A stretch of DNA of 64,000 nt from positions 11,346,001 to 11,410,000 of the forward strand of contig NC_043011.1 of the NCBI RefSeq assembly GCF_006345805.1. Direction: 5' to 3'. Both the position numbers and the translations under genes were made by a program. This stretch comes from Octopus sinensis. Lineage: Eukaryota. Positions 1 through 64,000 of this stretch are shown here, in pieces (position 1 is the stretch's first letter; each line of letters starts with the position of its first letter). The notes below the pieces were generated by a model. That model saw nothing but the letters and a program-made list of their open reading frames with translations, was not told the origin of the DNA and did not search any database.

Positions 1-114
1 ACGACTTGACAAACACACAGACAGACACACATCTTGCGTTTTATACATATAGATAGATATGTGTGTGTAAATATATACATATCTGTCTATCTATCCATCT
101 ATACACACACACAC

Positions 115-151
<37 letters not shown>

Positions 152-199
152 CAATCAGGAAATAATCTAGTAGCTCTGCGCCGGCAAGACTTGAAAAAT

Positions 200-1630
200 A
201 CGGAAAAAAGTGAAAGGAGTACAGTGAACTTGTCGTGAGGAGTGCAATATCCAACGTTTCGGATTCAATCTTTCGTCATGGGGCAGAAAAAAAGAGAAGA
301 AAATGAGAAAAATGTCAGAGTTTACATCTTCTTAGCTTGAAAAACTAGCTGCAACTGATAATGGACGGAGAATAACACGGGTTGCTAACGTGAAATAGAA
401 GTTATAGGGGAGGGCGTTCAGAAAGGAGAAAGAAAAGGGTAATGGATAGAGTAGAGGTAAGTAAATACAGGAATGTTGCAGAGAAAGGGTGGAAGGAGGA
501 TTAAAAAGGGTAAAAAGAATTAAGAGAAGGTGAAAACGTGAAACGAAAAACGTTCGTTCATGTCTGTTGGGGACATAGTGCCAAGATCAAATATGGGACG
601 TTGCTCCTTTCGTTTCCTTGAGAAAGAGGAACCGTGGTACAAGGCCATGCCAGACACTGATGAATCTGCAGTAGAATGATTCACAGTGTTCAAGTGGGAG
701 GCAACAAGTTGGCCCGACATACGTATCATTATGCTTCTGATATGTTCACGAAAGGGATACCCAAGGCGTTGCCCTGTTTCTCCAATGTAAAGAGCACCGC
801 AGAGTTTGCATATGATGCAATATATGAGATTCACCGAAGTGCAACAGAAGTTGTGTGTTATGTGATATTGCTTCTTGGGCCCCGTGATGGTGGTAATATT
901 GTTGATGTAGGGACATGTGTTACATCGTCGGCGAGAACATTTAAAGGTTCCTGGTTGTACTGGGCTGGGAGTTGTGAAGCTTCTAACAGAGAGATTTCTA
1001 AGACTCCTACCTTTTTTAAAAGACAAGAGAGGTGGTGTAGAAAAGATAGGGGCGGTTGTTGAAGAATGCAAAAGCTGTGGGTGAGTTTGTGCTTTAGAGG
1101 GAGGATGGACGAGTGGTAGGTGAGAGAGAATGGAATACGGTCGGTGGAAGTGCGTGGAGATGGTAGTAGAGCTGCGGTGCGGTTGATGGCTCGGGCTCGG
1201 TGGAGTGCTGGGTTGACAACCGATGGAGGATACCCTAGATTTAGAAAAAAAGCTGTCGCAATGGGATTCGAAATCCGAATCGATGCTGCAAAGTCATCGA
1301 AGGCGAAGAAATTGAGAGAAAGGTATAGCAATTTCAATTTGTTTGTCGGTAGGAGTGGAAGTCAGTAGGTTTATATTAGACAGAGGTGGGGAGGTGGGCA
1401 TTGTATATTTTGACGGATATGTCCAGAAAGCAAACAGAAGTTTCAGATATGGTGTGGGGGAATTCCAAAGCTGGGTGATAGGCGTTGAAAGAAATAAAAT
1501 CGTTGAGTTGTGGCTCGAATGCAGTCGTCAGTGTAACGACCATAAATCTCTGGGATCAAAGATTTGCTCCTCTACATAATTTACAAAGAGGTTGGCATAA
1601 TTGGGGCCCATTCTGGGGACAAGTACTCTC
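200..1630 (-). mobile_element. Penelope-like retroelement fragment (RT C-terminus + GIY-YIG endonuclease + 3' region), frameshifted
   Basis: ORF 520-1071 has the GIY-YIG motif NLIYCIICKLCGALYIGETGQRLGYPFREH. ORF 858-1337 has the PLE thumb region FLNLGYPPSVV...RIPFSLTYH. ORF 1528-1749 ends in the RT motif MGPNYANLFV. Confidence 0.85.
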
Positions 1631-1687
1631 TGTATAGAATACACTTCGTAGTGCTCAAGAGATTTGAACTTGAGCAGATACAAGAGT

Positions 1688-3013
1688 AAATGTAGGGACA
1701 AATGTAAGGCAAGTCGATATACAGAAAATATTAAATACATTTGATGCAAAAATGTACTTATGTATACATATAAATTTTTTTTAAAAGTCCGACTTACATT
1801 GAATGGAAATGATATCTGGAACTAATGGGGTTGAGTGGGAGTTTTACGAATCCAACAGCTGTTTCTGGGGGCTTTGTGGTTCAAAACAATGCTTGTAGCT
1901 TGATTTCATGGTGAGATACCACCAGCGTCCGTGTTCAGGAAGAATTTTACATTTGAGGTGTTGACAGAATGGAGATTAAAGATGGAATGTAGAACTAAGT
2001 GTATAAGAAAAAGGAGTTGTGGTGTTTAAATAGAGAGTAGTGGAAGGAGAAAATAGTTATGCGCCCTTGGAGGTTCCTGTTTATTCAAAAATGTAATATA
2101 CAAGTGCCATGTTATGACACCATGCTCCCACCAAGCAAAGATTTCAAGCGCAGCTACCATGCAAACATGAACTCTTTCACCAATCCAAATAGTAAATTGT
2201 CAACCTCTTTAGAAACTTCAAATCCCAAAATATTCCATACACCCTATCCTGGTCCACAGTAGGCGAAGCTCCCCCACACAATGCAAAAATTGGCAAGTGT
2301 AAGTTACGTCTAAAAGAATTATTAACTATTTTAGCTTTCATAACTCTCATTACTTCAGAGAATCGTAACCTCACCACCACGCTCAGTCTCAAAAAGTATT
2401 TAACAATACCCCCACACCTTTGAAAACTACCCTACTCACATCCCTCTATTCAATTCCATATTCCTCTATTGACCATAACACCCCACTACACCCCATCCAA
2501 TAGCAGCCATCACTGTTTCTCTATCTCAGCCTTCAAACAAACTAACACAAAGGTCCTCTTTCACATACGACCTAAGCTACCCTTCTCCCTTCTTCCACCT
2601 CTACTCCTATCACTAGCCTCATTATTAAGCTTAACCCCCAAAACTATGTCCTCCTTCCACTACTCTCTATTTAAACACCGCAACTCCTTTTTCTAATACA
2701 CTTAGTTCTACATTCCATCTTTAATCTCCATTCTGCCAACACCTCAAATGTAAACTTCTTCCTGATCACGGACGCTGGTGGTATCTCATCATGAAATCAA
2801 GTTACAAGCATTGTTTTGAACCACAAAGCCCCCAGAAACAGCTGTTGGATTCGTAAAATTCCTACACAACCTCCTTAATTCCTGATATCATTTCCATTCT
2901 GTGTAAGTTGGATTTAATAAAAAAAAATTATGTATACGTAAGTATATTTTTTGTATTAAATGTATTTAATATTTTCTGTATATCGACTTACCTTATATTT
3001 GTCCCTACATTTA
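1688..3013 (+). mobile_element. Penelope-like 3' end with an inverted copy of its terminal repeat
   Basis: About 2100-2340 translates across frameshifts to a GIY-YIG C-terminus (FKRSYHANMNSF...WSTVGEAPPHNAKIGKCKLRLKELLTI). About 1688-2050 is the diverged reverse complement of about 2647-3013. Confidence 0.65.
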
Positions 3014-3029
3014 GTCACAAACAAACCAA

Positions 3030-3041
3030 CAAAAACAGACA

Positions 3042-3080
<39 letters not shown>

Positions 3081-3427
3081 CACACACACACACACACACA
3101 CACGCATACACACATTTATATATATCCCTGTATATATATGTGTGTATGTATATATATGCATAGTCTGACCACCTCTTGTATTTACACCTTAGATCCATCA
3201 TGGCATTTGATGTGGCTTTTTAAACCACGCAATGTATTGAAAAGACACCCACATAGATTGCCTATCTGATTTGGACCACCAAGAGCTGCAGTTAAGTTCT
3301 GATCATTGTGGATCTTAAAATGTCTTTTGGGGGCTCCGTTAAATTTTCAGACCTTATGACATACACAGCATTGAAAGATGTGCACAGATATATAGGCATG
3401 AAAAACGTACCTCCACCAACTACTCTG

Positions 3428-3462
<35 letters not shown>

Positions 3463-3590
3463 CTATATGTATGCATGCATGTATGTATGTATGTATGTAT
3501 GCATGTATGTATGTATGTATGTATGTATGTATGTATGTATGTATGTATATATATATATATTATATATATATATATATAATTAATTAATTA
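3030..3590. repeat. (CA)n, (TA)n and (TATG)n microsatellite cluster
   Basis: Directly visible simple repeats. Confidence 0.9.
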
Positions 3591-4053
3591 AAAAATCTTA
3601 GGGTAGCAAAAATATTTATAGAAAAAATTCTTTGCTACCAGTGGTCTAGCAAGAAGGTAAAATTTAGTAAATAGACTATACATTATTCATAGAAAAATAC
3701 AGTGTACATTCAAACACATAAGAGATAAACCAATAATAGGATATCTGACTTACTAGAAAGAGCAGTTAAAACTCCAAGCCACTAATAGTTGCAATTCTGA
3801 AAGGGAATGAAAAATAATGTAAATGTTTTTATTTTTCATTCCCTTTCAGAATTGCAACTATTAGTGGCTTGGAGTTTTAACTGCTCTTTCTAGAGTCAGA
3901 TATCCTATTATTGGTTTATCTCTTATGTGTTTGAATGTACACTGTATTTTTCTATGAATAATGTATAGTCTATTTACTAAATTTTTCCTTCTCGCTAGAC
4001 CACTGGTAGCAAAGAATTTTTTCTATAAATATTTTTGCTACCCTAAGATTTTT
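3591..4053. repeat. Near-perfect palindrome / foldback element between (TA)n tracts
   Basis: 3591-3817 is the reverse complement of 3829-4053 with few mismatches and a loop of about 11 nt. Confidence 0.9.
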
Positions 4054-4056
4054 GTA

Positions 4057-4088
<32 letters not shown>

Positions 4089-4123
4089 CCCACTGTATGT
4101 ATGCGTGGTGTGTATGTATATAT

Positions 4124-4169
<46 letters not shown>

Positions 4170-4204
4170 TATATATATATATATATATATATAGTGAAAA
4201 TTTA

Positions 4205-5105
4205 CAAAAAAAAAGACGAAGACGGGTGTGTAGACAACAAACAAATGTATTAGTTTAACGCTCGGGAAGTAAGAAATTTTTTTAACGTTTCGAGACTACG
4301 ATCTTCGACAGAAAGGAACACAGAAATAAACAGGGAGAGAAAATAAAGAAGGTTTAGTGGCTAGCGATCTATCATGGCAAATGTCGGACAGAGAGGTCAC
4401 ATTGGAGAGCTAGGAAGAAGGGGAGATAATAAAGTAGAGGTGATCCTAAAATGAAGGTGCGCGCGCGTGTGTATGTGCGTGCGGATGGGGGCTGATGACC
4501 TTGACGTGTGCGTGTGTGTGCTTGGAAGTGGTCAGTGCTAGTGTGTGCACTGGTGTGGGTGCTGGGAAGTAGTTAGTGCTAGTGTGTGCGGGGTGTGTGA
4601 TGTGGTGTGGAGTGGTATGGTGGTGTGTGGTATGGCAAGATGTTGTGTGGTGGTGTATGGTGTAGTGGTGTGTGGGGTGGGTGGGTTTAAGCGAGAGTGG
4701 AGTAAGCAAGGGTGGGGGTGGGTTGGGTGAAGGGGGTAGGGATGGGGTATGTGGGAGTGGGGTGTAAGGGATGATGTGGTGGTGGGATGGGATGTATAGA
4801 GATGGTGGGGTTGGAATGTGTAGGGTGGGGTAACGAGGGAGTGGGTGACGATAAAGGGAGAGGGTGGAAGGGAGAAGATGGGTAGGAGTGAAGAGAGGAA
4901 GTAGGTGTCAGAGCAAGAGAAGAGAGGTGGGTGGGAGGAAGTGGGTGTGAGAGGAAGAGAAGGGAGAAGGAGGAAGGTTAGATGAAGAGGGGAGGATAGT
5001 TGAGCTCATATGGTGCAAAGGAGCGAAGAGAGAAGATTAATCTCTGTTCACGGCGAAGACGGGTATCCGGATGGCCTCTGTGCAAGGACAATCTGAACAC
5101 AAACA
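4205..5105 (-). mobile_element. Penelope-like 3' end (endonuclease C-terminus, low-complexity 3' UTR, terminal repeat)
   Basis: Minus-strand translation of about 4978-5105 gives LSLHRGHPDTRLRREQRLIFSLRSFAPYELNYPPLFI*, typical of a PLE GIY-YIG C-terminus. 4205-4350 is homologous, inverted, to 24075-24465. Confidence 0.7.
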
Positions 5106-5409
5106 AGCTTTAATTTTGCCAGGGTACAAATGTTTCTATATCGTACAGCAATATTAGGTTGCAATTTTTATATTCATATAACATTATTTGAGATTACTTT
5201 CAATAATTATGTATTTGGGAGCTGGCATTTTGTACGTGATGACAACATAAGGACGACAAAACATTCAAAGACAGAAGATTTAATATGTTTTGAAGAATAG
5301 TCATGTGAAATTTTGGAACAGGCATATAATACGAAAAAAATAGCGATAAAACAAACAAAAGAAACTGAACGTTTACGAGAAAACAAACAATAGTTCAGTT
5401 CATGTAAAC

Positions 5410-7324
5410 CAGTGACTTTCAACATGGGAAATACACCCACCGGTGGTGCCTGAGAAAATTGTGGTGGGGTACGGGATCAAACTCTTTTTAATTTGTTTTC
5501 TTTTTAGTGGGATATGGAATTGTGAAAATCTTTTTTTCACAGCAAACAGACCTATGCTCAGCCTAACCAAACCTATCCCTCGAGCCAAGCATATTGTGTG
5601 AAGACTGTTCGTTACAGTATAGCACTATTCTAATGCCCTAGTGTGGATATATCTTTAAGGAAAGTATATAATTATTAAAAGTCGATAAATTATTAATCTT
5701 TTTATGTATCTTATACAAATGGCACGGCGATTTGCTGTAAAATAATTGGGTGCTACTTTGGCGTGCGATTTACAACTCCAAGGGCAATCACTTTAGGTTA
5801 GTTTTTAGTTTCTTTACGTTGCAAAACTTGCGACTGTCAAACTTGTGTGATCTAATAGCTTATTTTAATTATTACGTTATTTATTCGTGGTTTCTTCTTA
5901 TTATTTACAAAGACATAAATGATACATGGTTTTATTATTATTATTGAAATTGTAAGAATTTTGAAAAAATCCATTGAAAGTACCAACTAGAGATTTCATT
6001 ACCTTCGGTCAGCGGATCCGTTTCAAGAAGAAACTTCCTGTGAGAGATGAAAAGTGGAACGGCTATTGGGAGGTGACTGCAGATTTACCTGGGTGCGAAG
6101 GACTCTTTCCCATTCCAGTTACGAAAAAAACCGACATTTTGATGAGGTGTGAAGGGAAGAAAATTGTAAATCTAGTCGAGTTAACGGTTCCTCATGAAGA
6201 TAACATGGACGCCGCTCGGGCTCGAAAGACTGACCGTTATGTAAACCTCCTCGAGGAATGTGAAAACACAGGCTGGAAAGCGGGGAATTTTCCAATCGAA
6301 GTCAGATGTAGAGGGTTTGTTGGACACAGTGTGAGACGACTTTTGTTATCGTTAGGCTTAACTCACTATGACCGATATCCAAACTACAGTGGAGAAGGCT
6401 AGCCACTGGACTTGGTTAAAAAGAGACGATGAGCGATGGCTAGAGTAATATTGAGCTATATTTAATAACCAGTTGACCTAGCAAGCGGGGCCTCATATCA
6501 GTAATGGTGCGCATAGATGCAGTCGAGAGGTAGGCCCCGAAACGGCGCGCATTCTCTCCTGATGACCTGGCTTCCGGTATGCGGAGTTCACGACTGGTAG
6601 CCCTTGCATGTGCAAGTTGTTTGCAAGACATGCTAAGTATGCACAAAAGAATTTATTGTAAAAAATCTTTAGCCAACATCTTAAGGGTTTTCAGAAATTG
6701 AAAAGTAACTAAAAAGTAACCTAAAGTAATCGCCCTTTAAGTTGTAGATCACACGCCAAAGTAGCACCAAAAATTGTCTAGGGTTGTACAAAGTTTATCC
6801 TAAGTTCATCATGACTTTTTATGCTGAAAGGATAAAACATCTAGAGATAACTAACTCACTGTTTCAAGTATGAGAAACATAAAAAAATGCTTTGTTCCGT
6901 TTTTTTTTTTCAAAAAAGAAATTTCAAACTTACATTTTCTATAATAAAAAATATCTTTTCATGCTTCAATTAGGCAAACACATTTGACCTTCGTTTTGTT
7001 TTAGTCATGGTAGCGTCTATTTAGCATTGATAAGTTTTAATATGAGGGATACTTTTCATTAAAGGTCTAAACAGATATAAAATTTCCTGAAAAAAGTAAG
7101 TTTATTAAGTATAGTTTGATCTTGAAATGAACTTAAATTTAGTAGAATTTGAATTTTCCTTAAGAAACCTGACCACAGAGTGGCCATAACCGTAGACCTG
7201 CTTCCTATTTAATGATTGTGATAAAATATTAAAAATAAAGCTTTTTTCTAATCACCAGTAGCGCATACATTTTTCTGGAAAGTTTTAGTGGGGCCTGGGA
7301 GTGGAAATAGGTTGGGAAACACTG
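5410..7324. mobile_element. Non-autonomous hAT (Charlie-like) DNA transposon
   Basis: The left end is CAGTGACTTTCAAC and the right end is GGTTGGGAAACACTG. The 8-bp flanks ATGTAAAC / ATTTAAAC match at 7 of 8 positions (putative TSD). Confidence 0.6.
5960..6450 (+). mobile_element. HERO-like non-LTR retrotransposon 3' fragment (restriction-like endonuclease), nested in the hAT element
   Basis: ORF 5974-6402 contains KTDILM...LVELTVPHEDNMDAARARKTDRY...PIEVRCRGFVG. It continues in another frame as VEKASHWTWLKR, the typical HERO C-terminus. Confidence 0.8.
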
Positions 7325-7559
7325 ATTTAAACAATACATATTTCGTAACGAGAACGTAATTACAAAACAAACAAACAAACGGGAAGGCAGACTACAGAAC
7401 AGTTTGGCTTGTTACTATGGACCCAGCCACCAATGTATCTGTGGCTTTCAATTGGCTAAATTTGCAAACTTTAGAAGCTATAAACTTTTTTTTATTAATT
7501 TATGGCAAAAATGAATTTCATTTCAATAAAACTACATCAATACCCTAAATTTGAAATCA

Positions 7560-10500
7560 ATTGGAACAAAATTGAAGGAATTGAAAAGTGAAAGCCAAAC
7601 AGAAAAAGATACCAGGAGTTTTCTACCAAGACTACTGTCAACAGTTAGTATCAAAACAAGCATTTCAATACATAGCCGACGAGCTAGCAGCAATGTGTAA
7701 AGTGTAACTCTAAACCCTCCAGCGGAAAACACTTAGAGATGCATTGGAACAACATCGCGGAAAACCGATGCTCAAATGTAAAAGTGTCTTTGGGGGAGTT
7801 TGGAAACAAGGCTTATATCACCAGAGAGAAAACAAATAATACACGGTTTAAGTGATATTCGGGACAGAAAATGAGGTAAAATTTCACTGAGGAATAAAGA
7901 ACTCTACCCAGTCCCCAGTGCCTAGCAAAAGTAAGAGTGATAAACATGTCACCAGAACTATCACCTATATAGTGACAGCCGTCTTGGTTGGTGTTGAGGA
8001 GGATGAAACCATTCGAGATAAAGAAAATACTGAAACAGTGAGGGTGTGGTATGGAACTGACTATACTAGCCAGAAGACATAGCTGACCTGATCAACCTCC
8101 CGGATGGTCTCCATCTATTCGCGATAATGGAGGGAGAAAACCAAAATGCTACATATGTGGATCTGTGACACTATTTACGAAAGAAGCAAGCCGCCCACTT
8201 TTACCAATGCTACAAGTACAGTGGTCACAACCTCACCAATGGGCAAACACACCAGCAGCAACAGTCCCAGAGACAGTAACAGCACCAGCAGAGGCTCCAA
8301 ACGCATGAGCCATAGAAAAACGACATCAGTAGCAACTCGAAAATACCCAATTCTTACAAAAATCACAACACTAACAATATGAAAGCCACGGAACATTCTC
8401 CTCCCCACTTCAGCTCACTCTGATATGTCATACGAAGAAAAAAATAAAACAAAACCATCCTCGTAAGAAGAGAAAAACAAGATGTAAACTCATAAATACA
8501 TAAAGCTGGCAGGAGAAAATTAAAAGCAGCAGCCCTGTAGGAATAGCAACATCAACTCCACAACGACAATCACCACCGTCACGAGATACACAACAATCAC
8601 CACAAACATCATCATCACCATAAACACCAACAAATACCATCATAAACGCAACTAAATTCACATTCACCAACAGCAAACTGAAGAAACGAAAAAATTTCAA
8701 CTACATGGCCATAAGCACACGATAAAGAATTAATTGAATATACCTATCAACAGACAAACATTAAGCTCAATGATTTTATAACACCACCACATGACTGGTT
8801 CTTAGAACTGACCAACAAGCATACTACAAACTGAAAACAAAATATCCCGACGGGATAGAAAATATCCGTGGATATACAAAAGAATATATTAAGAACTCCT
8901 TGTGAAAATATCCACAACTAACCGGAAGGGAAAAACAATGGTCCTTCCACAAGAATAAGGTAAGAGGTTCCTTCTTATTGAGCATAATCTTCCTCAAAAT
9001 AGGCTGCGTGAATGCACGTAAACTGGAGTCGTCTTGGAAACAGGGGCACTTTCTCAACGACTTCCAAACACTTGCTGTTGATGTGATGACCATCAGCGAG
9101 ATCAGAGTTTCAGGGATACGAGCCTTCACATTCACTTTTGGCGGCTACGAGGTACATGCATCTCTATACCTGATGGAATGGGGGTGCGGAGTCGCTGTGC
9201 TGTTTTGAAAAGGGTTGGATCTTGTGATACAAACCATCTTCCGGGACCTAGAAGGTAAGTCGGTGATATTTGACCAGTAGCAAAGGCCATTCCTTCAAAC
9301 AAACAAGTACATCGCGCTGCCCCGGCAGGAGGCGCGGTCGGCCGGACTTCTTCGGGCGTCTTGAGGCCTTCCTAGAAACGTGTCGCTCTTTAGTGCATAT
9401 GGGTAATCGGAACAGTATCTTGGATGCATGTAAGGGACTGTGCAGGCCTAGCTAACAAAAGAGGAGGTGCAAAAGTCTTACATACCTACTCAGACGTTTC
9501 CAACAATCTGTCACGTACCATTTGGATTTCCAGAATGCAGCAGTATGAACGTGAACAAAACGAATCGGATCGTTCAGATCGTTTCTAGATGGAGTATTCT
9601 GTAGACTTGCAGATAGGATAGCATAGGTTGACCACAATTCAAAATTGTCGGTTACCCAAATCACAAATCTGTGATCTATACGGTCGACCTAGATAGATTT
9701 TGTAGTCAGGATCCCGGTTACTGGGAGCTGAATGAGTTGCTTTCGCACACCAAGCTCACGGAGGCCGGATAAGCGAATTAATTAATCGAGCTATGACGGG
9801 AGCAATCGTTTAACAACAAATGGAGGTACGCTTTAAAAAATGAGCGATTAAAATAGAATCGATAAGGTTTAGTATAGAAACAGCGATAGAAAAATAGATT
9901 AGAAGAAGCTCTAGTTAGAAACGTCCCATTATCATCACTTGTAGGGGAATGTAACAGTATTTTAGACGCACGGAGAGAATGTGGGGCTAGAGCAAAGAAG
10001 GAGTACTAAAACCTCGTAAACCTGCTTAGATGTTTCAATTATCTGTCAGGTACTGACTCGATTTCTCTGATGTGCCACTGTGGATATAAAACAATTGCAA
10101 TAGATCATCTAGATCGTTACTAGATGGGGTATTTGACAGGTAAGCCGATGGGGATAATGTGAACATCAACTACACAGACCACAAATTTGCGATTTATTCG
10201 ATCGATTTTGATAGGACCTCTAGACAAGGACCAGGTTGCTGGAAATTTAACGTGTCCTTACTGGTGCGCAAAGGCAACAAGGACCAGATTAATAAATTAG
10301 TTAAATAGCATTTGACGGGAGAAATCGTCCACAAACAGTGGTGGGACACCCTTAAATGAGCGATCAGATCTGACTCAGTAGCGTTTAACAAAGAGCTAGC
10401 GATAGGAAGAAAAAAAGTTGGAGTTAGCAGTCTAGAAGGGATAATTATTAAAGGAATCGCGACCGCCATGGTAGCGGTGAGAATGGCTCTTGGCCATTTC

Positions 10501-11900
10501 CTCAGAGTGAAATGCGAAGGTTACGTTGCCAGGGCTAAGAACCGTGTAACGAAACACGAAGTAATAGAAGCTATTCAATGGGCTCGAGTGCGGAGGCGCG
10601 ACGTGGCAACAAAACCACAATTAGGTCATGGCAGGCGCGTGCAACACGGTTCCGGATAAGTGGGTGCGGCTTTCGACGACACATCGCTCGTCTTTTCAGG
10701 CGAACAATAGGTTGAAGATGGTAGTGGATTTATTTCGAATCTCGGTGGCTTGTCGCCACTCTGGTCAGAGGTTACGAAATGCTCTGGAAAGCAGCTGAAA
10801 TACTGGAGGCCAGGAGCAGTTGCACAAGACTGGTTTGGTTGGCCTGCACTTCGATTTTTTCGAATCTGTGTCAAATTTGTTTGGCAATGATTTGGGAGAT
10901 GTCTATTGCGATCAGCAGAGAACTAAAGAATTTCTAGCGCTGTGAGCAGGAGAGTGGTAACACTGCTGAGAAAGGACACAGTAAAGACAATTTTCAGTCC
11001 ACAACTCTGCAAATATTTTAGCCAAGATGTTAGCGAAAATATCGGTGCTTGTCGTCGGTGTTCAGGTCGAGGAAGCGCAATCTTGAACAGGTTCATCCAG
11101 CGAAGTGGAGGCGTTCGGCATTATTCCGGAGGAATGCTAGCAGAATCGTTAGCACGCCGGGCAAAACGCTTAGCGTCTGCCGCAATGTTCTGAGTTCAGA
11201 TTACGCCGAGGTCGACTTTACCTTTCATCCTTTCGGGGTCGATAAATTAAGTACCAGTGAAATACCGGGGTTGAGGAAATGGACTATCCCCCTCCCCCAA
11301 ATTTCAGGCTTTTTTCCTATAGTAGAAAAGATTATTTCAGAGGAATACGAGATGGTATTAATAAACTAAGATTAACCTGGACAAATCCGTGAGCTTGCAG
11401 ATCGGTACCTGGAGAGGCAGTTCCATGCCATGGGATGGTGTCGTGGAACCGATTAAACTGTTCGGTGTCTGGTTCGGTTCTGGAATAAGGTAACGAACAG
11501 AGTAGCCAGCTTTACCTAGAAATGGGCTTAAAGGAAGCTGTCCTCAAAAGTTCGGAGGTCGGGCAAAAGTAACGAATACCAACATCGACTCAGTTATGAT
11601 TTACCACCTGACCATTATGCGTTGCTCTAATTACAATCTGATCAAACTTGAGCATTTGGTATTCAATTTATTCTGAAAAGGACGAATTCTACTAGTTGTG
11701 TAGTCCATCTGCTGCCAGCACCATGGTGCGGTAGGCATTCTCTGCACCATTCGTGAGGTATTTCTTTGCAGCTTGTCTTCTTGACAGAGCTGCAGTCCAG
11801 CGTGAAGAAAAGGCTGAGACTAAGCGCTTATTACCTAGAATGTCCACTACCGATCGCTCAAAAGAATTAGTGAATGATCCACACCAGCAATCTGTAAAAT
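7560..11900 (+). mobile_element. Old, heavily degenerate L1/Tx1-clade LINE
   Basis: Remnants are collinear with the 57.5-63.4 kb element. They are the ORF1 knuckle GRKPKCYIC (~8140), the APE start LKIGCVNARKLESSWKQGHFLND (~8995), RMALGHFLRVKCEGYVARAK (~10480) and PIKLFGVWFG (~11450). Confidence 0.75.
11135..11305 (+). mobile_element. SINE family A copy
   Basis: Contains gcagaatcgttagcacgccgggc...gaggtcgactttacctttcatcctttcggggtcgataaattaagtaccag, a motif recurring more than 10 times in the window. Confidence 0.8.
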
Positions 11901-12159
11901 ATTAACGGCGGAGATAAATGAATTTATTGAGGAGTAGGTGAAAGTGAAAACGTTCTCAGTATAAGCCTGTAATAACTGGGAGGTGGGGGAGCAGTTTCTC
12001 TTGGTCTTAAGGGAGTTCTTAAATGGTGGATTTCTTCAATTGGCCCTTGAATCTTCCTCTATCAGAAGGATTGAGCAATGGTCATAATCATCATGAATAC
12101 TCATATGTCATGATTCTTTTTATCATTCCATTTATAAGTTTTCGTATCCGCCCCATTGT

Positions 12160-12194
<35 letters not shown>

Positions 12195-12681
12195 ACTGGC
12201 AGTGGATTGACAGAATTATTAGAGCGTCGGGCTGAAATACTTTACGATATTTCTATCGGCTCTCTTATATTCTGAGTTAACCACCGAGTAAAAGTTTACT
12301 TTTCGTGCCTCCGGGATTGATAAAATAAAGTAGCATTCAAGCACTGGCGTTTGGTGTGGTATCAACTAAAAGTCGCTGGCTTTGTGCCTAAATTAGAAAT
12401 AGGTTAAATAGACCTTCTATGATTTTTGCGACTGTAAATAAACGGCAAGAACCATAGAGATGAGGATATTTTACTTTCGATGTGTCAAAGTAATCCGGGA
12501 CTTGATGTACATCCCCCCCACAAAAAAAAATTCTTAGTTGGTTGCCCCTATTCTCTTTGGTAATCTTTTCTTGTTAATATTTTATTATCCTCTGACTTTG
12601 ATTTCACCTGTTTACTCGATGTAAATGTTCATTGTTTTGTTTCTCGTCCTTGTACTAGTCCTTCTGATCAATGAAATAATT

Positions 12682-12689
<8 letters not shown>

Positions 12690-12714
<25 letters not shown>

Positions 12715-12845
12715 GTTTAGCATCCGCTTTCCATGCTAGCATGGGTTGGACGGTTCAACTGAGGTCTGGGAAGCCAGAAGGCTGCAGCAGGCTCCAGTCT
12801 GATCTGGCAATGTTTCTACGGCTGGATGCCCTTCCTAACGCCATT
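12690..12845 (-). mobile_element. Short retroposon 3' fragment with (ATG)n tail
   Basis: A (CAT)n tract is followed by cgtttagcatccgctttccatgctagcatgggttggacg...ggctggatgcccttcctaacgcca. Recognised as an interspersed retroposon end by pattern only. Confidence 0.5.
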
Positions 12846-12849
12846 GTCG

Positions 12850-12945
12850 ATATTGTTACTACTACTGCTGCTACTGCTGCTGCTACTACTACTACTACTA
12901 CTACTACTACTAGTGCTATTGCTGCTGCTGCAGCTACTACTGCAG

Positions 12946-12984
<39 letters not shown>

Positions 12985-13032
12985 GTGCTATTGCTGCTGC
13001 TGCTGTAGCTGCTGCTGCAGCTACTACTGCAG

Positions 13033-13069
<37 letters not shown>

Positions 13070-13180
13070 AGCTGTTGCTACTGTTACTGCTGCTGCTGCT
13101 GCTACTACTACTACTACTAGTGCTATTGCTGCTGCTGTTGCTGCTGCTGCAGCTACTACTGCAGCTACTACTGCAGCTAC

Positions 13181-13224
<44 letters not shown>

Positions 13225-13255
13225 TCACAACCACCACCACCACCACCACCACCAT

Positions 13256-13290
<35 letters not shown>

Positions 13291-13350
13291 TTACTGCTGG
13301 TATTGTTGTTGCTGTTGTCATCATCATCACCATCATCATTATTATTACTA
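12850..13350. repeat. Compound trinucleotide repeat (ACT/GCT/ACC/CAT)
   Basis: Directly visible. It produces the spurious poly-T/A/V/S/L ORFs in the track. Confidence 0.95.
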
Positions 13351-13466
13351 TATACCAACAATGACGATAACAATGATTTGAGACTGGTTATCATTAATAA
13401 CTCTGACAATAGTGAGGTTGAAGAAATGTACAAGAATGCACTGCCAAGGCGCAACCGGTTCAGCAT

Positions 13467-16400
13467 TTATTTACTAGCAACCTGAGGAAGGGTTCCTTCG
13501 TACCCGTCTTTACTTATCAGCCAGAAAGTTGTCAGAGCACGTCCAGCAACAGTCATTTCTCCGCGTAGCTCAGTTTCATATCCTCCGAGTTGATCAAGAA
13601 TTTTTACTGTGTGTTCACTAAGCTGAATACGCAAAGGTTCTGAAGTCGATTCCATCGTGGCTGCAATTAACATTGTGTCGCCAAAAAGGGTGTAGCGCGG
13701 CATCTTTAAACCAACAACTCCGGCAACAACTGGTCCAGAGTGAGCGCCGATTCGCAACAGAAGTTTACAGTCTGGTAAATGCGGTACTTTCATTGCCAAC
13801 ATGGTTATGACTAAGTCCATTGCTGCTGTCGTAATTTCACCTGCATGAGCATTTCCATTTCGTTCGGGGACGCCACTTGCAACAACATAAGCATCTCCGA
13901 TAGTTTCCACTTTGTAGACGTCATATTTGTGCAGTATAGAATCGAATGTGCTGTAAAGGTTGTTCAACAGATCAACCACTTGCATAGGCTGACTGTTTTT
14001 CGCGATCGTTGTAAACCCGACTATATCGCTATAAAATACAGTGACACAGTTGAAGTCTTCTGGTTCCACTTTATTTCCGTGTTTTAATTCCTCTACCACT
14101 TTTTTGGGCAACATTTGACTTATAATATGATCAATTTTAGCCTTTTCTACTTCGAGGTCGTGGGTACGCTCAATCACCACTTGTTCGAGATTATTGGAAT
14201 AAGATTCCAATAGTCGAATTAAGTTGTCCATTAGTTCTCCCTTTGTCGGATGAATATTATCTAGCACTACAAGAAGCTTTGAAAATGGAGGTCTGAGCAG
14301 AGGTTCATCGTTCCATACGTCATCAAGCATTTTGAGAAATTTTCTCTGAGTTGTTTTCCCCTCTGGCAAATGTTCGCTTTTAAGTTGTGGCCGAATAACA
14401 AATATATCGCCTCCAATTGACTGCCATACTTTTCTCTCATCTTCTAGAAGAGGACTGTCTTTCTCCACTATGAGATCCAAAATAGCGCTTACAGATAGGA
14501 ACATCCGTTCATAAGCGTACGGTATGTCTCTGGTGGCAATTTCAGAAGCAATTATTCCAAATGAATAGACATCCCCTTCTTTAGTACCCATCTGAACGTC
14601 ATTTAGACACTCAACAGTTATTAGTAGTTCAGGAGCCGTCCAAAAAAGTTCGTTCATCTTTAATAATTCATACTGCCAATCTTTCTCTTCTCCAGCCATA
14701 AGGTACTGTCCATAGCGAATTGATGGACCGCCAAAACCGGACAAACGAATGCACCAGCGGTTATCAAGTAAACAATTCGATGATTTGAGACGTCCATGAG
14801 AGCCGATATTAGTTTTACTGTGAATGAAATCCATTCCACAGCAGATGTCTTTTAGAAAAGAAAATCGGAAATCCCAACCAAGTTGTATAGCATCATTGAT
14901 AAGAATATCTTCAAGACTGCCTTTATTCGCCGGCTCAAGAAAAAAAGACACGTTTGGATATGTGAGACAGGCTCCACCGTAAATGATTAAATTTTTGTGA
15001 TTCAAAGTCGTCAGTTCAACCATTTCTAGTCGGACCGCTTCATCATCAAGGTCAACGGTTCTACTGTTGAAGCGTTTCACAAACCATTTCTCACGCTTCC
15101 ACGTGTACAAATCATTAAACATTCGACTAACATGGGTCGCAGTTGAAACGTTCTTCGAATCTTTTTCTTGAGAATCGATTTTAACAGCTTCGTCCCAGAT
15201 AACGAGCCACTCGAGATTTGCCAGTGCAGTTCTGAGTTGGATGCGTTTGATTAAATACCTTATCAATAGATATATAAAACATATGAGCAACACTAGGGAA
15301 CAAATAACTGGAACGAGAATGGCTGCAAGGTGTATTGAGCAATATTTACCGAGCCACATTGATGATCTACACTGGCATTTATCGGGCTTCACGCATTTTC
15401 CATGTAAGCAAGGAGTGTTACATACCGGTTGGTCACAGCGCGGCCCTTTCCAGCCCGATTTACAGGTACATACGTCTGGAGTGTTACATCCGCCATGAAC
15501 GCAACTGCATGAAACATTCATACACCCATCTCCTAAATAGCCTTTGTTACATACACACACGTTCTCCGCAATGCAGACACCATTATTGAATACTGTAACA
15601 TCGTCTTGCGATATAAGATTACCACAGTTTTGTTTACACCTAAAAGGTGTTACTACCTTCTCCCTCCGGCGAAAGCCTATAGATGGCCATGGTTCGTTTG
15701 GAGCTTTAGCTAATATATTGTCATGCGCGCTAATCATTCCTGAAATTGAAGAATATTTTCTAATATTGTACGTATCAGCCATGGGAAGCGACATTGGTGG
15801 TAGTACATAATTATATGGAGGTTTATTCAATGGGTATTTAGCTTGGTAATTCACCTCTACTTCACCAGACTCTTTATATAGTACAAGTCTTATCGGGAGA
15901 GCTACTAAATTAGGGTCGGAATCAGAAGCATTGCCGATAGGATTAATCAAAATGATACTTCCCCTAAAGTCAGATCTTTTACCGGTCTCATCGAGACGCA
16001 CCTTTCCCGACAGTCCATTCAAATTAATTTTTTTCAGTTCATTTGAAATTTCATCTCCAAAAGCGGTCTTTTGTCGGGAAACTATATTGCTGATTGCTTG
16101 AGCCAACAGCCACATGGCATCATAACCCAGTGCCAAATAAGATGCTAGTTCTTCATTTGGATATATTGCTTTACTTCCTAAATACTCTGTTCTGTCAATG
16201 CTATAAAATCTTTCGAGTGTATGTAGCCATCTTTCGGTCCGGAAGTTTCCAAAATTGTAATTTTCTATAAATAGTAGTGACCCACGATAAGCATAGGTAC
16301 ATTTCGGTTCCCATTGACAGACGCCTTCGTTCATTAAAGGAAAGGATCGAGCATCTTCACTTATAAAAAGCCACTGATAACCGTCGAGTGCAGAAACACC

Positions 16401-18515
16401 AAATCGGATTCCAGAACGCAAAATGTATGGTAAAGAGCGAGTGGAAAAACAAATAATTATTTTTGTTCCGGCATCCTTTAGAGATCTCATTGCTTCACCA
16501 TAAAATTCTGGTTGCCAAGTGGTACCGGTGAAAGAATCGAATTCTGGGACGACCACTGGCATTGCGATCTTAATGTCGAATAATTGTGCTTTGTTGAAGA
16601 ATTCAATATCAACAGTCCTTCCGCTGGAGCTGATAGATGTTATCTTGAGCCATCTTCTAGCTTTACAAGCTCTCAGAAAAAAACTGTAAATTTCTGGCCA
16701 TCCCCAGCAAATTTTATTGAATAAATTGTATCGCAGAAAAGAATTATCTTTCTCAGTCAATGCAATGACTGGAATGTTGTCTATCATTGAGTTTCTGGCT
16801 ACGGCTTTTGTAATCAACGAACTTGCTGACAGAAGGATACCTCTCAATTCCGAATCGGTATTTTGATGTGTTTCTTTATACATTTGGTACTGCTGAACAG
16901 TAAATTCTATTTCATCATTAGTGTTGATTGATTCAACTGCAATTGACATACCATACTGTTCAAAAATTCCAGGAATCTCGCCCCAGCTTATGTCAGCAGC
17001 AGCAAATTTTACAAAAGTATCTATATGTGGATAAGGACTTTTAATCGTTCCAGCTGTATTGAAATCCCCAATGTGTCCTATGTGAACTAGACCAATCACA
17101 GAAAAAAGTGGAGAATTCACTACTGCAAATGAATGTGAAGATGAGGTAATTTCCATCACCACCGTAGTCATAATTGAACAAAATGAACCTCTCAGTTCCG
17201 CCAAGCCACCTGTTATTGATCTTGTCATATCCGTTGAAAGGCATGCATTCGGAGGGCGTGTTGTAATATTGAGGTTTATATTGGAATCTGGACCAGAGTA
17301 AATTCTATTATTGTTAGAATCTACAATTATTATTTTAATGTCTCCTGGAAGAGGAAAATTTCGAGTAATTATGTTACTTGAGTCATTTTTTAATTTGTGA
17401 CTAATTAATAACCTTGCAAGTTTCTGGGACTGAATATTAATAGGATTCGTAAAAGCCATAGCTGGAATTCCATCAATAATGCTGTCGGATAAATCAAAAA
17501 ATTTAACATAGTTTTCGGATTCATAAATATTTTTACGAGTTAAATCATCATAGCAAGTTTTACAGTTCGGTATTCTGATCCATGGATCTCTCGCCATATA
17601 CATAGTTAAATTCAAGCGAAAGCCGACAGCAACATCTAAAATCCGAATGTCTTTGAATGTAACTTTACCAGCTACGGCTTGTTGTCGTATAATTATATCA
17701 TTGGTACTTTGGTGTATCATGGTCGATTTGCCTGCCAATCGGATGTCCGTGTGTTTCAACATCATGTCTAGATTCTTTCGATAATAAAATTCTTTATAGC
17801 GATATGGTACAGTCAACTCTACAAAAGCGATGGAGTCTAGACCCGACGTAATAACTTTACCTACATTATCATGTATCTCGGCTTTAACGGTAAAACCTGT
17901 GTTGGCTCCGATTTGTACTGGTGGTTGTTTGGTGATGACGAGTTTAGCAGCAGGAGTGGTTATACGGAAAGGATGCGTGTCTATCGAAATAGATAGACCA
18001 GGGACATCGATTCTATATATTCGGTCGGTGTCTGGCACTAAATACGCATCGTGAGAATGCATAACCCAATCGATTATAATGGTTCCATTGAATACTTTCG
18101 CTTTTAGTGTGGTCGGTCCGATTGTCGAGCCACATTTCTTGACATATGTGTGGCGATTATATCTCATGGGTAGAAATACATCAGGATTAGTGTTTTGACA
18201 TAGCTTACCACCGGATATTCTCCAGTTGTCAACGTTCGCAGTACTCCTACTGGTCACTGTTACTTCTTGATCGTTTAGAGAACCATCCTTAACTTCACTT
18301 CCATCCAACCTATAAAAATAGGCAAAAATTGGATAACTAGTCAGTTCATTTAATGGTACTGAGTACTTCAAGTTGTATGGACTAGTTGGTATAACTTTAG
18401 GAGGCGAGTTGTGTTCGTCCAATCGAAGATTATATTGTTTTGCGGTAACCAACAGCAGTAGATAAAACAGGAAGATGTGACTGCTATAATAATGAGTACG
18501 CTCCAAGGAGAACAT
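13467..18515 (-). CDS. Atypical single-pass receptor guanylyl cyclase (natriuretic-peptide-receptor family) with an extended Ig-like/ANF/EGF ectodomain and a degenerate cyclase active site; single coding exon
   Basis: Uninterrupted 1682-aa ORF with an in-frame TAA 12 nt upstream of the ATG. Features in order: signal peptide (FLFYLLLLVTA); ANF/PBP1 motif ALGYDAMWLLAQAI...LNGLSGKVRLDETGKR; 3 EGF-like Cys repeats (15339-15638); TM (~15262-15330); kinase-homology HGRLKSSNC and FWTAPELL; coiled coil LESYSNNLEQVVIERT; cyclase VTVFYSDIVGFT, YKVETIGDAY, VVAGVVGLKMPRY. Confidence 0.95.
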   Translation of the reverse strand: MFSLERTHYYSSHIFLFYLLLLVTAKQYNLRLDEHNSPPKVIPTSPYNLKYSVPLNELTSYPIFAYFYRLDGSEVKDGSLNDQEVTVTSRSTANVDNWRISGGKLCQNTNPDVFLPMRYNRHTYVKKCGSTIGPTTLKAKVFNGTIIIDWVMHSHDAYLVPDTDRIYRIDVPGLSISIDTHPFRITTPAAKLVITKQPPVQIGANTGFTVKAEIHDNVGKVITSGLDSIAFVELTVPYRYKEFYYRKNLDMMLKHTDIRLAGKSTMIHQSTNDIIIRQQAVAGKVTFKDIRILDVAVGFRLNLTMYMARDPWIRIPNCKTCYDDLTRKNIYESENYVKFFDLSDSIIDGIPAMAFTNPINIQSQKLARLLISHKLKNDSSNIITRNFPLPGDIKIIIVDSNNNRIYSGPDSNINLNITTRPPNACLSTDMTRSITGGLAELRGSFCSIMTTVVMEITSSSHSFAVVNSPLFSVIGLVHIGHIGDFNTAGTIKSPYPHIDTFVKFAAADISWGEIPGIFEQYGMSIAVESINTNDEIEFTVQQYQMYKETHQNTDSELRGILLSASSLITKAVARNSMIDNIPVIALTEKDNSFLRYNLFNKICWGWPEIYSFFLRACKARRWLKITSISSSGRTVDIEFFNKAQLFDIKIAMPVVVPEFDSFTGTTWQPEFYGEAMRSLKDAGTKIIICFSTRSLPYILRSGIRFGVSALDGYQWLFISEDARSFPLMNEGVCQWEPKCTYAYRGSLLFIENYNFGNFRTERWLHTLERFYSIDRTEYLGSKAIYPNEELASYLALGYDAMWLLAQAISNIVSRQKTAFGDEISNELKKINLNGLSGKVRLDETGKRSDFRGSIILINPIGNASDSDPNLVALPIRLVLYKESGEVEVNYQAKYPLNKPPYNYVLPPMSLPMADTYNIRKYSSISGMISAHDNILAKAPNEPWPSIGFRRREKVVTPFRCKQNCGNLISQDDVTVFNNGVCIAENVCVCNKGYLGDGCMNVSCSCVHGGCNTPDVCTCKSGWKGPRCDQPVCNTPCLHGKCVKPDKCQCRSSMWLGKYCSIHLAAILVPVICSLVLLICFIYLLIRYLIKRIQLRTALANLEWLVIWDEAVKIDSQEKDSKNVSTATHVSRMFNDLYTWKREKWFVKRFNSRTVDLDDEAVRLEMVELTTLNHKNLIIYGGACLTYPNVSFFLEPANKGSLEDILINDAIQLGWDFRFSFLKDICCGMDFIHSKTNIGSHGRLKSSNCLLDNRWCIRLSGFGGPSIRYGQYLMAGEEKDWQYELLKMNELFWTAPELLITVECLNDVQMGTKEGDVYSFGIIASEIATRDIPYAYERMFLSVSAILDLIVEKDSPLLEDERKVWQSIGGDIFVIRPQLKSEHLPEGKTTQRKFLKMLDDVWNDEPLLRPPFSKLLVVLDNIHPTKGELMDNLIRLLESYSNNLEQVVIERTHDLEVEKAKIDHIISQMLPKKVVEELKHGNKVEPEDFNCVTVFYSDIVGFTTIAKNSQPMQVVDLLNNLYSTFDSILHKYDVYKVETIGDAYVVASGVPERNGNAHAGEITTAAMDLVITMLAMKVPHLPDCKLLLRIGAHSGPVVAGVVGLKMPRYTLFGDTMLIAATMESTSEPLRIQLSEHTVKILDQLGGYETELRGEMTVAGRALTTFWLISKDGYEGTLPQVASK

Positions 18516-18556
18516 CTTTGAAACTGCTTACGTCCTTGTTACTGGGAGGATCGTGT

Positions 18557-18580
18557 CTGCAAAAACAAACACAACTAACA
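18557..18580 (-). promoter_or_regulatory. Putative splice acceptor of a 5' UTR intron of the cyclase gene
   Basis: The minus strand reads ttgttagttgtgtttgtttttgCAG|acacg, a T-rich tract plus CAG 41 nt upstream of the ATG. Confidence 0.5.
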
Positions 18581-19237
18581 ATAATTTTATAAATAATGAT
18601 TCATTTTCGTTCGAGAGGATTAGATCTCAACACTTAATTATCAAACTATATATAAACTTAGATAAACTTAGATATGTTTCGACCAAAGATTGGTCCAGGC
18701 CATGTCTAACTTAATAGCACCACCTGATAGGATTATTCGAATCCTGTTTAAGTCAAGTCAATTCAGGATTATTTAATTTCTAGATAATTCTATTTCGTTA
18801 TACTTATTTAGCGAACGGTTGTTTTTAAAGTTATAAGAACTTAAACTGATCACGCTAAAAGAAATTAGAATCATATCCGAAGTTGTTTCCCGTATTTATT
18901 GGGTGAAAAAAAAAAAATGAAACACTATTTTCTCATCGCATTTCCCTCTAGTTTAATTATTTAACACAATTCATTATGTAAGTGTAAATTAAATTAGAGA
19001 GTCGAACTCAGTGTATAACGTCATGTAGTTTACATTTAAATCCTGCCGATGTCAATTTTGCCTTTCATCCTTTCAAGATCGATAAAATGAAGTACCAGTT
19101 AAGTAGTACCTCGTCGATTTATATTGCTTTAGTGCATCATACATGTGAAACAAATTATAATAGAAGATGAATTTCTAGATGGTTTGTCTATTCAGCTGGA
19201 TAGTCGCCCTTTATTACATGTGACAAAACTGATCATA

Positions 19238-20471
19238 CGAGGGGTGTTCATTAAAGATTTCCCCTGACCCACTTCCGGTTATTGCAGGAAACGGAACTCG
19301 TACAAGTATAATCATACACGTCTCTACACGTCACATTGTAAATTGCAGCTCTCCACTAGCATTCGTTTGTCTTTTAATCTGCTAAAGTGGACTAAGATGT
19401 TATAATATCGTACCCCAAAAGAGACTTTCAATGAGATGAAAGAAGCTTATGGTCACAATGCACCATCATACGACGTAGTCAAGCACTGGCATCGCCAGTT
19501 CAAATGTGGTTGGACATCTGTGGAAACTGCTTCTATCTCTGGACGACCACATTCCACCATTGATGACGACACCATCCAAAAAGTGGAAACCGCCATTTTA
19601 GAGGATCACTGCATAGCTATTCGGCAACTAGCGCAAGAAGTGAAGATAAGTGTATGGTCCGTGGAAAAAGTCATTCACGACCATTTGCACATGCAGAAGT
19701 TGTCTGCACAATGGATTCCCCGGATGCTCACACCTTTTCAAGAGCAGAAACGAGTCAATTGCTTTCAGGCTCATACGGCAATGTGCCAAGAAAACGACGA
19801 GGACTTTTTCGGCAGACTTATCCCACAGGATGAAACATGGGTCCATCACTATGATCCTGAGACTCGAGTCCAGTCGAAGCAATGGAAGCATGTTAACTTA
19901 CCACATCCAAAGAAGGTTCGTTTCCAATCCTCAGCAGGCAAGCTGATGCTCAGTCTTTTGGGACCAGCGTGGAGTAGTGATGATGGATTTTCTGACAAAG
20001 GTCACCACAATTAACGGGGGGGGGGCATATTATGCTTCTCTGCTGCAGAAATTGCGGAACGCCATCAAAGCAGAGAAGCGTGGCATACTGACCAAAGGAG
20101 TCCGCCTCCTCCGAGGCAACGCCCCATGTTGCCCAGATGAAAGCACAATCCTGCGGTTATGAAATCCTTTCTCATCCTTCTTACACTTCCAACCTTGTAC
20201 CATCTGACTTCCACTCCTTGCCAATCATGAAGTCTTTTTTGAAGTGTAAGCAATTTTCGGATGATGGACTTATTTCGGAGGTAAAGTATTGGCTCCAGAC
20301 GCAACCTACCGACTTCTACAGACGAGGCCTTCACAGCTGCATAAAACGATGGGAGAAGTGTGTCACCATTGGTTGTAGCTATGTAGAGAAGGACTAATAG
20401 TAATGCCCAGTTTCGTTTATCTCAGTGACTTGGGAAGTCGGTCAGGTGAAATCTTTAATGAACACCACTCA
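19238..20471 (+). mobile_element. mariner (DD34D) transposon, full length, decayed transposase
   Basis: TIRs of about 32 bp (CGAGGGGTGTTCATTAAAGATTTCCCCTGACC / GGTCAGGTGAAATCTTTAATGAACACCACTCA) with TA on both sides. ORF pieces contain WIPRML, DETWVHHYDPE and HPSYTSNLVPSDFH. Confidence 0.92.
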
Positions 20472-22100
20472 TACACATCTGTTTCCGAATAAAAATATAT
20501 CAACTGATAGATTTTTCGTACTTCTCTTAACAGGCTATTAGCCAAGGAAAGGGAAATGAGAGATGGAACAGTTACACTTAGCAGCTTAAATTAATGAAAC
20601 TGAAACAAGGACGTGCAAAGTGAATTCGATTGTTCTTAGTACTTGACTAGTACTTATTTATAGCTCCCAGAAAGATGTAGGGAAATATCGATTCCACTTT
20701 AATTTCCGCAAGTCTAAACTGTCAACACTCAATTAAATGACAAAAGTCTAGAATTAGCAGCCAAATTTCTCTCAAATCAAACCACACGATACCTTCTTTA
20801 AAAAAGTGACAATTGATATGTCTGAAAAAAAAAAGCAAAAAAAAACACAGATGATTGTAACGGCTGCAAAGCCTTTGATCATATATCTGCGGGATTAAGG
20901 CGAAGCATCAAATATACACATTCATATTATTACAAAGCAAAGTTAATCTTTACACTTTTAACTCAGAGTGAAATATTCTGCATCTTCTAGGGCCTGTATT
21001 TCAATTAATAAAATTGTCAGAGTTGTCTCCTTTGACGGGTGTTATGATGAAAAATGACTATTATCAATATTAAAGATTGTAATTTTAATTAGTTATAATT
21101 TATTAGCTACATAAAGTCTGCTAGTACTTGCTTTGGTATTAGTATTAGTTTGAACCGGAAGCAAAGGGCTGTGGCGTCAAGAGGCCCCACCGGAACTGAA
21201 AGGGGAGAGGGGAAATGAAGGAAGCAAGAGCAAGGTCGTCCTCTTTCAGCCTGGAACAGTCGTGGTGAACGGACGCGAATGGAGCCATCTAGCTGGGATT
21301 GGTAGCGGCAGCTGCTAACATTAGGTGAGACGGATTAGGCACGTGTTTGGACTTAACACATCTGGGCAGCCAACAACGAGAGGCAGGGTGAACCATATTT
21401 TATTCTCCGCATTACAGTTCTCTCGTACCTCAGACAGTCAATGACTTTGGTATAAGGTGTAGAACAGAAAGATGTATCTCCTGTTAGTTAAATTATTTTA
21501 GTAAGTAGAAGATGCTTCGGGAAAGGTTTAGAGGTTGTGAAGTGAAAGGGTTAGATACAAGTGTAACGAATGTTATACCTGCATCATATGTGATACTCAA
21601 TTGACTAATTCACAGAGTAACGATCACTGTAGTAACAGAAAGACCAGTGTTCGGCCAAGTCTGACCTTTCTTTCTTGGTTCAACTACCATCCGTGGAACA
21701 TCTGTATTCCTCCCTGTGCCTGTGAAATCTTATGTCCCTGCCATAAGGCTTTACTGCCACACACGCCAGCTTAATGTAATTCGTCCTTAGTCGAAAGACA
21801 CATGTTGTTATGTCCTGTTATTTGTATTTGTGTAACATTCTCCATTTTTTCCGCTCTTGTTTTCGTATATATTCGCTGCTTTCTTCCAAGGAATCCAATG
21901 CTCTTAGCTTAGTTTTCCCTTGGGGCTGGCCAGATTGGAGCAATCTCGCGTATAACCAGTCGAAATTGCAAAGATAATCTGGAACTCGACTGAGGCTAGA
22001 AAACTCCGAATGACCTGTCCTTGTTTTCTTTGTATCGTCTATCTGGATGTTTTGTTGTCCCTTTTTTGTATCACCCGTTTGGATGTTTTGCGTTCGTCCC

Positions 22101-22147
<47 letters not shown>

Positions 22148-22148
<1 letters not shown>

Positions 22149-22372
22149 CGGTGTACGTACACTTTGGTCTCTTATATGTAAATATATATATTATCTAAAT
22201 TTTGTACGACTCTATTCGAGGGGGATCGAAAGAACGAAGAGTGGAATGAACGAAGTAAGCGTGAAAGGACTGATAGAAAAAGGAAAGAATGAAAGAATAG
22301 AAAGAATAGAGTCGTACAAAATTTAGATAAATATATATTTATATATAAGAGACCAAAGTGTACGTACACCGC
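22148..22372. mobile_element. MITE with ~70-bp TIRs inserted in (TA)n
   Basis: 22148-22217 (GCGGTGTACGTACACTTTGGTCTC...) is the reverse complement of 22303-22372, with TA repeats on both sides. Confidence 0.85.
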
Positions 22373-22554
22373 TATATATATAGATGCAGCACGGATTTTT
22401 GTCAGTGAACAGGTCACGGTCTTAAAGCGACGAAAATATTTTGACAAATTAAACTTAAATGTTGAAGTGAATCGAACGGCTTTTGTGTGTTTCTTAAATG
22501 GCTTACAAACACCTTCCACGCTGCAATTGTATATATATATATATATATACACAC

Positions 22555-22670
<116 letters not shown>

Positions 22671-22769
22671 AAATTGGCTTTATTTCGAAAAGAAATTAAT
22701 GTAGTTAAAGATTAAGATTTCTGAGATTTAAAACTATCTAAAATCTATCTTATAGACTTCATACACGCA

Positions 22770-23466
22770 ATTTCTATTATCGAAACTTTTATTGGAATAT
22801 AATACATATGTATATGATACATATATAATACAAAACCTCGTTAAAAATATAAATCCAAAATCAGGAGAGAAAAATAGAAAAAGAGGAACTAAGAAAGAAA
22901 AAGGGAAAAAATTACACCAATTCAACATCAATTGCCTCAATTGGTCGCACACCACAAATTCAGCGGAACCTATTGAAACAAGCCAGCATGCTCGCGGCAT
23001 TACCACAGCCGATGGCGAGGCTAAGGCGTTGGGACAGCCAAGCACCCTCATGGGTGTCACCTGATACCTCGGTAAGGCGAACCGCTAACGATGGCAAGAA
23101 CTTCACCGTTAGCGGCTCAGTCCATCCTAACGTCTCAAATGCCACAAGCTGGAAGTATACTTAAGGATATCGTTTTATTCGGCTACGGAAGAAGTGATCC
23201 TCCCATTTATTGCAGCATCCAAAATGTGGGAAGGAGGAGCAAAGGAGACACAGATTATGGCGTCCCAGACGTGGTACCTAGATCTTATTCAGGGACAAAG
23301 GGTAAGACCACCTGGTCTCTTGCCATCACTTCTGGATAATCTCGCCAGCTCCAGAATTGAGAGGATATTAACTTGAGCCTAGTGTGACGAGCGAAACGAT
23401 CAGCATTTAGACAGCGAGACACACCTGTAGAGTCGAGGAGTCTACCACAGAGACATCTCAGCTACA

Positions 23467-23513
<47 letters not shown>

Positions 23514-23720
23514 GTTCCCATTTTGAGCGCAATGGAGATGCTGAGTCCAACTAGACTGAGTAGACTACCAATGTTGGCCACAGACTGGGCATCAACCCAG
23601 TCCCTCGAGAATTTTGCACTAGCAGAAAGTTGGCGATAACTTGAAAATTAATCAGATTGGTCAAAGGCAGAGTTGAAAGTGCACCTGAGCGCAGATCGTC
23701 CCATACACTCTGCTTCCGTC
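22770..23720 (-). mobile_element. CRE-clade-like non-LTR retrotransposon 3' fragment, interrupted by (CA)n
   Basis: Minus-strand remnants are RLLASAKFSRDWVDA...SISIALKMG, RCLCG...RFARH, SDGKRPGGLTLCP, and AFETLG...WLSQRLSLAIGCGNAASML (ORF 22960-23145). AATAAA lies near 22790. Confidence 0.75.
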
Positions 23721-23744
23721 TATCCTCAACTGTATTAGGAACTG

Positions 23745-23975
23745 ACGGCGAGTTGGTAGAAACGTTAGCACGCCGGGCAAAATGCGTAGCCGTCTTTCGT
23801 CTGTCGTTACGTTCCAAGTTCAAATTCCGCCGAGGTCGACTTTGCCTATCATCCTTTTGGGGTCGATAAATTAAGTACCAGTTACGCACTGGGGTGGATG
23901 TAATCGACTTAATCCCTTTGTCTCTCCTTGTTTGTCCCCTCTATGTTTAGCCTCTTATGGGTAATAAGGAAATAT
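23745..23975 (+). mobile_element. SINE family A full copy with 'ttgtttgtcccctc' tail
   Basis: Head ggcgagttggtagaaacgttagcacgccgggc, conserved core, tail ccttgtttgtcccctctatgtttagcctcttatgggtaataag. Confidence 0.85.
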
Positions 23976-24059
23976 GTATTAGGAACTGACAAACCCAGCT
24001 TTCTCCACTGTAACAGAATTTCATCCATCTCCCTGTTGGGATTAGTCTATTGGCATAAT

Positions 24060-24465
24060 GACTCTCCCTAGGCCGAGCGTTAAACTAATACATCTGTTTG
24101 TTGTTTACACATCCGTCTTCGTCTTTTTTTTGTTCTTTTTTTTTGTAAATTCCAACTATGTATTGCACGCTCACGTGGTCGCACCAGTTTCATCCTGTCT
24201 CTGTCTCATACACTTCGAACTTCTACCTGGATTTTCTTCTCCCCTACACTTCGGACTTCCACCTGGATTACACTGGATACACATGGATTACACTGGGCTC
24301 TTCCGTTGATGGGAAATCGCTGCAATACACCACGACGTTTGAACCTTTTCAACTTTCTCTCTGCTTATTTCTGTGTTCCTTTCTGTTGAAGAGCGTAGTC
24401 TCGAAATGTAACAGACTTCCTCACTTCCCGCGCGTTAAACTAATACATCTGTTTATTGGTTGTTG
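24060..24465 (+). mobile_element. Penelope-like terminal repeat (partial tandem)
   Basis: The direct repeat gcgttaaactaatacatctgttt occurs at ~24077 and ~24432. The region is homologous to the reverse complement of 4205-4350. Confidence 0.55.
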
Positions 24466-24574
24466 TTCAATTTGAAAACTCCACCAGAGTGGACGAAATC
24501 GCTAATATATGATATATGATTTATAAAAATATGTAACATACTAATAAATATCTGTAAATATAAAACCATCCAGA

Positions 24575-24678
24575 TTTCCAGCGGGATGGCGTCATTTGAA
24601 GGCTAAAGCAATGCGAAGCGCATTGTGACCAGCGATGTGTAGCAACATCTGATAACCTAGTCGGTCACGGTGATCACG

Positions 24679-24685
<7 letters not shown>
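24575..24685 (+). mobile_element. SINE family C 3' fragment
   Basis: Matches the reverse complement of 46602-46710 (cattgtgaccagcgatgtgtagcaacatctgat...gtcggtcacg). Confidence 0.7.
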
Positions 24686-24735
<50 letters not shown>

Positions 24736-25139
24736 TATATGTATATATATATACATATAATGGGTCAGTAGTTCATAAATTAATGAAGCACGCTAAAACT
24801 TTAGAGCAGTAATGCTTAAAAGTTTATAGGCTATGGCCAGTCCAGGAGTGACCATTGGTTTCGTACTTATAAAGTTCTCAGCGGTATAGGTGACTCGTCA
24901 GACTCGTTGGCTAGAATCACGTAACCTTTCAGTATAGTATAGTATATAGTAGTGGCTGCGATAATTCTTTCTCCTGTAGGCACAAGGGCTGCAATTTCAG
25001 TGGAGGGGGCTAGTTGATTGAATCGACCTCTGTTCAACAGGTACTTATTTTATCGACCCCAAAAGTTTAAAAGGGAAAGCTGACCCCAGCAGTGGGATGG
25101 TGGTTGTGGTGGTGCGTGCAGGACTGATGCCAAGATAAA

Positions 25140-26410
25140 CAGACTCCTAATCCAGTGCTAAGTGTGCTCCTTCTCCTACCCCTATAATGTGGTTGGCATG
25201 GACTTGCCTCTCCAGGTGCCGAGCTGCAGGCCCACCGAATTCTCCAGATTATTTTTTGCGTCTGTCACCGCTTCGTACTCCCTTAGGGTAGTCCCGATCA
25301 TCTTGATTTCCGACCTGTTTGACACTATTACGGTGAAGTCGTCCGCATATGCCGACACGAACCTTCCGCATCCCAGATCACGCGAAATATCCAACTTCCT
25401 TAGTAATGGCTCGAGAGCCAGCACGTACAGATGGAGTGATGCTAAACAATTCCGATAGGCGGCCGTTTACTTTGACCACCGAATAGGTGTCACTGTACAT
25501 TGCAGCGATCCACTATCCGAAAACAGCCGCCGCGAGGACAGCCTCCAAGTATTGATGGTCGACTCTGTCAAAAGCTTTCGAGTGACCCAAATTGATCAGG
25601 GTCCCACCCATACCAGGTTCCTTCCCTACCCCCTCTATGATGTAGCGCGTGAGGTGGAGGTTGTCGTGGAGAGGTCTTTTCGGGATAGCTCATGTCTGCG
25701 TATCACCGACCAGCTTATTAACAAGCGTCAACCTCCTGGCTAACACCTTGGCCAGAATCTTATAATCTGCGTTCACTGGGTTATGGGCCTAAAATTGTCT
25801 ATTTGGTCCACCCCTTGTTCGGGTCCTTTTTCAGCAGCACCACCACGCCACGGTTCACAGCACTGAGTATTCTCCCGTTCTGCTGCCAGTTGTCGTAGAC
25901 ATCCGCCAAGAGATCACTGAACAAGTCTGGCATATGAAGATAAATCTCGTAGAGCAAACCATCCAGCCCCGGAGACTTCTCCCATGTGCAGCTCCTCATC
26001 ACGTCCTGTATACCTTCGGCTGTCATTGGCATTTCGGAGAAATCCGCTGAAAGGCGCAGCATGCCGTCGAGGTGGGAGGTGAAATCTACCCCCTATCCCC
26101 AATACATCACGCGCCCCGAACAGTTCGATGAAGTGCCGCTGAAATTCCGTACACATCTGTTTGAATTCGTGTAGCATACGCCCGTCCCAGCCCGTCAAAA
26201 ACGAATTGTTGACACGTTGCACCTCTGCTACCCAGACCCATCGAACGGCTTTTCGCCCCTCGTATCTTAGAGCACGCGTCCTAGCTCTGACAACGGAAAC
26301 TTCGTGCTTGGCATTGAAAAATTGATCAAGAGTCAATCTCGCCGCTATTACGTCAGTCGCAATGCCACTGCTAAACGCCTCATTTAGCTTCCTGCCTAGC
26401 GCTCCCTCTA
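25140..26410 (-). mobile_element. L1/Tx1 ORF2 internal fragment
   Basis: ORFs contain SCTWEKSPGLDGLLYEIY and LALEPLLRKL...VSAYADDFTVIVS, homologous to 58.9-60.3 kb. Confidence 0.85.
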
Positions 26411-27635
26411 TCCTCAGAGGGGAATGAGAAAAATACTGGCTTCAAAGCTGAATGCCAGAAACATAATTTCGGCAATAAACTCGCGCGCAGTCGCAGTAGT
26501 TCGATATGGCGCTGGAATCCTGAAATGGACAGAGGAGGAACTAAGGGGAATGGACAGGAAGTCAAAAAAGCTCCTAACGATCCATGGAGCCCATCATCCA
26601 CGTGCAGACACCGACTGCCTATACATGAAGACAGAAAATGGAGGAAGAGGACTGATAAGTGTGGAATACTGTGCACTTATCGAACTCCAGGGCTTAAGGA
26701 GGCACCTAGCCCAAAATAAGGAAACCTTGCTAGTGTCAGTTAGGAACGAGGGGGTATTGAAAGCAGAGAAAAAAAGGAAAAACCAAGGAAGAAGTACAAA
26801 AAGGACACGAAGAAGAATTACGCAACATAGGACTACACAATCAACTCCATGTAGCCACAACAGAAGTTGCTGGAAAAATAGGTGAGATTGGCTGAAGAAA
26901 GGAACAGTAAAAAAAAAAAAGACCAATAGCACTATACTGGCAGCTCAAGACCGAGCTTTGGCCACCACGAACTGGAGGATCTCTCTGCTGCGCCGCATCT
27001 GTAATAGAGTGGATGAAACCATTCTCCATATCACAAAGGAAAGCCCTAGACTTGCCCCAAACCACTACAAATTGTGGTGAAATGATCAGGTAGCGAAAAT
27101 GCTACATTGTAAACTTTGCGAAAAGTGGGGGCTAAAGAGGGGCAAGAGGTGGTATGAGCACAAGCCGCAGAGAGTGGCGGAGTCGGAGACTAGTAAAATC
27201 CTCTGGGATTTCCCAATCCAAACAGATCAAGTGTTAGAGCATAATAGACCCGACCTAGTGGTGGTCGACAAGATGCACCACATGTGCTATATAGTTGATG
27301 TTGCAGGCCCCTTTGACCCATGAAAAGTCAAGAAGGAAGGTAAAAAAACCCCCAGATAAATACAACCCTCTTGAGTACGGAATAGCCCTGCTATGGAAAA
27401 TGAAGAAAGTGAAGATAGTGCCAATTATTGTTAGGTCTTTGGGAACAGTATCAGAAGGGATCAGTAAGAATATCAAGGAAATTGAAATAGAGTGCCCAGA
27501 ATAATCAGGAACGTATTAGATAGCTGAAAGAACAAATAGCATGGTACCGTAGGCTGCAGGTAGCAAGCCCGCTATGCATGCAAAACCCCAGAAGTTCCAA
27601 CAAAACCTGTGATAAAAAGAAATAATAATAATAAT
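26410..27635 (+). mobile_element. Dong/R4-clade LINE 3' fragment (RT C-terminus, RLE) with (TAA)n tail
   Basis: ORF 26424 reads MRKILASKLNARNIISAINSRAVAVVRYGAG...GGRGLISVE. ORF 27099 reads ILWDFPIQTDQVLEHNRPDLVVVDK. The element ends in aaataataataataat. Confidence 0.85.
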
Positions 27636-28689
27636 TTTGTCACAAGGCTAGCAAGTTCGGAGGAGGGGGTAGGTCGATTATATTGATCCCAGTGTTCAAC
27701 TAGTACTTATTTTATTGACCCCCGAGAAGATGAAAGGCAAGTCGACCTCAATAATTTTCTACTAAGTTACAATATATTGACTATGAATACGAACATTTTT
27801 ACATCATTTACACTTTGTTCGTTCTTAGCACATATACTTGTATTCTGCTATACTTTACATGCAAACATCACTACTATCGTTTGTAACTTTCTTACAGGTA
27901 GAAGAGTCTGTTGCGAGACCTAGGATTTGAATCTCATCCTCTAAGTTATCAGGCCAGTGCCACGAATTGACAACGCATTTATCACGTGTATGTTATATTC
28001 ATCGACCAATCGGTTTTTCAGGAGATCATGCCACAATCAGAACAAAAGTGAATGATCGAGATTCGCACGCTTTTCTGATGTTATAAGTAGTTTGGCGTCA
28101 AGTGTCTTAGCAGAGGTTGAGAGCAACCAGGGTACAGATATTTCACCTCTCGTCACAAGCGAGCCAGACCAGGGCAAAGCTTTAGCAAGATTCGGTGGAC
28201 TAACATCTTCTTGTCTCTCGCTCCAAGAAAACTCAATGGCTGATAAATACAATTTGTCTAGTGTAGTTGGCATCCGTCGGTCTCGAGTGACCATGGATCT
28301 GCGCCCGAAGAAATCGTGTCAGTTAAAACATGTTATTTCACTCTTGTTGAAAGCAAACCCAGAAATGTAGATTCAGATTAACTCACGTTTCGATTTTCAT
28401 TCAAGACCAATTCGTTATTGTAAGTCATTAATGACCGTAGTTAGTCACTATGAAAGTAGATCCCTATATCCTAAGACTCTGTACAGTGAGTATCTGAAAA
28501 ACCATGCATATATGTACGGCCTTTCCTTAAATAAATATATAAATGTATTCCTTAAATAAATATATAAATGTATTCCTTAAATAAATATATAAAATGTCAG
28601 CGAGTTTCGTTCCTTTCCACTATAATCTTACTAACAAAAAATAAAAACAAACAAAAAAACAACACGGCGACAATGGTGACCAATACTCG

Positions 28690-28752
28690 AGTTAACCAGT
28701 ATCTCGAGTGGTCTGTGTGTGTTTGTATGCGAGTGTGTGTGTGCGTGCGTGC

Positions 28753-28802
<50 letters not shown>

Positions 28803-28805
28803 TGC

Positions 28806-28875
<70 letters not shown>
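28690..28875. repeat. (GT)n/(GCGT)n microsatellite
   Basis: Directly visible. Confidence 0.95.
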
Positions 28876-29288
28876 AATAAATGAGATCGGGGTGGTTAAT
28901 GCATGTTGTAAAGTATATGGTTTATTGAAACTGAATACTTATCTCGCAACTCGTGTTTCACGTCACAACGATCTCAGTTAAGTGATATGTTTATATTCGT
29001 TGGTATGGATATGGTTTTATGCCTGCGTTTTTGTTCATCGGTTCGCATTTTATGTTTAATGATTGGTAGTTATTTTTCTGCCACGTCATTGGTTTATTTT
29101 TTTTTGTGGCATAATAATTTATCTTTCTTGTGCTAGTTGATGAGGGATCGATCCGCTTATGCAAAAAAAAAAAAAAAAAAAATTAAAATCCAACCAACTA
29201 ATAAAAGCATGAAACCACACCCTCACCAACGAATATAACTACATGGTGACGCACGAAAATGTAACCTGAGACACGTAGCATAATGTAA

Positions 29289-29675
29289 TCTCTATATATA
29301 TAAAGCTGAAGTTGTCTGTGTGTATGGCAGGTTTGGTAGCCTTCAACTAACACTATCTCCCCCGAGACCCTGTGGCGCAAGTTGACCAAAATTGAGAGTA
29401 TGATAGAAGAAGGCTTGCTCTTTATTCCGTAAAATTCAAATCGGACCATGTTAACACCAAAAATTATTTATATCAAAAAGGTGCTTTTTTTCTACGAAAA
29501 TCCCTATTTTTTGCGATTTTTTGACTACTGTGTCGTCATTTTTCGGTGTATTTCAACCAGAAGAATGTTCACTTAAAGAGAATAACAAGCTACATAATGC
29601 AAACTTTTTACTTTTCAAAAATTCTAATTTTAAAGGGTCGAAACAAACCCGAGCAACGACGGGCGATAGTGTTAG
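29289..29675 (+). mobile_element. Non-autonomous Helitron-like element
   Basis: Starts A|TCTCTATATATATAAA and ends with the hairpin CCCGAGCAACGACGGG followed by ...GTTAG|T (CTAG-like), inserted between A and T. Confidence 0.7.
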
Positions 29676-29879
29676 TACAGAAATAAATTTACACACACGA
29701 AAAAAACACCCAGCCTTTCGTTTGCGAGTGTCATTTTGTTATTCCGACTGCTTGTAACTGCTGAACAAAAATGATGCACTAGTCAACTGTTTGTTACTTC
29801 CTCCTCACTGCATCCTCACCACATTAGTTCATTTTTAAATTGCACTGGGTGAACATCTCTAATCTTTTCTGCAAGTTGA

Positions 29880-30160
29880 CCTGCTCAGTAACGAAAAGGG
29901 TGGAGATCGTGGAAGTGTATTTGAAAATGGGTTCTGTTAAGCAAACGCAGGAAAATTTTTAGTAAAATTTCCAGGTAAAGGTTAACCGCAAAGAGAACAA
30001 TACAAACGTTGGTTAAGAAGTGGCGCTCTATGCGGTCAGTACACAACGCCTCAAAACAAAGAGACATTCGCCAAGGTATTACTCGAAGTCTAAAGAAGTC
30101 AATACATAAATTGGCGCTGCATTCTTAAGTTGAAGCCATATCATATCACATATGTACAGC
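29880..30160 (+). mobile_element. Tc1/mariner-superfamily transposase N-terminal remnant (DUF4817-like HTH)
   Basis: Translates to KRVEIVEVYLKMGSVKQTQ...IQTLVKKWRSMRSVHN. Confidence 0.4.
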
Positions 30161-30169
30161 GATTAAAGA

Positions 30170-30520
30170 GGAGGCGCAATGGCCCACTGGTTAGGGCAGC
30201 GGACTCGCGGTCGTAGGATCGCGGTTTCGATTCCCAGACCGGGCGTTGTGAGTGTTTATTGAGTGAAAACACCTAAAGCTCCACGAGGCTCCGGCAGGGA
30301 TGGTGGTGATCCCTGCTGTACTCTTTCACCACAACTTTCTCTCACTCTTACTTCCTGTTTCTGTTGTACCTGTATTTCAAAGGACCGGCCTTGTCACTCT
30401 CTGTGTCACGTTGAATATCCTCGAGAACTACGTTAAGGGTACACGTGTCTGTGGAGTTGATCGGATCAACCGGAACCCTCGTCGTCGTAACCGACGGAGT
30501 GCTTCCATCCACAGCAATTA
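30170..30520 (+). mobile_element. SINE family C (tRNA-Arg-like head)
   Basis: Head ggaggcgcaatggcccactggttagggcagcggactcgcggtcgtaggatcgcggtttcgattccc, with A/B-box-like motifs and a TCG anticodon-like loop. A second copy is at 46602-46905. Confidence 0.8.
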
Positions 30521-30723
30521 AAAGTGGATGACAAGAGCAAACGAATAGATTACTGCACATGACTTCGAATAACAATTACAAATGACACTTGCAAACGAAA
30601 TGCTAAGTGCTTTTTCGTGCGTGTAACTTAATTTCTGTATTTTCACTGCTTTATCGTGCGCCCACCAAACCGAGTTGTAACAGTTTTCGCAGAGGTGTGA
30701 ACTCGATTCACGAGTCAAACATT

Positions 30724-30776
<53 letters not shown>

Positions 30777-30977
30777 TGCGTGTGTGCATGTGAGAATATA
30801 TATATATTGATGTTGTGACTCTTTGCGCGGTGCAACATAGAGGTTTGTCAAATAAATTTCGATAAAATATATACCAGACTGAAGTAAGTTAGGCTCGATA
30901 GGATCGACTAAATCTTGAAAGTAATGCCTCCAGGCCGCAGTCTAATGACTTAGTAAAAGAATATATGTACATGTACA

Positions 30978-31372
30978 GGCGCAGGAGTGGCTGTGTGGTA
31001 AGTAGCTTGCTTACGAACTTGCTTAGTTCAGTCCCACTGCGTGGCACCTTGGGCAAGTGTCTTCTACTATAGCCTCGGGCCGACCAAAGCCCTGTGAGTG
31101 GAATCGGTAAACGGAAACTGAAAGAAACCTGTCGTATATATATATATATGTGTGCGTGTATGTTTGTGTGTCTGTGTTTGTTCCCCTAGCATTGCTTGAC
31201 AACCGATGCTGGTGTGTTTATGCCCCCGCCACTTAGCGGTTCGGCAAAAGAGACCGATAGAATAAGTACTGGGCTTACAAAGAGTAAGTCCCGGGGTCGA
31301 GTTGCTCGATTAAAGGCGGTGCTCCAGCATGGCCACAGTCAAATGACTGAAACAAGTAAAAAGAGAAAAGAG
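30978..31372 (+). mobile_element. SINE family B copy
   Basis: ggcgcaggagtggctgtgtggtaag...caccttgggcaagtgtcttctactatag...gactgaaacaagtaaaaagag, the same family as 39330-41890. Confidence 0.85.
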
Positions 31373-31376
31373 GATA

Positions 31377-31389
<13 letters not shown>

Positions 31390-31411
<22 letters not shown>

Positions 31412-32010
31412 TGTTGGCATCCTTTTTGACTCGGGAGACAATGGAGTTGCGCATAAAATAATCTAGTCCGGCTTTTACATTTCATGTCCTAATACATCTC
31501 CTGCTGTGGCTGTGTAGTCCTATCCTGGACAAACACTCCCTCTGGCAGGTGCCGCAAATGTAACGAAGACTGTTCCTGGCTGGTTGTAATGTCATAGTTT
31601 CTTGTTGACGTCTTTTCTTGTCTTTCCATTTCTCCTCTCTCTGTCACTCCTTTGTATTCCCTCTTTTACGGTACGTCGCCAATCTCCACGGTTGCTGGCA
31701 ACTGCTTCCCAATTGCTAATATTGATGTTGCAGGCTTTCATGTCCCTTTTGCAAACATCCTTGTAACGTAAGAACGGTCTTCCCACAGACCTAGTACCCC
31801 TAGCAAGCTCTCCGTAGAGTATGTCCTTGGAGATTCTGCCATCTTTCATACGGCTAACATGTCCAAGCCATCTCATACGTCTTTGTGTGAGGAGTGTAAA
31901 CATTCCTACTTGCTTGAGGACATCTTTGTTGGGGACATGATTTTGCCATTTGATGCGAAGGATTTTCCGGAGGCAGCGCAGGTGAAAGATGTTTAGGCGA
32001 CGCCTAAACA
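31390..32010 (-). mobile_element. RTE-clade LINE 3' fragment
   Basis: ORF 31592-32011 contains FHLRCLRKILRIKWQ...RWLGHVSRMKDGRISKDILYGEL. Confidence 0.85.
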
Positions 32011-32013
32011 TTG

Positions 32014-32056
<43 letters not shown>

Positions 32057-32479
32057 ATTATATATATAATCAATGGTAACAGTTGCAAAAAAAAAATTCC
32101 ACATAAATACATCACTTTTCAGAAACAACACCAAAAACATGAAATATCGTTATAATCATCCTTCCTTCGTTATCATTACAGCTTCGCACAGAATACTTTT
32201 TCCTTTCCCCAGAAGTAAAACTTTGTTAATATAACGTAAGAAATAAAATTACTTTAATACAACATTCACTACCCAAAAACCTTTGAATAGAGGTAAGATT
32301 TAAGCGTCACTAATGCGATAATCCAGGAAACATTTTTACAGATACAACACTGGACACCACATAATCCTAATTATCCGCAGAAAAGGTTGGATACACCAAT
32401 GTAATCACACAAGACGCCTCACAACATAAATAAAATCTTGTATACAAAATACCGATACCAAAAAGCATATATACAAATA

Positions 32480-35400
32480 ATAATAATAATGTTCGTCCTT
32501 CGGTTCGAAGATGACCAACTGACATCATCTGATGGAACTGGCGCCATGAGACCGGATGTGGCTGGTGAGGCCAATCCGGGCAAGGAAGCCCCTCCCACAG
32601 GTGGGGCAGAAGTGGGTAGGGGCCGTGCTACTGGTGCAGGCGGCTCTGGCTTTACGCATCTGACGTTTCTGCTCCGCTGACCAAATCCGTCCCTCCTCGG
32701 CTGTCCCTGCTCCCACGGTGATTGCGCTGCGCCAGGATGAGCGGTTGGCAGCAAGTGTCTCCCAGGTCTCTGTTCCGATGGAGAAGTCTTTGAGAGAGAC
32801 CTTGAGACTATCCTTGTAGCGCTTCTTCTGCCCTCCGACTTTGCGCCTGCCCTGGCCGAGTTCACCGTAGAAGAGCTGTTTTGGGATGCGAGTGTCGGAC
32901 ATGCGGGAGACGTGGCCCGCCCATCTCAGCTGGGCCTTGCGCATGATTGTGATGGTGCTAGGGAGATCTGCCTGCTTCAGAACTTCCGTATCTGGGACTT
33001 TGTCCTGCCAGCGGATGTGAAGGAGGTTCCGAAGACACCTGAGATGGAAGTGGTTTATCTGGCGCTCGTGCCTTCGGTAAGCAGTCCACGTCTCGCAGCC
33101 GTATAGTAGGGTGGTAAGCACGACTGCCCGGTAGACTTTCAACTTGGTGTTGAGGCTGATTCCTCTCCGCTCCCAGACTTTCTTTCGCAGTCTCCCAAAC
33201 GCGCTGCTTGCCTTGGAGATTCTGTTGATGGTTTCAGCATCTATGTTGGCATTGCAGGAGAGAGTGCTGCCCAGGTAGGTGAAGTTTTCCACCACTCGTA
33301 GGATCCGTCCGTTCACCCTTATCTGAGGCTCATGGTATTGTTTGCCGGGGGCTGGCTGAAACATCACTTCGGTTTTCTTGGCACTGATGGTGAGACCGAA
33401 GTTGTCACAGGCTGATGAGAACCTGTCCATCTCGAGCTGCATCTCCTGCTCATCGATTGCATTAAGGGCGCAGTCGTCAGCAAAGAGAAAGTCTCTGACG
33501 ACTGTCTCCCTCACCTTTGTGACAGCCTGCAATCTTCTGGAGTTGAAAAGTTTCCCGTCTGTCCTGTACTTGATGTCGATACCGGACTTGCAGTCCCTAA
33601 AGGCGTCGGACAGCATTGCCGAGAACATGATGCTGAACAGTGTTGGGGCCAGGACACAGCCCTGCCTGACTCCGTTGGTCACCTGGAAGGCTTCAGATGA
33701 GTTGCCGTCTTCAAGGACTCTGGCTGTCATTCCGTCGTGGAACTGGTGGACAATTGCAATAAATTTGCTGGGGCAACCAAATTTTCCCATGACCTTCCAT
33801 AGTCCCTCCCGACTGACTGTATCAAAGGCCTTGGTGAGGTCAACAAAGGTCATGCAGAGGTCAAGGTGCTGCTCCATGCATTTCTCCTGGAGCTGGCGGG
33901 CGGCGAATATCATGTCAGTGGTCCCTCGACCCGCGCGGAAGCCACACTGGCTCTCAGGGAGAAGGCCTTGCTCCAAGTGTTCCAGAAGGCGGTCAAGCAG
34001 GACCCGGGCCAGGATCTTTCCTGCTATGGACAAGAGGGAAATACCTCGGTGGTTGTCGCAGGACTGCCGATCTCCTTTCCGCTTATAAATGTGGACGATT
34101 GTTGCGTCCCGGAAATCTTGAGGGAGTTGTTCCCTGTCCCACATCGACTGGAACAGGCTGGTGAGCTGACTGATCATGGTGGGGCCGCCCGACTTGAACA
34201 CCTCTGCAGGGATGGCGTCAGAGCCTGGAGCTTTGCCGGTGGACATTTTTTTGATGGCTCTGCTCACTTCCTCTACTGCAGGGGGAACAGCCAACTCGTG
34301 GTTTGTCGGCACCTGGGGGAGTCGTGCGATGGCTTCCTCGTTGATCTGGGCTGGTCGGTTGAGCACGATGTTGAAATGCTCCGCCCATCTCTCCAGGATC
34401 AGCCTCTTGTTAGTCAGGAGTGAGGTTCCATCCGAGCTGAGCAGGGGGGTTGATCCAAAGGAGAACTGCGGTCCATAGATAGCTCTCAGCGCCTCGTAGA
34501 ATTTCTTGGTGTCGTGTTTGTCTGCGTATCCCTGAATCTCATCCGCCTTGGCGCTTAACCATGTGTCTTGCATGAGGCGAAGTTTAGCCTGGACTGTGCT
34601 GCGAATGTTGTTGAAAGCGGCCTTCTTTGCCGTGCAGGTGGTGTCATTTTGGTGAGCCCGCAGCAGACGGCGTTTCTCTTCCAGGAGCTTCTGGATTTCC
34701 TGGTCGTTTTCGTCGAACCAGTCCTGGTGGTTCCTCGTAACTTGGCCCAGAGTTTCAAGGGCGATGGAATGAACCGTGTCCCTGAATGATTCCACTGCTC
34801 ATCGATGCTGGACTGGTCACTCCGAATGTCCAACAGCTTGCTGTCCATACGTGACTGGAGATCTTGTGCAGTCAGCTGGTTCTTTAATTTCGTGATGTTA
34901 AGCTTCCTCGTCACTTTCTGACCTTGTGGTCTTCTCTTAGGTCGGATGTAGAAATCCATCCTGGAGATGATGAGGCGATGGTCCGTCCAGCAGTCAGCTC
35001 CGCACATGGCTTTGACCAGTCTCACGTCCCGCCTGTCTTTCGCCCTGACGATGACGTAATCTATCAGATGCCAGTGTTTGGAGCGTGGATACATCCATGA
35101 TGTCTTGTTGCGTGTTGGCAGACGGAACAAGGTGTTGGCGATGGTAAGATCATGAGAGGCACACGCACGCAGGAGGAGCTGTCCGTTGCTGTTGCACTTT
35201 CCGATTCCTTGCTTTCCCAGTACGCGATGCCAGGCTTGGTGGTCAGTCCTGACACGGGCGTTAAAATCCCCAAGGAGGATGAGCTTCCCAGGCTGGGCTG
35301 ACGTGATGAGGGAGTCGAGTTCCTCATAGAACCTGTCCTTAACTTCTTCAGGGTTGGTCATGGTGGAGGCGTAAGCACTGATGATGGTCGCACTAGTCTT

Positions 35401-36265
35401 GTTTCCAAGTGGGAGCTGCATCTTCATCAGCCGATCGTTGATACCCTCGGGGGGGCTTTCCAGTTTCCGCACGTGTACTGACTTAATGGCAAAACCAACA
35501 CCAGCCTCACGACGCTCTTCGCTGCTGCGACCACTCCAAAAGAAAGTGTAGCCGCCGCCTGTCTCTGTCAGCTGGCCTTTGTCCGCAAGGCGGGTCTCGC
35601 TCAGTGCTGCAATATCGACATTGTATCGGCTCAGTTCTCTGGCCACCAGGGCAGTTCGTCTCTCTGGTCTGTCCGCTTTGGTGTTGTCAAGCAGAGTTCT
35701 CACGTTCCAAGTTGCGAAAGTGAGCACCTTTGTTTGTTTTCTTCTTTCTTTGTTTCGACCGCTTGGAAAGGATCCCCGCCAGCCGCGGTTTGCTGACCAG
35801 GGTGAGGTGAGGCAGGCTATGTTTAGGGCAACCTTTTCTAGCCCCGTCCTCATGCTGGGGAGGCGAGCAGAGCGATCCTGAAGAGGACTGCTCGGTCACT
35901 CAGGAGGCTGCCGGACTCCACTGCTGCCTCAGTTCAGTGAGGGGCGACCACATGTCCTGAGCCGCCTGTGTGTGGGTTCACGACTGCAGCTCCCAGTGTA
36001 TCCTCACCTGCTACTTCGCCGTTTCCCCATCGCCACAGGACTTTGGGATGGTGTCATGACGTCATGATGTCGTGACATGCGCGTGACTTGGATTATAGTG
36101 AGGGTGACTTGCGCAGGATCAGTCTCACTCTCTCGTCCTGGTGCGCCGGATCCAGTGGCAAGACAAAGTCAAGACGACTGGGGGTAGACCAAGATGCAAG
36201 AGCTGCCGGAAGGTGGCACGCATGGCGCAATCCAACCGCCTTAGGGGCTCCACTCCGGATTTTGG
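32480..36265 (-). mobile_element. Full-length RTE-clade LINE with 9-bp TSD and a single frameshift
   Basis: APE endonuclease ORF 34555-35853 (TWNVRTL, SETR, GDFNA, WHLIDY, TDH) overlaps RT ORF 32525-34795 (NHRGISLL, GVRQGCVLAP, FADD, C-terminal CPTC...HIRSH). It has an (ATT)n tail, and ATACAAATA occurs at 32471-32479 and 36266-36274. Confidence 0.95.
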
Positions 36266-37292
36266 ATACAAATACAGATGCCATGTCTCGCTAAAAATGC
36301 AGACACTCAGAGTAAAGCCAGCAACACGAAGCACATATATACTACAACTAACATCATCAACCACTCCACCAGGTAACCCTCAACAATAACACTTAAATGC
36401 TTTTCCAAACACTGTTACTGGAGGAGTGTATAGTGGTTAAGTGTGTGTGTAAACAAATACGTAAACCGATTCATGATTGAAATGAATTTATTTACAGGGC
36501 TTGATCAGTTATAAGTACACTACATACAAAATGTAGGCAACTGCTACGATTTGCTAGAAATACAGAGTACATTCGTGAGAAGTCATATTGGGAATGAATA
36601 TGTTTGTGTGTGTGTGCGTGTTTCATTCGAAACAATAGTCTATCGGCACTTTGAACATTTCTCTCTGTCTCTGTCGTCTGCCAAAAACCTTGGGTCGTAG
36701 ATAGATCTATCTCATCTGTCTGCTCCCGTCTCTGCTGCCATTGTCTGCCTGCATTTCTGTTTCACCCTTGTATTTATAATATTTGTGGCAGCTAGAAAGA
36801 CAGACATACTGCAGCAGAGTTTGTACCTAAATAGGTCAGCGCTTGTCCAGTTGAACTTCGCCTGACATGATGAGGTCACAGGTCAAAGGGAGATGATCAA
36901 TCAATTTTTGACAGGACAAAGAAAACCTTTTTTCCCGCCTGTTGATTGTCGTGGTTTGGACGACCGAGAATTCATGGATTCGGTTTCGAATCTAGGCTTA
37001 GAGAAGGAAGTGTTAATTCTTATACTACCCCCACAAGTGGCTTCAATGTATTCAACATATGGGTTTTGGAAAAATACAAATAATAATACAGGATGTGAAA
37101 TAACATCTCAACTTAACTTAACTTTACATACACACTTATAGCTTAAAGTACCCGCACCACATACGTTCTTCACGAAACCATCTTCAATTCTTCCTCATGC
37201 ATTAGCTTTTTGTTCGACACACTTGCTGTGTACTTGCTACCACAATCACATGGTAAGTAATTCCCCGGCCATTTTGAATAATAGCTTAAACG

Positions 37293-37840
37293 TTTTCAGT
37301 TACTGACAGATCGTTTGTTCATAAAAATAAGAAAAAATGGCTCATACTTCAAAACCTCTTGTGGAATCAGTTTCATCAAGAAATAGAATCAAGGTTTTCA
37401 GAACTCAACATCACAATAACTAACATCCATCCAATGAAGTAATTATGGGCACACTTAAAAAGTATCCCATAGAAAGCCGGCAGCCAGGCGGTCCATATGA
37501 GCTCCTGCAAGACTTCTCAAAGTGGTGTATACAGGTCCCTTTTAGGTCTTCTCAAAATGGCCCATATATACCCCTGCCGAACTTCTCACAGGGGTCCATA
37601 TAAGTCCGTGGTGAATACAAGCTTAAGGAATCCATTGGAGATGAATATAGTAATTCGCATTTATAAATCCATTTACAACAGAAGAACAAATACCGCTTGA
37701 TCAGATATCGTACATCTAGCAAAATGTTTGACTGGATGTGATAGCCACTAGTGATGTGCCTTTTACTTACAATCCGTTCATAAAGTATGAGCCACTTTTT
37801 CTTATTTAAATGAACAAACGATTTATCAGTAACTGAAAAC
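37293..37840. repeat. Inverted-repeat pair (~57 bp), possible MITE
   Basis: 37293-37350 (ttttcagttactgacagatcgtttgttc...tggctcatactt) is the diverged reverse complement of 37783-37840. Confidence 0.55.
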
Positions 37841-38116
37841 ATCTAAACTACATGGTTTTTTTGTTTCAAGTTATTTAGAAATTTAGTTCTGTATTAAAGT
37901 GAACAAAGGGGCATAATGTATTGGAAATGGTTATTTCGTGAATACTTTGAAATGTAAGTCTTGTATCGTTATTATAACATTACAACACTTGATTTTTCCA
38001 TTTTTCTCTAGTTTCAAAACTATAAAGCTTCTAATACATTTTCATTTCTTTCCAGATTGTTTCGAAAAATATTCGACTCAATCGTAATCTCCGTGATCCA
38101 GATTACATTTCCAGTA

Positions 38117-39065
38117 TGCCTAAAGCTACGAAGTTTTCCGAAATTGAGCAAGGGAAATTCTTGCACTGAAAACGGAAGGAATGAGTACTTGGAAGGTTGC
38201 CGAGAAGATTCAGCGAAGCAGAACGCCAGTGGACAATTTTCTGAAAGATCCCAACGGCTACAACAGGGTTCGTGCTGGTGAACGTCTCAAGGCTACATCA
38301 GAAAGCGATGAAAAGCCCATTGTCAGGGTTGTGAAGAAGTCACGCTGCCCTTCTGTTTCCAAAATCAAGGTACCAGCAAGTCTAGGAGCCCCGACATCCA
38401 CCGTAAGAAGAGTGAGTTTGAACCATAGTTTCCACCTGAAGAACCGGCTACAGCGTCCGTTATTGTCCCCTTCTCACAAAGCTGTTAGATTGGAGTTTTC
38501 TCGGCAGCATCAGACGTGGGATGATGAATGGACCAAAGTTCTGTTCTCTAATGAGGACAAATGGAATTTGGATGGTTCCGGCGGTTATGAGTATTACTGG
38601 GCAGATAAATGTTTACAAAAATTCTACTTATTCCAAGTGGCAGAACAGCAGAGGAGATCTTATGGTGTAGGGAGCAATATCTATCAATGGGAAGCTGCCA
38701 CTTGTCATCATGGATGGCCATTTCAATGCTGCACGATACATCAATATGTTGGACGGGGCTCACATTGGCGAAGAAAGAAGACTCCATGGTGAGAACTTTA
38801 TATTTCAACAAGACAATGCTCCTATTCATAAAGCAAAGACGACTTTGGATTTCCTCCATGCAGTAGTATAGAGAATGCCTTGGAATATCTCACGAATGTT
38901 GTGCACAGCGAAGGCAAGCAGTATTCATCTGTTGGACTTGAAACGGCAATAAAGAAGGCCAAGGAACAGTTTCCACTTGATCTGCAGCAGGGGTTGATTG
39001 GGAGCATGAAATTGCGTGTCTTTGAAGTAATTCAGAAAGGTGGTGGTCACACACAACATTGTTGA
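38117..39065 (+). mobile_element. Tc1/Tc3-like transposase, decayed
   Basis: Contains RPLLSPSHKAVRLEF...WTKVLFSNEDKWNLDGSGGYEYYW, resembling Tc3 WSKVVFSDEKKFNLDGPDG, followed by FQQDNAPIH in a shifted frame. Confidence 0.85.
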
Positions 39066-39329
39066 TGTATTTCATGAGAATATCATTGAAATATATCATA
39101 ATTTCTCTGTTTTGCATAATTTTTGCAACATTATTCAACATGGCGTTATAGTTTTCAACAGGGGTTTCTGGTTCTATGTTTTTTTAAAAAAAATATCATC
39201 TAATTTATTTTTGGATTTCAATAAATTTGAATGTTGCAATGTTTTCTATTCCATTTTCTATCTGGAGGTGAGTTTCATGAATTTGAGTAGTATAGTTCAC
39301 CAGAAAAAAAAAACAAAAAAAAACAGACA

Positions 39330-41890
39330 GGCGCGGGAGTGGCTGTGTGGTAAGTAGCTTGTTAACCAACCACATGGTTCCGGGTTCAGTCCCACTGCGT
39401 GGCATCTTGGGCAAGTATCTTCTGCTATAGGCCCGGGCCGACCAATGCCTTGTGAGTGGATTTGGTAGACGGAAACTGAAAGAAGCCTGTCGTATATATG
39501 TATATATATATATATGCGTGTTTGTGTTTGTATGTCTGTGTTTGTCCCCCTAGCATTGTTTGACAACCGATGCTGGTGTGTTTATGTCCCCGTTACTTAG
39601 CGGTTCGGCAAAAGAGACCGATAGAATAAGTACTGGGCTTACAAAAAGAATAAGTCCCGGGGTCGAGTTGCTCGACTAAAGGCGGTGCTCCAGCATGGCC
39701 ACAGTCAAATGACTGAAACAAGTAAAAGAGTAAAAGAGAGTGCTCTGGCTTTATAGTTTTGAAGAGCAGTTTAGATCTTTTCGGTGTCCTGAAAGACACA
39801 TATCTTCCCTAAAAGAAACATTTGTGAACAAATTAAATTATAAGAACACTGAATTTTAAAATATTCCATTATAATGCAAAAATATATTTAAATAGTAAAA
39901 AAAAGTTATTTGATAAGAATGAAATCGTCGTCGGCTCGTCCCTCGAACCCGAGGATTGATTTCTCCTCCTGGACGAATATTTAGACCACTAATGCCGATG
40001 GTGAATGTGACTAACGAGGCCAATCTTCGCATTAGAACACGCCACTGCATTGGCTACATGTGAATGTCGGAGTCGGTCGTCGTTGCAGTCGTCTCGAAAA
40101 CCAGCGGGTCGAAGCTGGTCTGCTTCAGCGTTGACTTTAGCTGATCTTTGTAGCATCGAAGAGGAGCTCATCTTTGTCTTTTCTCGGTTGCCAGTTCGCT
40201 GAACAGGATTTGACGAGGAAGTCGTTCTCCGCTAATCTTGGTGACATGGCCGGCCCATTGAAGACGATGTTTGATGATTAGGGATTCGATGCGCTGGCTA
40301 TTCGCTCTTTCTATCATGGAGGTATTGGAGACATAGTCAAACTACTTGATATTCAAGAGAGAGCGAAGCTTCAGATGATGAAAGCGTATGAGTTTTTTAA
40401 ATGTGCGCAGGAGTGGCTGTGTGGTAAGTAGCTTGCTAACCAACCATATGGTTCCGGGTTCAGTCCCACTGCGTGGCATCTTGGGCAAGTGTCTTCTGCT
40501 ATAGCCCCGGGCCGACCAATGCCTTGTGAGTGGATTTGGTAGACGGAAACTGAAAGAAGCCTGTCGTATATATGTATATATATATATGCGTGTTTGTGTT
40601 TGTATGTCTGTGTTTGTCCCCCTAGCATTGTTTGACAACCGATGCTGGTGTGTTTATGTCCCCGTTACTTAGCGGTTCGGCAAAAGAGACCGATAGAATA
40701 AGTACTGGGCTTACAAAAAGAATAAGTCCCGGGGTCGAGTTGCTCGACTAAAGGCGGTGCTCCAGCATGGCCACAGTCAAATGACTGAAACAAGTAAAAG
40801 AGTAAAAGAGAGTGCTCTGGCTTTATAGTTTTGAAGAGCAGTTTAGATCTTTTCGGTGTCCTGAAAGACACATATCTTCCCTAAAAGAAACATTTGTGAA
40901 CAAATTAAATTATAAGAACACTGAATTTTAAAATATTCCATTATAATGCAAAAATATATTTAAATAGTAAAAAAAAGTTATTTGATAAGAATGAAATCGT
41001 CGTCGGCTCGTCCCTCGAACCCGAGGATTGATTTCTCCTCCTGGACGAATATTTAGACCACTAATGCCGATGGTGAATGTGACTAACGAGGCCAATCTTC
41101 GCATTAGAACACGCCACTGCATTGGCTACATGTGAATGTCGGAGTCGGTCGTCGTTGCAGTCGTCTCGAAAACCAGCGGGTCGAAGCTGGTCTGCTTCAG
41201 CGTTGACTTTAGCTGATCTTTGTAGCATCGAAGAGGAGCTCATCTTTGTCTTTTCTCGGTTGCCAGTTCGCTGAACAGGATTTGACGAGGAAGTCGTTCT
41301 CCGCTAATCTTGGTGACATGGCCGGCCCATTGAAGACGATGTTTGATGATTAGGGATTCGATGCGCTGGCTATTCGCTCTTTCTATCATGGAGGTATTGG
41401 AGACATAGTCAAACTACTTGATATTCAAGAGAGAGCGAAGCTTCAGATGATGAAAGCGTATGAGTTTTTTAAATGTGCGCAGGAGTGGCTGTGTGGTAAG
41501 TAGCTTGCTAACCAACCATATGGTTCCGGGTTCAGTCCCACTGCGTGGCATCTTGGGCAAGTGTCTTCTGCTATAGCCCCGGGCCGACCAATGCCTTGTG
41601 AGTGGATTTGGTAGACGGAAACTGAAAGAAGCCTGTCGTATATATGTATATATATATATATGTATGTGTGTGTATGTGTTTGTGTGTCTGTGTTTGTCCC
41701 CCTAGCATTGCTTGACAACCGATGCTGGTGTGTTTACGTCCCCATCACTTAGCGGTTCGGCAAAAAAGACCGATAGAATAAGTACTGGGCTTACAAAGAA
41801 TAAGTCCCGGGGTCGATTTGCTCGACTAAAGGCGGTGCTCCAGCACGGCCGCTGTCAAATGACTGAAACAAGTAAAAGAGTAAAGAGTAA
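39330..41890 (+). repeat. Tandem duplication with a 1,072-bp period: SINE B - spacer - SINE B - spacer - SINE B. The spacer contains a minus-strand RTE 3' fragment.
   Basis: Identical ORF pairs are offset by exactly 1072 (39593/40665, 39856/40928, 39989/41061). The spacer translates to HRLQWAGHVTKISGERLPRQILFSEL on the minus strand. Confidence 0.95.
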
Positions 41891-41959
41891 TACAAAGTCC
41901 AAGTTTTACAACCATAGAGGTTTAGTCTTTGTTTTTGAATACAGGTTTTGTTAGTTTAC

Positions 41960-43790
41960 CGAAAGCTGAGTAAGACAATCTGATTCATCGTTTCATATTT
42001 TTCTCAAAATTGCATTTGGTGGACAGCGCACTTCCAAGGTATGCAGTGGTGTGCACGAAATGACGATGTTAAAGTCTGGATGGGCAGAATTTGGGGCTGG
42101 TTGGGTGAGTACTTGTGTTGTTTTAGTATTTATAGTGATCCCAAAATGTTGATATGCATTAGGGAAATTATTGACTGCTTGTTGCAGCTCTAAGCATGAG
42201 TGACTGAGTACCATGTTGTTATCGGAGCACTGGAGTTCCGAGATTCGTTTGGTACTAATAAGATTCTTTGACTGAAAGCTCGTCGAAGAGTCCCCCATCA
42301 AAACGATATCCACTGGCTGATCTGGGGAAGGTTCATGAATCATTGCAGCAAGGAAACAAACGTAGGAACGAGTACGCAACCTTATTTCAATCCATATGCC
42401 TTTGGGAATTCTTTTGATAGTCGATCACGTTCAGTCTTACCATCGTGTAAAGTTTGGATCAGGGAAACGAAATGATCAAGACATCCGAAACGATCAAGGG
42501 CCATCCACATGACTAGTCTTAGTATACTGTAAAAAGCCATTTCCAGATCATAGAAGACAGGGAAAATGGGTTTTTGCTGTTCTCTGTACTGTTTGTTCTC
42601 TGGATTTGTTTGTTACAGAAGATCATGTCTATGGTTCCACTGGGATTCTGGAAGGACTCTTTCTGTGATGACCTGGAGACGGTTCAATAATATTTGAGCA
42701 AAGATCTCCAGAAACGATATTTCACGATAGTTCACACAGGATTTTCTATCTTTTTTCTTGAATATACTGACTATGACGGCGTCTTTGAGATCATTTGGGA
42801 CGTGCATTCCACAGCTTTAGAAATAGGGTGAAGAGTTTAGTTTGCAGCGGCAGTCCGCCATGTTACAGCAATTCTAATGGGATGTTATCGGGTCCCAGAG
42901 TTTTTCTTGCTTTCATACGTTCCACTGCCTTCTGGAACTCTTGATACGATGGAGGAATATTCATCCAAGATTGCAATGGATGGAAAGGGATTTTTCACAG
43001 CAAGTCTTCAGTTGTTGTTAACTCACGATTTTTCAAAACAGAAAACTGTTCCTTCTAGTGGTCTAGGGTGCCCTGCGAGACAGTTAAGATGATAACATTG
43101 TCTGTCGCAAGCAGGATGCCATTTAACGACCTTACAGAGCCAAATAGAGGTTCTATTCCAGCATAGAAGCTTCTAAGATCTCGTGTAACACCCGTGCTCT
43201 CTGTTGCTACCAAGTGTTTTGTAGCTCTCTCAGCTGGGTTTGGCACGTTGTGTGATATTCTTGTAGCGTGTTTCTTTAAACCTGCATCTTGGATCTTGTT
43301 CATGGGATGATAACTAGGCCTTTCGTTTTTCATCGCTCAAACCGTTGATTATCACTCCGTTGTCATCAAACCAGTCTTGACTCTTTCTTTTGAAGAATCC
43401 GATATTGCATTTGGCGGCTTCGGAGATGATATTTTTCAAGGAAGATAATTTTTCTTCTAAGATTTGATATCTGCAAATTTGGGTGGAATTTTGATATATG
43501 ATTCTGCAACGGTGGTCCTGGAATTTTGGGATGTCAAATTTACGACGGGAAGGGTGATCATGGTGGAACCTTGTTTTTTTGCAGATGGTGAGATGACCAA
43601 GACAGTCCAACAATCATTTGCACAGTGAGCTGCTCTAGTGATACAGACATCCTTTCTATCTCTTCGACAGACAATGACATAATCGAGAAGGTGCTAGTAC
43701 TTTGATCGAAGGTGCATTCAAGTGGTCTTCGAGAGATTGGAAAGTCAGAACTGAGTGTTCGTGTTGTATAGCTCATGCTACTTCAATACT
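41960..43790 (-). mobile_element. Degenerate RTE LINE fragment
   Basis: Contains RKSQDWFDDN, LKDAVIVSIFKKKDRKSCVNYREISFL and QQAVNNFPNAYQHFGITINTKTTQVL. Confidence 0.8.
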
Positions 43791-43799
43791 AGAGTGGAG

Positions 43800-46447
43800 C
43801 TGATCAGGATGTCTAGGTCGGCACAGGATTGGCAACATGAATGAAAATAGGCAACGGTTGCTTGAGCTCTGTATGCCCCATGGACTACGTGCCACCAACA
43901 CCTACCTCCAGGCCAAAGCTCAACACAGGGTCTCTTGGCGTCACCCTCGCTCAGGGCACTGGCACCAGCTAGATCTGATCATCATAAGACAAAATTATCT
44001 GATGAATGTGCTCCTGACTCGGTCTTTTCAGAGCGCTGACTGTGACACAGACAGCTGCCTGGTTTGCTGCAATCTCAAATTCCAACCAAAAGTGATGCAC
44101 AGTGCCAAGTCTCCAGGGAGCAGCGTATCAATGCAACTGCAATGCTGCAGCCAACTAAGGCAGATGCATTCCTCAAGACACTAGAATACGCCCTCCTTGC
44201 AGACCCACCGGAAGGCAATGTTCAGGAAAGATGGGACTCACTCAGTGACATCATCCATAGCACTGCACTGGGGGTCTTTGGGAGGAGGAGAAAATGACAC
44301 AAGACTGGTTTGAGGCGAGTATGAAAGAGCTCAACACGCCTATGGAGGAGAAGCATGCTGCCCTGCTGAAGCATAAATATCAACCCACCAGGGAACGCTG
44401 CAAGCATTGCTATCAGCAAGGAACAACACGCAGAAGATAGTGAGATGCTGTGCAAGTGACTATTGGTTGCAGCTATGTATAGAAACCCAACTGTCTTTTG
44501 ACATCGGCAACATTCACGGAATGTATGAGTGTATCGAGAAAGCCATCGGTGAAACCCAGAGCAAAATAGATCCACTCAAATCCAGAACAGAAGTTATCAA
44601 GGGCAAAAGAGAACAGCTGGAGAGAAGGGTGGAACATTATTCTGAACTCTATGCCAATGAAACCAACATCTCGGACAGCGCACTAGACACCATGGAACAC
44701 CTACCTGTCATGGAGGCGCTGAACACACTGCCAACTGCTGAAGAACTGAGCAGAGCCATTGATGACTTTCCCACTGGAAAATCGCCGGTTTTGGACGGTT
44801 TTCCTACCAGAGATCATCAGGTGTGCATGAAGAGTTCTACTTGGCCACTTACTGAAGCGACTGCGTCAGTCCTGCGAGATATGGGAGACTGCAACATTGT
44901 CACCCTATATAAGAACAAAGGGGACAAAAGTGACTGCAATAATTACCAAGGCATCTCGCTGTTAAGCATCGTCGGGAAGGTCTTTGCCTGCGTGTTCCTA
45001 AACAGACTACAGAAAATTGCTGAGAGGGTATACCCCGAATCTCAGTTTTTCAGATTAGAACGCTCCACCATCGACATGATCTTTTCTCTTCGACGGCTAC
45101 AGAAGTGCTGAGAGCAAGGGCAACCAGTCTTCACCATCTTCATCGACCTCGCAAAGGTTTTTGACCTAGTCAGTAAAGACGGCCTGTTCAAAATCTTTGC
45201 GAAGGTCGGTTGCCCTTCAAGACTCCTCGGGGTTGTCCAATCATTTCACGCGAATATGAAAGGCGTCGTTCAATTTGATGGCCCTTCTTCGGAGGCATTC
45301 AACATGCTGTGGTGTGAAGCAGGGCTGTGTGCTTTCCCCCACCTTGTTTGGCATCTTTTTTGCAGTCATGCTGAAGCACGCATTTGGAACATCAACTGAT
45401 AGGGTTTACCAGATCAGACGGTAAACTGTTTAGTCTGTCGAGGCTGAAGGCAAAATCCAGGGTGCGCCAGGCAATCTCAGAGAAATGCTGTTCGCGGACG
45501 ATGCGGCACTAACAGGACACTCAGAGGAGCAAATGCAGCACCTCGTGGACAAACTCTCAAAGGCCTGTCAGGAATTCAGCCTAACCATCAGTCAGAGGAA
45601 GACCAAAGTATTGGGCCAAGGTGCCAAGCACCCTCCCCCATCACAATCAACGACTATAAGTTGGAGGTAGTCCATGAATTCACCTACCTCGGCTTTACCA
45701 TCGCTGATGGCCTCTCCCTGGATCCTGAGATCAACAGGCGAATTGGACAAGCATCTCTTCATTTGCCGGGCTCACAAAGAGAGCCTGGGAAAACAGTAAA
45801 CTGGTTGCAGACACCTAGATTGCTGTCTGTAAGGTGTGCGTTCTTAGTACGCTACTTCACGGCAGTGAGACGTGGAGCCTCTAGTCCAGACAGAAGCGGA
45901 GTCTCAACGTCTACCACCTTCGTAATTTGATACGCATCTTGGATATCACGAGGACCGACCGTATCACCAACACCGAAGTTCTCAACTGCGCCAAGATACC
46001 CAGTATACTCACCCTGCTCCAGCAGCGTCGTCTGCGCTGGTTTGGTCATGTAGATCGCATGCCGGACGGGAGGATCCCAAAAGACCTCCTGTATGTAGAA
46101 GGGCACGAGGACGACCTCATCTTCGTTTCAAAGACATCTGCAAAAGAGATATGAAGTCGCTTGATCTGGACGCCCCGAGATAGGAGGAGGTCGCAAATGA
46201 TCGACCACGCTGGAGACAAATTCTGCGAAAGGGGATGAAGTAATGGGAAGAAAAACAGGAACTCGCCACCAAAGAAAAGCGCACTCGACGGAAGCGAAAA
46301 GCAGTAGCGCCGGCAGAGTGCTCCTTCAAATGCAGTCGCTGTATGCGTGAGTGCCACTCCCGTGTGGGCCTGACTGCCATCAGCAACTGACACGATTTCT
46401 TCGGGCGTAGATCCAAGGTCTCTCGAAACCGACGGATGCCTACTACT
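43800..46447 (+). mobile_element. Degenerate 5'-truncated RTE LINE
   Basis: Contains SWRHPRSGHWHQLDLII, KGDKSDCNNYQGISLLSIVGK, LFADDAAL and RRLRWFGHVDRMPDGRIPKDLLY, then a 3' UTR ending gatgcctactac. Confidence 0.85.
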
Positions 46448-46601
46448 TGTTAATGAGTTTAAGCAAATAAAAAGTTATCGTTTTTTTTTTATTATTTTGG
46501 CAGAATAATATGGTCATTTCAATGGAATGCAAATGGAATTACAAGGATGTCACAATTATTAAGGCAGGAGCTGTTATTTTAGGATTCCAGGCTAAACTTA
46601 A

Positions 46602-46905
46602 TATCACGTGATCACGTGACCGACCAAACCATCAGATGTTGTTACACATCGCTGGTCACAATGCACTTCGCATTGTTTTAGCCTTTGAAAAACGCCACCC
46701 CGCTGGCTAAGCGAGCAGGCCAACAGAAGAAAGAGTGGAAGAAAGAGTGGTGAAAGAGTACAGCAGGGATCACCACCCCCTGCCGGAGCCTCGTGGAGCT
46801 TTTAGGTGTTTTCGCTCAATAAACACATCGCCCGGTCTGGGAATCGAAACCGCGATCCTCCGACCGCGAGTCCGCTCCCCTAACCACTGGGCCATTGTGC
46901 CTCCA
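46602..46905 (-). mobile_element. SINE family C full copy
   Basis: The reverse complement has the same tRNA-Arg-like head as 30170 and a 3' end shared with 24575-24685. Confidence 0.85.
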
Positions 46906-47260
46906 CAAACTTAATATATGTAAGTTTATTTTGGTCTGATGCAACTCTAATTATTTTGCAAATTTGCAATCAGAAGAAAGTGTATTGGCTAATGAATGTG
47001 TTGGATAGATTTTATAGATAAGCAATTGCTTATCTATAAGAGCTATATTAAGTGTTTGCAGTAAGACTTTAAAGGTGAATTGAAGGAAATTCTCGAATTC
47101 TTTGTCTAAAGTTGAAGTAGAAAGTGCAAATTTAGACATCTTCCTTTATGGAAATGACTTTTGATCATGGAGTGAAATCTGTGTTTACGTTTTAAGGAAT
47201 TGGATGAAAGATCTGTAGTAAAATATTTACTAACTTTTCCAAATTTGTATATGGTGGAAT

Positions 47261-47651
47261 CAGAGGCGTAGCCAGGTTCTAAAGTTAGGTGGAGCGAGCA
47301 CATAAAGAAAGGCGTCCTGACACACACTAAACAATTTTAAACTCATTTCTCTTATATTACGCGAAATATTTCATTAGTTACAATATGCGTAATTGTAATT
47401 TACGTTGATTAATTTCATATTTCAGTAACAATGTTATGTACGCGATTTACAACTACTGATATAAGTGTGACAAGGAAAAGATGAAACTCCATTGGATCGT
47501 CTGCTGTCGAGAAATTATGATGTCAGGATTTGTTTTGGTTCTTCAGATGTCGGCTGCCACCAACGCATCGCAGAAGATTAAGCAGTCAGATCAAAAGCAC
47601 AGGAGCTTGGTCAAATAGGTAATGATTCCAGAAAGTTCTTCGAAGAGAGAG

Positions 47652-47725
<74 letters not shown>

Positions 47726-47845
47726 TCGACATTTATCACACAAATGAACTTAAGAGTTAAAAAATTGTTGCAAAGGCACCAATTTTGGAAAATATGCTCG
47801 TGGGGATCGAAAGTTCCCCTTATTCCCCCATAATCTACGCCACTG
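47261..47845. mobile_element. hAT-type MITE with 8-bp TSD
   Basis: TIRs CAGAGGCGTAG / CTACGCCACTG, a perfect TSD GGTGGAAT at 47253-47260 and 47846-47853, and an internal (GA)n. Confidence 0.85.
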
Positions 47846-49831
47846 GGTGGAATCTGAAGTTACGCATGTGCATTATTTACTGAGTGAGCAGAGAACCACT
47901 TTGAACACAGAACGTGGTATTTGCAGTTGAAACTCACAAACCTGCAACCGAATTCATGATCTTCTCCATGTTTACCAAACCCATCCTTTCCATGAAAAAA
48001 TAATTTAAACGTTAAAGGTGCGTGTTTGCATCTATAGTTTACTGATCCATTTCTTGTGTTAATTACATTAAACACTAGTAAACTCGTTCAATTAATTTGT
48101 TTGGAAAGAGAATGGAATTTTAGGTTTTTTTTTGTTTTTTTTTTTTTTGCAAGGGGTTTATCAAGTAAAAAGTTTGAGAAGCCCGATATAGAATAATTAT
48201 TAGTATTAAAAAAAAAAAAAAAAGCAGCTACTACGGCAAGTCACACACCTCTGTATCTCAATAAAAATTTCAAGTAACATACTCACACAGCAGCATCAAA
48301 CAAAAGCTCTTGTCAGGTTATTTCTTGAAAATCGACCACCAAATACTACACAAAAAGATAGGAACAGGAATTGAAAAACTATGCTCCTTCTACTCAGAGC
48401 GTGGTTATGATTCTTTCTTTCCATTAGACACCCCATAAAAGTAGTACGGAAAACTAAAAACTCAAAACCAGGGCAAAGATCACAAATGCAAGGTCTGCAA
48501 GGATCACTGCAAGGATCCAACATCTGTAACGATTTGTACCACTATCCAATAAGGGGACCTCTATACGGTCATTCGACTCTGTAAATAGCAACTATATCTC
48601 TTGTAAATCATTCTATTTATCCATCCATCTTCTCCGTTCACTATTCCTGGGAGGGTCGTGGGTATAGAGTTCTCGGGTATCTCTTTCATAGGATCCTATC
48701 AGAAGCAATCGCCATTAGATGTTCCGACTGGATTCCCGAGCGCAATCTGCTGTGACTAATGATATTATCCAAACATCTTGGTCTTGGTCTATCCCTAGGT
48801 CTCTTGCCGGTTAACTCGGTTTCAAGAATCCGACTTGCGTTTATTTCTTGTGACATTCTAAAACGGGAAAGTAGCAGCTTGCCCTGGAAAGACTGACACC
48901 TTGGTCTCCAAACTACGCACCCTGTCGAGTAACGTTTTTCCAGAGACGCTTCGGAGGAATCCTATTTCTACCCTTTTCAAAATAATGAAAATTCTGTATA
49001 ATTTAATTTTCGATATTCTTTTTCTGAAAATAAGGTGTGATATTTACTGGAAAGCTCTTCAGTATAGATTTGTTCGATTAGTGCTGATCGGTGGCCAAAC
49101 AATATCTACTTATACCAACATTCATAATCTAGAAACTATGGTGTGGCGGAATTTATACAGACTTGTCACCTTCCTCTGGTCAATCTTGCATTCGAGCAAT
49201 TACATTCAACCCCCCCCCCATACTACTCACGTACTTAATACATGATGGTTTAAAAAGCTTTCTATTGCATTCCTCTGCTATCCTATTAAACACCAACAAG
49301 CGCTAGGTAACAAGCTGTCAGATTGCCAAGATTAGGATCTGCAATTTCCGATTGGAGTACCAAAGTGGACGTCTTAGCCACACCAGTACTTATCTGCACA
49401 CGGTCTCATTCTTCGATGACATTGCATTCATATCTTCCCACCTTTCTCCAATCGTAGTCGAAGTACATGAAATACAAACCCACCATCACACACAACAACA
49501 TAAATATGACATATATTCGTACACAAGACAAAAATACTATGAATTACAAGCAAAACCACGTACTTCCAAGCAATTGTTTTACCTCCTATTTTCCTTAGCT
49601 CATTTTTGTTTCCTTTATGCAAATTATCTTGGCTGATGTGCTGATGATGTCTATTGATGAAGAAAAACGTGTCCACAGCTGTCCTTTTGTCTTCAGGTTA
49701 ATGGAATTTCGATTTTGGAGAGTTCTCGATTCTTGAAATGACCTACCCTTATTATTTGCAGTTTGTCCTTCTTGCTACCTTCCCCGGAAGCTGGGATATT
49801 TCGATAAATCAAGAATTTATGTTGTACAGTA

Positions 49832-51158
<1,327 letters not shown>

Positions 51159-51335
51159 TTACACATTCATATCTATGTGTATGTGTGTCCGAAGACGAAG
51201 CGATGTTTAGTTTGTTAAGTTTCTGTTTCGTTGTGTTTCTGTTTTGTTATAAAGGCACAGTTTCTGATTAATTATTTACCGCTGCCACCATGTTATGTGT
51301 AGTTTCGTTCTCGATTTTTTTCCAAGAAGAAGGGA

Positions 51336-51495
51336 TGTTATACATTCATATCTATGTGTATACATAGGTATACGTGTGTAGAATACATCCCCACTTTAGA
51401 CATAGTTCGTACTGTTTACTAACAAAATAGTGCCAAAAGTGGGGATGTATTCTACACACGTATACCTACGTATACACAGATATGAATGTGTAACA
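51336..51495. repeat. Short foldback/MITE with ~60-bp inverted arms
   Basis: 51336-51397 pairs with 51436-51495. The same terminal motif (tgttacacattcatatct) also occurs at ~51158. Confidence 0.75.
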
Positions 51496-51599
51496 ACCAC
51501 CGCGTATTTAATATATCCTTATGGGCACTCAGACCCAGCCGCCCGTCTGTCCACCTACCCTATACACACACACGCATCACGTACACAACAATGTAACAG

Positions 51600-51960
51600 T
51601 AGTCAAGAAATTCGCTCCCAACGATGAGGTTTCGGATTCAGTCTCATTCTGTGACTCGTCAGGCAAGTGTCTTCTATTATGGCCTCGGGTCGACTAAAGC
51701 ACTGCGAGTGAATCTGGTTGAGAGGAACTGAAAGAAATCCACTGTACGTATTTGTGTGTAATGACGTGCGTGTATGTATGTGTGTGTGTGTCTGTGTTAC
51801 GCATGTTTGTTTATGCCCCATGACTTCACAGCTCGACAAATAGAATCGATAAAATAAGTAAAAAAAAATTTAGAATACAAGTACTGAAATCGATGATTCA
51901 CGAAAGCCTTGAATGCGGTGCTCCAGTTTGGGCGATGAAAGAAATCAGTAAAAAAGTTTA
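51600..51960 (+). mobile_element. Degenerate SINE family B copy
   Basis: ggcaagtgtcttctattatggcctcgggtcgactaaagc...gaactgaaagaa...gcggtgctccag. Confidence 0.6.
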
Positions 51961-52104
51961 AAAAAAACATCCACAACAAACATAAAAGTAAAGAAAACAA
52001 AACAACGCTCGAACCCACTTAAAGTATCCATGGTTACTGCATTTGGCCAAAGAGGCAAAAAGAGAACTTGTCAACAACTATGTGAGGCCAACCATGGACT
52101 ATCT

Positions 52105-52525
52105 GGGATCTTTTCGGTTTGAACGGCAGTTTTTTCTAGCGGTGTCATATGAAATTGTCACCCATAATTATGACCCTAGTATCGATCTATTGCATTTCAA
52201 TCTGTTTTAGGGTTAGGATTAGGGGTGGGGGGAAGGGTATCTTTTTTTCTTCACAAATGTAAATAAACCCAATCTGTTTCTTAAACGAGGGACATATTCA
52301 TATGGCACAGAATGTTGTTTACCTCAATGTACGTCAGTGATTGGTTGAAATTGCAGAAATTGAAGAAAAAGAAAATAACAAATATCTTACAAACAATAGA
52401 ATTTTCTCAATAAAGCCAAGAGAAAAAGATGTTTTATAAACACATTCTACCAATATACGAAGTTTAAAATTTTTTAGTTACCTAGAAATTATGTTAAAAA
52501 CTGCCGTTCAAACCGAAAAGATCCG
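52105..52525 (+). mobile_element. MITE copy 1 (TIR GGATCTTTTCGGTTTGAACGGCAG)
   Basis: TIR of about 25 bp at both ends. Confidence 0.85.
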
Positions 52526-52715
52526 AAATGAATTTTCATGTAGAGGTGGGGGGTCAAAGTTTGCAACGGTGAAAACGTCTGGCTTTCGAATGTCAAAGTT
52601 ATCTTTCACTTTCAATATTTTCCCTTTGTGTACGTGCGCAACATGATGCGTAAATCACTGTTTTTGTGGTTTAGTATGGTTCGTTTTGTAGAGGTGCAGT
52701 TAGAACTAACATAGT

Positions 52716-53133
52716 CGGATCTTTTCGGTTTGAACGGCAGTTTTTAACACAATTTCTATGTAACTAAAAAATTTTAAACTTCGTATACTGGTAGAATGTG
52801 TTTATAAAACATCTTTTTCTCTTGGCTTTATTGAGAAAATTCTATAGTTTGTAAGATATTTGTTGTTTTTATTCTTCAATTTCTGCAATTTCAACCAATC
52901 AATGACGTCCATTGAGGTAAACAACATTCTGTGCCGTATGAATATGTCCCTCGTTTAAGAAACAGATTGGGTTTATTTACATTTCTGAAGAAAAAAAGAT
53001 ACCCTCCCCCCACCCCTAATCCTAACCCTAAAACAGATTGAAATGCAATAGATCGATACTAGGGTCATAATTATGGGAGACAATTTCATATGACGCCGCT
53101 AGAAAAAACTGCCGTTCAAACCGAAAAGATCCC
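52716..53133 (-). mobile_element. MITE copy 2, same family, opposite orientation
   Basis: Same TIRs. The interior is the reverse complement of 52105-52525. Confidence 0.85.
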
Positions 53134-53519
53134 ACATATAACACACGAGACTCCGAACAGTATTATGTTACCTTTCCCACTCAGTACAAACATAGAAAAA
53201 AAACAGACAGAAACAGCTGCAATATCAATATACACATTAGCCATAAACACTATGCTGGGATGCACACCACCAATAGTAAGTGCAGGGAACAGCAACTTTC
53301 GTGTTCTGAACGAAACCATCTTGCTCACCTCCACTAACTACTAGCGAAATAATATATAAGAGACTTTCATACAAGTCTTCAATGCATGTCAAAGTGTGCC
53401 GTACGGTTCTGGAAAAACAGTGCTGTGGGAGATAGGTAGTGTAAATGGATTTCACAATGTGGTTGTGACTTCTATGGCTTGATGTTGATTTTAATATGAG
53501 GATGGTTTAGCAATACAGT

Positions 53520-54125
53520 TGTTATTATTATTATGGCTTGGCTTCGCGAACGAAGATCAGGAAGGCTGTCCACGTCGCGTGCATGCACGCTCATGACTGA
53601 TAAGTCCGATATGGGAAAGGCAGGTCCGTGAGCAGTGTCCACAGACAAAGTTAACATCCGGTGTGGTGTCAGAGGCGGTTCGCGCCTTCCTCCTGCGTCT
53701 CTTGCCTTTAAGTGTGTCTCTTCTTTGTTCCTCAAACTTGCTGACTGCGTTGAAGATCGTGTGGCGCCAGACATCACGGTCCGCAGCCAGGTCTGACCAG
53801 CATTGGTGGTTAATATGACATGCTGTTTGAGACTTCTTGGAGGCAGTCTTTGTAGCGCTTCCTCGGAGCTCCTCTCACTCGGTGACCGGTGGAGAGTTCG
53901 CAAAACAGGGCAATCTTTGGAAGGCGATGGTTCTCCATTCTGGAGACATGCCCTGCCCATCGGAGGTGGTACTTCAGTAGCGTGGCTTCAATGCTGGGGA
54001 TATCGGCCCGCTCCAAGACCTCAATGTTCGTGACGAAGTCACTCCAGTGAATGTTGAGGATGGTGCGGAGACATCGCTGGTGGAAGCGCTCGAGGAGACG
54101 GATGTGACTGCGGTAAGTGATCCAG
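53520..54125 (-). mobile_element. RTE LINE 3' fragment with (AAT)n tail
   Basis: ORF 53810-54016 contains HLRWAGHVSRMENHRLPKIALFCEL...GAPRKRYKD. Confidence 0.85.
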
Positions 54126-54534
54126 TTGTTATAGAGACCTGTTAATAGTCATAATGGTTTGTGATGCGCAACTGCTTTTCACCCGTACATGACAGTGAAT
54201 AACAATTGCCAACGATGGTGACAGAGGAAGTGATAGAGGCCATAGCGAATAGAAATCGACGTTTTGGTTAGTTGTTTACTGTGCCAATATCGGAAAATAA
54301 TGGTAGCAGCGGCTAAAACAGTAACTGCAAATGTATCAAGCATGTTTCTCACATTAACATAATCGGAAATTTGTAAGAGACATCTGTAATCGATTCAATC
54401 AATTCTTGTACAAGCCTGGTGCACATTTCGGTTTCAGAGATATGAAAGACAACGTCGACTCAAGCAGGATTTCGATGACCGAAACTGACTATTATGTAAC
54501 ATTTCTTCTACTCCACTATTTTCACAAATATAAA

Positions 54535-55385
54535 TAAAAATCCTTTCTAACATAAACACAAGGCCTAAAAGTTTATGGTAGCGGGCTAGTCGATTACATC
54601 GACCCCAGTGTTCGACTGGTACTTATTTTGTCGACCCCGAAAGGCAAAATCGACCTCGGTGGAATTTGAACTCAGAACGTAAAACCAGAAAAAATACCGC
54701 GAACTATTTTTTTGCCGGCGTGCTAACGTTTCTTATTTCTTTACTGCCCACAAGGGGCTAAGCACAGAGGGGACAAACAAGGACAAACAAACGGATTAAG
54801 TCGATTATATCGACCCCAATGCGTAACTGGTACTTATTTAATCGACCCCGAAAGGATGAAAGGCAAAGTCAACCTCAGCGGAATTTGAACTCAGAATGTA
54901 GCGGCAGACGAAATACCGCTTGGTATTTCGCCCGGCGTGCTAACGTTTCTGCCAGCTCACCACCTTACAAATATCAATAATAATAATGATTTCAAATTTT
55001 GACACAAGCCCAGCTGTTTTGACGGAGGGAGTATGTCAATTACATCGACCCAGTGTTCAACTGGTACTTATTTTATCGACCCCGAAAGGATGAAAGGCAA
55101 CGTCGACCCCCAGCGGAATTCGAACTCAGAACGTAAATACGAACGAAATGCTGCTAAGCATTTTGCCCGGCGCGCTAACGATCCGGTCAGCTCGCCACCT
55201 TACAAATAACAATCATAATAATCCTTTCTACTATAGGTACAAGGCCTGAAGTTTGTTGGGAGGGGATTAATCGATTACATCGACCCCAGATTTTCACTGG
55301 TACTTAATTTATCGACCCCGAAAGGATAAAAGGCAAAGGTGACCTCGGCGGAATTTGAACTCTGAACGTAAAGACAGACGAATAT
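54535..55385 (-). mobile_element. Head-to-tail array of four SINE family A copies
   Basis: The core ctggtactt...atcgaccccgaaagg...ggaatttgaactcagaacgta repeats at about 54615, 54830, 55060 and 55300. Confidence 0.85.
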
Positions 55386-55955
55386 CTCAATCATGATAAT
55401 GTCTATACTTAAAGGTGGAGAGAGATTAAAGACGAGCGCTGGACAGAATGCCTTGTTTAATTTGGTTGCGTACCATTACATTCTGAGCTCAAATCAATCC
55501 ACCATGTTTTTAATCCAGCAGATCATTTCCTCGGTGTAGATAAAATAAATCATTCAAGTATAAGGGAAGGCTTAAATCATAATACACTCCCTATGATAAT
55601 TGTGGCGGTGTGTCTTGAAAAATAATGTGTGTGTATGTGCATACGCGTGTGTGTGCGCGAGTGCGCGTGTGTACTTATATGCATAAGGTAAATAATGGAA
55701 AGTATCAAAGTATTTACCATGATTATTTGACGTCAACTCATGAAGAAAGATTTATCAGACCACATCATAATGTTTTTCCCATTGTCACCGACAAAAACTG
55801 ATTGGTACAGAGCAGAGATACGTTTCAGTCTTACTTCGACTTGGAATCGCCTTCGTGTTCAAAGAATTTCTTGAGAATTATCGAGTTTTTGTTTGTTTTC
55901 TTTTTACCAGATTTTAAAATTCAAAATTTTATATGAGGATAAGAAAAGCTTTACA

Positions 55956-55957
<2 letters not shown>

Positions 55958-56051
<94 letters not shown>

Positions 56052-56085
56052 GTCTGTCTATCTATCTATCTGTCGGTCTGTCTGG
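55958..56085. repeat. (CTAT)n microsatellite
   Basis: Directly visible. Confidence 0.95.
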
Positions 56086-56329
56086 TTGTCTGTCGCCGCC
56101 TGTTAATGTGTACGTGTATGCGTTAGCGTATGTATAAGTGTCAATGTGTGCGCGCACGCGCGCGTGTGCGTCTCTTTAAATGATATATCTTACATATAAC
56201 AAAACGCAATAGGAGTGAGTGACAGTAAGAGACGCTAAACGCAGGTGAACTATCATGTCACGTTTTACTCCGAAGTAGCTGGTATTTTCATGGAAATGAA
56301 AATGCAAATTTTTATCGTTAATTATACCA

Positions 56330-56695
56330 GAAGAGAATTAATGCATTCGAGCTTTGGTGTTGGAGAAGACTTTTGCGGATTCCATGGACAGCGAGGCTCA
56401 CCAATGGAGAAGTTCTTAAGCAGATAAGGTCGAAAATGTCGCTGGAAGCTAGGATCACCAAGCATAGATTGGCATGTTTCGGTCATATTATGCGGAGAAA
56501 ATCCCTGGAGAAGGACATCATGCTCGGAATGGTCAGTGGCAAGAGAGGAAGAGGCCGACCAAGAACCCGCTGGCTTGACACCATCAAGAGTGATACCGGA
56601 ATGGACATAGCCAATCTGAAAGAAGCGGCCCAGGATAGAACTGACTGGAAGACACTGATCCAACGAGTACACGAGAGTCGACTGCGACTGAGATA
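56330..56695 (+). mobile_element. RTE (BovB-like) RT C-terminal fragment
   Basis: Contains RIPWTARLTNGEVL...FGHIMRRKSLEKDIMLGMVSGKRGRGRPRTRWLD. Confidence 0.85.
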
Positions 56696-57004
56696 TCTAA
56701 TTTATCAAATGCCCACCCGCCCTTATCGTTCACGTCAAATTTATAAATTATATATATATATAGGCATACCTATACAAGTGTCCCCCTCCACCGACTTTGT
56801 TTCCTCATGATTTTCAGAAAAATGGATTTTACGCTTCAGGTGGCGTAGATTCCGATTATATTGGAATTTGTAGTGAAAAAGTATTTTTTCATGAGTGGGG
56901 AGGGGGGTTTTGGAAAATTTACACAAGCCAATTTTGTTTCCCCATAAAAAGAGTATTTTTAATGAAATTTTCAACAAATAGAAGCAATAATAATAATAAT
57001 AATA

Positions 57005-57236
57005 ATATTCTTTACTACCCACAAGGGACTAAACACAGAGGGGACAAACAAGGACAGACAAACGGATTAAGTCGATTACATCGACCCCAGTGCGTAACTG
57101 GTACTTAATTTATCGACCCCGAAAGGATGAAAGGCAAAGTCGACCTCGGCAGGATTTGAACTCAGAATGTAACGGCAGACGAAATACGGCAACGCATTTC
57201 GCCCGGCGTGCTAACGTTTCTGCCAGCTCGCCGCCC

Positions 57237-57298
<62 letters not shown>

Positions 57299-57491
57299 GT
57301 TTCAAATTTTTCCACAGGGACAGCAAGGGGATGAGCCGATTACATCCACCCCAGCGTTCAACTGGTACTTATTTCATCGACCCCGAAAGGCAAAGTCGAC
57401 CTCGGTGGAATTTGAACTCAGAACGTAGCGACGGGCGAACTACCGCTAAGCATTTTGTCCGGCATGCTAACGATTCTGCCAGCTCGACGCC

Positions 57492-57493
<2 letters not shown>
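57005..57493 (-). mobile_element. Two SINE family A copies separated and flanked by (AAT)n
   Basis: SINE A cores at 57005-57237 and 57300-57493, with (AAT)n at ~56985, 57238-57297 and 57494-57529. Confidence 0.85.
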
Positions 57494-57529
<36 letters not shown>

Positions 57530-57813
57530 CAATTCTTTTTTATTGGCCACAAGGGCTGACACGCATGATTACATAAAGGGACAAGACAGGACGAAAGGTT
57601 ACAAAGGGTTTTGCCGTTTTTTTTTTTAAAACATCGAGTAAAAATCTTTATAACAACTTATAAAATTCAACAATGAAAAACTCCCAAAGGGGGAGACGTC
57701 TCGAAAGGTTCCTGTGGAAAAAACCCTACAAAAGCCAACGGGAGCCTGGTCAAAAAAAGGGGGTGTAGGAGAGTCCCCTTTCTTCTCCTTTTACATTACC
57801 TTTTTCTTTGAAA

Positions 57814-60800
57814 TCACAGGCGAAACCTGAGAACTGGTCCATTTATACAGGCCAGTCTCGCACAATTCACCCACCTTTCATAAAACTTGCTATCGGACAG
57901 CACTTTCCTCTCTAACCTCATCTTCCTTTTCAAGTGAAACTTGAAAAAGTTGATGAGGCCTTGACCAAAGAGGAAAGTGTCTGACTTTAGCCCTTTCAAA
58001 CGAGTCCACCACACGACCTCTTTCGCCACAGCCACTAGGCACAAGAAAACGGCCTCGCCCTCCTTGTTAAAGGAGGTCGGCGGGGCAATCTTCACTATGG
58101 ATTCGGCCGATAGTCGGATCCGTCCTACACGTGACAGTAGCTGTTCGACATAAACCCATATTTCAGCAATACTCGGGCACTGGACGAGTGCGTGCAGAAC
58201 GGTTTCGTCGTCGTCCTGGCAACACCTCGGGCAGGCCCGGCTGACGGCACTTCCGTGCCGGTAGAGTTTATCTCGAACAGGCAGAGCCCCTCGGTAGCAC
58301 TGCCAGGCGAGAGACCTCTGGAAATTATCCATCGGCCCCGGCCCGAAAGTCCTCCCGAACAGACCGCTCAGTTCGTCGTCTTCAACGCCTAGAGTTTCCC
58401 GAGAACGTCGTCGCATTTTTCCTCTCACTACCCTCTATAGAACGCTAGAGTGGAGCTGTAACCGACCGCATTGCCCGCCTGGTGGAGGGCGGAGAGGGCT
58501 TGACGGCACTCGAGGTGCCAAGCGCCCTTTCTCGGTCTACGTTTGATCCAGGTCTGCAGCTCCGTCAAAGAGACGAGCTGCGGAAAATCGCGTCTGACAA
58601 AACGACCACACCTGTTCACCGTCTAGGAAGCGCTTGAGATGCCGCAGCCTGAGCGCATGTCTGCGCAACAGCAACCACGGAATTCCAGGCCTCCGTTCAG
58701 CGGTCGTTGACAGCAGATGGATCGCCTGACCAGTGGCACCTGACCCTTCCACAAAAGTCGAAGAGCAGGCGTACCAGCTTGGCCAACCAGCGTCGGGACA
58801 AGGGACGACGGTCAAGCGGTAACAGATGACGGATGCGATGTACGCATTCGCCACCTCCGCTCGACCTTTCAGGGACAGCTTCCTCTCGGTCCATTTCTGG
58901 GTGAGACGTGCCACCCTGCTCGTCACCTCTTCCCAGTTCTTATCCACCTGAGGTCCGGACCGAACCAGACCCCGAGCAGTTTAACGGGTCCGTCTGTCCA
59001 GCGCCCTACGACGCTGTTGGACGGCATGGGCTTGCCTCTCCAGGTGCCCAGTTGCAAGCCCACAGACTTTTCCGCGTTAATCTTTGCCCCTGTCACCGCT
59101 TCGTACTGGTTTAGCGTCTCGCCAATCAGGCCAATGTGCCTGTGGATCGACACCACCACGGTGACGTCGTGTCGGCATAAGCAGACACGCTGTTTCCGCC
59201 TCCTAGATCGTGCGGGATGCCCCTCAAAGCCTCCAACTTGCGCAGTAATGGCTCGAGAGTCAAAATGTACAAGAGGGAGGAGAGAGGGCATCCTTGGCGG
59301 ACCGAACGCGAGATGTCGAACGGTTCCGAAGGTGACCGTTCACCCGTATCACCGAGCAGATGTTGCTGTATAAAGCAGCGATCCACCCGCGGAAGACTGG
59401 ACCGAAGCCGGCTGCCTTGAGGACAGCTGCCAGGTACCGATGGTCGACCCTATCGAAGGCTTTACTCTGATCCAAGTTGATCAAAGCCCCACCCAGCGTC
59501 GTTACCCCCACCCTCTCTATGATGTAGCGCATGAGATGGAGGTTGTCGTGTATCGACCTGGTCGGCACGGCGCATGTCTGCGTCCCGCCGACCAGCTTGT
59601 CCACGACAAGCGCCAATCTCTTGGCTAGCACCTTGGCCAAATCTTCAACTCTGCATTGAGCAGAGTGATGGGCCGGAAATTCCTATAACGTCCCCCTTGT
59701 TTGGGTCCTTCTTTAGCAAAGCCACCACCCCTCGACAGACAAAAGCAGGAATTCTCCCGTTTTGCTGCCAGTTGCAGTAGACGTTTGCCAACAGGTCCGC
59801 AAACAAGTCTGGCATTGAAAAGTAAAGCTCGTAGGGCAGACCATCCAAACCCGGCGATCTACCTCTCGTGCAACTCTTCATCGCTTCCTGTACTTCCCAG
59901 GCAGATATCGGTCCTTCGCAGCACTCTGCCTCGCTGTCCGAGAGTTGCGGCAGTCCGTCCAGGTACACACCGAAGTCTGTACCGTTGGTGTCCGTTCCAC
60001 CGTTCGTCCCAAACAGTTGAGCAAAGTGCCGCTGAAGCACCGTACACATCTGCTTCGGTTGGGTAACCTCGCGCCCGTTCTGGTCCACCAAAGACCGAAT
60101 GGTTGCTCTGTTGCCTCGCTTCGCCTCCGCCACGCGGGCCCATCGAGCGGCTCTAGTCCCCTCCCCGCTTAGCGAACGTGCCTTAGCTCTGACAACGCAG
60201 CCTTCGTGTTTGGCGTCGAAGTGTTGGTCGAGGGCCAACCTTGCCGCCAACACGTCGGTCGCGATGCCAGTGTCAAGAGCCTCGTCTAGTTTCTTAACTA
60301 AATCCCGCTCTCTCTTCCTACGTTCAATAGCTAGAGTCTTACTATACCTAATCGACTCTACTCTAATTGTTCTCTTGAGGGCAAACCACCAGTTGTTGTT
60401 GATGATTGCCCCCGTGAGCGCCCGCTTAACTAGTAAACTAATCCGGTCTCTGTAAGCTTTGCACGCCGTTAACGACGCGTTCAGCTTCCAGTAGCCGGGT
60501 CCCTGTCTATGTAGCCTATCTAAGTCGACCGTACAGATCACTAATTTGTGGTCCGTATATTCGACTAGGTGGAATTGTGGACACCCTACGCTGTCCTTAT
60601 CCGCTGGCCTACAAAACACTCTATCTAAGTACGATCTAGACGACCCGATGCGGTTTGTCCAAGTCCACATTGGCACATTCGGGTTGTCTTGTCGAAACCT
60701 GTCGGACAGCTGAAAGCGGCCGAGTAGGTTGGCGAGGCTCTTGCACCCTCCCCCTCTCCTATCAGACGCTCCCCTGCCCACCCGATCGAAACGTTCGTCT

Positions 60801-61240
60801 AAGACAGCGTTCCAATCCCCAACTAGTACTAGAGTGCGTGACGTTCCCAGGAAAACTTCCAGACGTTTGAAATAATCCGACTGCCCTGCTCCTGTCGGAG
60901 CGTAGGCAGCCAGCAGTCTGAAAGCACCGCCGTCACTACCGTCCACGTCGAGGACCACCAACTTACCTTCCGGATCCAAGAAGACTGTCCTTATTTTCAG
61001 GTCCAGGCCCTTCCGAAACAACACCGCAGTACCACCACCGCCCGCTCCCGGCCGACACGGAGATAGAAATATCTCGTATCCGCCGAAAAGGGCTGCGAGT
61101 TCCTGCGGATCGGAGAGCCTGGTTTCACTGATGGCTGCTACATCCACATCATGAAACCTCAGGTCGTTTAACAGGTGACCCTGTTTCCAAGGTGACCCGA
61201 GGCCTCTCACATTCAAGCAACCGATTCTAAGATTTGCCAT
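57814..61240 (-). pseudogene. Tx1 ORF2 (APE endonuclease + reverse transcriptase), split by several frameshifts
   Basis: Consecutive ORF-track pieces 59645-61240, 59260-59640, 59126-59386, 58923-59291, 58537-58947, 58428-58619 and 57814-58428 each carry part of the ORF2 motif series. Confidence 0.88.
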
Positions 61241-61280
61241 GTTTCAAAAGTTAGAGGAAAAAAAAAGGAGAAAAAAGGCT

Positions 61281-62101
61281 CTACTTACTGTTGTTGGTGG
61301 TGGGGGTGGCTCCCTTGTGCTTTTGCACGGGTGCTTCAATAATATTTTTGTAAAGTTTCTGAGAGAAACTTTTCCCTAACGATCCCACATCGTTAGGGAA
61401 TATTTGTTTTATTTCGTTGTAAACTGTTTTGTTTATTTTTATTGTGAGAATGTGTGCTGGTGGTGTGTTGTGTGTAGGTATTATGAAATCTGTAATGTTT
61501 GTGCTTGTTTTGTTTTTCAAATACTCAACCAGTTCCTGGTTTCTTGTATTCACTGCTGTAATCGTGTCTGTAATTGTGTCTGTGTTTGTTTGTGTCTGTG
61601 GTAGTGGCAGTAGTGGTGTCGAAAGTGTTGTTGTTGTTGTTGTTGTTGTGAGTGTGTGTTGTTGTTGATGTTGTTGTGATGTTGGGAAGTACTGTTTGTT
61701 CGTGCTTCCCCTGTAAATCTTTTTGTTTTTTCCTCCTTTTCTTTTTTGGAGGTACTATGTTCCATTCTCCTTTGTTGGAATCAGAGCTCGCACAATCCGA
61801 GATCTCTTCATCCGGCAAAGGAATGGTTGAGGGGTCTGCTTCAGTAGCAGGACGAAAAGTTTTTGGTTCCGCCGGTATCGGTGGTGCCGCTGCTCCTGTT
61901 ACTGTTGATGTCGCTGCTGTCGACCTTCGAGGTACTGGTGTCGGTGTTGGTTTGCTGGTGGTTGTCGGTGTTGGTTTGGTGGTGGTTGTTGTTGTTGGAG
62001 GTGGTGTTGTTCGTCTTGGTGCTGGTGTTGGTGATGGTGTTGGTGGTGTGGCAGCCTTTGGTGTTTCTTGCTGTTTTTGTTGTTTCTGTTGTTGTTGCTT
62101 G

Positions 62102-62135
<34 letters not shown>

Positions 62136-63140
62136 GCTGCTGCCTCTTGCTGAAAGCCTCCATCCTCTTTTTGTGAATGGGACAGTCCCTCTTTAAGTGG
62201 CTTTCGCTGCTGCAGAGAAAACATTTTGGCTTTCGCCCCTCCACAGCAACGTTTAGCCTGGTGCCGTCCGGCAAACTTACGAAATCAGGGACTTTACTTA
62301 TATTCTCTTGCTGAATTTGCGCAAGAAGCAGCACTCCCATCCCCAACCAGTTTTTCGCCCTCACTCTCCTGACATCTAGAATGGTGGTAGTGTCCTCTAT
62401 ATCATAAAGGACAGCTGCCACCAGCCATGACATATCTAGCTCAGGGGGGACGAGGTCGATTTTTATTTTTGTTACTCTTCGCCCGAGGTGGGTCGGAACT
62501 AGTAACAAATTCTCAGTTTGCAAGGGTGAAATGGCGTTCGCCCTTGCAAGCTCCTCTGTTGGGAAGCGAACCTCCACGGTTCCAAAACGCTTCCCCTTGG
62601 TTACGTAGCTCTTTTGGGCCCAAATGGGCTTTAGAGCTATCTCCAACTGTTGGGGTGTGGCATTTGTTATTCTTTTTAGTTTTCTATTGTTTTCTTGTTG
62701 GTGCTTTCAATCACCTCTTGTGGAGTATTGAGGAAGATACCATTGCCATCCTTCCTTAACAATTCCTTCGCTCTTTTCACATCTTCTAGAGTTATCTTAA
62801 CTTCCTCCGAAATTTGCTTCGCAGCAGAAGCAAAATTGTTGGAAGTTTTTTCTTTTTTCTCCGTGTCAATGTTTGTGATGATTTTTGTAATTGTTTTTTC
62901 TTCCTCCTCCTTCCGTACCAAAGCATTGGGTGAAGGCAGAGGGGGAAAATCGAGAATTACGTCGAACGCGACGTCCTGGCTTGCATTCTCCTTTTGAACC
63001 GAGCTCGTGCTCTGCGGTTCGGAAGGAGAATCTTTGTTGCCTTTTAAGGCGTGAAGTGGGTGTTTTGTACGAGTTGTGTGTGTTTGCGGAAGGAATGTAT
63101 CTTGAAGGAAGGAACAGCCAACTGTTCGCTTCATAGCCAT
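61281..63140 (-). pseudogene. Tx1 ORF1 (RRM-like region + zinc knuckle + Q/P/T-rich tail), frameshifted
   Basis: 62676-63140 and 61525-62646 can be joined by one frameshift in an A-rich run near 62690. The CCHC knuckle is present. Confidence 0.75.
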
Positions 63141-63371
63141 GTTTTTTTTGTTGTAATATTCAAAATGTTGAAAAATGTCAAATGTTCAAAATTTTCAAAC
63201 GTAATTTCACCCCGAATGGGGCAAAATTTCGCCCAACCGACGAGCTCCGCAAGAAGCCGGTCGGTTTGGCTACAAAAATATTAAAAAATATTCAAACTTA
63301 TTAAAAAATTTCCAATAAAATTGGCACAAAACTCACAGAGCTGATTCACGTACGTCCATCGGCGTCGGAAG

Positions 63372-63439
<68 letters not shown>

Positions 63440-63440
<1 letters not shown>

Positions 63441-64000
63441 GCAAATAAGGTCAAGCAAATGGAAGTCTCCAGGAAAGGATAAAATCCCTAACTTTTGGTT
63501 GAATGCCTTCCCAGAGAGCCATGAACTGCTAGCAGAACTTTACAATGATGTTTTGCAACACCCTAGTAGGATGCCTCCTTGGCTAGTTAATGGGTTAACA
63601 TTCCTGCTTCCAAAAAGTGAAGAAACAAATGAACCCAAAAACTATAGACCCATAACCTGCTTAACAACTATGTATAAAACACTAACATCTGTCCTGACGG
63701 AATATACCTATAGTTTTTTGACAGACAGCAGCATATTCCCTAATGAACAGAAAGGATGTAAACGTGGATCCTACGGTTGTAAAGATCAACTACTCATCAA
63801 TAAGATGATCTTAGAAGATTGTCACAAACGACACAAAAACTTATCAATAGCCTGGATAGACTATAAAAAGGCTTTTGATAGCCTACCACATAGCTGGATT
63901 AATAAATGCCTAGAAATGTATAAGATAGCACCTGCTCTGCGAAACTTTTTGTCTGTAAGTATGAGATCATGGAGAACCACACTAACTTGAACAGTGACAA
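63440..64000 (+). mobile_element. Dong/R4-clade LINE, 5'-truncated RT region (runs off the window)
   Basis: ORF 63499-63990 contains KNYRPITCLTTMYK...EQKGCKRGSYGCKDQLLINK...AWIDYKKAFDSLPHSWI. Confidence 0.88.

Follow-up and report, generated by a model that had tools for sequence, protein, structure and literature searches.

A cephalopod receptor guanylyl cyclase with alpha-type catalytic residues as a candidate heterodimer subunit

Can a receptor guanylyl cyclase (GC) that lacks several of its catalytic residues still contribute to cyclic nucleotide synthesis, alone or with a partner? This question is raised by a gene in the 64,000-nucleotide stretch of Octopus sinensis DNA analysed here (the window). 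Positions 13467..18515 of the minus strand form a single uninterrupted ORF of 1682 aa, without internal stop. As judged from sequence comparison, its product belongs to Group A, a cephalopod clade of a mollusc-specific receptor GC family. The following features were recognized along the ORF.

13467..18515, minus strand: Group A receptor guanylyl cyclase ORF, single exon, 1682 codons plus stop (13467-13469)
18438..18515, minus strand: probable signal peptide, aa 1-26, hydrophobic core FLFYLLLLV (read from the sequence; boundary approximate)
17070..18437, minus strand: N-terminal ectodomain extension, family-specific, aa 27-482 (no Pfam match; structure prediction)
15951..16691, minus strand: ANF_receptor (periplasmic-binding-protein type I) ligand-binding region, aa 609-855 (PF01094, E 6e-13)
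15336..15632, minus strand: three juxtamembrane EGF-like repeats, aa 962-1060 (Pfam)
15258..15335, minus strand: single transmembrane helix, aa 1061-1086, IHLAAILVPVICSLVLLICFIYLLIR (Kyte-Doolittle maximum 3.08)
14274..15095, minus strand: kinase-homology domain, aa 1141-1414 (PF07714, E 4e-20)
14067..14273, minus strand: coiled-coil/dimerisation linker, aa 1415-1483 (aligns to NPR1 791-837)
13515..14066, minus strand: class III cyclase domain, aa 1484-1667 (Pfam Guanylate_cyc PF00211, E 4e-53)

The initial annotation had described the product as a receptor GC, an identity that is borne out by the set of Pfam domains. A probable signal peptide, an ectodomain, transmembrane helix, kinase-homology domain, linker and cyclase domain are all present, as in receptor (membrane) GCs; the full catalytic set of an active homodimer (D, E, D, R, C, N, R, K) is not. 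The kinase-homology domain reads HGRLKSSNC where kinases have the HRD motif, a motif that receptor GCs usually lack. The full ANF_receptor domain probably extends from about aa 483 to aa 900. The region preceding it (aa 27-482) is predicted to be all-beta, with approximately four Ig-like sandwiches in a string (model pLDDT 89.8, pTM 0.83). A Foldseek search with this model returned generic multi-Ig matches only, with low TM-scores (S-layer proteins, invasin, mastigoneme, alpha-2-macroglobulin); for the predicted structure these show the fold class and give no lead to function. The annotated Octopus vulgaris counterpart is CAI9736311.1, named 'receptor-type guanylate cyclase gcy-4-like'. It differs from the window protein at 5 residues, which explains why an exact-sequence lookup with the latter gave no match. 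The single 5-kb exon lies among transposon remnants.

The catalytic positions were assigned by HMMER alignment with human NPR1 (9bcv) and GC-C (8fx4) as references, and each codon was read directly. The octopus protein carries D, E, D, R, T, L, T, A where the canonical series is D, E, D, R, C, N, R, K. In the same alignment, PRYCLFGDTVNTASRMES is replaced by PRYTLFGDTMLIAATMES and KGKG/KGRG by AGRA.

14025-14027, minus strand: metal Asp D1497, kept (GAT)
13905-13907, minus strand: base Glu E1537, kept (GAA)
13893-13895, minus strand: metal Asp D1541, kept (GAT)
13752-13754, minus strand: phosphate Arg R1588, kept (CGA)
13689-13691, minus strand: guanine Cys replaced by T1609 (ACC)
13668-13670, minus strand: ribose Asn replaced by L1616 (TTA)
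13656-13658, minus strand: transition-state Arg replaced by T1620 (ACG)
13545-13547, minus strand: phosphate Lys replaced by A1657 (GCT)

Alignment and codons thus agree with the initial annotation on the four substitutions and on the kept Asp, Asp, Arg and Glu, and the positions that it gave for the two Asp codons are exact. Its reading of KGKG as AGRA needs one restriction: the first Lys is truly gone, but the second position is no loss, since GC-C has Arg there too. The claim of a one-sided loss stands, with a small correction. All losses fall on the C2/sGC-beta face and the C1/sGC-alpha face is intact, when residue roles are taken from Allerston 2013 (PMC3591389); however, the Glu of KVET is itself a base-specifying beta/C2 residue and is retained, so that four of the five beta-side residues are lost, not all. 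With both metal Asp and the phosphate Arg present and the NxxxR pair absent (L1616, T1620), the domain has the composition of an alpha/C1-type half-site. It is not a cyclase dead on both faces, a state found only in another Group A member, P0006 (see below). At least two base changes each are needed for Cys to Thr, Asn to Leu and Lys to Ala, and one could suffice for Arg to Thr (AGG to ACG). That the substitutions are not single-base sequencing errors follows from the recurrence of the same residues in independent assemblies of other species. If four of the eight positions changed at random, the chance of hitting none but the five on the beta side would be p = 5/70 = 0.07. Within this protein alone the one-sidedness is therefore no more than suggestive, and the weight is carried by its conservation across Group A.

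Across species, PRYTLFGDTMLIAATMES is read unchanged in O. vulgaris and O. bimaculoides, in one further octopod (P0002) and in Argonauta hians. Two deeper-branching Group A members, which from the shape of the tree we guess to be decapodiform, also lack Cys, Asn and Arg and have T/Q/T or T/Q/N instead. Loss of NxxxR is thus kept throughout Group A, as L/Q and T/N, and Thr at the guanine-Cys position is invariant; this holds for a thin sampling of eight copies, of which a single sample supplied three. Loss of Cys, Asn, Arg and Lys is accordingly shared by other cephalopods and is not private to one species, the point on which the initial annotation had wanted its reading checked. Both metal Asp are present in seven of the eight copies. 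The exception is P0006, an intact member from a cephalopod-like sample, which has Asn at both metal positions in an ORF of 1698 aa. The alpha-side residues are therefore not indispensable in every lineage, and in that of P0006 a fully dead cyclase domain is tolerated.

Group A was recovered as monophyletic in 50 of 50 bootstraps, as sister to a cephalopod clade of Groups B and C, in a tree rooted with canonical gastropod and bivalve members of the family. This places the loss on the stem of Group A, a clade for which a rough estimate gives an age of more than 200 My. Searches for further homologues with the cyclase domain alone returned short fragments only and no further cephalopod orthologues, and one that started from P0005 brought in no named species. 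From the cyclase-domain search, 120 related cyclase-domain fragments served as background. DEDRCNRK is read in 104 of them, and among the degenerate ones beta-side changes outnumber alpha-side changes by 27 to 1. One-sided loss is the usual mode, and it may in part reflect structural constraint on the Asp motifs, not half-site selection.

Selection was estimated per domain by the Nei-Gojobori method in two ortholog comparisons. For the cyclase domain, dN/dS was 0.037 (dS 0.26) and 0.058 (dS 1.4); the corresponding whole-protein values were 0.41 and 0.22. The cyclase values are the lowest among the domains, the adjoining linker excepted (0.02 in the comparison with the octopod behind P0002, and 0.14 in the other). 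Together with the presence of the pattern in O. bimaculoides, another octopod and Argonauta, a cyclase dN/dS of 0.037-0.058 upholds the earlier proposal of selection rather than decay. One could still suppose that the gene arose as a processed, intron-free receptor GC copy and is drifting to a pseudogene, or that it is an artefact of annotation. A single 5-kb exon amid transposon remnants would fit, as would two Group A copies of another sample with one frameshift each. However, four octopod species keep the ORF intact, dN/dS is 0.2-0.4 for the whole gene and 0.04-0.06 for the cyclase domain, and every family member read is a single uninterrupted ORF. This was the case in Argonauta (L004), in sample ERZ21867824 (L006, L007) and for O. 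vulgaris Group B (L009), all read from genomic DNA, so that the absence of introns looks like a family trait and the mollusc-specific family is apparently intronless. The features of a processed pseudogene are thus not those found, and the dN/dS values and conserved ORFs led us to reject this explanation, which we regard as extremely improbable.

What, then, could such a domain do? In a class III cyclase dimer, one chain contributes its alpha face to a given site and the other chain its beta face. A Group A homodimer would therefore have two sites without NxxxR and would yield little or no cGMP; from the mechanism of these enzymes, the homodimer is very probably inactive. Our preferred reading, to which we give a probability of about one half on the sequence evidence, is that Group A proteins pair, as alpha-like subunits, with a canonical Group B paralogue in a heterodimer. 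One active site would then form from the Asp, Asp and Arg of Group A and the Glu, Cys, Asn, Arg and Lys of Group B. The second pocket of such a dimer would be degenerate, with the Thr that is invariant in the clade, and might be an allosteric site. The Group A ectodomain would add a second ligand input to the cGMP output.

Candidate partners do exist. Canonical Group B paralogues, intact and intronless, occur in all three examined genomes that carry Group A (P0013 and P0014 in Argonauta, P0012 in sample ERZ21867824). Those of O. vulgaris, with intact beta/C2 residues, are located on chromosome OX597825.1.

L009, 7382..12613: O. vulgaris Group B ORF
L009, 37004..42085: O. vulgaris Group B ORF
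P0007: further O. vulgaris Group B member

L009b and P0007 read PRYCLFGDTVNTASRM(E/Q)S, L009a carries Phe in place of Cys, and the Lys motif is VKGRG in P0004 and P0007. In Group B the residues adjoining the metal Asp carry fixed substitutions in each motif (SDIV[N/D]F, I[S/C]D[S/T]Y), and by eye the linker of Group B closely resembles that of Group A. In O. vulgaris the two groups are on different chromosomes. In the O. sinensis window, tblastn with Group A, B and C proteins detected no second cyclase gene, hence no partner inside these 64 kb. The complementary partner predicted by the initial annotation was found in part only: receptor GCs with the canonical beta/C2 side are present in the same genomes, but a strictly complementary paralogue lacking the metal Asp was not found there, the candidates being fully canonical. 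Group B is expected to be active alone. Catalysis therefore does not require Group A, which might just as well reduce the activity of its partner.

This last point leads to a different reading, a serious though tentative one, in which the protein never contributes to catalysis. Its cyclase-like domain would be a dimerisation or scaffold element or a nucleotide-binding regulatory module, with output through the kinase-homology domain or by sequestration of partners. With Group B, it would halve or block activity as a dominant-negative or decoy. Canonical Group B partners need no Asp donor; the NxxxR pair, Cys and Lys are all gone in the octopus gene; and P0006 is additionally without both metal Asp, with its ORF intact. 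Strong constraint is equally expected of a structural or regulatory domain, and beta-sided degeneration is widespread in receptor-type cyclase domains. Such a reading leaves unexplained, however, why the metal Asp, the Arg and their flanks (FYSDIVGFTTI, KVETIGDAY) match canonical enzymes in seven of the eight Group A copies. In addition, the best-studied analogue without NxxxR, the chytrid NeoR, does contribute to a sole active site. We consider it very unlikely that Group A is instead a non-canonical active homodimer that, by way of substitute residues or an altered catalytic geometry, produces cGMP or, if Cys to Thr shifts base preference, another cyclic nucleotide. Metal site, Glu and general fold are preserved and the cyclase domain is very strongly constrained, but Asn to Leu and Arg to Thr delete both transition-state/ribose contacts with no nearby replacement. 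Active class III cyclases are described as strongly conserving NxxxR. NeoR, from which this motif is missing, has no activity by itself and assembles with the canonical RGC1/2 into a heterodimer that has one active site (PMC12264004). Similarly, sGC homodimers without the full residue set are inactive, and C541S alone cuts activity 40-fold (Allerston 2013, PMC3591389).

The heterodimer that we favour can be compared with several known systems. NPR1/GC-A and GC-C are the best sequence matches and share the order ANF-receptor, transmembrane helix, kinase-homology domain, coiled coil and cyclase; the linker and cyclase region of the octopus protein aligns end to end with both. Unlike it, with its four substitutions, they carry all eight catalytic residues, and they lack the Ig-like extension of about 450 aa and the EGF repeats. 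Receptor GCs are generally described as homodimers. The C1 half of the transmembrane adenylyl cyclases (tmAC) resembles the octopus domain in that the two Asp are kept and Asn and Arg are absent (aligned motif VDIANKLES in AC8 C1, VNTASRMES in canonical GCs and MLIAATMES here). The degenerate site of tmAC binds forskolin. In contrast to the octopus receptor, tmAC is an intramolecular pseudo-heterodimer, adenine-specific and with 12 transmembrane helices.

The alpha1 subunit of soluble GC (GUCY1A1) supplies positions 1, 3 and 4 (D486, D530, R574), which is the face kept in the octopus protein, and its homodimer cannot rebuild the full site; the pseudosymmetric alpha/beta pocket has been proposed to be allosteric (PMC3591389). 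The KVET-position Glu is kept in both proteins. However, sGC is soluble, haem/NO-regulated and has an H-NOX/PAS N-terminus, and its beta partner is itself one-sided, unlike Group B. In sequence, the octopus cyclase domain lies much nearer NPR1 (E 7e-73), sGC alpha being the weaker match (E 5e-41); its alpha-like state is therefore convergent.

A direct precedent is NeoR/RGC1/RGC2, also a membrane receptor with a coiled coil and a class III GC domain without NxxxR (T455/K459 in NeoR, L1616/T1620 here). Metal Asp and base Glu are kept, canonical partner paralogues are found in its own genome as Group B is for Group A, and one active site is combined with one degenerate allosteric site. The sensor is a fungal rhodopsin instead of an animal Ig/ANF/EGF ectodomain, the base Cys is retained where the octopus protein has Thr, and the NeoR genes are clustered, in contrast to Groups A and B. 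Heterodimerisation has been demonstrated for NeoR; for Group A we infer it. In the nematode C. elegans, ODR-1/DAF-11 is presented in the passage of PMC5225109 that cites Morton 2004 as an obligate heterodimeric receptor GC in which each monomer provides essential residues to a single catalytic site. By this published description, it is an animal receptor GC with the same core of transmembrane helix, kinase-homology domain, coiled coil and cyclase. It is of independent nematode origin, is without Ig-like or EGF ectodomain modules, and has two partners reported to be incomplete, unlike the canonical candidates for Group A. With partner-dependent receptor GC subunits already documented in ODR-1/DAF-11, as described there, and in NeoR/RGC1-2 (PMC12264004), the suggestion of an undescribed signalling system was overstated.

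The half-site principle is indeed already known from sGC alpha/beta, tmAC C1/C2, ODR-1/DAF-11 and the chytrid NeoR/RGC. On either reading, what is gained is breadth and a new receptor family; the mechanism itself is not new. If the heterodimer is real, asymmetric receptor GCs would have arisen independently a third time, after nematodes and chytrid fungi, and one catalytic site with one regulatory pseudo-site would be a repeatedly favoured design of class III cyclases. Groups A, B and C would then be a defined set of orphan receptors with an unusual ectodomain, of interest for cephalopod neurobiology and sensory biology, with pairing rules and ligands accessible in cell culture. If Group A is purely non-catalytic, it would be a clean example of an enzyme domain that has lost its activity and is still very strongly constrained (dN/dS about 0.05), useful for studying non-catalytic roles of cyclase domains. 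A bolder extension, which we offer as speculation and think rather unlikely as a whole, is that cephalopods have re-invented the alpha/beta split of sGC within this mollusc-specific family. Group A would be a ligand-sensing subunit of alpha type, with Group C as a second one of separate origin, and Group B, with its substitutions beside the metal Asp, would be drifting to the beta type. The A/B and C/B pairings would act as combinatorial receptors, each combining a single catalytic site with an allosteric pseudo-site marked by the clade-invariant Thr.

Logan contigs of 5.7-6.4 kb that contain the gene were considered as transcripts and rejected as such: L001-L003 are collinear with the window and thus genomic. 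They include an upstream mariner remnant and terminate in a downstream microsatellite.

The altered cyclase domain lies at the 3' end of a single uninterrupted ORF of 1682 aa (window 13467..18515, minus strand). The encoded protein has a hydrophobic N-terminus and a single strong transmembrane segment (aa 1061-1086), i.e. the topology of a type I receptor. The Pfam scan of the ORF gave the features below and no domain in aa 1-600.

Pfam features of the window protein
aa 609-855, minus strand: ANF_receptor ligand-binding region
aa 962-1063, minus strand: EGF-like repeats
aa 1141-1414, minus strand: kinase-homology domain
aa 1484-1667, minus strand: class III cyclase domain (E 4e-53)

This protein corresponds to the deposited Octopus vulgaris CAI9736311.1 ('receptor-type guanylate cyclase gcy-4-like'), with 5 residue differences that are all in the ectodomain. 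Its architecture is that of a receptor guanylyl cyclase (GC), its catalytic set is incomplete, and at the sequence level it has the features of an alpha-type half-site subunit. No second cyclase gene was found within the 64-kb window.

In class III cyclases the two chains of a dimer build each catalytic site at their interface, one contributing its alpha face and its partner the beta face, and dimers unable to assemble the full residue set are inactive (PMC3591389). Of the eight positions distinguished by Allerston et al. 2013 (PMC3591389), sGC alpha supplies the two metal Asp (positions 1 and 3) and an Arg (position 4), and sGC beta the base-specifying Glu and Cys (positions 2 and 5), the ribose Asn (position 6) and the phosphate Arg and Lys (positions 7 and 8). 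End-to-end alignment to human NPR1 and GC-C, covering linker and cyclase domain, showed that PRYCLFGDTVNTASRMES has become PRYTLFGDTMLIAATMES and KGKG/KGRG has become AGRA, positions 1-8 being D1497, E1537, D1541, R1588, T1609, L1616, T1620 and A1657. The changes Cys to Thr, Asn to Leu and Lys to Ala each require at least two base changes per codon, and Arg to Thr possibly one. The alignment, residues and codons thus confirm the one-sided active site described in the initial annotation, which had placed the two Asp codons exactly (14025-14027 and 13893-13895) and divided the residues between the two halves as in PMC3591389. One refinement concerns the kept Glu, which also belongs to the beta half, so that four of five beta residues are lost and not all. 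For this single sequence alone, the chance of such one-sidedness is p ~0.07, high enough to weaken the heterodimer reading given below.

PRYTLFGDTMLIAATMES is identical in O. bimaculoides XP_014782344.1, in P0002 (a third octopod, from sequencing-run assemblies; 85% identity to the query) and in Argonauta hians P0003 (66% identity), and the same three proteins carry AGR(A/T). Nei-Gojobori estimates of dN/dS were obtained for the query against P0002 and Argonauta.

dN/dS by region (versus P0002; versus Argonauta)
Whole protein: 0.41; 0.22
Ig-like extension: 0.69; 0.28
Coiled-coil linker: 0.02; 0.14
Cyclase domain: 0.037; 0.058

The low cyclase values show that few parts of the receptor are as well conserved as this 'broken' catalytic domain. 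With the substitutions common to other octopods and Argonauta, they bear out the earlier proposal that the pattern reflects selection rather than decay.

Full-length relatives (~1620-1700 aa) have the same architecture as the query, and two longer O. vulgaris entries resemble fused tandem copies. All named full-length relatives are molluscan, and when the N-terminal extension was used in an exhaustive HMMER scan, no more than six representative clusters scored below E 1e-30, which indicates a small family. AlphaFold2 models the extension with confidence as all-beta (pLDDT 89.8, pTM 0.83), and Foldseek matched it to Ig-like domains arranged in series (S-layer SbsC, invasin, mastigoneme and macroglobulin domains). 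One Ig-like module (aa ~166-236, nt ~17808-18020; ITKQPP...ANTGF.V.AEI.D..G..V..GLDS) matches a unit that occurs in as many as 14 copies in very large proteins; P0148, one of these, has MAM domains as well. Pfam scans of two such proteins, P0148 and P0152, gave no clear match to this unit. Each member with genomic DNA read is a single uninterrupted ORF (Argonauta L004, L006 and L007 of sample ERZ21867824, O. vulgaris L009). Intronlessness therefore looks like a family trait rather than the mark of a dead retrocopy.

A neighbour-joining tree (1667 columns) was rooted on canonical members of the bivalve Potamilus and the gastropod Gigantopelta. Group A, the cephalopod clade of the query, was monophyletic in 50/50 bootstraps, and its sister clade unites the canonical Group B genes with a second degenerate set, Group C.

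Catalytic residues of the three groups
Group A: D, E, D, R, then T, L/Q, T/N, A/C
Group B: canonical set, except Phe at the Cys position in O. vulgaris L009a
Group C: Glu to Asp, Asn to Asp/Glu, Arg to Lys/Gly (P0018 keeps Arg), no Lys loop

The tree and residues of Group A point to a loss that occurred once on the stem of the clade and was retained since. The query cyclase domain matches NPR1 (E 7e-73) far better than sGC alpha (E 5e-41); its alpha-like state was therefore not inherited but arose by convergence with sGC alpha, tmAC C1 and NeoR. MLIAAT and IDIALK, the NxxxR regions of Groups A and C, are similar to VDIANK of tmAC C1 in the AC8 alignment. Other lineages have degenerated independently, namely Group C (P0015, P0017, P0018; RIDT/KFDT, and GKTIDIALKM or GETVEIAF(G/R)M) and the homologue P0157 (FSNIVGF and GEDVLIAQYLEA).

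Candidate partners are found in Group B: each genome in which Group A was seen has a Group B gene too. O. vulgaris carries at least three intact genes of Group B, on a chromosome other than that of the query.

Intact tandem Group B ORFs of O. vulgaris OX597825.1, ~24 kb apart
L009 7382..12613
L009 37004..42085

In the first copy, Phe replaces the guanine-specifying Cys (PRYFLFG), and both ORFs appear to have been merged into one gene in the deposited model P0004 (2485 aa). The third gene, P0007, is recorded on a contig as long as OX597825.1 and so apparently lies there too; this 1866-aa protein starts with a stray cyclase fragment of a neighbouring copy. Argonauta has P0003 in Group A and P0013 and P0014 in Group B. 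Sample ERZ21867824 has P0006, P0020 and one more copy in Group A and P0012 in Group B, and probably Group C as well, as P0015 and P0012 are both recorded on a contig of 48168 bp and so probably share it. All Group B proteins have fixed changes adjoining both metal Asp (SDIV[N/D]F versus SDIVGF, I[S/C]D[S/T]Y versus IGDAY), whereas these motifs are exactly canonical in Group A. As a residue pattern, this may mark the beginnings of a complementary specialisation. No paralogue with Asn/Arg and without the metal Asp was found among the family members examined. Contigs hoped to be transcripts turned out to be genomic on inspection, and so are not evidence of expression.

In a Group A homodimer, Asn and Arg would be missing from both sites, and such a dimer is very probably inactive. 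Pairing with Group B would create one complete site, from the Asp/Asp/Arg of A and the Glu/Cys/Asn/Arg/Lys of B, the second site being a degenerate pocket. We give a probability of about 0.5 to Group A working through such a heterodimer. The initial annotation had proposed a heterodimer-dependent subunit; selection, one-sidedness and candidate partners now support part of this proposal, while heterodimerisation and homodimer inactivity stay predictions from residues. The same arrangement exactly has been demonstrated experimentally for chytrid NeoR, which lacks NxxxR, is inactive alone and forms with RGC1/2 a heterodimer with a single active site, whose activity rises up to ninefold when nucleotide binding in the degenerate site is disrupted (PMC12264004). 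C. elegans ODR-1/DAF-11 is described as an obligate heterodimeric receptor GC (PMC5225109). The asymmetric receptor cyclase is thus an established idea and the mechanism has precedent; new here are the phylum, an origin independent of the known cases, the architecture of the ectodomain and the split into A, B and C. No account of the molluscan Ig/ANF/EGF receptor-GC family or of octopus receptor GCs was found in the literature searched, which is absence of evidence only.

Group A might instead be a non-catalytic pseudo-cyclase or decoy, which we consider somewhat less probable. The two readings overlap, since pairing with canonical B would also halve the number of B sites. Counting against the heterodimer, P0006, an intact Group A protein of ERZ21867824, has Asn at both metal positions. 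Its sisters, two tandem Group A-like genes (L010, ENA ERZ21867824 ctg74894l, 2-1971 and 8717-13824), keep D, D, T, Q, T; each has one frameshift (near 1144-1159 and near 10000), which may reflect assembly error or indels, or young pseudogenes. Among the 120 nearest cyclase-domain fragments, a sample with a slight bias given that the query is itself alpha-type, 104 are fully canonical and the 14 clearly degenerate ones have 27 beta-side changes versus 1 alpha-side. Beta-sided loss is therefore the common mode, which weakens the case for the heterodimer, and may come partly from structural constraint on the Asp-bearing strands.

Directly past the query stop codon, an imperfect trinucleotide microsatellite (~440-600 bp) occupies window 12741-13466 (TRF array 12857-13295; TAC/ACN-type, 146 copies, 81% matches). 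It yields four long ORFs (136-216 aa, both strands) that are low-complexity artefacts, and the orthologous contigs L001-L003 of another octopod end inside it. Upstream, the ~115 bp adjoining the ATG (18516-18631) have tblastx matches at the equivalent position in Argonauta hians (L004 9885-10000) and may represent conserved 5' UTR or promoter sequence. A mariner/Mos1-like transposase remnant (18760-19583, with ORF 19436-20014, plus strand; weak HTH_48 match) lies ~250 bp upstream of the gene start; the octopod behind P0002 has it in collinear position at 82% identity, so the insertion is old and common to both species. A 203-aa ORF at 38181-38792 (plus strand), with a sub-threshold Tc3-type transposase HTH (PF01498, 29.8 bits versus a cut-off of 31.5), is probably a further Tc1/mariner remnant. 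At 39331-41877, at least three units of ~1,072 bp stand in tandem and are in parts 91-99% identical; a diverged copy lies 8.4 kb upstream (30973-31361). Since a short piece matches the Argonauta locus (L004 ~7550-7700) too, the array is probably made of a repeat dispersed in octopods. Also present are a LINE-type retrotransposon whose two ORFs overlap (32525-35853, minus strand) and a second non-LTR fragment (59645-62646, minus strand).

ORFs of the non-LTR elements
34555-35853, minus strand: LINE endonuclease/exonuclease/phosphatase domain
32525-34795, minus strand: LINE reverse transcriptase (RVT_1, E 4.5e-33)
59645-61240, minus strand: 531-aa ORF of the second element (Exo_endo_phos, E 6e-18)
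61525-62646, minus strand: adjacent 373-aa ORF, no Pfam match

What the first reader, a model, noticed from the sequence alone, without database searches (positions are those of the whole stretch)
15339..18440. Unusual ectodomain: ~3 Ig-like 'KLV..QP' repeats + Venus-flytrap + 3 EGF repeats on a receptor GC
Seen in sequence: about 450 aa precede the ANF domain (nt ~17090-18440). They contain beta-rich repeats with a recurring spacing, such as AAKLVITKQPP...FTVKAEIHDNVGKVI...AGKVTFKDIRI...FTNPINI and LARLLIS...IKIIIVDSNNNRI...GGLAELRG...SPLFSVI. Three 6-Cys EGF-like repeats (15339-15638) lie between the ANF domain and the TM. Established: canonical receptor GCs (NPR-A/B, GC-C, retGC, speract receptor) have an ANF-type ectodomain alone. 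Inference: the repeat pattern recalls bacterial-type Ig-like repeats and the C-terminal region of fibrocystin-L. The architecture suggests a stalked adhesion, mechano- or chemosensory receptor, or binding of a large ligand or partner.
Basis: partly seen in the sequence, partly recalled or inferred. Interest (0 to 1): 0.72.

Follow-up and report, generated by a model that had tools for sequence, protein, structure and literature searches.

The report
Octopus receptor cyclase with degenerate active site
This is an intact octopus gene for a cell-surface guanylyl cyclase receptor with three extra bacterial-type Ig-like domains and three EGF repeats around the usual ligand-binding domain, and its enzyme domain lacks three key catalytic-site residues, so it probably works only when paired with a sister receptor.

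Summary
One uninterrupted ORF (13467-18515, minus strand, 1682 aa) encodes, in order:
- a signal peptide
- three Ig-like beta-sandwich domains (aa 28-478)
- a Venus-flytrap/ANF domain (aa ~479-900)
- three 6-Cys EGF repeats (aa 960-1059)
- one transmembrane helix
- a kinase-homology domain
- a cyclase domain

Ig-like domains 2 and 3 are sequence-homologous to tandem repeats of giant bacterial surface proteins. The suggested link to fibrocystin-L found no support.

The architecture is not unique to octopus. Full-length ~1690-aa orthologues exist in bivalves and gastropods, and a relative exists in a centipede. All are filed under generic or "uncharacterized" names, and I found no paper describing the architecture.

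- The snail gene has at least 30 exons over 73 kb and the bivalve gene spans 342 kb, but the cephalopod copies are intronless and often tandem. This points to a retrogene-derived expansion.
- The cephalopod copies split into clades with reciprocal active-site changes. This gene's clade keeps both metal-binding Asp residues and the Glu, but has Cys->Thr, Asn->Leu and Arg->Thr. A sister clade keeps Cys/Asn/Arg but alters the opposite half of the site.

The best reading is that this gene encodes the C1/alpha-like subunit of a heterodimeric receptor cyclase. That reading is inferred from sequence, not shown.

The parts
13467..18515 (-). Complete coding sequence, a single coding exon of 1682 codons plus the stop: receptor-type guanylyl cyclase, clade A.
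   Evidence: ORF listing. 100% identical over its full length to CAI9736311.1 / A0AA36FEQ7 of Octopus vulgaris.
18441..18515 (-). Signal peptide (aa 1-25; hydrophobic core IFLFYLLLLV).
   Evidence: Read from the sequence. Modelled as an N-terminal helix with low pLDDT. Orthologues start the same way.
17958..18434 (-). Ig-like domain 1 (aa 28-186): an enlarged beta-sandwich with an insert holding the invariant pair Cys106/Cys128.
   Evidence: AlphaFold2 shows about 11 strands. Invariant residues. Similarity to the bacterial repeat profile is not significant (E 0.05); in-register similarity to domain 3 is weak (E 2e-4 to 3e-4).
17424..17957 (-). Ig-like domain 2 (aa 187-364), with the 'AAKLVITKQPP...FTVKAEIHDNVGKVITSGLDS' motif. 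It is homologous to the bacterial Ig-like repeat and carries two insertions (about aa 237-270 and 308-352).
   Evidence: HMM built from bacterial repeats hits aa 187-231 at 2.9e-13. hhalign gives 97.7% probability, E 1.4e-12. pLDDT is mostly 85-96.
17082..17423 (-). Ig-like domain 3 (aa 365-478): a compact sandwich of about 8 strands with the nearly invariant pair Cys425/Cys446.
   Evidence: The bacterial repeat HMM hits aa 395-462 at 6e-5. hhalign gives 86.7% probability, E 4.4e-6 over 104 columns. Model.
15816..17081 (-). Venus-flytrap / ANF-receptor ligand-binding domain (aa ~479-900).
   Evidence: Pfam ANF_receptor. Alternating alpha/beta in the model. Foldseek target-normalised TM-scores: 0.73 to GABA-B (4mqf), 0.70 to human GC-A (9dzh), 0.69 to NPR-A (1t34).
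15639..15815 (-). Linker (aa 901-959) with two long beta-strands (aa 916-924 and 947-955) between the flytrap and the EGF repeats.
   Evidence: Secondary structure of the model.
15339..15638 (-). Three 6-Cys EGF-like repeats (aa 960-1059), forming the membrane-proximal stalk.
   Evidence: Pfam EGF_2 is above its cut-off; EGF_TEN, EGF_PEAR1L and EGF_DL_JAG also hit. 18 Cys, all invariant in 17 sequences.
15261..15326 (-). Single transmembrane helix (aa 1064-1085, AAILVPVICSLVLLICFIYLLI).
   Evidence: The only window with Kyte-Doolittle hydropathy above 1.8.
14256..15158 (-). Kinase-homology domain (aa ~1120-1420), a pseudokinase. The catalytic-loop motif reads HGRLKSSNC in place of HRDLKxxN.
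   Evidence: Pfam PK_Tyr_Ser-Thr 72.8 bits and Pkinase 62.6 bits. Motif position.
14067..14255 (-). Helical dimerisation linker (aa ~1421-1483).
   Evidence: Weak HNOBA C-terminal match at aa 1437-1477. Aligns to the NPR1 linker.
13515..14066 (-). Class III nucleotide cyclase domain (aa 1484-1667).
   Evidence: Pfam Guanylate_cyc 180 bits. 236 bits to human NPR1 chains.
13647..13703 (-). Degenerate active-site motif MPRYTLFGDTMLIAATMES (aa 1605-1623). Against canonical MPRYCLFGDTVNTASRMES it has Cys->Thr, Asn->Leu and Arg->Thr.
   Evidence: Residue-by-residue alignment to human NPR1 and GC-C. Family table.
13887..14036 (-). Retained metal/phosphate-binding half of the site: YSDIVGFT (aa 1494-1502) and VETIGDAY (aa 1536-1543).
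18557..18575 (-). Possible 3' splice acceptor (tgtgtttgtttttgcag) about 40 nt upstream of the ATG. It suggests a non-coding 5' exon further upstream.
   Evidence: Read directly from the sequence. This is an inference only.

Best explanation
What it is: the gene encodes a type I receptor guanylyl cyclase of an old protostome subfamily whose ectodomain is Ig-like x3, then Venus flytrap, then EGF x3.

How it arose: in molluscs outside the cephalopods the gene is multi-exon and its cyclase site is canonical. In coleoid cephalopods an intronless copy, most simply a retrogene, was duplicated, often in tandem. It diverged into clades whose cyclase domains degenerated in complementary ways.

Where this gene sits: it belongs to clade A.
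- Clade A keeps the half of the active site that binds the metals and the phosphates (both Asp residues, the DIVGFT loop and TIGDAY) and keeps the Glu.
- Clade A has lost the guanine-specifying Cys, the ribose-binding Asn and the transition-state Arg.

Consequence: class III cyclases form each active site across the dimer interface, with the Asp residues from one chain and the Glu/Cys/Asn/Arg from the other. A clade A homodimer should therefore be nearly inactive.

Proposed mechanism: the most likely working form is a heterodimer with a clade B paralogue, which keeps Cys/Asn/Arg. That would give one competent site and one dead pseudo-site, as in adenylyl cyclase C1/C2, soluble guanylyl cyclase alpha/beta, and C. 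elegans ODR-1/DAF-11. In this picture:
- The flytrap, the most divergent domain among paralogues, binds the ligand.
- The rigid, disulfide-rich EGF stalk carries the conformational change to the membrane, as the Cys-rich domain does in class C GPCRs.
- The distal Ig-like arm binds a partner or holds the dimer geometry.

Shown: architecture, folds, homology, distribution, gene structure and residue substitutions.
Inferred: heterodimerisation, the ligand site, and the roles of the stalk and the arm.
For: Architecture and folds.

Active-site residues:
- Alignment to human NPR1 and GC-C shows Cys->Thr, Asn->Leu and Arg->Thr, with both Asp residues and the Glu kept.
- All 5 clade A sequences share Thr at the Cys position, Leu or Gln at the Asn position and Thr or Asn at the Arg position, and 4 of the 5 have intact SDIVGFT and TIGDAY (P0087 has Asn at both Asp positions).
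- All 12 clade B domains keep Asn and Arg, and 11 of 12 keep the Cys (one O. vulgaris domain has Phe). All 12 have Gly->Asp/Asn in DIVGFT, and TIGDAY reads TISDSY or a close variant.
- The bivalve and gastropod orthologues are canonical in both halves.
- The same Gly->Asp change is present in the C2 domain of mammalian adenylyl cyclase type II (FASIPDF, verified in 1ab8/1azs). The C1 domain of AC9 lacks the Arg, while its C2 domain keeps Asn and Arg.

Constraint: the degenerate cyclase domain is the most conserved part of the protein. Octopus against Argonauta gives 86% identity in the cyclase domain, 57% in the flytrap and 49-63% in the Ig-like domains. It is constrained, not decaying.

Partners in the same species: O. 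vulgaris has clade A (P0083) and clade B-type genes (P0085, P0088). Argonauta has P0004 (A) and P0007/P0093 (B).

Precedent: an obligate heterodimeric receptor cyclase, in which each monomer supplies essential residues, is described for ODR-1/DAF-11 (PMC5225109).

Gene structure:
- Gigantopelta orthologue: at least 30 exons over 73 kb.
- Potamilus orthologue: 342 kb range.
- Argonauta clade B: a 4860-nt range for 1619 aa, in a three-copy array.
- This gene and those in L001 and L002 are continuous ORFs.
Against: - Clade B keeps both metal-binding Asp residues, so it may be active as a homodimer and may not need clade A. The effect of its Gly->Asp/Asn change is unknown.
- There are no expression or co-expression data, and no biochemical data.
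- Clade A and clade B genes lie on different large scaffolds in O. vulgaris and Argonauta.
- One clade A member (P0087) has also lost both Asp residues. That fits a non-catalytic role better than a C1-like role.
- A third clade, C, is degenerate in yet another way.
- Thr/Leu/Thr might leave some residual activity.
- The tree is a neighbour-joining tree without support values.
Confidence: 0.55

Rival explanations
1. Non-catalytic receptor (pseudo-cyclase). Clade A proteins never make cGMP. They act as ligand sinks, scaffolds, or dominant-negative partners that lower the output of canonical paralogues. This would be comparable in logic to the clearance receptor NPR-C, except that the dead cyclase domain is retained as a dimerisation or regulatory module.
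For: The Asn and Arg are lost in all five clade A sequences, and P0087 also has both metal-binding Asp residues changed to Asn. The strong conservation of the cyclase domain is also compatible with a structural or regulatory role.
Against: Four of the five clade A members keep DIVGFT, TIGDAY and the Glu exactly. A pure scaffold would not need these. The changes in clade B are reciprocal, which a one-sided loss of function does not predict.
Confidence: 0.25
2. Ordinary homodimeric, ligand-activated receptor guanylyl cyclase. The Thr/Leu/Thr substitutions are tolerated or compensated.
For: All domains of a receptor cyclase are present and intact. The ORF is open over 5 kb. The cyclase domain scores 180 bits against Pfam and 236 bits against NPR1.
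Against: The equivalent Asn and Arg are catalytic in class III cyclases; this rests on established knowledge of AC IIC2 Asn1025 and Arg1029, recalled and not tested here. They are kept in NPR1, GC-C and AC9 C2 and in the canonical mollusc orthologues. The substitutions are fixed across the clade rather than sporadic.
Confidence: 0.15
3. Decaying retropseudogene or assembly/annotation artefact.
For: The gene is intronless and lies among transposon remnants. RefSeq for O. sinensis splits it into a 472-aa model and a 1160-aa model.
Against: The ORF is 1682 codons without a stop. The O. bimaculoides protein (1683 aa) falls in the same 90%-identity cluster, and the Argonauta orthologue (1681 aa) is 66% identical. 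All 18 EGF Cys residues and the fold-defining residues are conserved. Conservation follows domain boundaries.
Confidence: 0.03

Closest known systems
Vertebrate natriuretic peptide receptor A (NPR1/GC-A) and GC-C
   Same: Type I topology. ANF-type Venus-flytrap ectodomain (Foldseek target-normalised TM-score 0.70 to 9dzh). Kinase-homology domain, helical linker and class III cyclase domain (236 bits).
   Different: The octopus protein has about 450 extra N-terminal residues forming three Ig-like domains, and three EGF repeats between the flytrap and the membrane. It has Cys->Thr, Asn->Leu and Arg->Thr in the active site. Its coding sequence is intronless.
C. elegans ODR-1/DAF-11 obligate heterodimeric receptor cyclase (PMC5225109)
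   Same: These are receptor cyclases in which each chain lacks residues the other supplies, so a single catalytic site forms. The complementary pattern seen in cephalopod clades A and B follows the same logic.
   Different: It arose independently, after a cephalopod-specific duplication. The nematode proteins have only the ANF-type ectodomain. Heterodimerisation is demonstrated there and only inferred here.
Adenylyl cyclase C1/C2 and soluble guanylyl cyclase alpha/beta pseudo-symmetric dimers
   Same: One competent site and one degenerate site. Clade A resembles C1 in keeping the Asp residues while lacking the Arg, as AC9 C1 does. Clade B has the Gly->Asp change found in IIC2, FASIPDF.
   Different: Here the two halves sit on two separate single-pass receptors, each with its own large ectodomain. 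Clade B still keeps both Asp residues.
Bacterial Ig-like repeats of giant surface proteins (Big_1 / invasin-like)
   Same: Domains 2 and 3 align with the bacterial repeat profile over the whole domain, including the motif 'L.vt.QPP..v.ag..f.v.v.v.D..GN.vt.....v.l' and the 'G.atF..l.i' strand. Invasin (1cwv) is the second-best structural match.
   Different: There is no Pfam Big_1 hit on the octopus protein. Even the bacterial consensus reaches only 22 bits against a cut-off of 34.9. The octopus domains carry long insertions and disulfides. They sit on a metazoan signalling receptor.
Class C GPCRs (CaSR, mGluR): Venus flytrap plus Cys-rich stalk
   Same: A flytrap is followed by a rigid, disulfide-rich stalk just before the membrane. 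CaSR chains align over 550-630 columns.
   Different: The stalk here is three EGF repeats, not the 9-Cys CRD. The effector is a single-pass cyclase, not a 7TM domain.

Membership tests
Receptor (membrane) guanylyl cyclase | Signal peptide and a single transmembrane helix (type I topology) | tested here: met
   There is an N-terminal hydrophobic leader. Only one hydropathy peak is found, at aa 1064-1085.
Receptor (membrane) guanylyl cyclase | ANF-receptor-type Venus-flytrap ectodomain | tested here: met
   Pfam PF01094, 49 bits against a cut-off of 25.4. Foldseek target-normalised TM-score about 0.7 to GC-A/NPR-A ectodomains.
Receptor (membrane) guanylyl cyclase | Kinase-homology domain lacking the catalytic HRD Asp | tested here: met
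   PF07714 and PF00069 hits. The motif reads HGRLKSSNC.
Receptor (membrane) guanylyl cyclase | C-terminal class III cyclase domain | tested here: met
   PF00211, 180 bits. NPR1 match at E 2.9e-69.
Receptor (membrane) guanylyl cyclase | Complete catalytic set in one chain (two Asp, Glu, Cys, Asn, Arg), allowing an active homodimer | tested here: not met
   The two Asp and the Glu are kept. Cys->Thr, Asn->Leu, Arg->Thr.
Heterodimeric class III cyclases (AC C1/C2, sGC alpha/beta, ODR-1/DAF-11) | Complementary degeneration of the two half-sites in two paralogous chains | tested here: met
   Clade A loses Cys/Asn/Arg. Clade B alters DIVGFT and TIGDAY. The outgroups are canonical. Caveat: clade B keeps both Asp residues.
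Heterodimeric class III cyclases (AC C1/C2, sGC alpha/beta, ODR-1/DAF-11) | Physical heterodimer, with activity that depends on both chains | not testable with these tools
   Needs co-expression, co-immunoprecipitation and cGMP assays.
Bacterial Ig-like domain, Big_1-like | Match to the Pfam Big_1 model at its gathering score | tested here: not met
   There is no Pfam hit on aa 1-475 at E<=10. The consensus of the bacterial relatives scores only 22.2 bits against 34.9.
Bacterial Ig-like domain, Big_1-like | Ig-like beta-sandwich fold | tested here: met
   The AlphaFold2 model is all beta with pLDDT 81. The top Foldseek hits, PrgB Ig-like domains and invasin, have probability 1.00.
Bacterial Ig-like domain, Big_1-like | Sequence homology to bacterial tandem repeats | tested here: met
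   Domain 2: 97.7% probability, E 1.4e-12. Domain 3: 86.7% probability, E 4.4e-6. Domain 1 is not significant.
EGF-like repeat | Six Cys per repeat with EGF spacing, and a Pfam EGF model above its cut-off | tested here: met
   3 x 6 Cys at aa 960-1059, invariant in 17 sequences. EGF_2 scores 32.2 bits against 22.1.
Fibrocystin-L (PKHD1L1) C-terminal region | Detectable sequence similarity to the N-terminal module | tested here: inconclusive
   No hit is longer than 2566 aa, so no fibrocystin-sized protein matched at E<=0.001. That library carries no names, and I made no direct comparison with the fibrocystin-L sequence.

The most novel reading that the evidence does not exclude
After retroposition of a long-ectodomain receptor cyclase gene, coleoid cephalopods built a combinatorial set of heterodimeric receptor guanylyl cyclases. 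Three intronless clades (A, B, C) carry reciprocally degenerated half-sites and fast-diverging flytrap domains. cGMP output would then require two different ectodomains to be engaged, giving a coincidence detector. Separately, the Ig-like arm, whose only detectable relatives outside the family are bacterial repeats, may have entered a protostome ancestor from bacteria.
Probability: 0.35. Interest if true: 0.78.

Novelty: new variant of a known kind. Interest (0 to 1): 0.62.

Why it matters
- Receptor guanylyl cyclases are textbook homodimers with a single flytrap ectodomain. Here a conserved mollusc and myriapod subfamily adds two further extracellular modules, one of which has no Pfam model. 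Current annotation therefore shows about 450 blank residues.
- The cephalopod radiation of this subfamily looks like a natural experiment. A symmetric homodimeric enzyme appears to become an asymmetric heterodimer by reciprocal loss after duplication. That is the same route proposed for adenylyl cyclase C1/C2 and soluble guanylyl cyclase, but here it is recent enough to compare with intact outgroups.
- It adds a cGMP-linked receptor family to the known lineage-specific receptor expansions of cephalopods.
- It gives a directly testable prediction: A alone should be dead, and A+B should be active.
- It flags a RefSeq model in O. sinensis that splits the gene in two.

Tried and rejected
- Pfam on aa 1-475 at E<=10: nothing.
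- PDB sequence search with the N-terminal region: only a chance hit at E 1.5. With the bacterial repeat consensus: only compositional hits to designed 'Pizza' proteins.
- The word-indexed protein search, run with the N-terminal region and then with a 14-sequence alignment, returned only three proteins each time. It missed relatives that the exhaustive search found. The second of these searches was wasted.
- Domain 1 against the bacterial repeat profile: not significant (E 0.05). I therefore call domain 1 Ig-like on the structure alone.
- Similarity among the three octopus domains is weak: E 8e-5 to 9e-3.
- Pseudogene or artefact: rejected on ORF length and the pattern of conservation.
- Fibrocystin-L: no support.
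- Seven literature searches for a description of this architecture or of a cephalopod cyclase expansion found only general reviews. Subscription journals are not covered.
- The organism behind the intron-containing homologue in L003/L004 (ENA ERZ19433661) and behind ERZ21867824 could not be named. Clustering of related Logan proteins with a Sepia pharaonis fragment suggests a decapodiform cephalopod for some of these sequences.
Full report
**The gene.** The finding lies inside one uninterrupted ORF on the minus strand, 13467-18515, 1682 codons. Amino acid n begins at nt 18515-3(n-1). The protein is 100% identical over its full length to CAI9736311.1 / UniProt A0AA36FEQ7, 'receptor-type guanylate cyclase gcy-4-like [Octopus vulgaris]'. 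UniRef lists the identical sequence for two Octopus taxa. O. bimaculoides has a 1683-aa 'uncharacterized protein LOC106877831' in the same 90% cluster. RefSeq for O. sinensis splits the gene into a 472-aa 'uncharacterized' model and a 1160-aa model. The sequence is thus deposited, but only under automatic names.

**Domains by profile.** Pfam finds ANF_receptor, several EGF models over aa 962-1063 (EGF_2 above its cut-off), PK_Tyr_Ser-Thr/Pkinase at aa 1141-1414, and Guanylate_cyc at aa 1484-1667 with 180 bits. The only strong hydropathy peak after the leader is aa 1064-1085. The EGF stretch holds 18 Cys, arranged 3 x 6, and all are invariant in a 17-sequence family alignment. The first 475 residues have no Pfam hit at E<=10 and no sequence match in the PDB.

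**The N-terminal module.**
- An exhaustive HMMER search of 1.84 billion representatives found 70 proteins at E<=0.001. They fall into two kinds.
- The first kind is receptor cyclases, or fragments of them, that match most of aa 16-490. They come from Argonauta hians, unnamed cephalopod contigs, the bivalves Sinanodonta, Tegillarca and Saccostrea, the gastropod Gigantopelta and the centipede Strigamia.
- The second kind is long proteins that match aa ~160-235 many times over. Those that could be characterised are bacterial: a Bdellovibrionales MAG protein with 14 matched stretches, a protein with a prepilin N-methylation motif, and one with a planctomycete extracellular motif.
- I cut out 116 such repeat units and built an HMM. 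Its consensus (…ATQLVVTTQPPASVTAGSGFGLTVEVEDAYGNVVTS…VNGVATFSGLTLDKAGTGYTLQATS…SAFNVT) hits octopus aa 187-231 at 2.9e-13 and aa 395-462 at 6e-5. Against Pfam it gives only a sub-threshold Big_1 match.
- In profile-profile comparison with 17-sequence sub-alignments, domain 2 (aa 187-364) scores 97.7% probability (E 1.4e-12). Domain 3 (aa 365-478) scores 86.7% (E 4.4e-6) over the whole domain. Domain 1 (aa 28-186) is not significant.
- AlphaFold2 with a 14-sequence alignment gives pLDDT 81.4 and pTM 0.76, almost all beta.
- The best Foldseek PDB matches are tandem Ig-like arrays: PrgB, invasin, NUP210, complement and alpha-2-macroglobulin MG domains, Chlamydomonas mastigoneme, SbsC and Hoc.
- The 'three Ig-like repeats of bacterial type' reading therefore holds. 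The qualifier is that domain 1 is assigned by fold only, and domains 1 and 2 carry large insertions.
- No hit at E<=0.001 is longer than 2566 aa (the largest related sequence seen is a 2583-aa cluster-mate). The fibrocystin-L suggestion therefore found no support.

**The rest of the ectodomain.**
- A model of aa 1-1067 (17 sequences; pLDDT 82.4, pTM 0.64) shows an alpha/beta flytrap at about aa 476-890, a two-strand linker, and the EGF repeats.
- Foldseek aligns the flytrap with GABA-B (target-normalised TM-score 0.73), human GC-A (0.70) and NPR-A (0.69). It also aligns, over longer stretches, with CaSR chains that include their Cys-rich stalk.
- The order from the far end to the membrane is Ig1-Ig2-Ig3-flytrap-EGF3-TM. 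The EGF repeats are therefore the stalk, and the Ig-like domains are a distal arm.

**Distribution and gene structure.**
- Full-length relatives of about 1690 aa with the same Pfam content occur in Potamilus streckersoni (bivalve) and Gigantopelta aegis (gastropod). There are several copies per cephalopod.
- The Strigamia protein T1JDE2 has domains 2 and 3, ANF, EGF, the kinase-homology domain and the cyclase domain.
- An unnamed eukaryote in ENA ERZ19433661 has the same order of parts, with short introns.
- The Gigantopelta gene has at least 30 coding exons over 73 kb. The Potamilus gene spans 342 kb.
- By contrast, this gene, those in L001 and L002, and the Argonauta clade B genes are continuous ORFs. 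The Argonauta genes form an array of three copies, and L002 has two in tandem.
- A neighbour-joining tree places the bivalve and gastropod proteins outside a cephalopod-only radiation with clades A, B and C. It has no support values.
- The simplest history is retroposition of the ancestral multi-exon gene in the cephalopod lineage, followed by tandem duplication.
- A polypyrimidine-AG about 40 nt upstream of the ATG suggests a non-coding 5' exon. This is an inference.
- Retroposition plus tandem duplication has been reported for another receptor family in lophotrochozoans (title and abstract of PMC6896357, seen).

**The cyclase site.**
- Aligned with human NPR1 and GC-C, the motif MPRYCLFGDTVNTASRMES reads MPRYTLFGDTMLIAATMES.
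- From established knowledge of class III cyclases (adenylyl cyclase IIC2 Lys938/Asp1018/Asn1025/Arg1029, with Glu/Cys at the first two positions in guanylyl cyclases; recalled, not tested here), these are the guanine-specifying Cys, the ribose-binding Asn and the transition-state Arg.
- Both metal-binding Asp residues (YSDIVGFT, ETIGDAY) and the Glu are kept.
- Across the family:

| Group | Metal/phosphate half | Cys/Asn/Arg half |
|---|---|---|
| Clade A (5 sequences, including this gene) | canonical in 4 of 5 (P0087 has Asn at both Asp positions) | Thr, Leu or Gln, Thr or Asn |
| Clade B (12 domains) | DIVGFT becomes DIV(D/N)F(S/A/C/G); TIGDAY becomes TISDSY or a close variant | Asn and Arg in all 12; Cys in 11 of 12 |
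| Clade C (3 sequences) | altered | altered |
| Bivalve and gastropod orthologues | canonical | canonical |

- The Gly->Asp change of clade B is the one found in adenylyl cyclase IIC2 (FASIPDF, confirmed in 1ab8/1azs). AC9 C1 lacks the Arg, whereas AC9 C2 keeps Asn and Arg.
- The degenerate cyclase domain is the best-conserved part of the protein. Against Argonauta it is 86% identical, compared with 57% for the flytrap. Against the orthologue that is 85% identical overall, it is 98% identical.

**Mechanism.** In class III cyclases each active site is built across the dimer interface. A clade A homodimer would pair good Asp residues with a Thr/Leu/Thr half and should be nearly inactive. An A/B heterodimer would have one complete site (Asp residues and the phosphate loop from A; Glu/Cys/Asn/Arg from B) and one doubly degenerate pseudo-site. 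This is the arrangement of adenylyl cyclase C1/C2 and soluble guanylyl cyclase, and of the obligate ODR-1/DAF-11 receptor pair in C. elegans (PMC5225109). Both clades occur in the same species. I put about 0.55 on this reading, 0.25 on a non-catalytic regulatory receptor, 0.15 on a tolerated, active homodimer and 0.03 on a pseudogene. The roles of the flytrap (ligand binding; it is the most divergent domain), the EGF stalk (rigid coupling, by analogy with class C GPCRs) and the Ig-like arm (partner binding or dimer geometry) are inferences.

**Comparison and novelty.** The protein meets every architectural criterion of a receptor guanylyl cyclase but fails the 'complete catalytic set' criterion. 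It is therefore a member of the family by descent and probably not an autonomous enzyme. Reviews describe the standard receptor cyclase as ectodomain-TM-KHD-linker-cyclase (PMC1435932; PMC5225109). I found no description of the Ig3-flytrap-EGF3 form, of its cephalopod intronless expansion, or of the reciprocal site changes. The search covered open-access papers and bioRxiv only. I rate it a new variant of a known kind, interest 0.62.

Noticed in passing
window 12682-12714 and 12857-13295: Long trinucleotide arrays lie just 3' of the gene's stop codon: ATC x11, and an imperfect TAC-type array of about 146 copies. They produce spurious ORFs of 190-216 aa rich in Thr, Ala, Ser, Val or Leu on both strands. 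They probably lie in the 3' UTR or flank.
   Followed up: partly
window 32525-35853 (-), 57814-58428 (-), 59645-61240 (-): ORFs of LINE-type retrotransposons: reverse transcriptase (RVT_1, 115 bits), two endonuclease (Exo_endo_phos) ORFs and a zf-RVT ORF. They coincide with the two G+C-rich stretches of the window (0.55-0.58). Such elements could supply the machinery for the retroposition proposed for this gene family.
   Followed up: partly
window 19436-20014 (+) and 38181-38792 (+): Remnants of mariner/Tc1-type transposases, with weak Mos1 HTH and Tc3 transposase HTH hits. The first lies about 900 nt upstream of the gene's start codon.
   Followed up: no
O. sinensis RefSeq models P0001 (472 aa) and P0098 (1160 aa): The O. 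sinensis annotation splits this single ORF into two models. The first leaves the ORF at about aa 463 and ends in 8 unrelated residues. The O. vulgaris and O. bimaculoides models are full length.
   Followed up: partly
P0087 (ENA contig, 1698 aa): One clade A member has also changed both metal-binding Asp residues to Asn (YSNIIGFM, ETMGNAY). On either half-site it should be fully inactive.
   Followed up: no
P0006, P0095, P0096 (clade C); P0006 shares contig 48168 with the clade B protein P0092: A third cephalopod clade is degenerate in a different way: Glu->Asp, Asn->Asp/Glu, Arg->Lys/Gly in two of its three members, and an altered DIVGFT. At least one member lies on the same contig as a clade B gene.
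   Followed up: partly
P0012, Strigamia maritima T1JDE2: The centipede relative also has Asn->Leu and Arg->Tyr (PRYCIFGEDVLIAQYLEA). Its gene model has a gap in the cyclase domain. Whether this loss is shared with clade A or independent is open.
   Followed up: no
L003/L004 9965-19472 (ENA ERZ19433661): An unidentified eukaryote in a metagenome assembly carries a homologue with the same order of parts (Ig1-2, Ig3, EGF, kinase-homology domain, cyclase) and short introns. It represents a divergent subfamily that also includes P0022, P0026, P0059 and P0018.
   Followed up: partly
P0085 (2485 aa) and P0088 (1866 aa), O. vulgaris: These 'speract receptor-like' models each contain two cyclase domains. 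They look like neighbouring tandem genes fused by the annotation.
   Followed up: no
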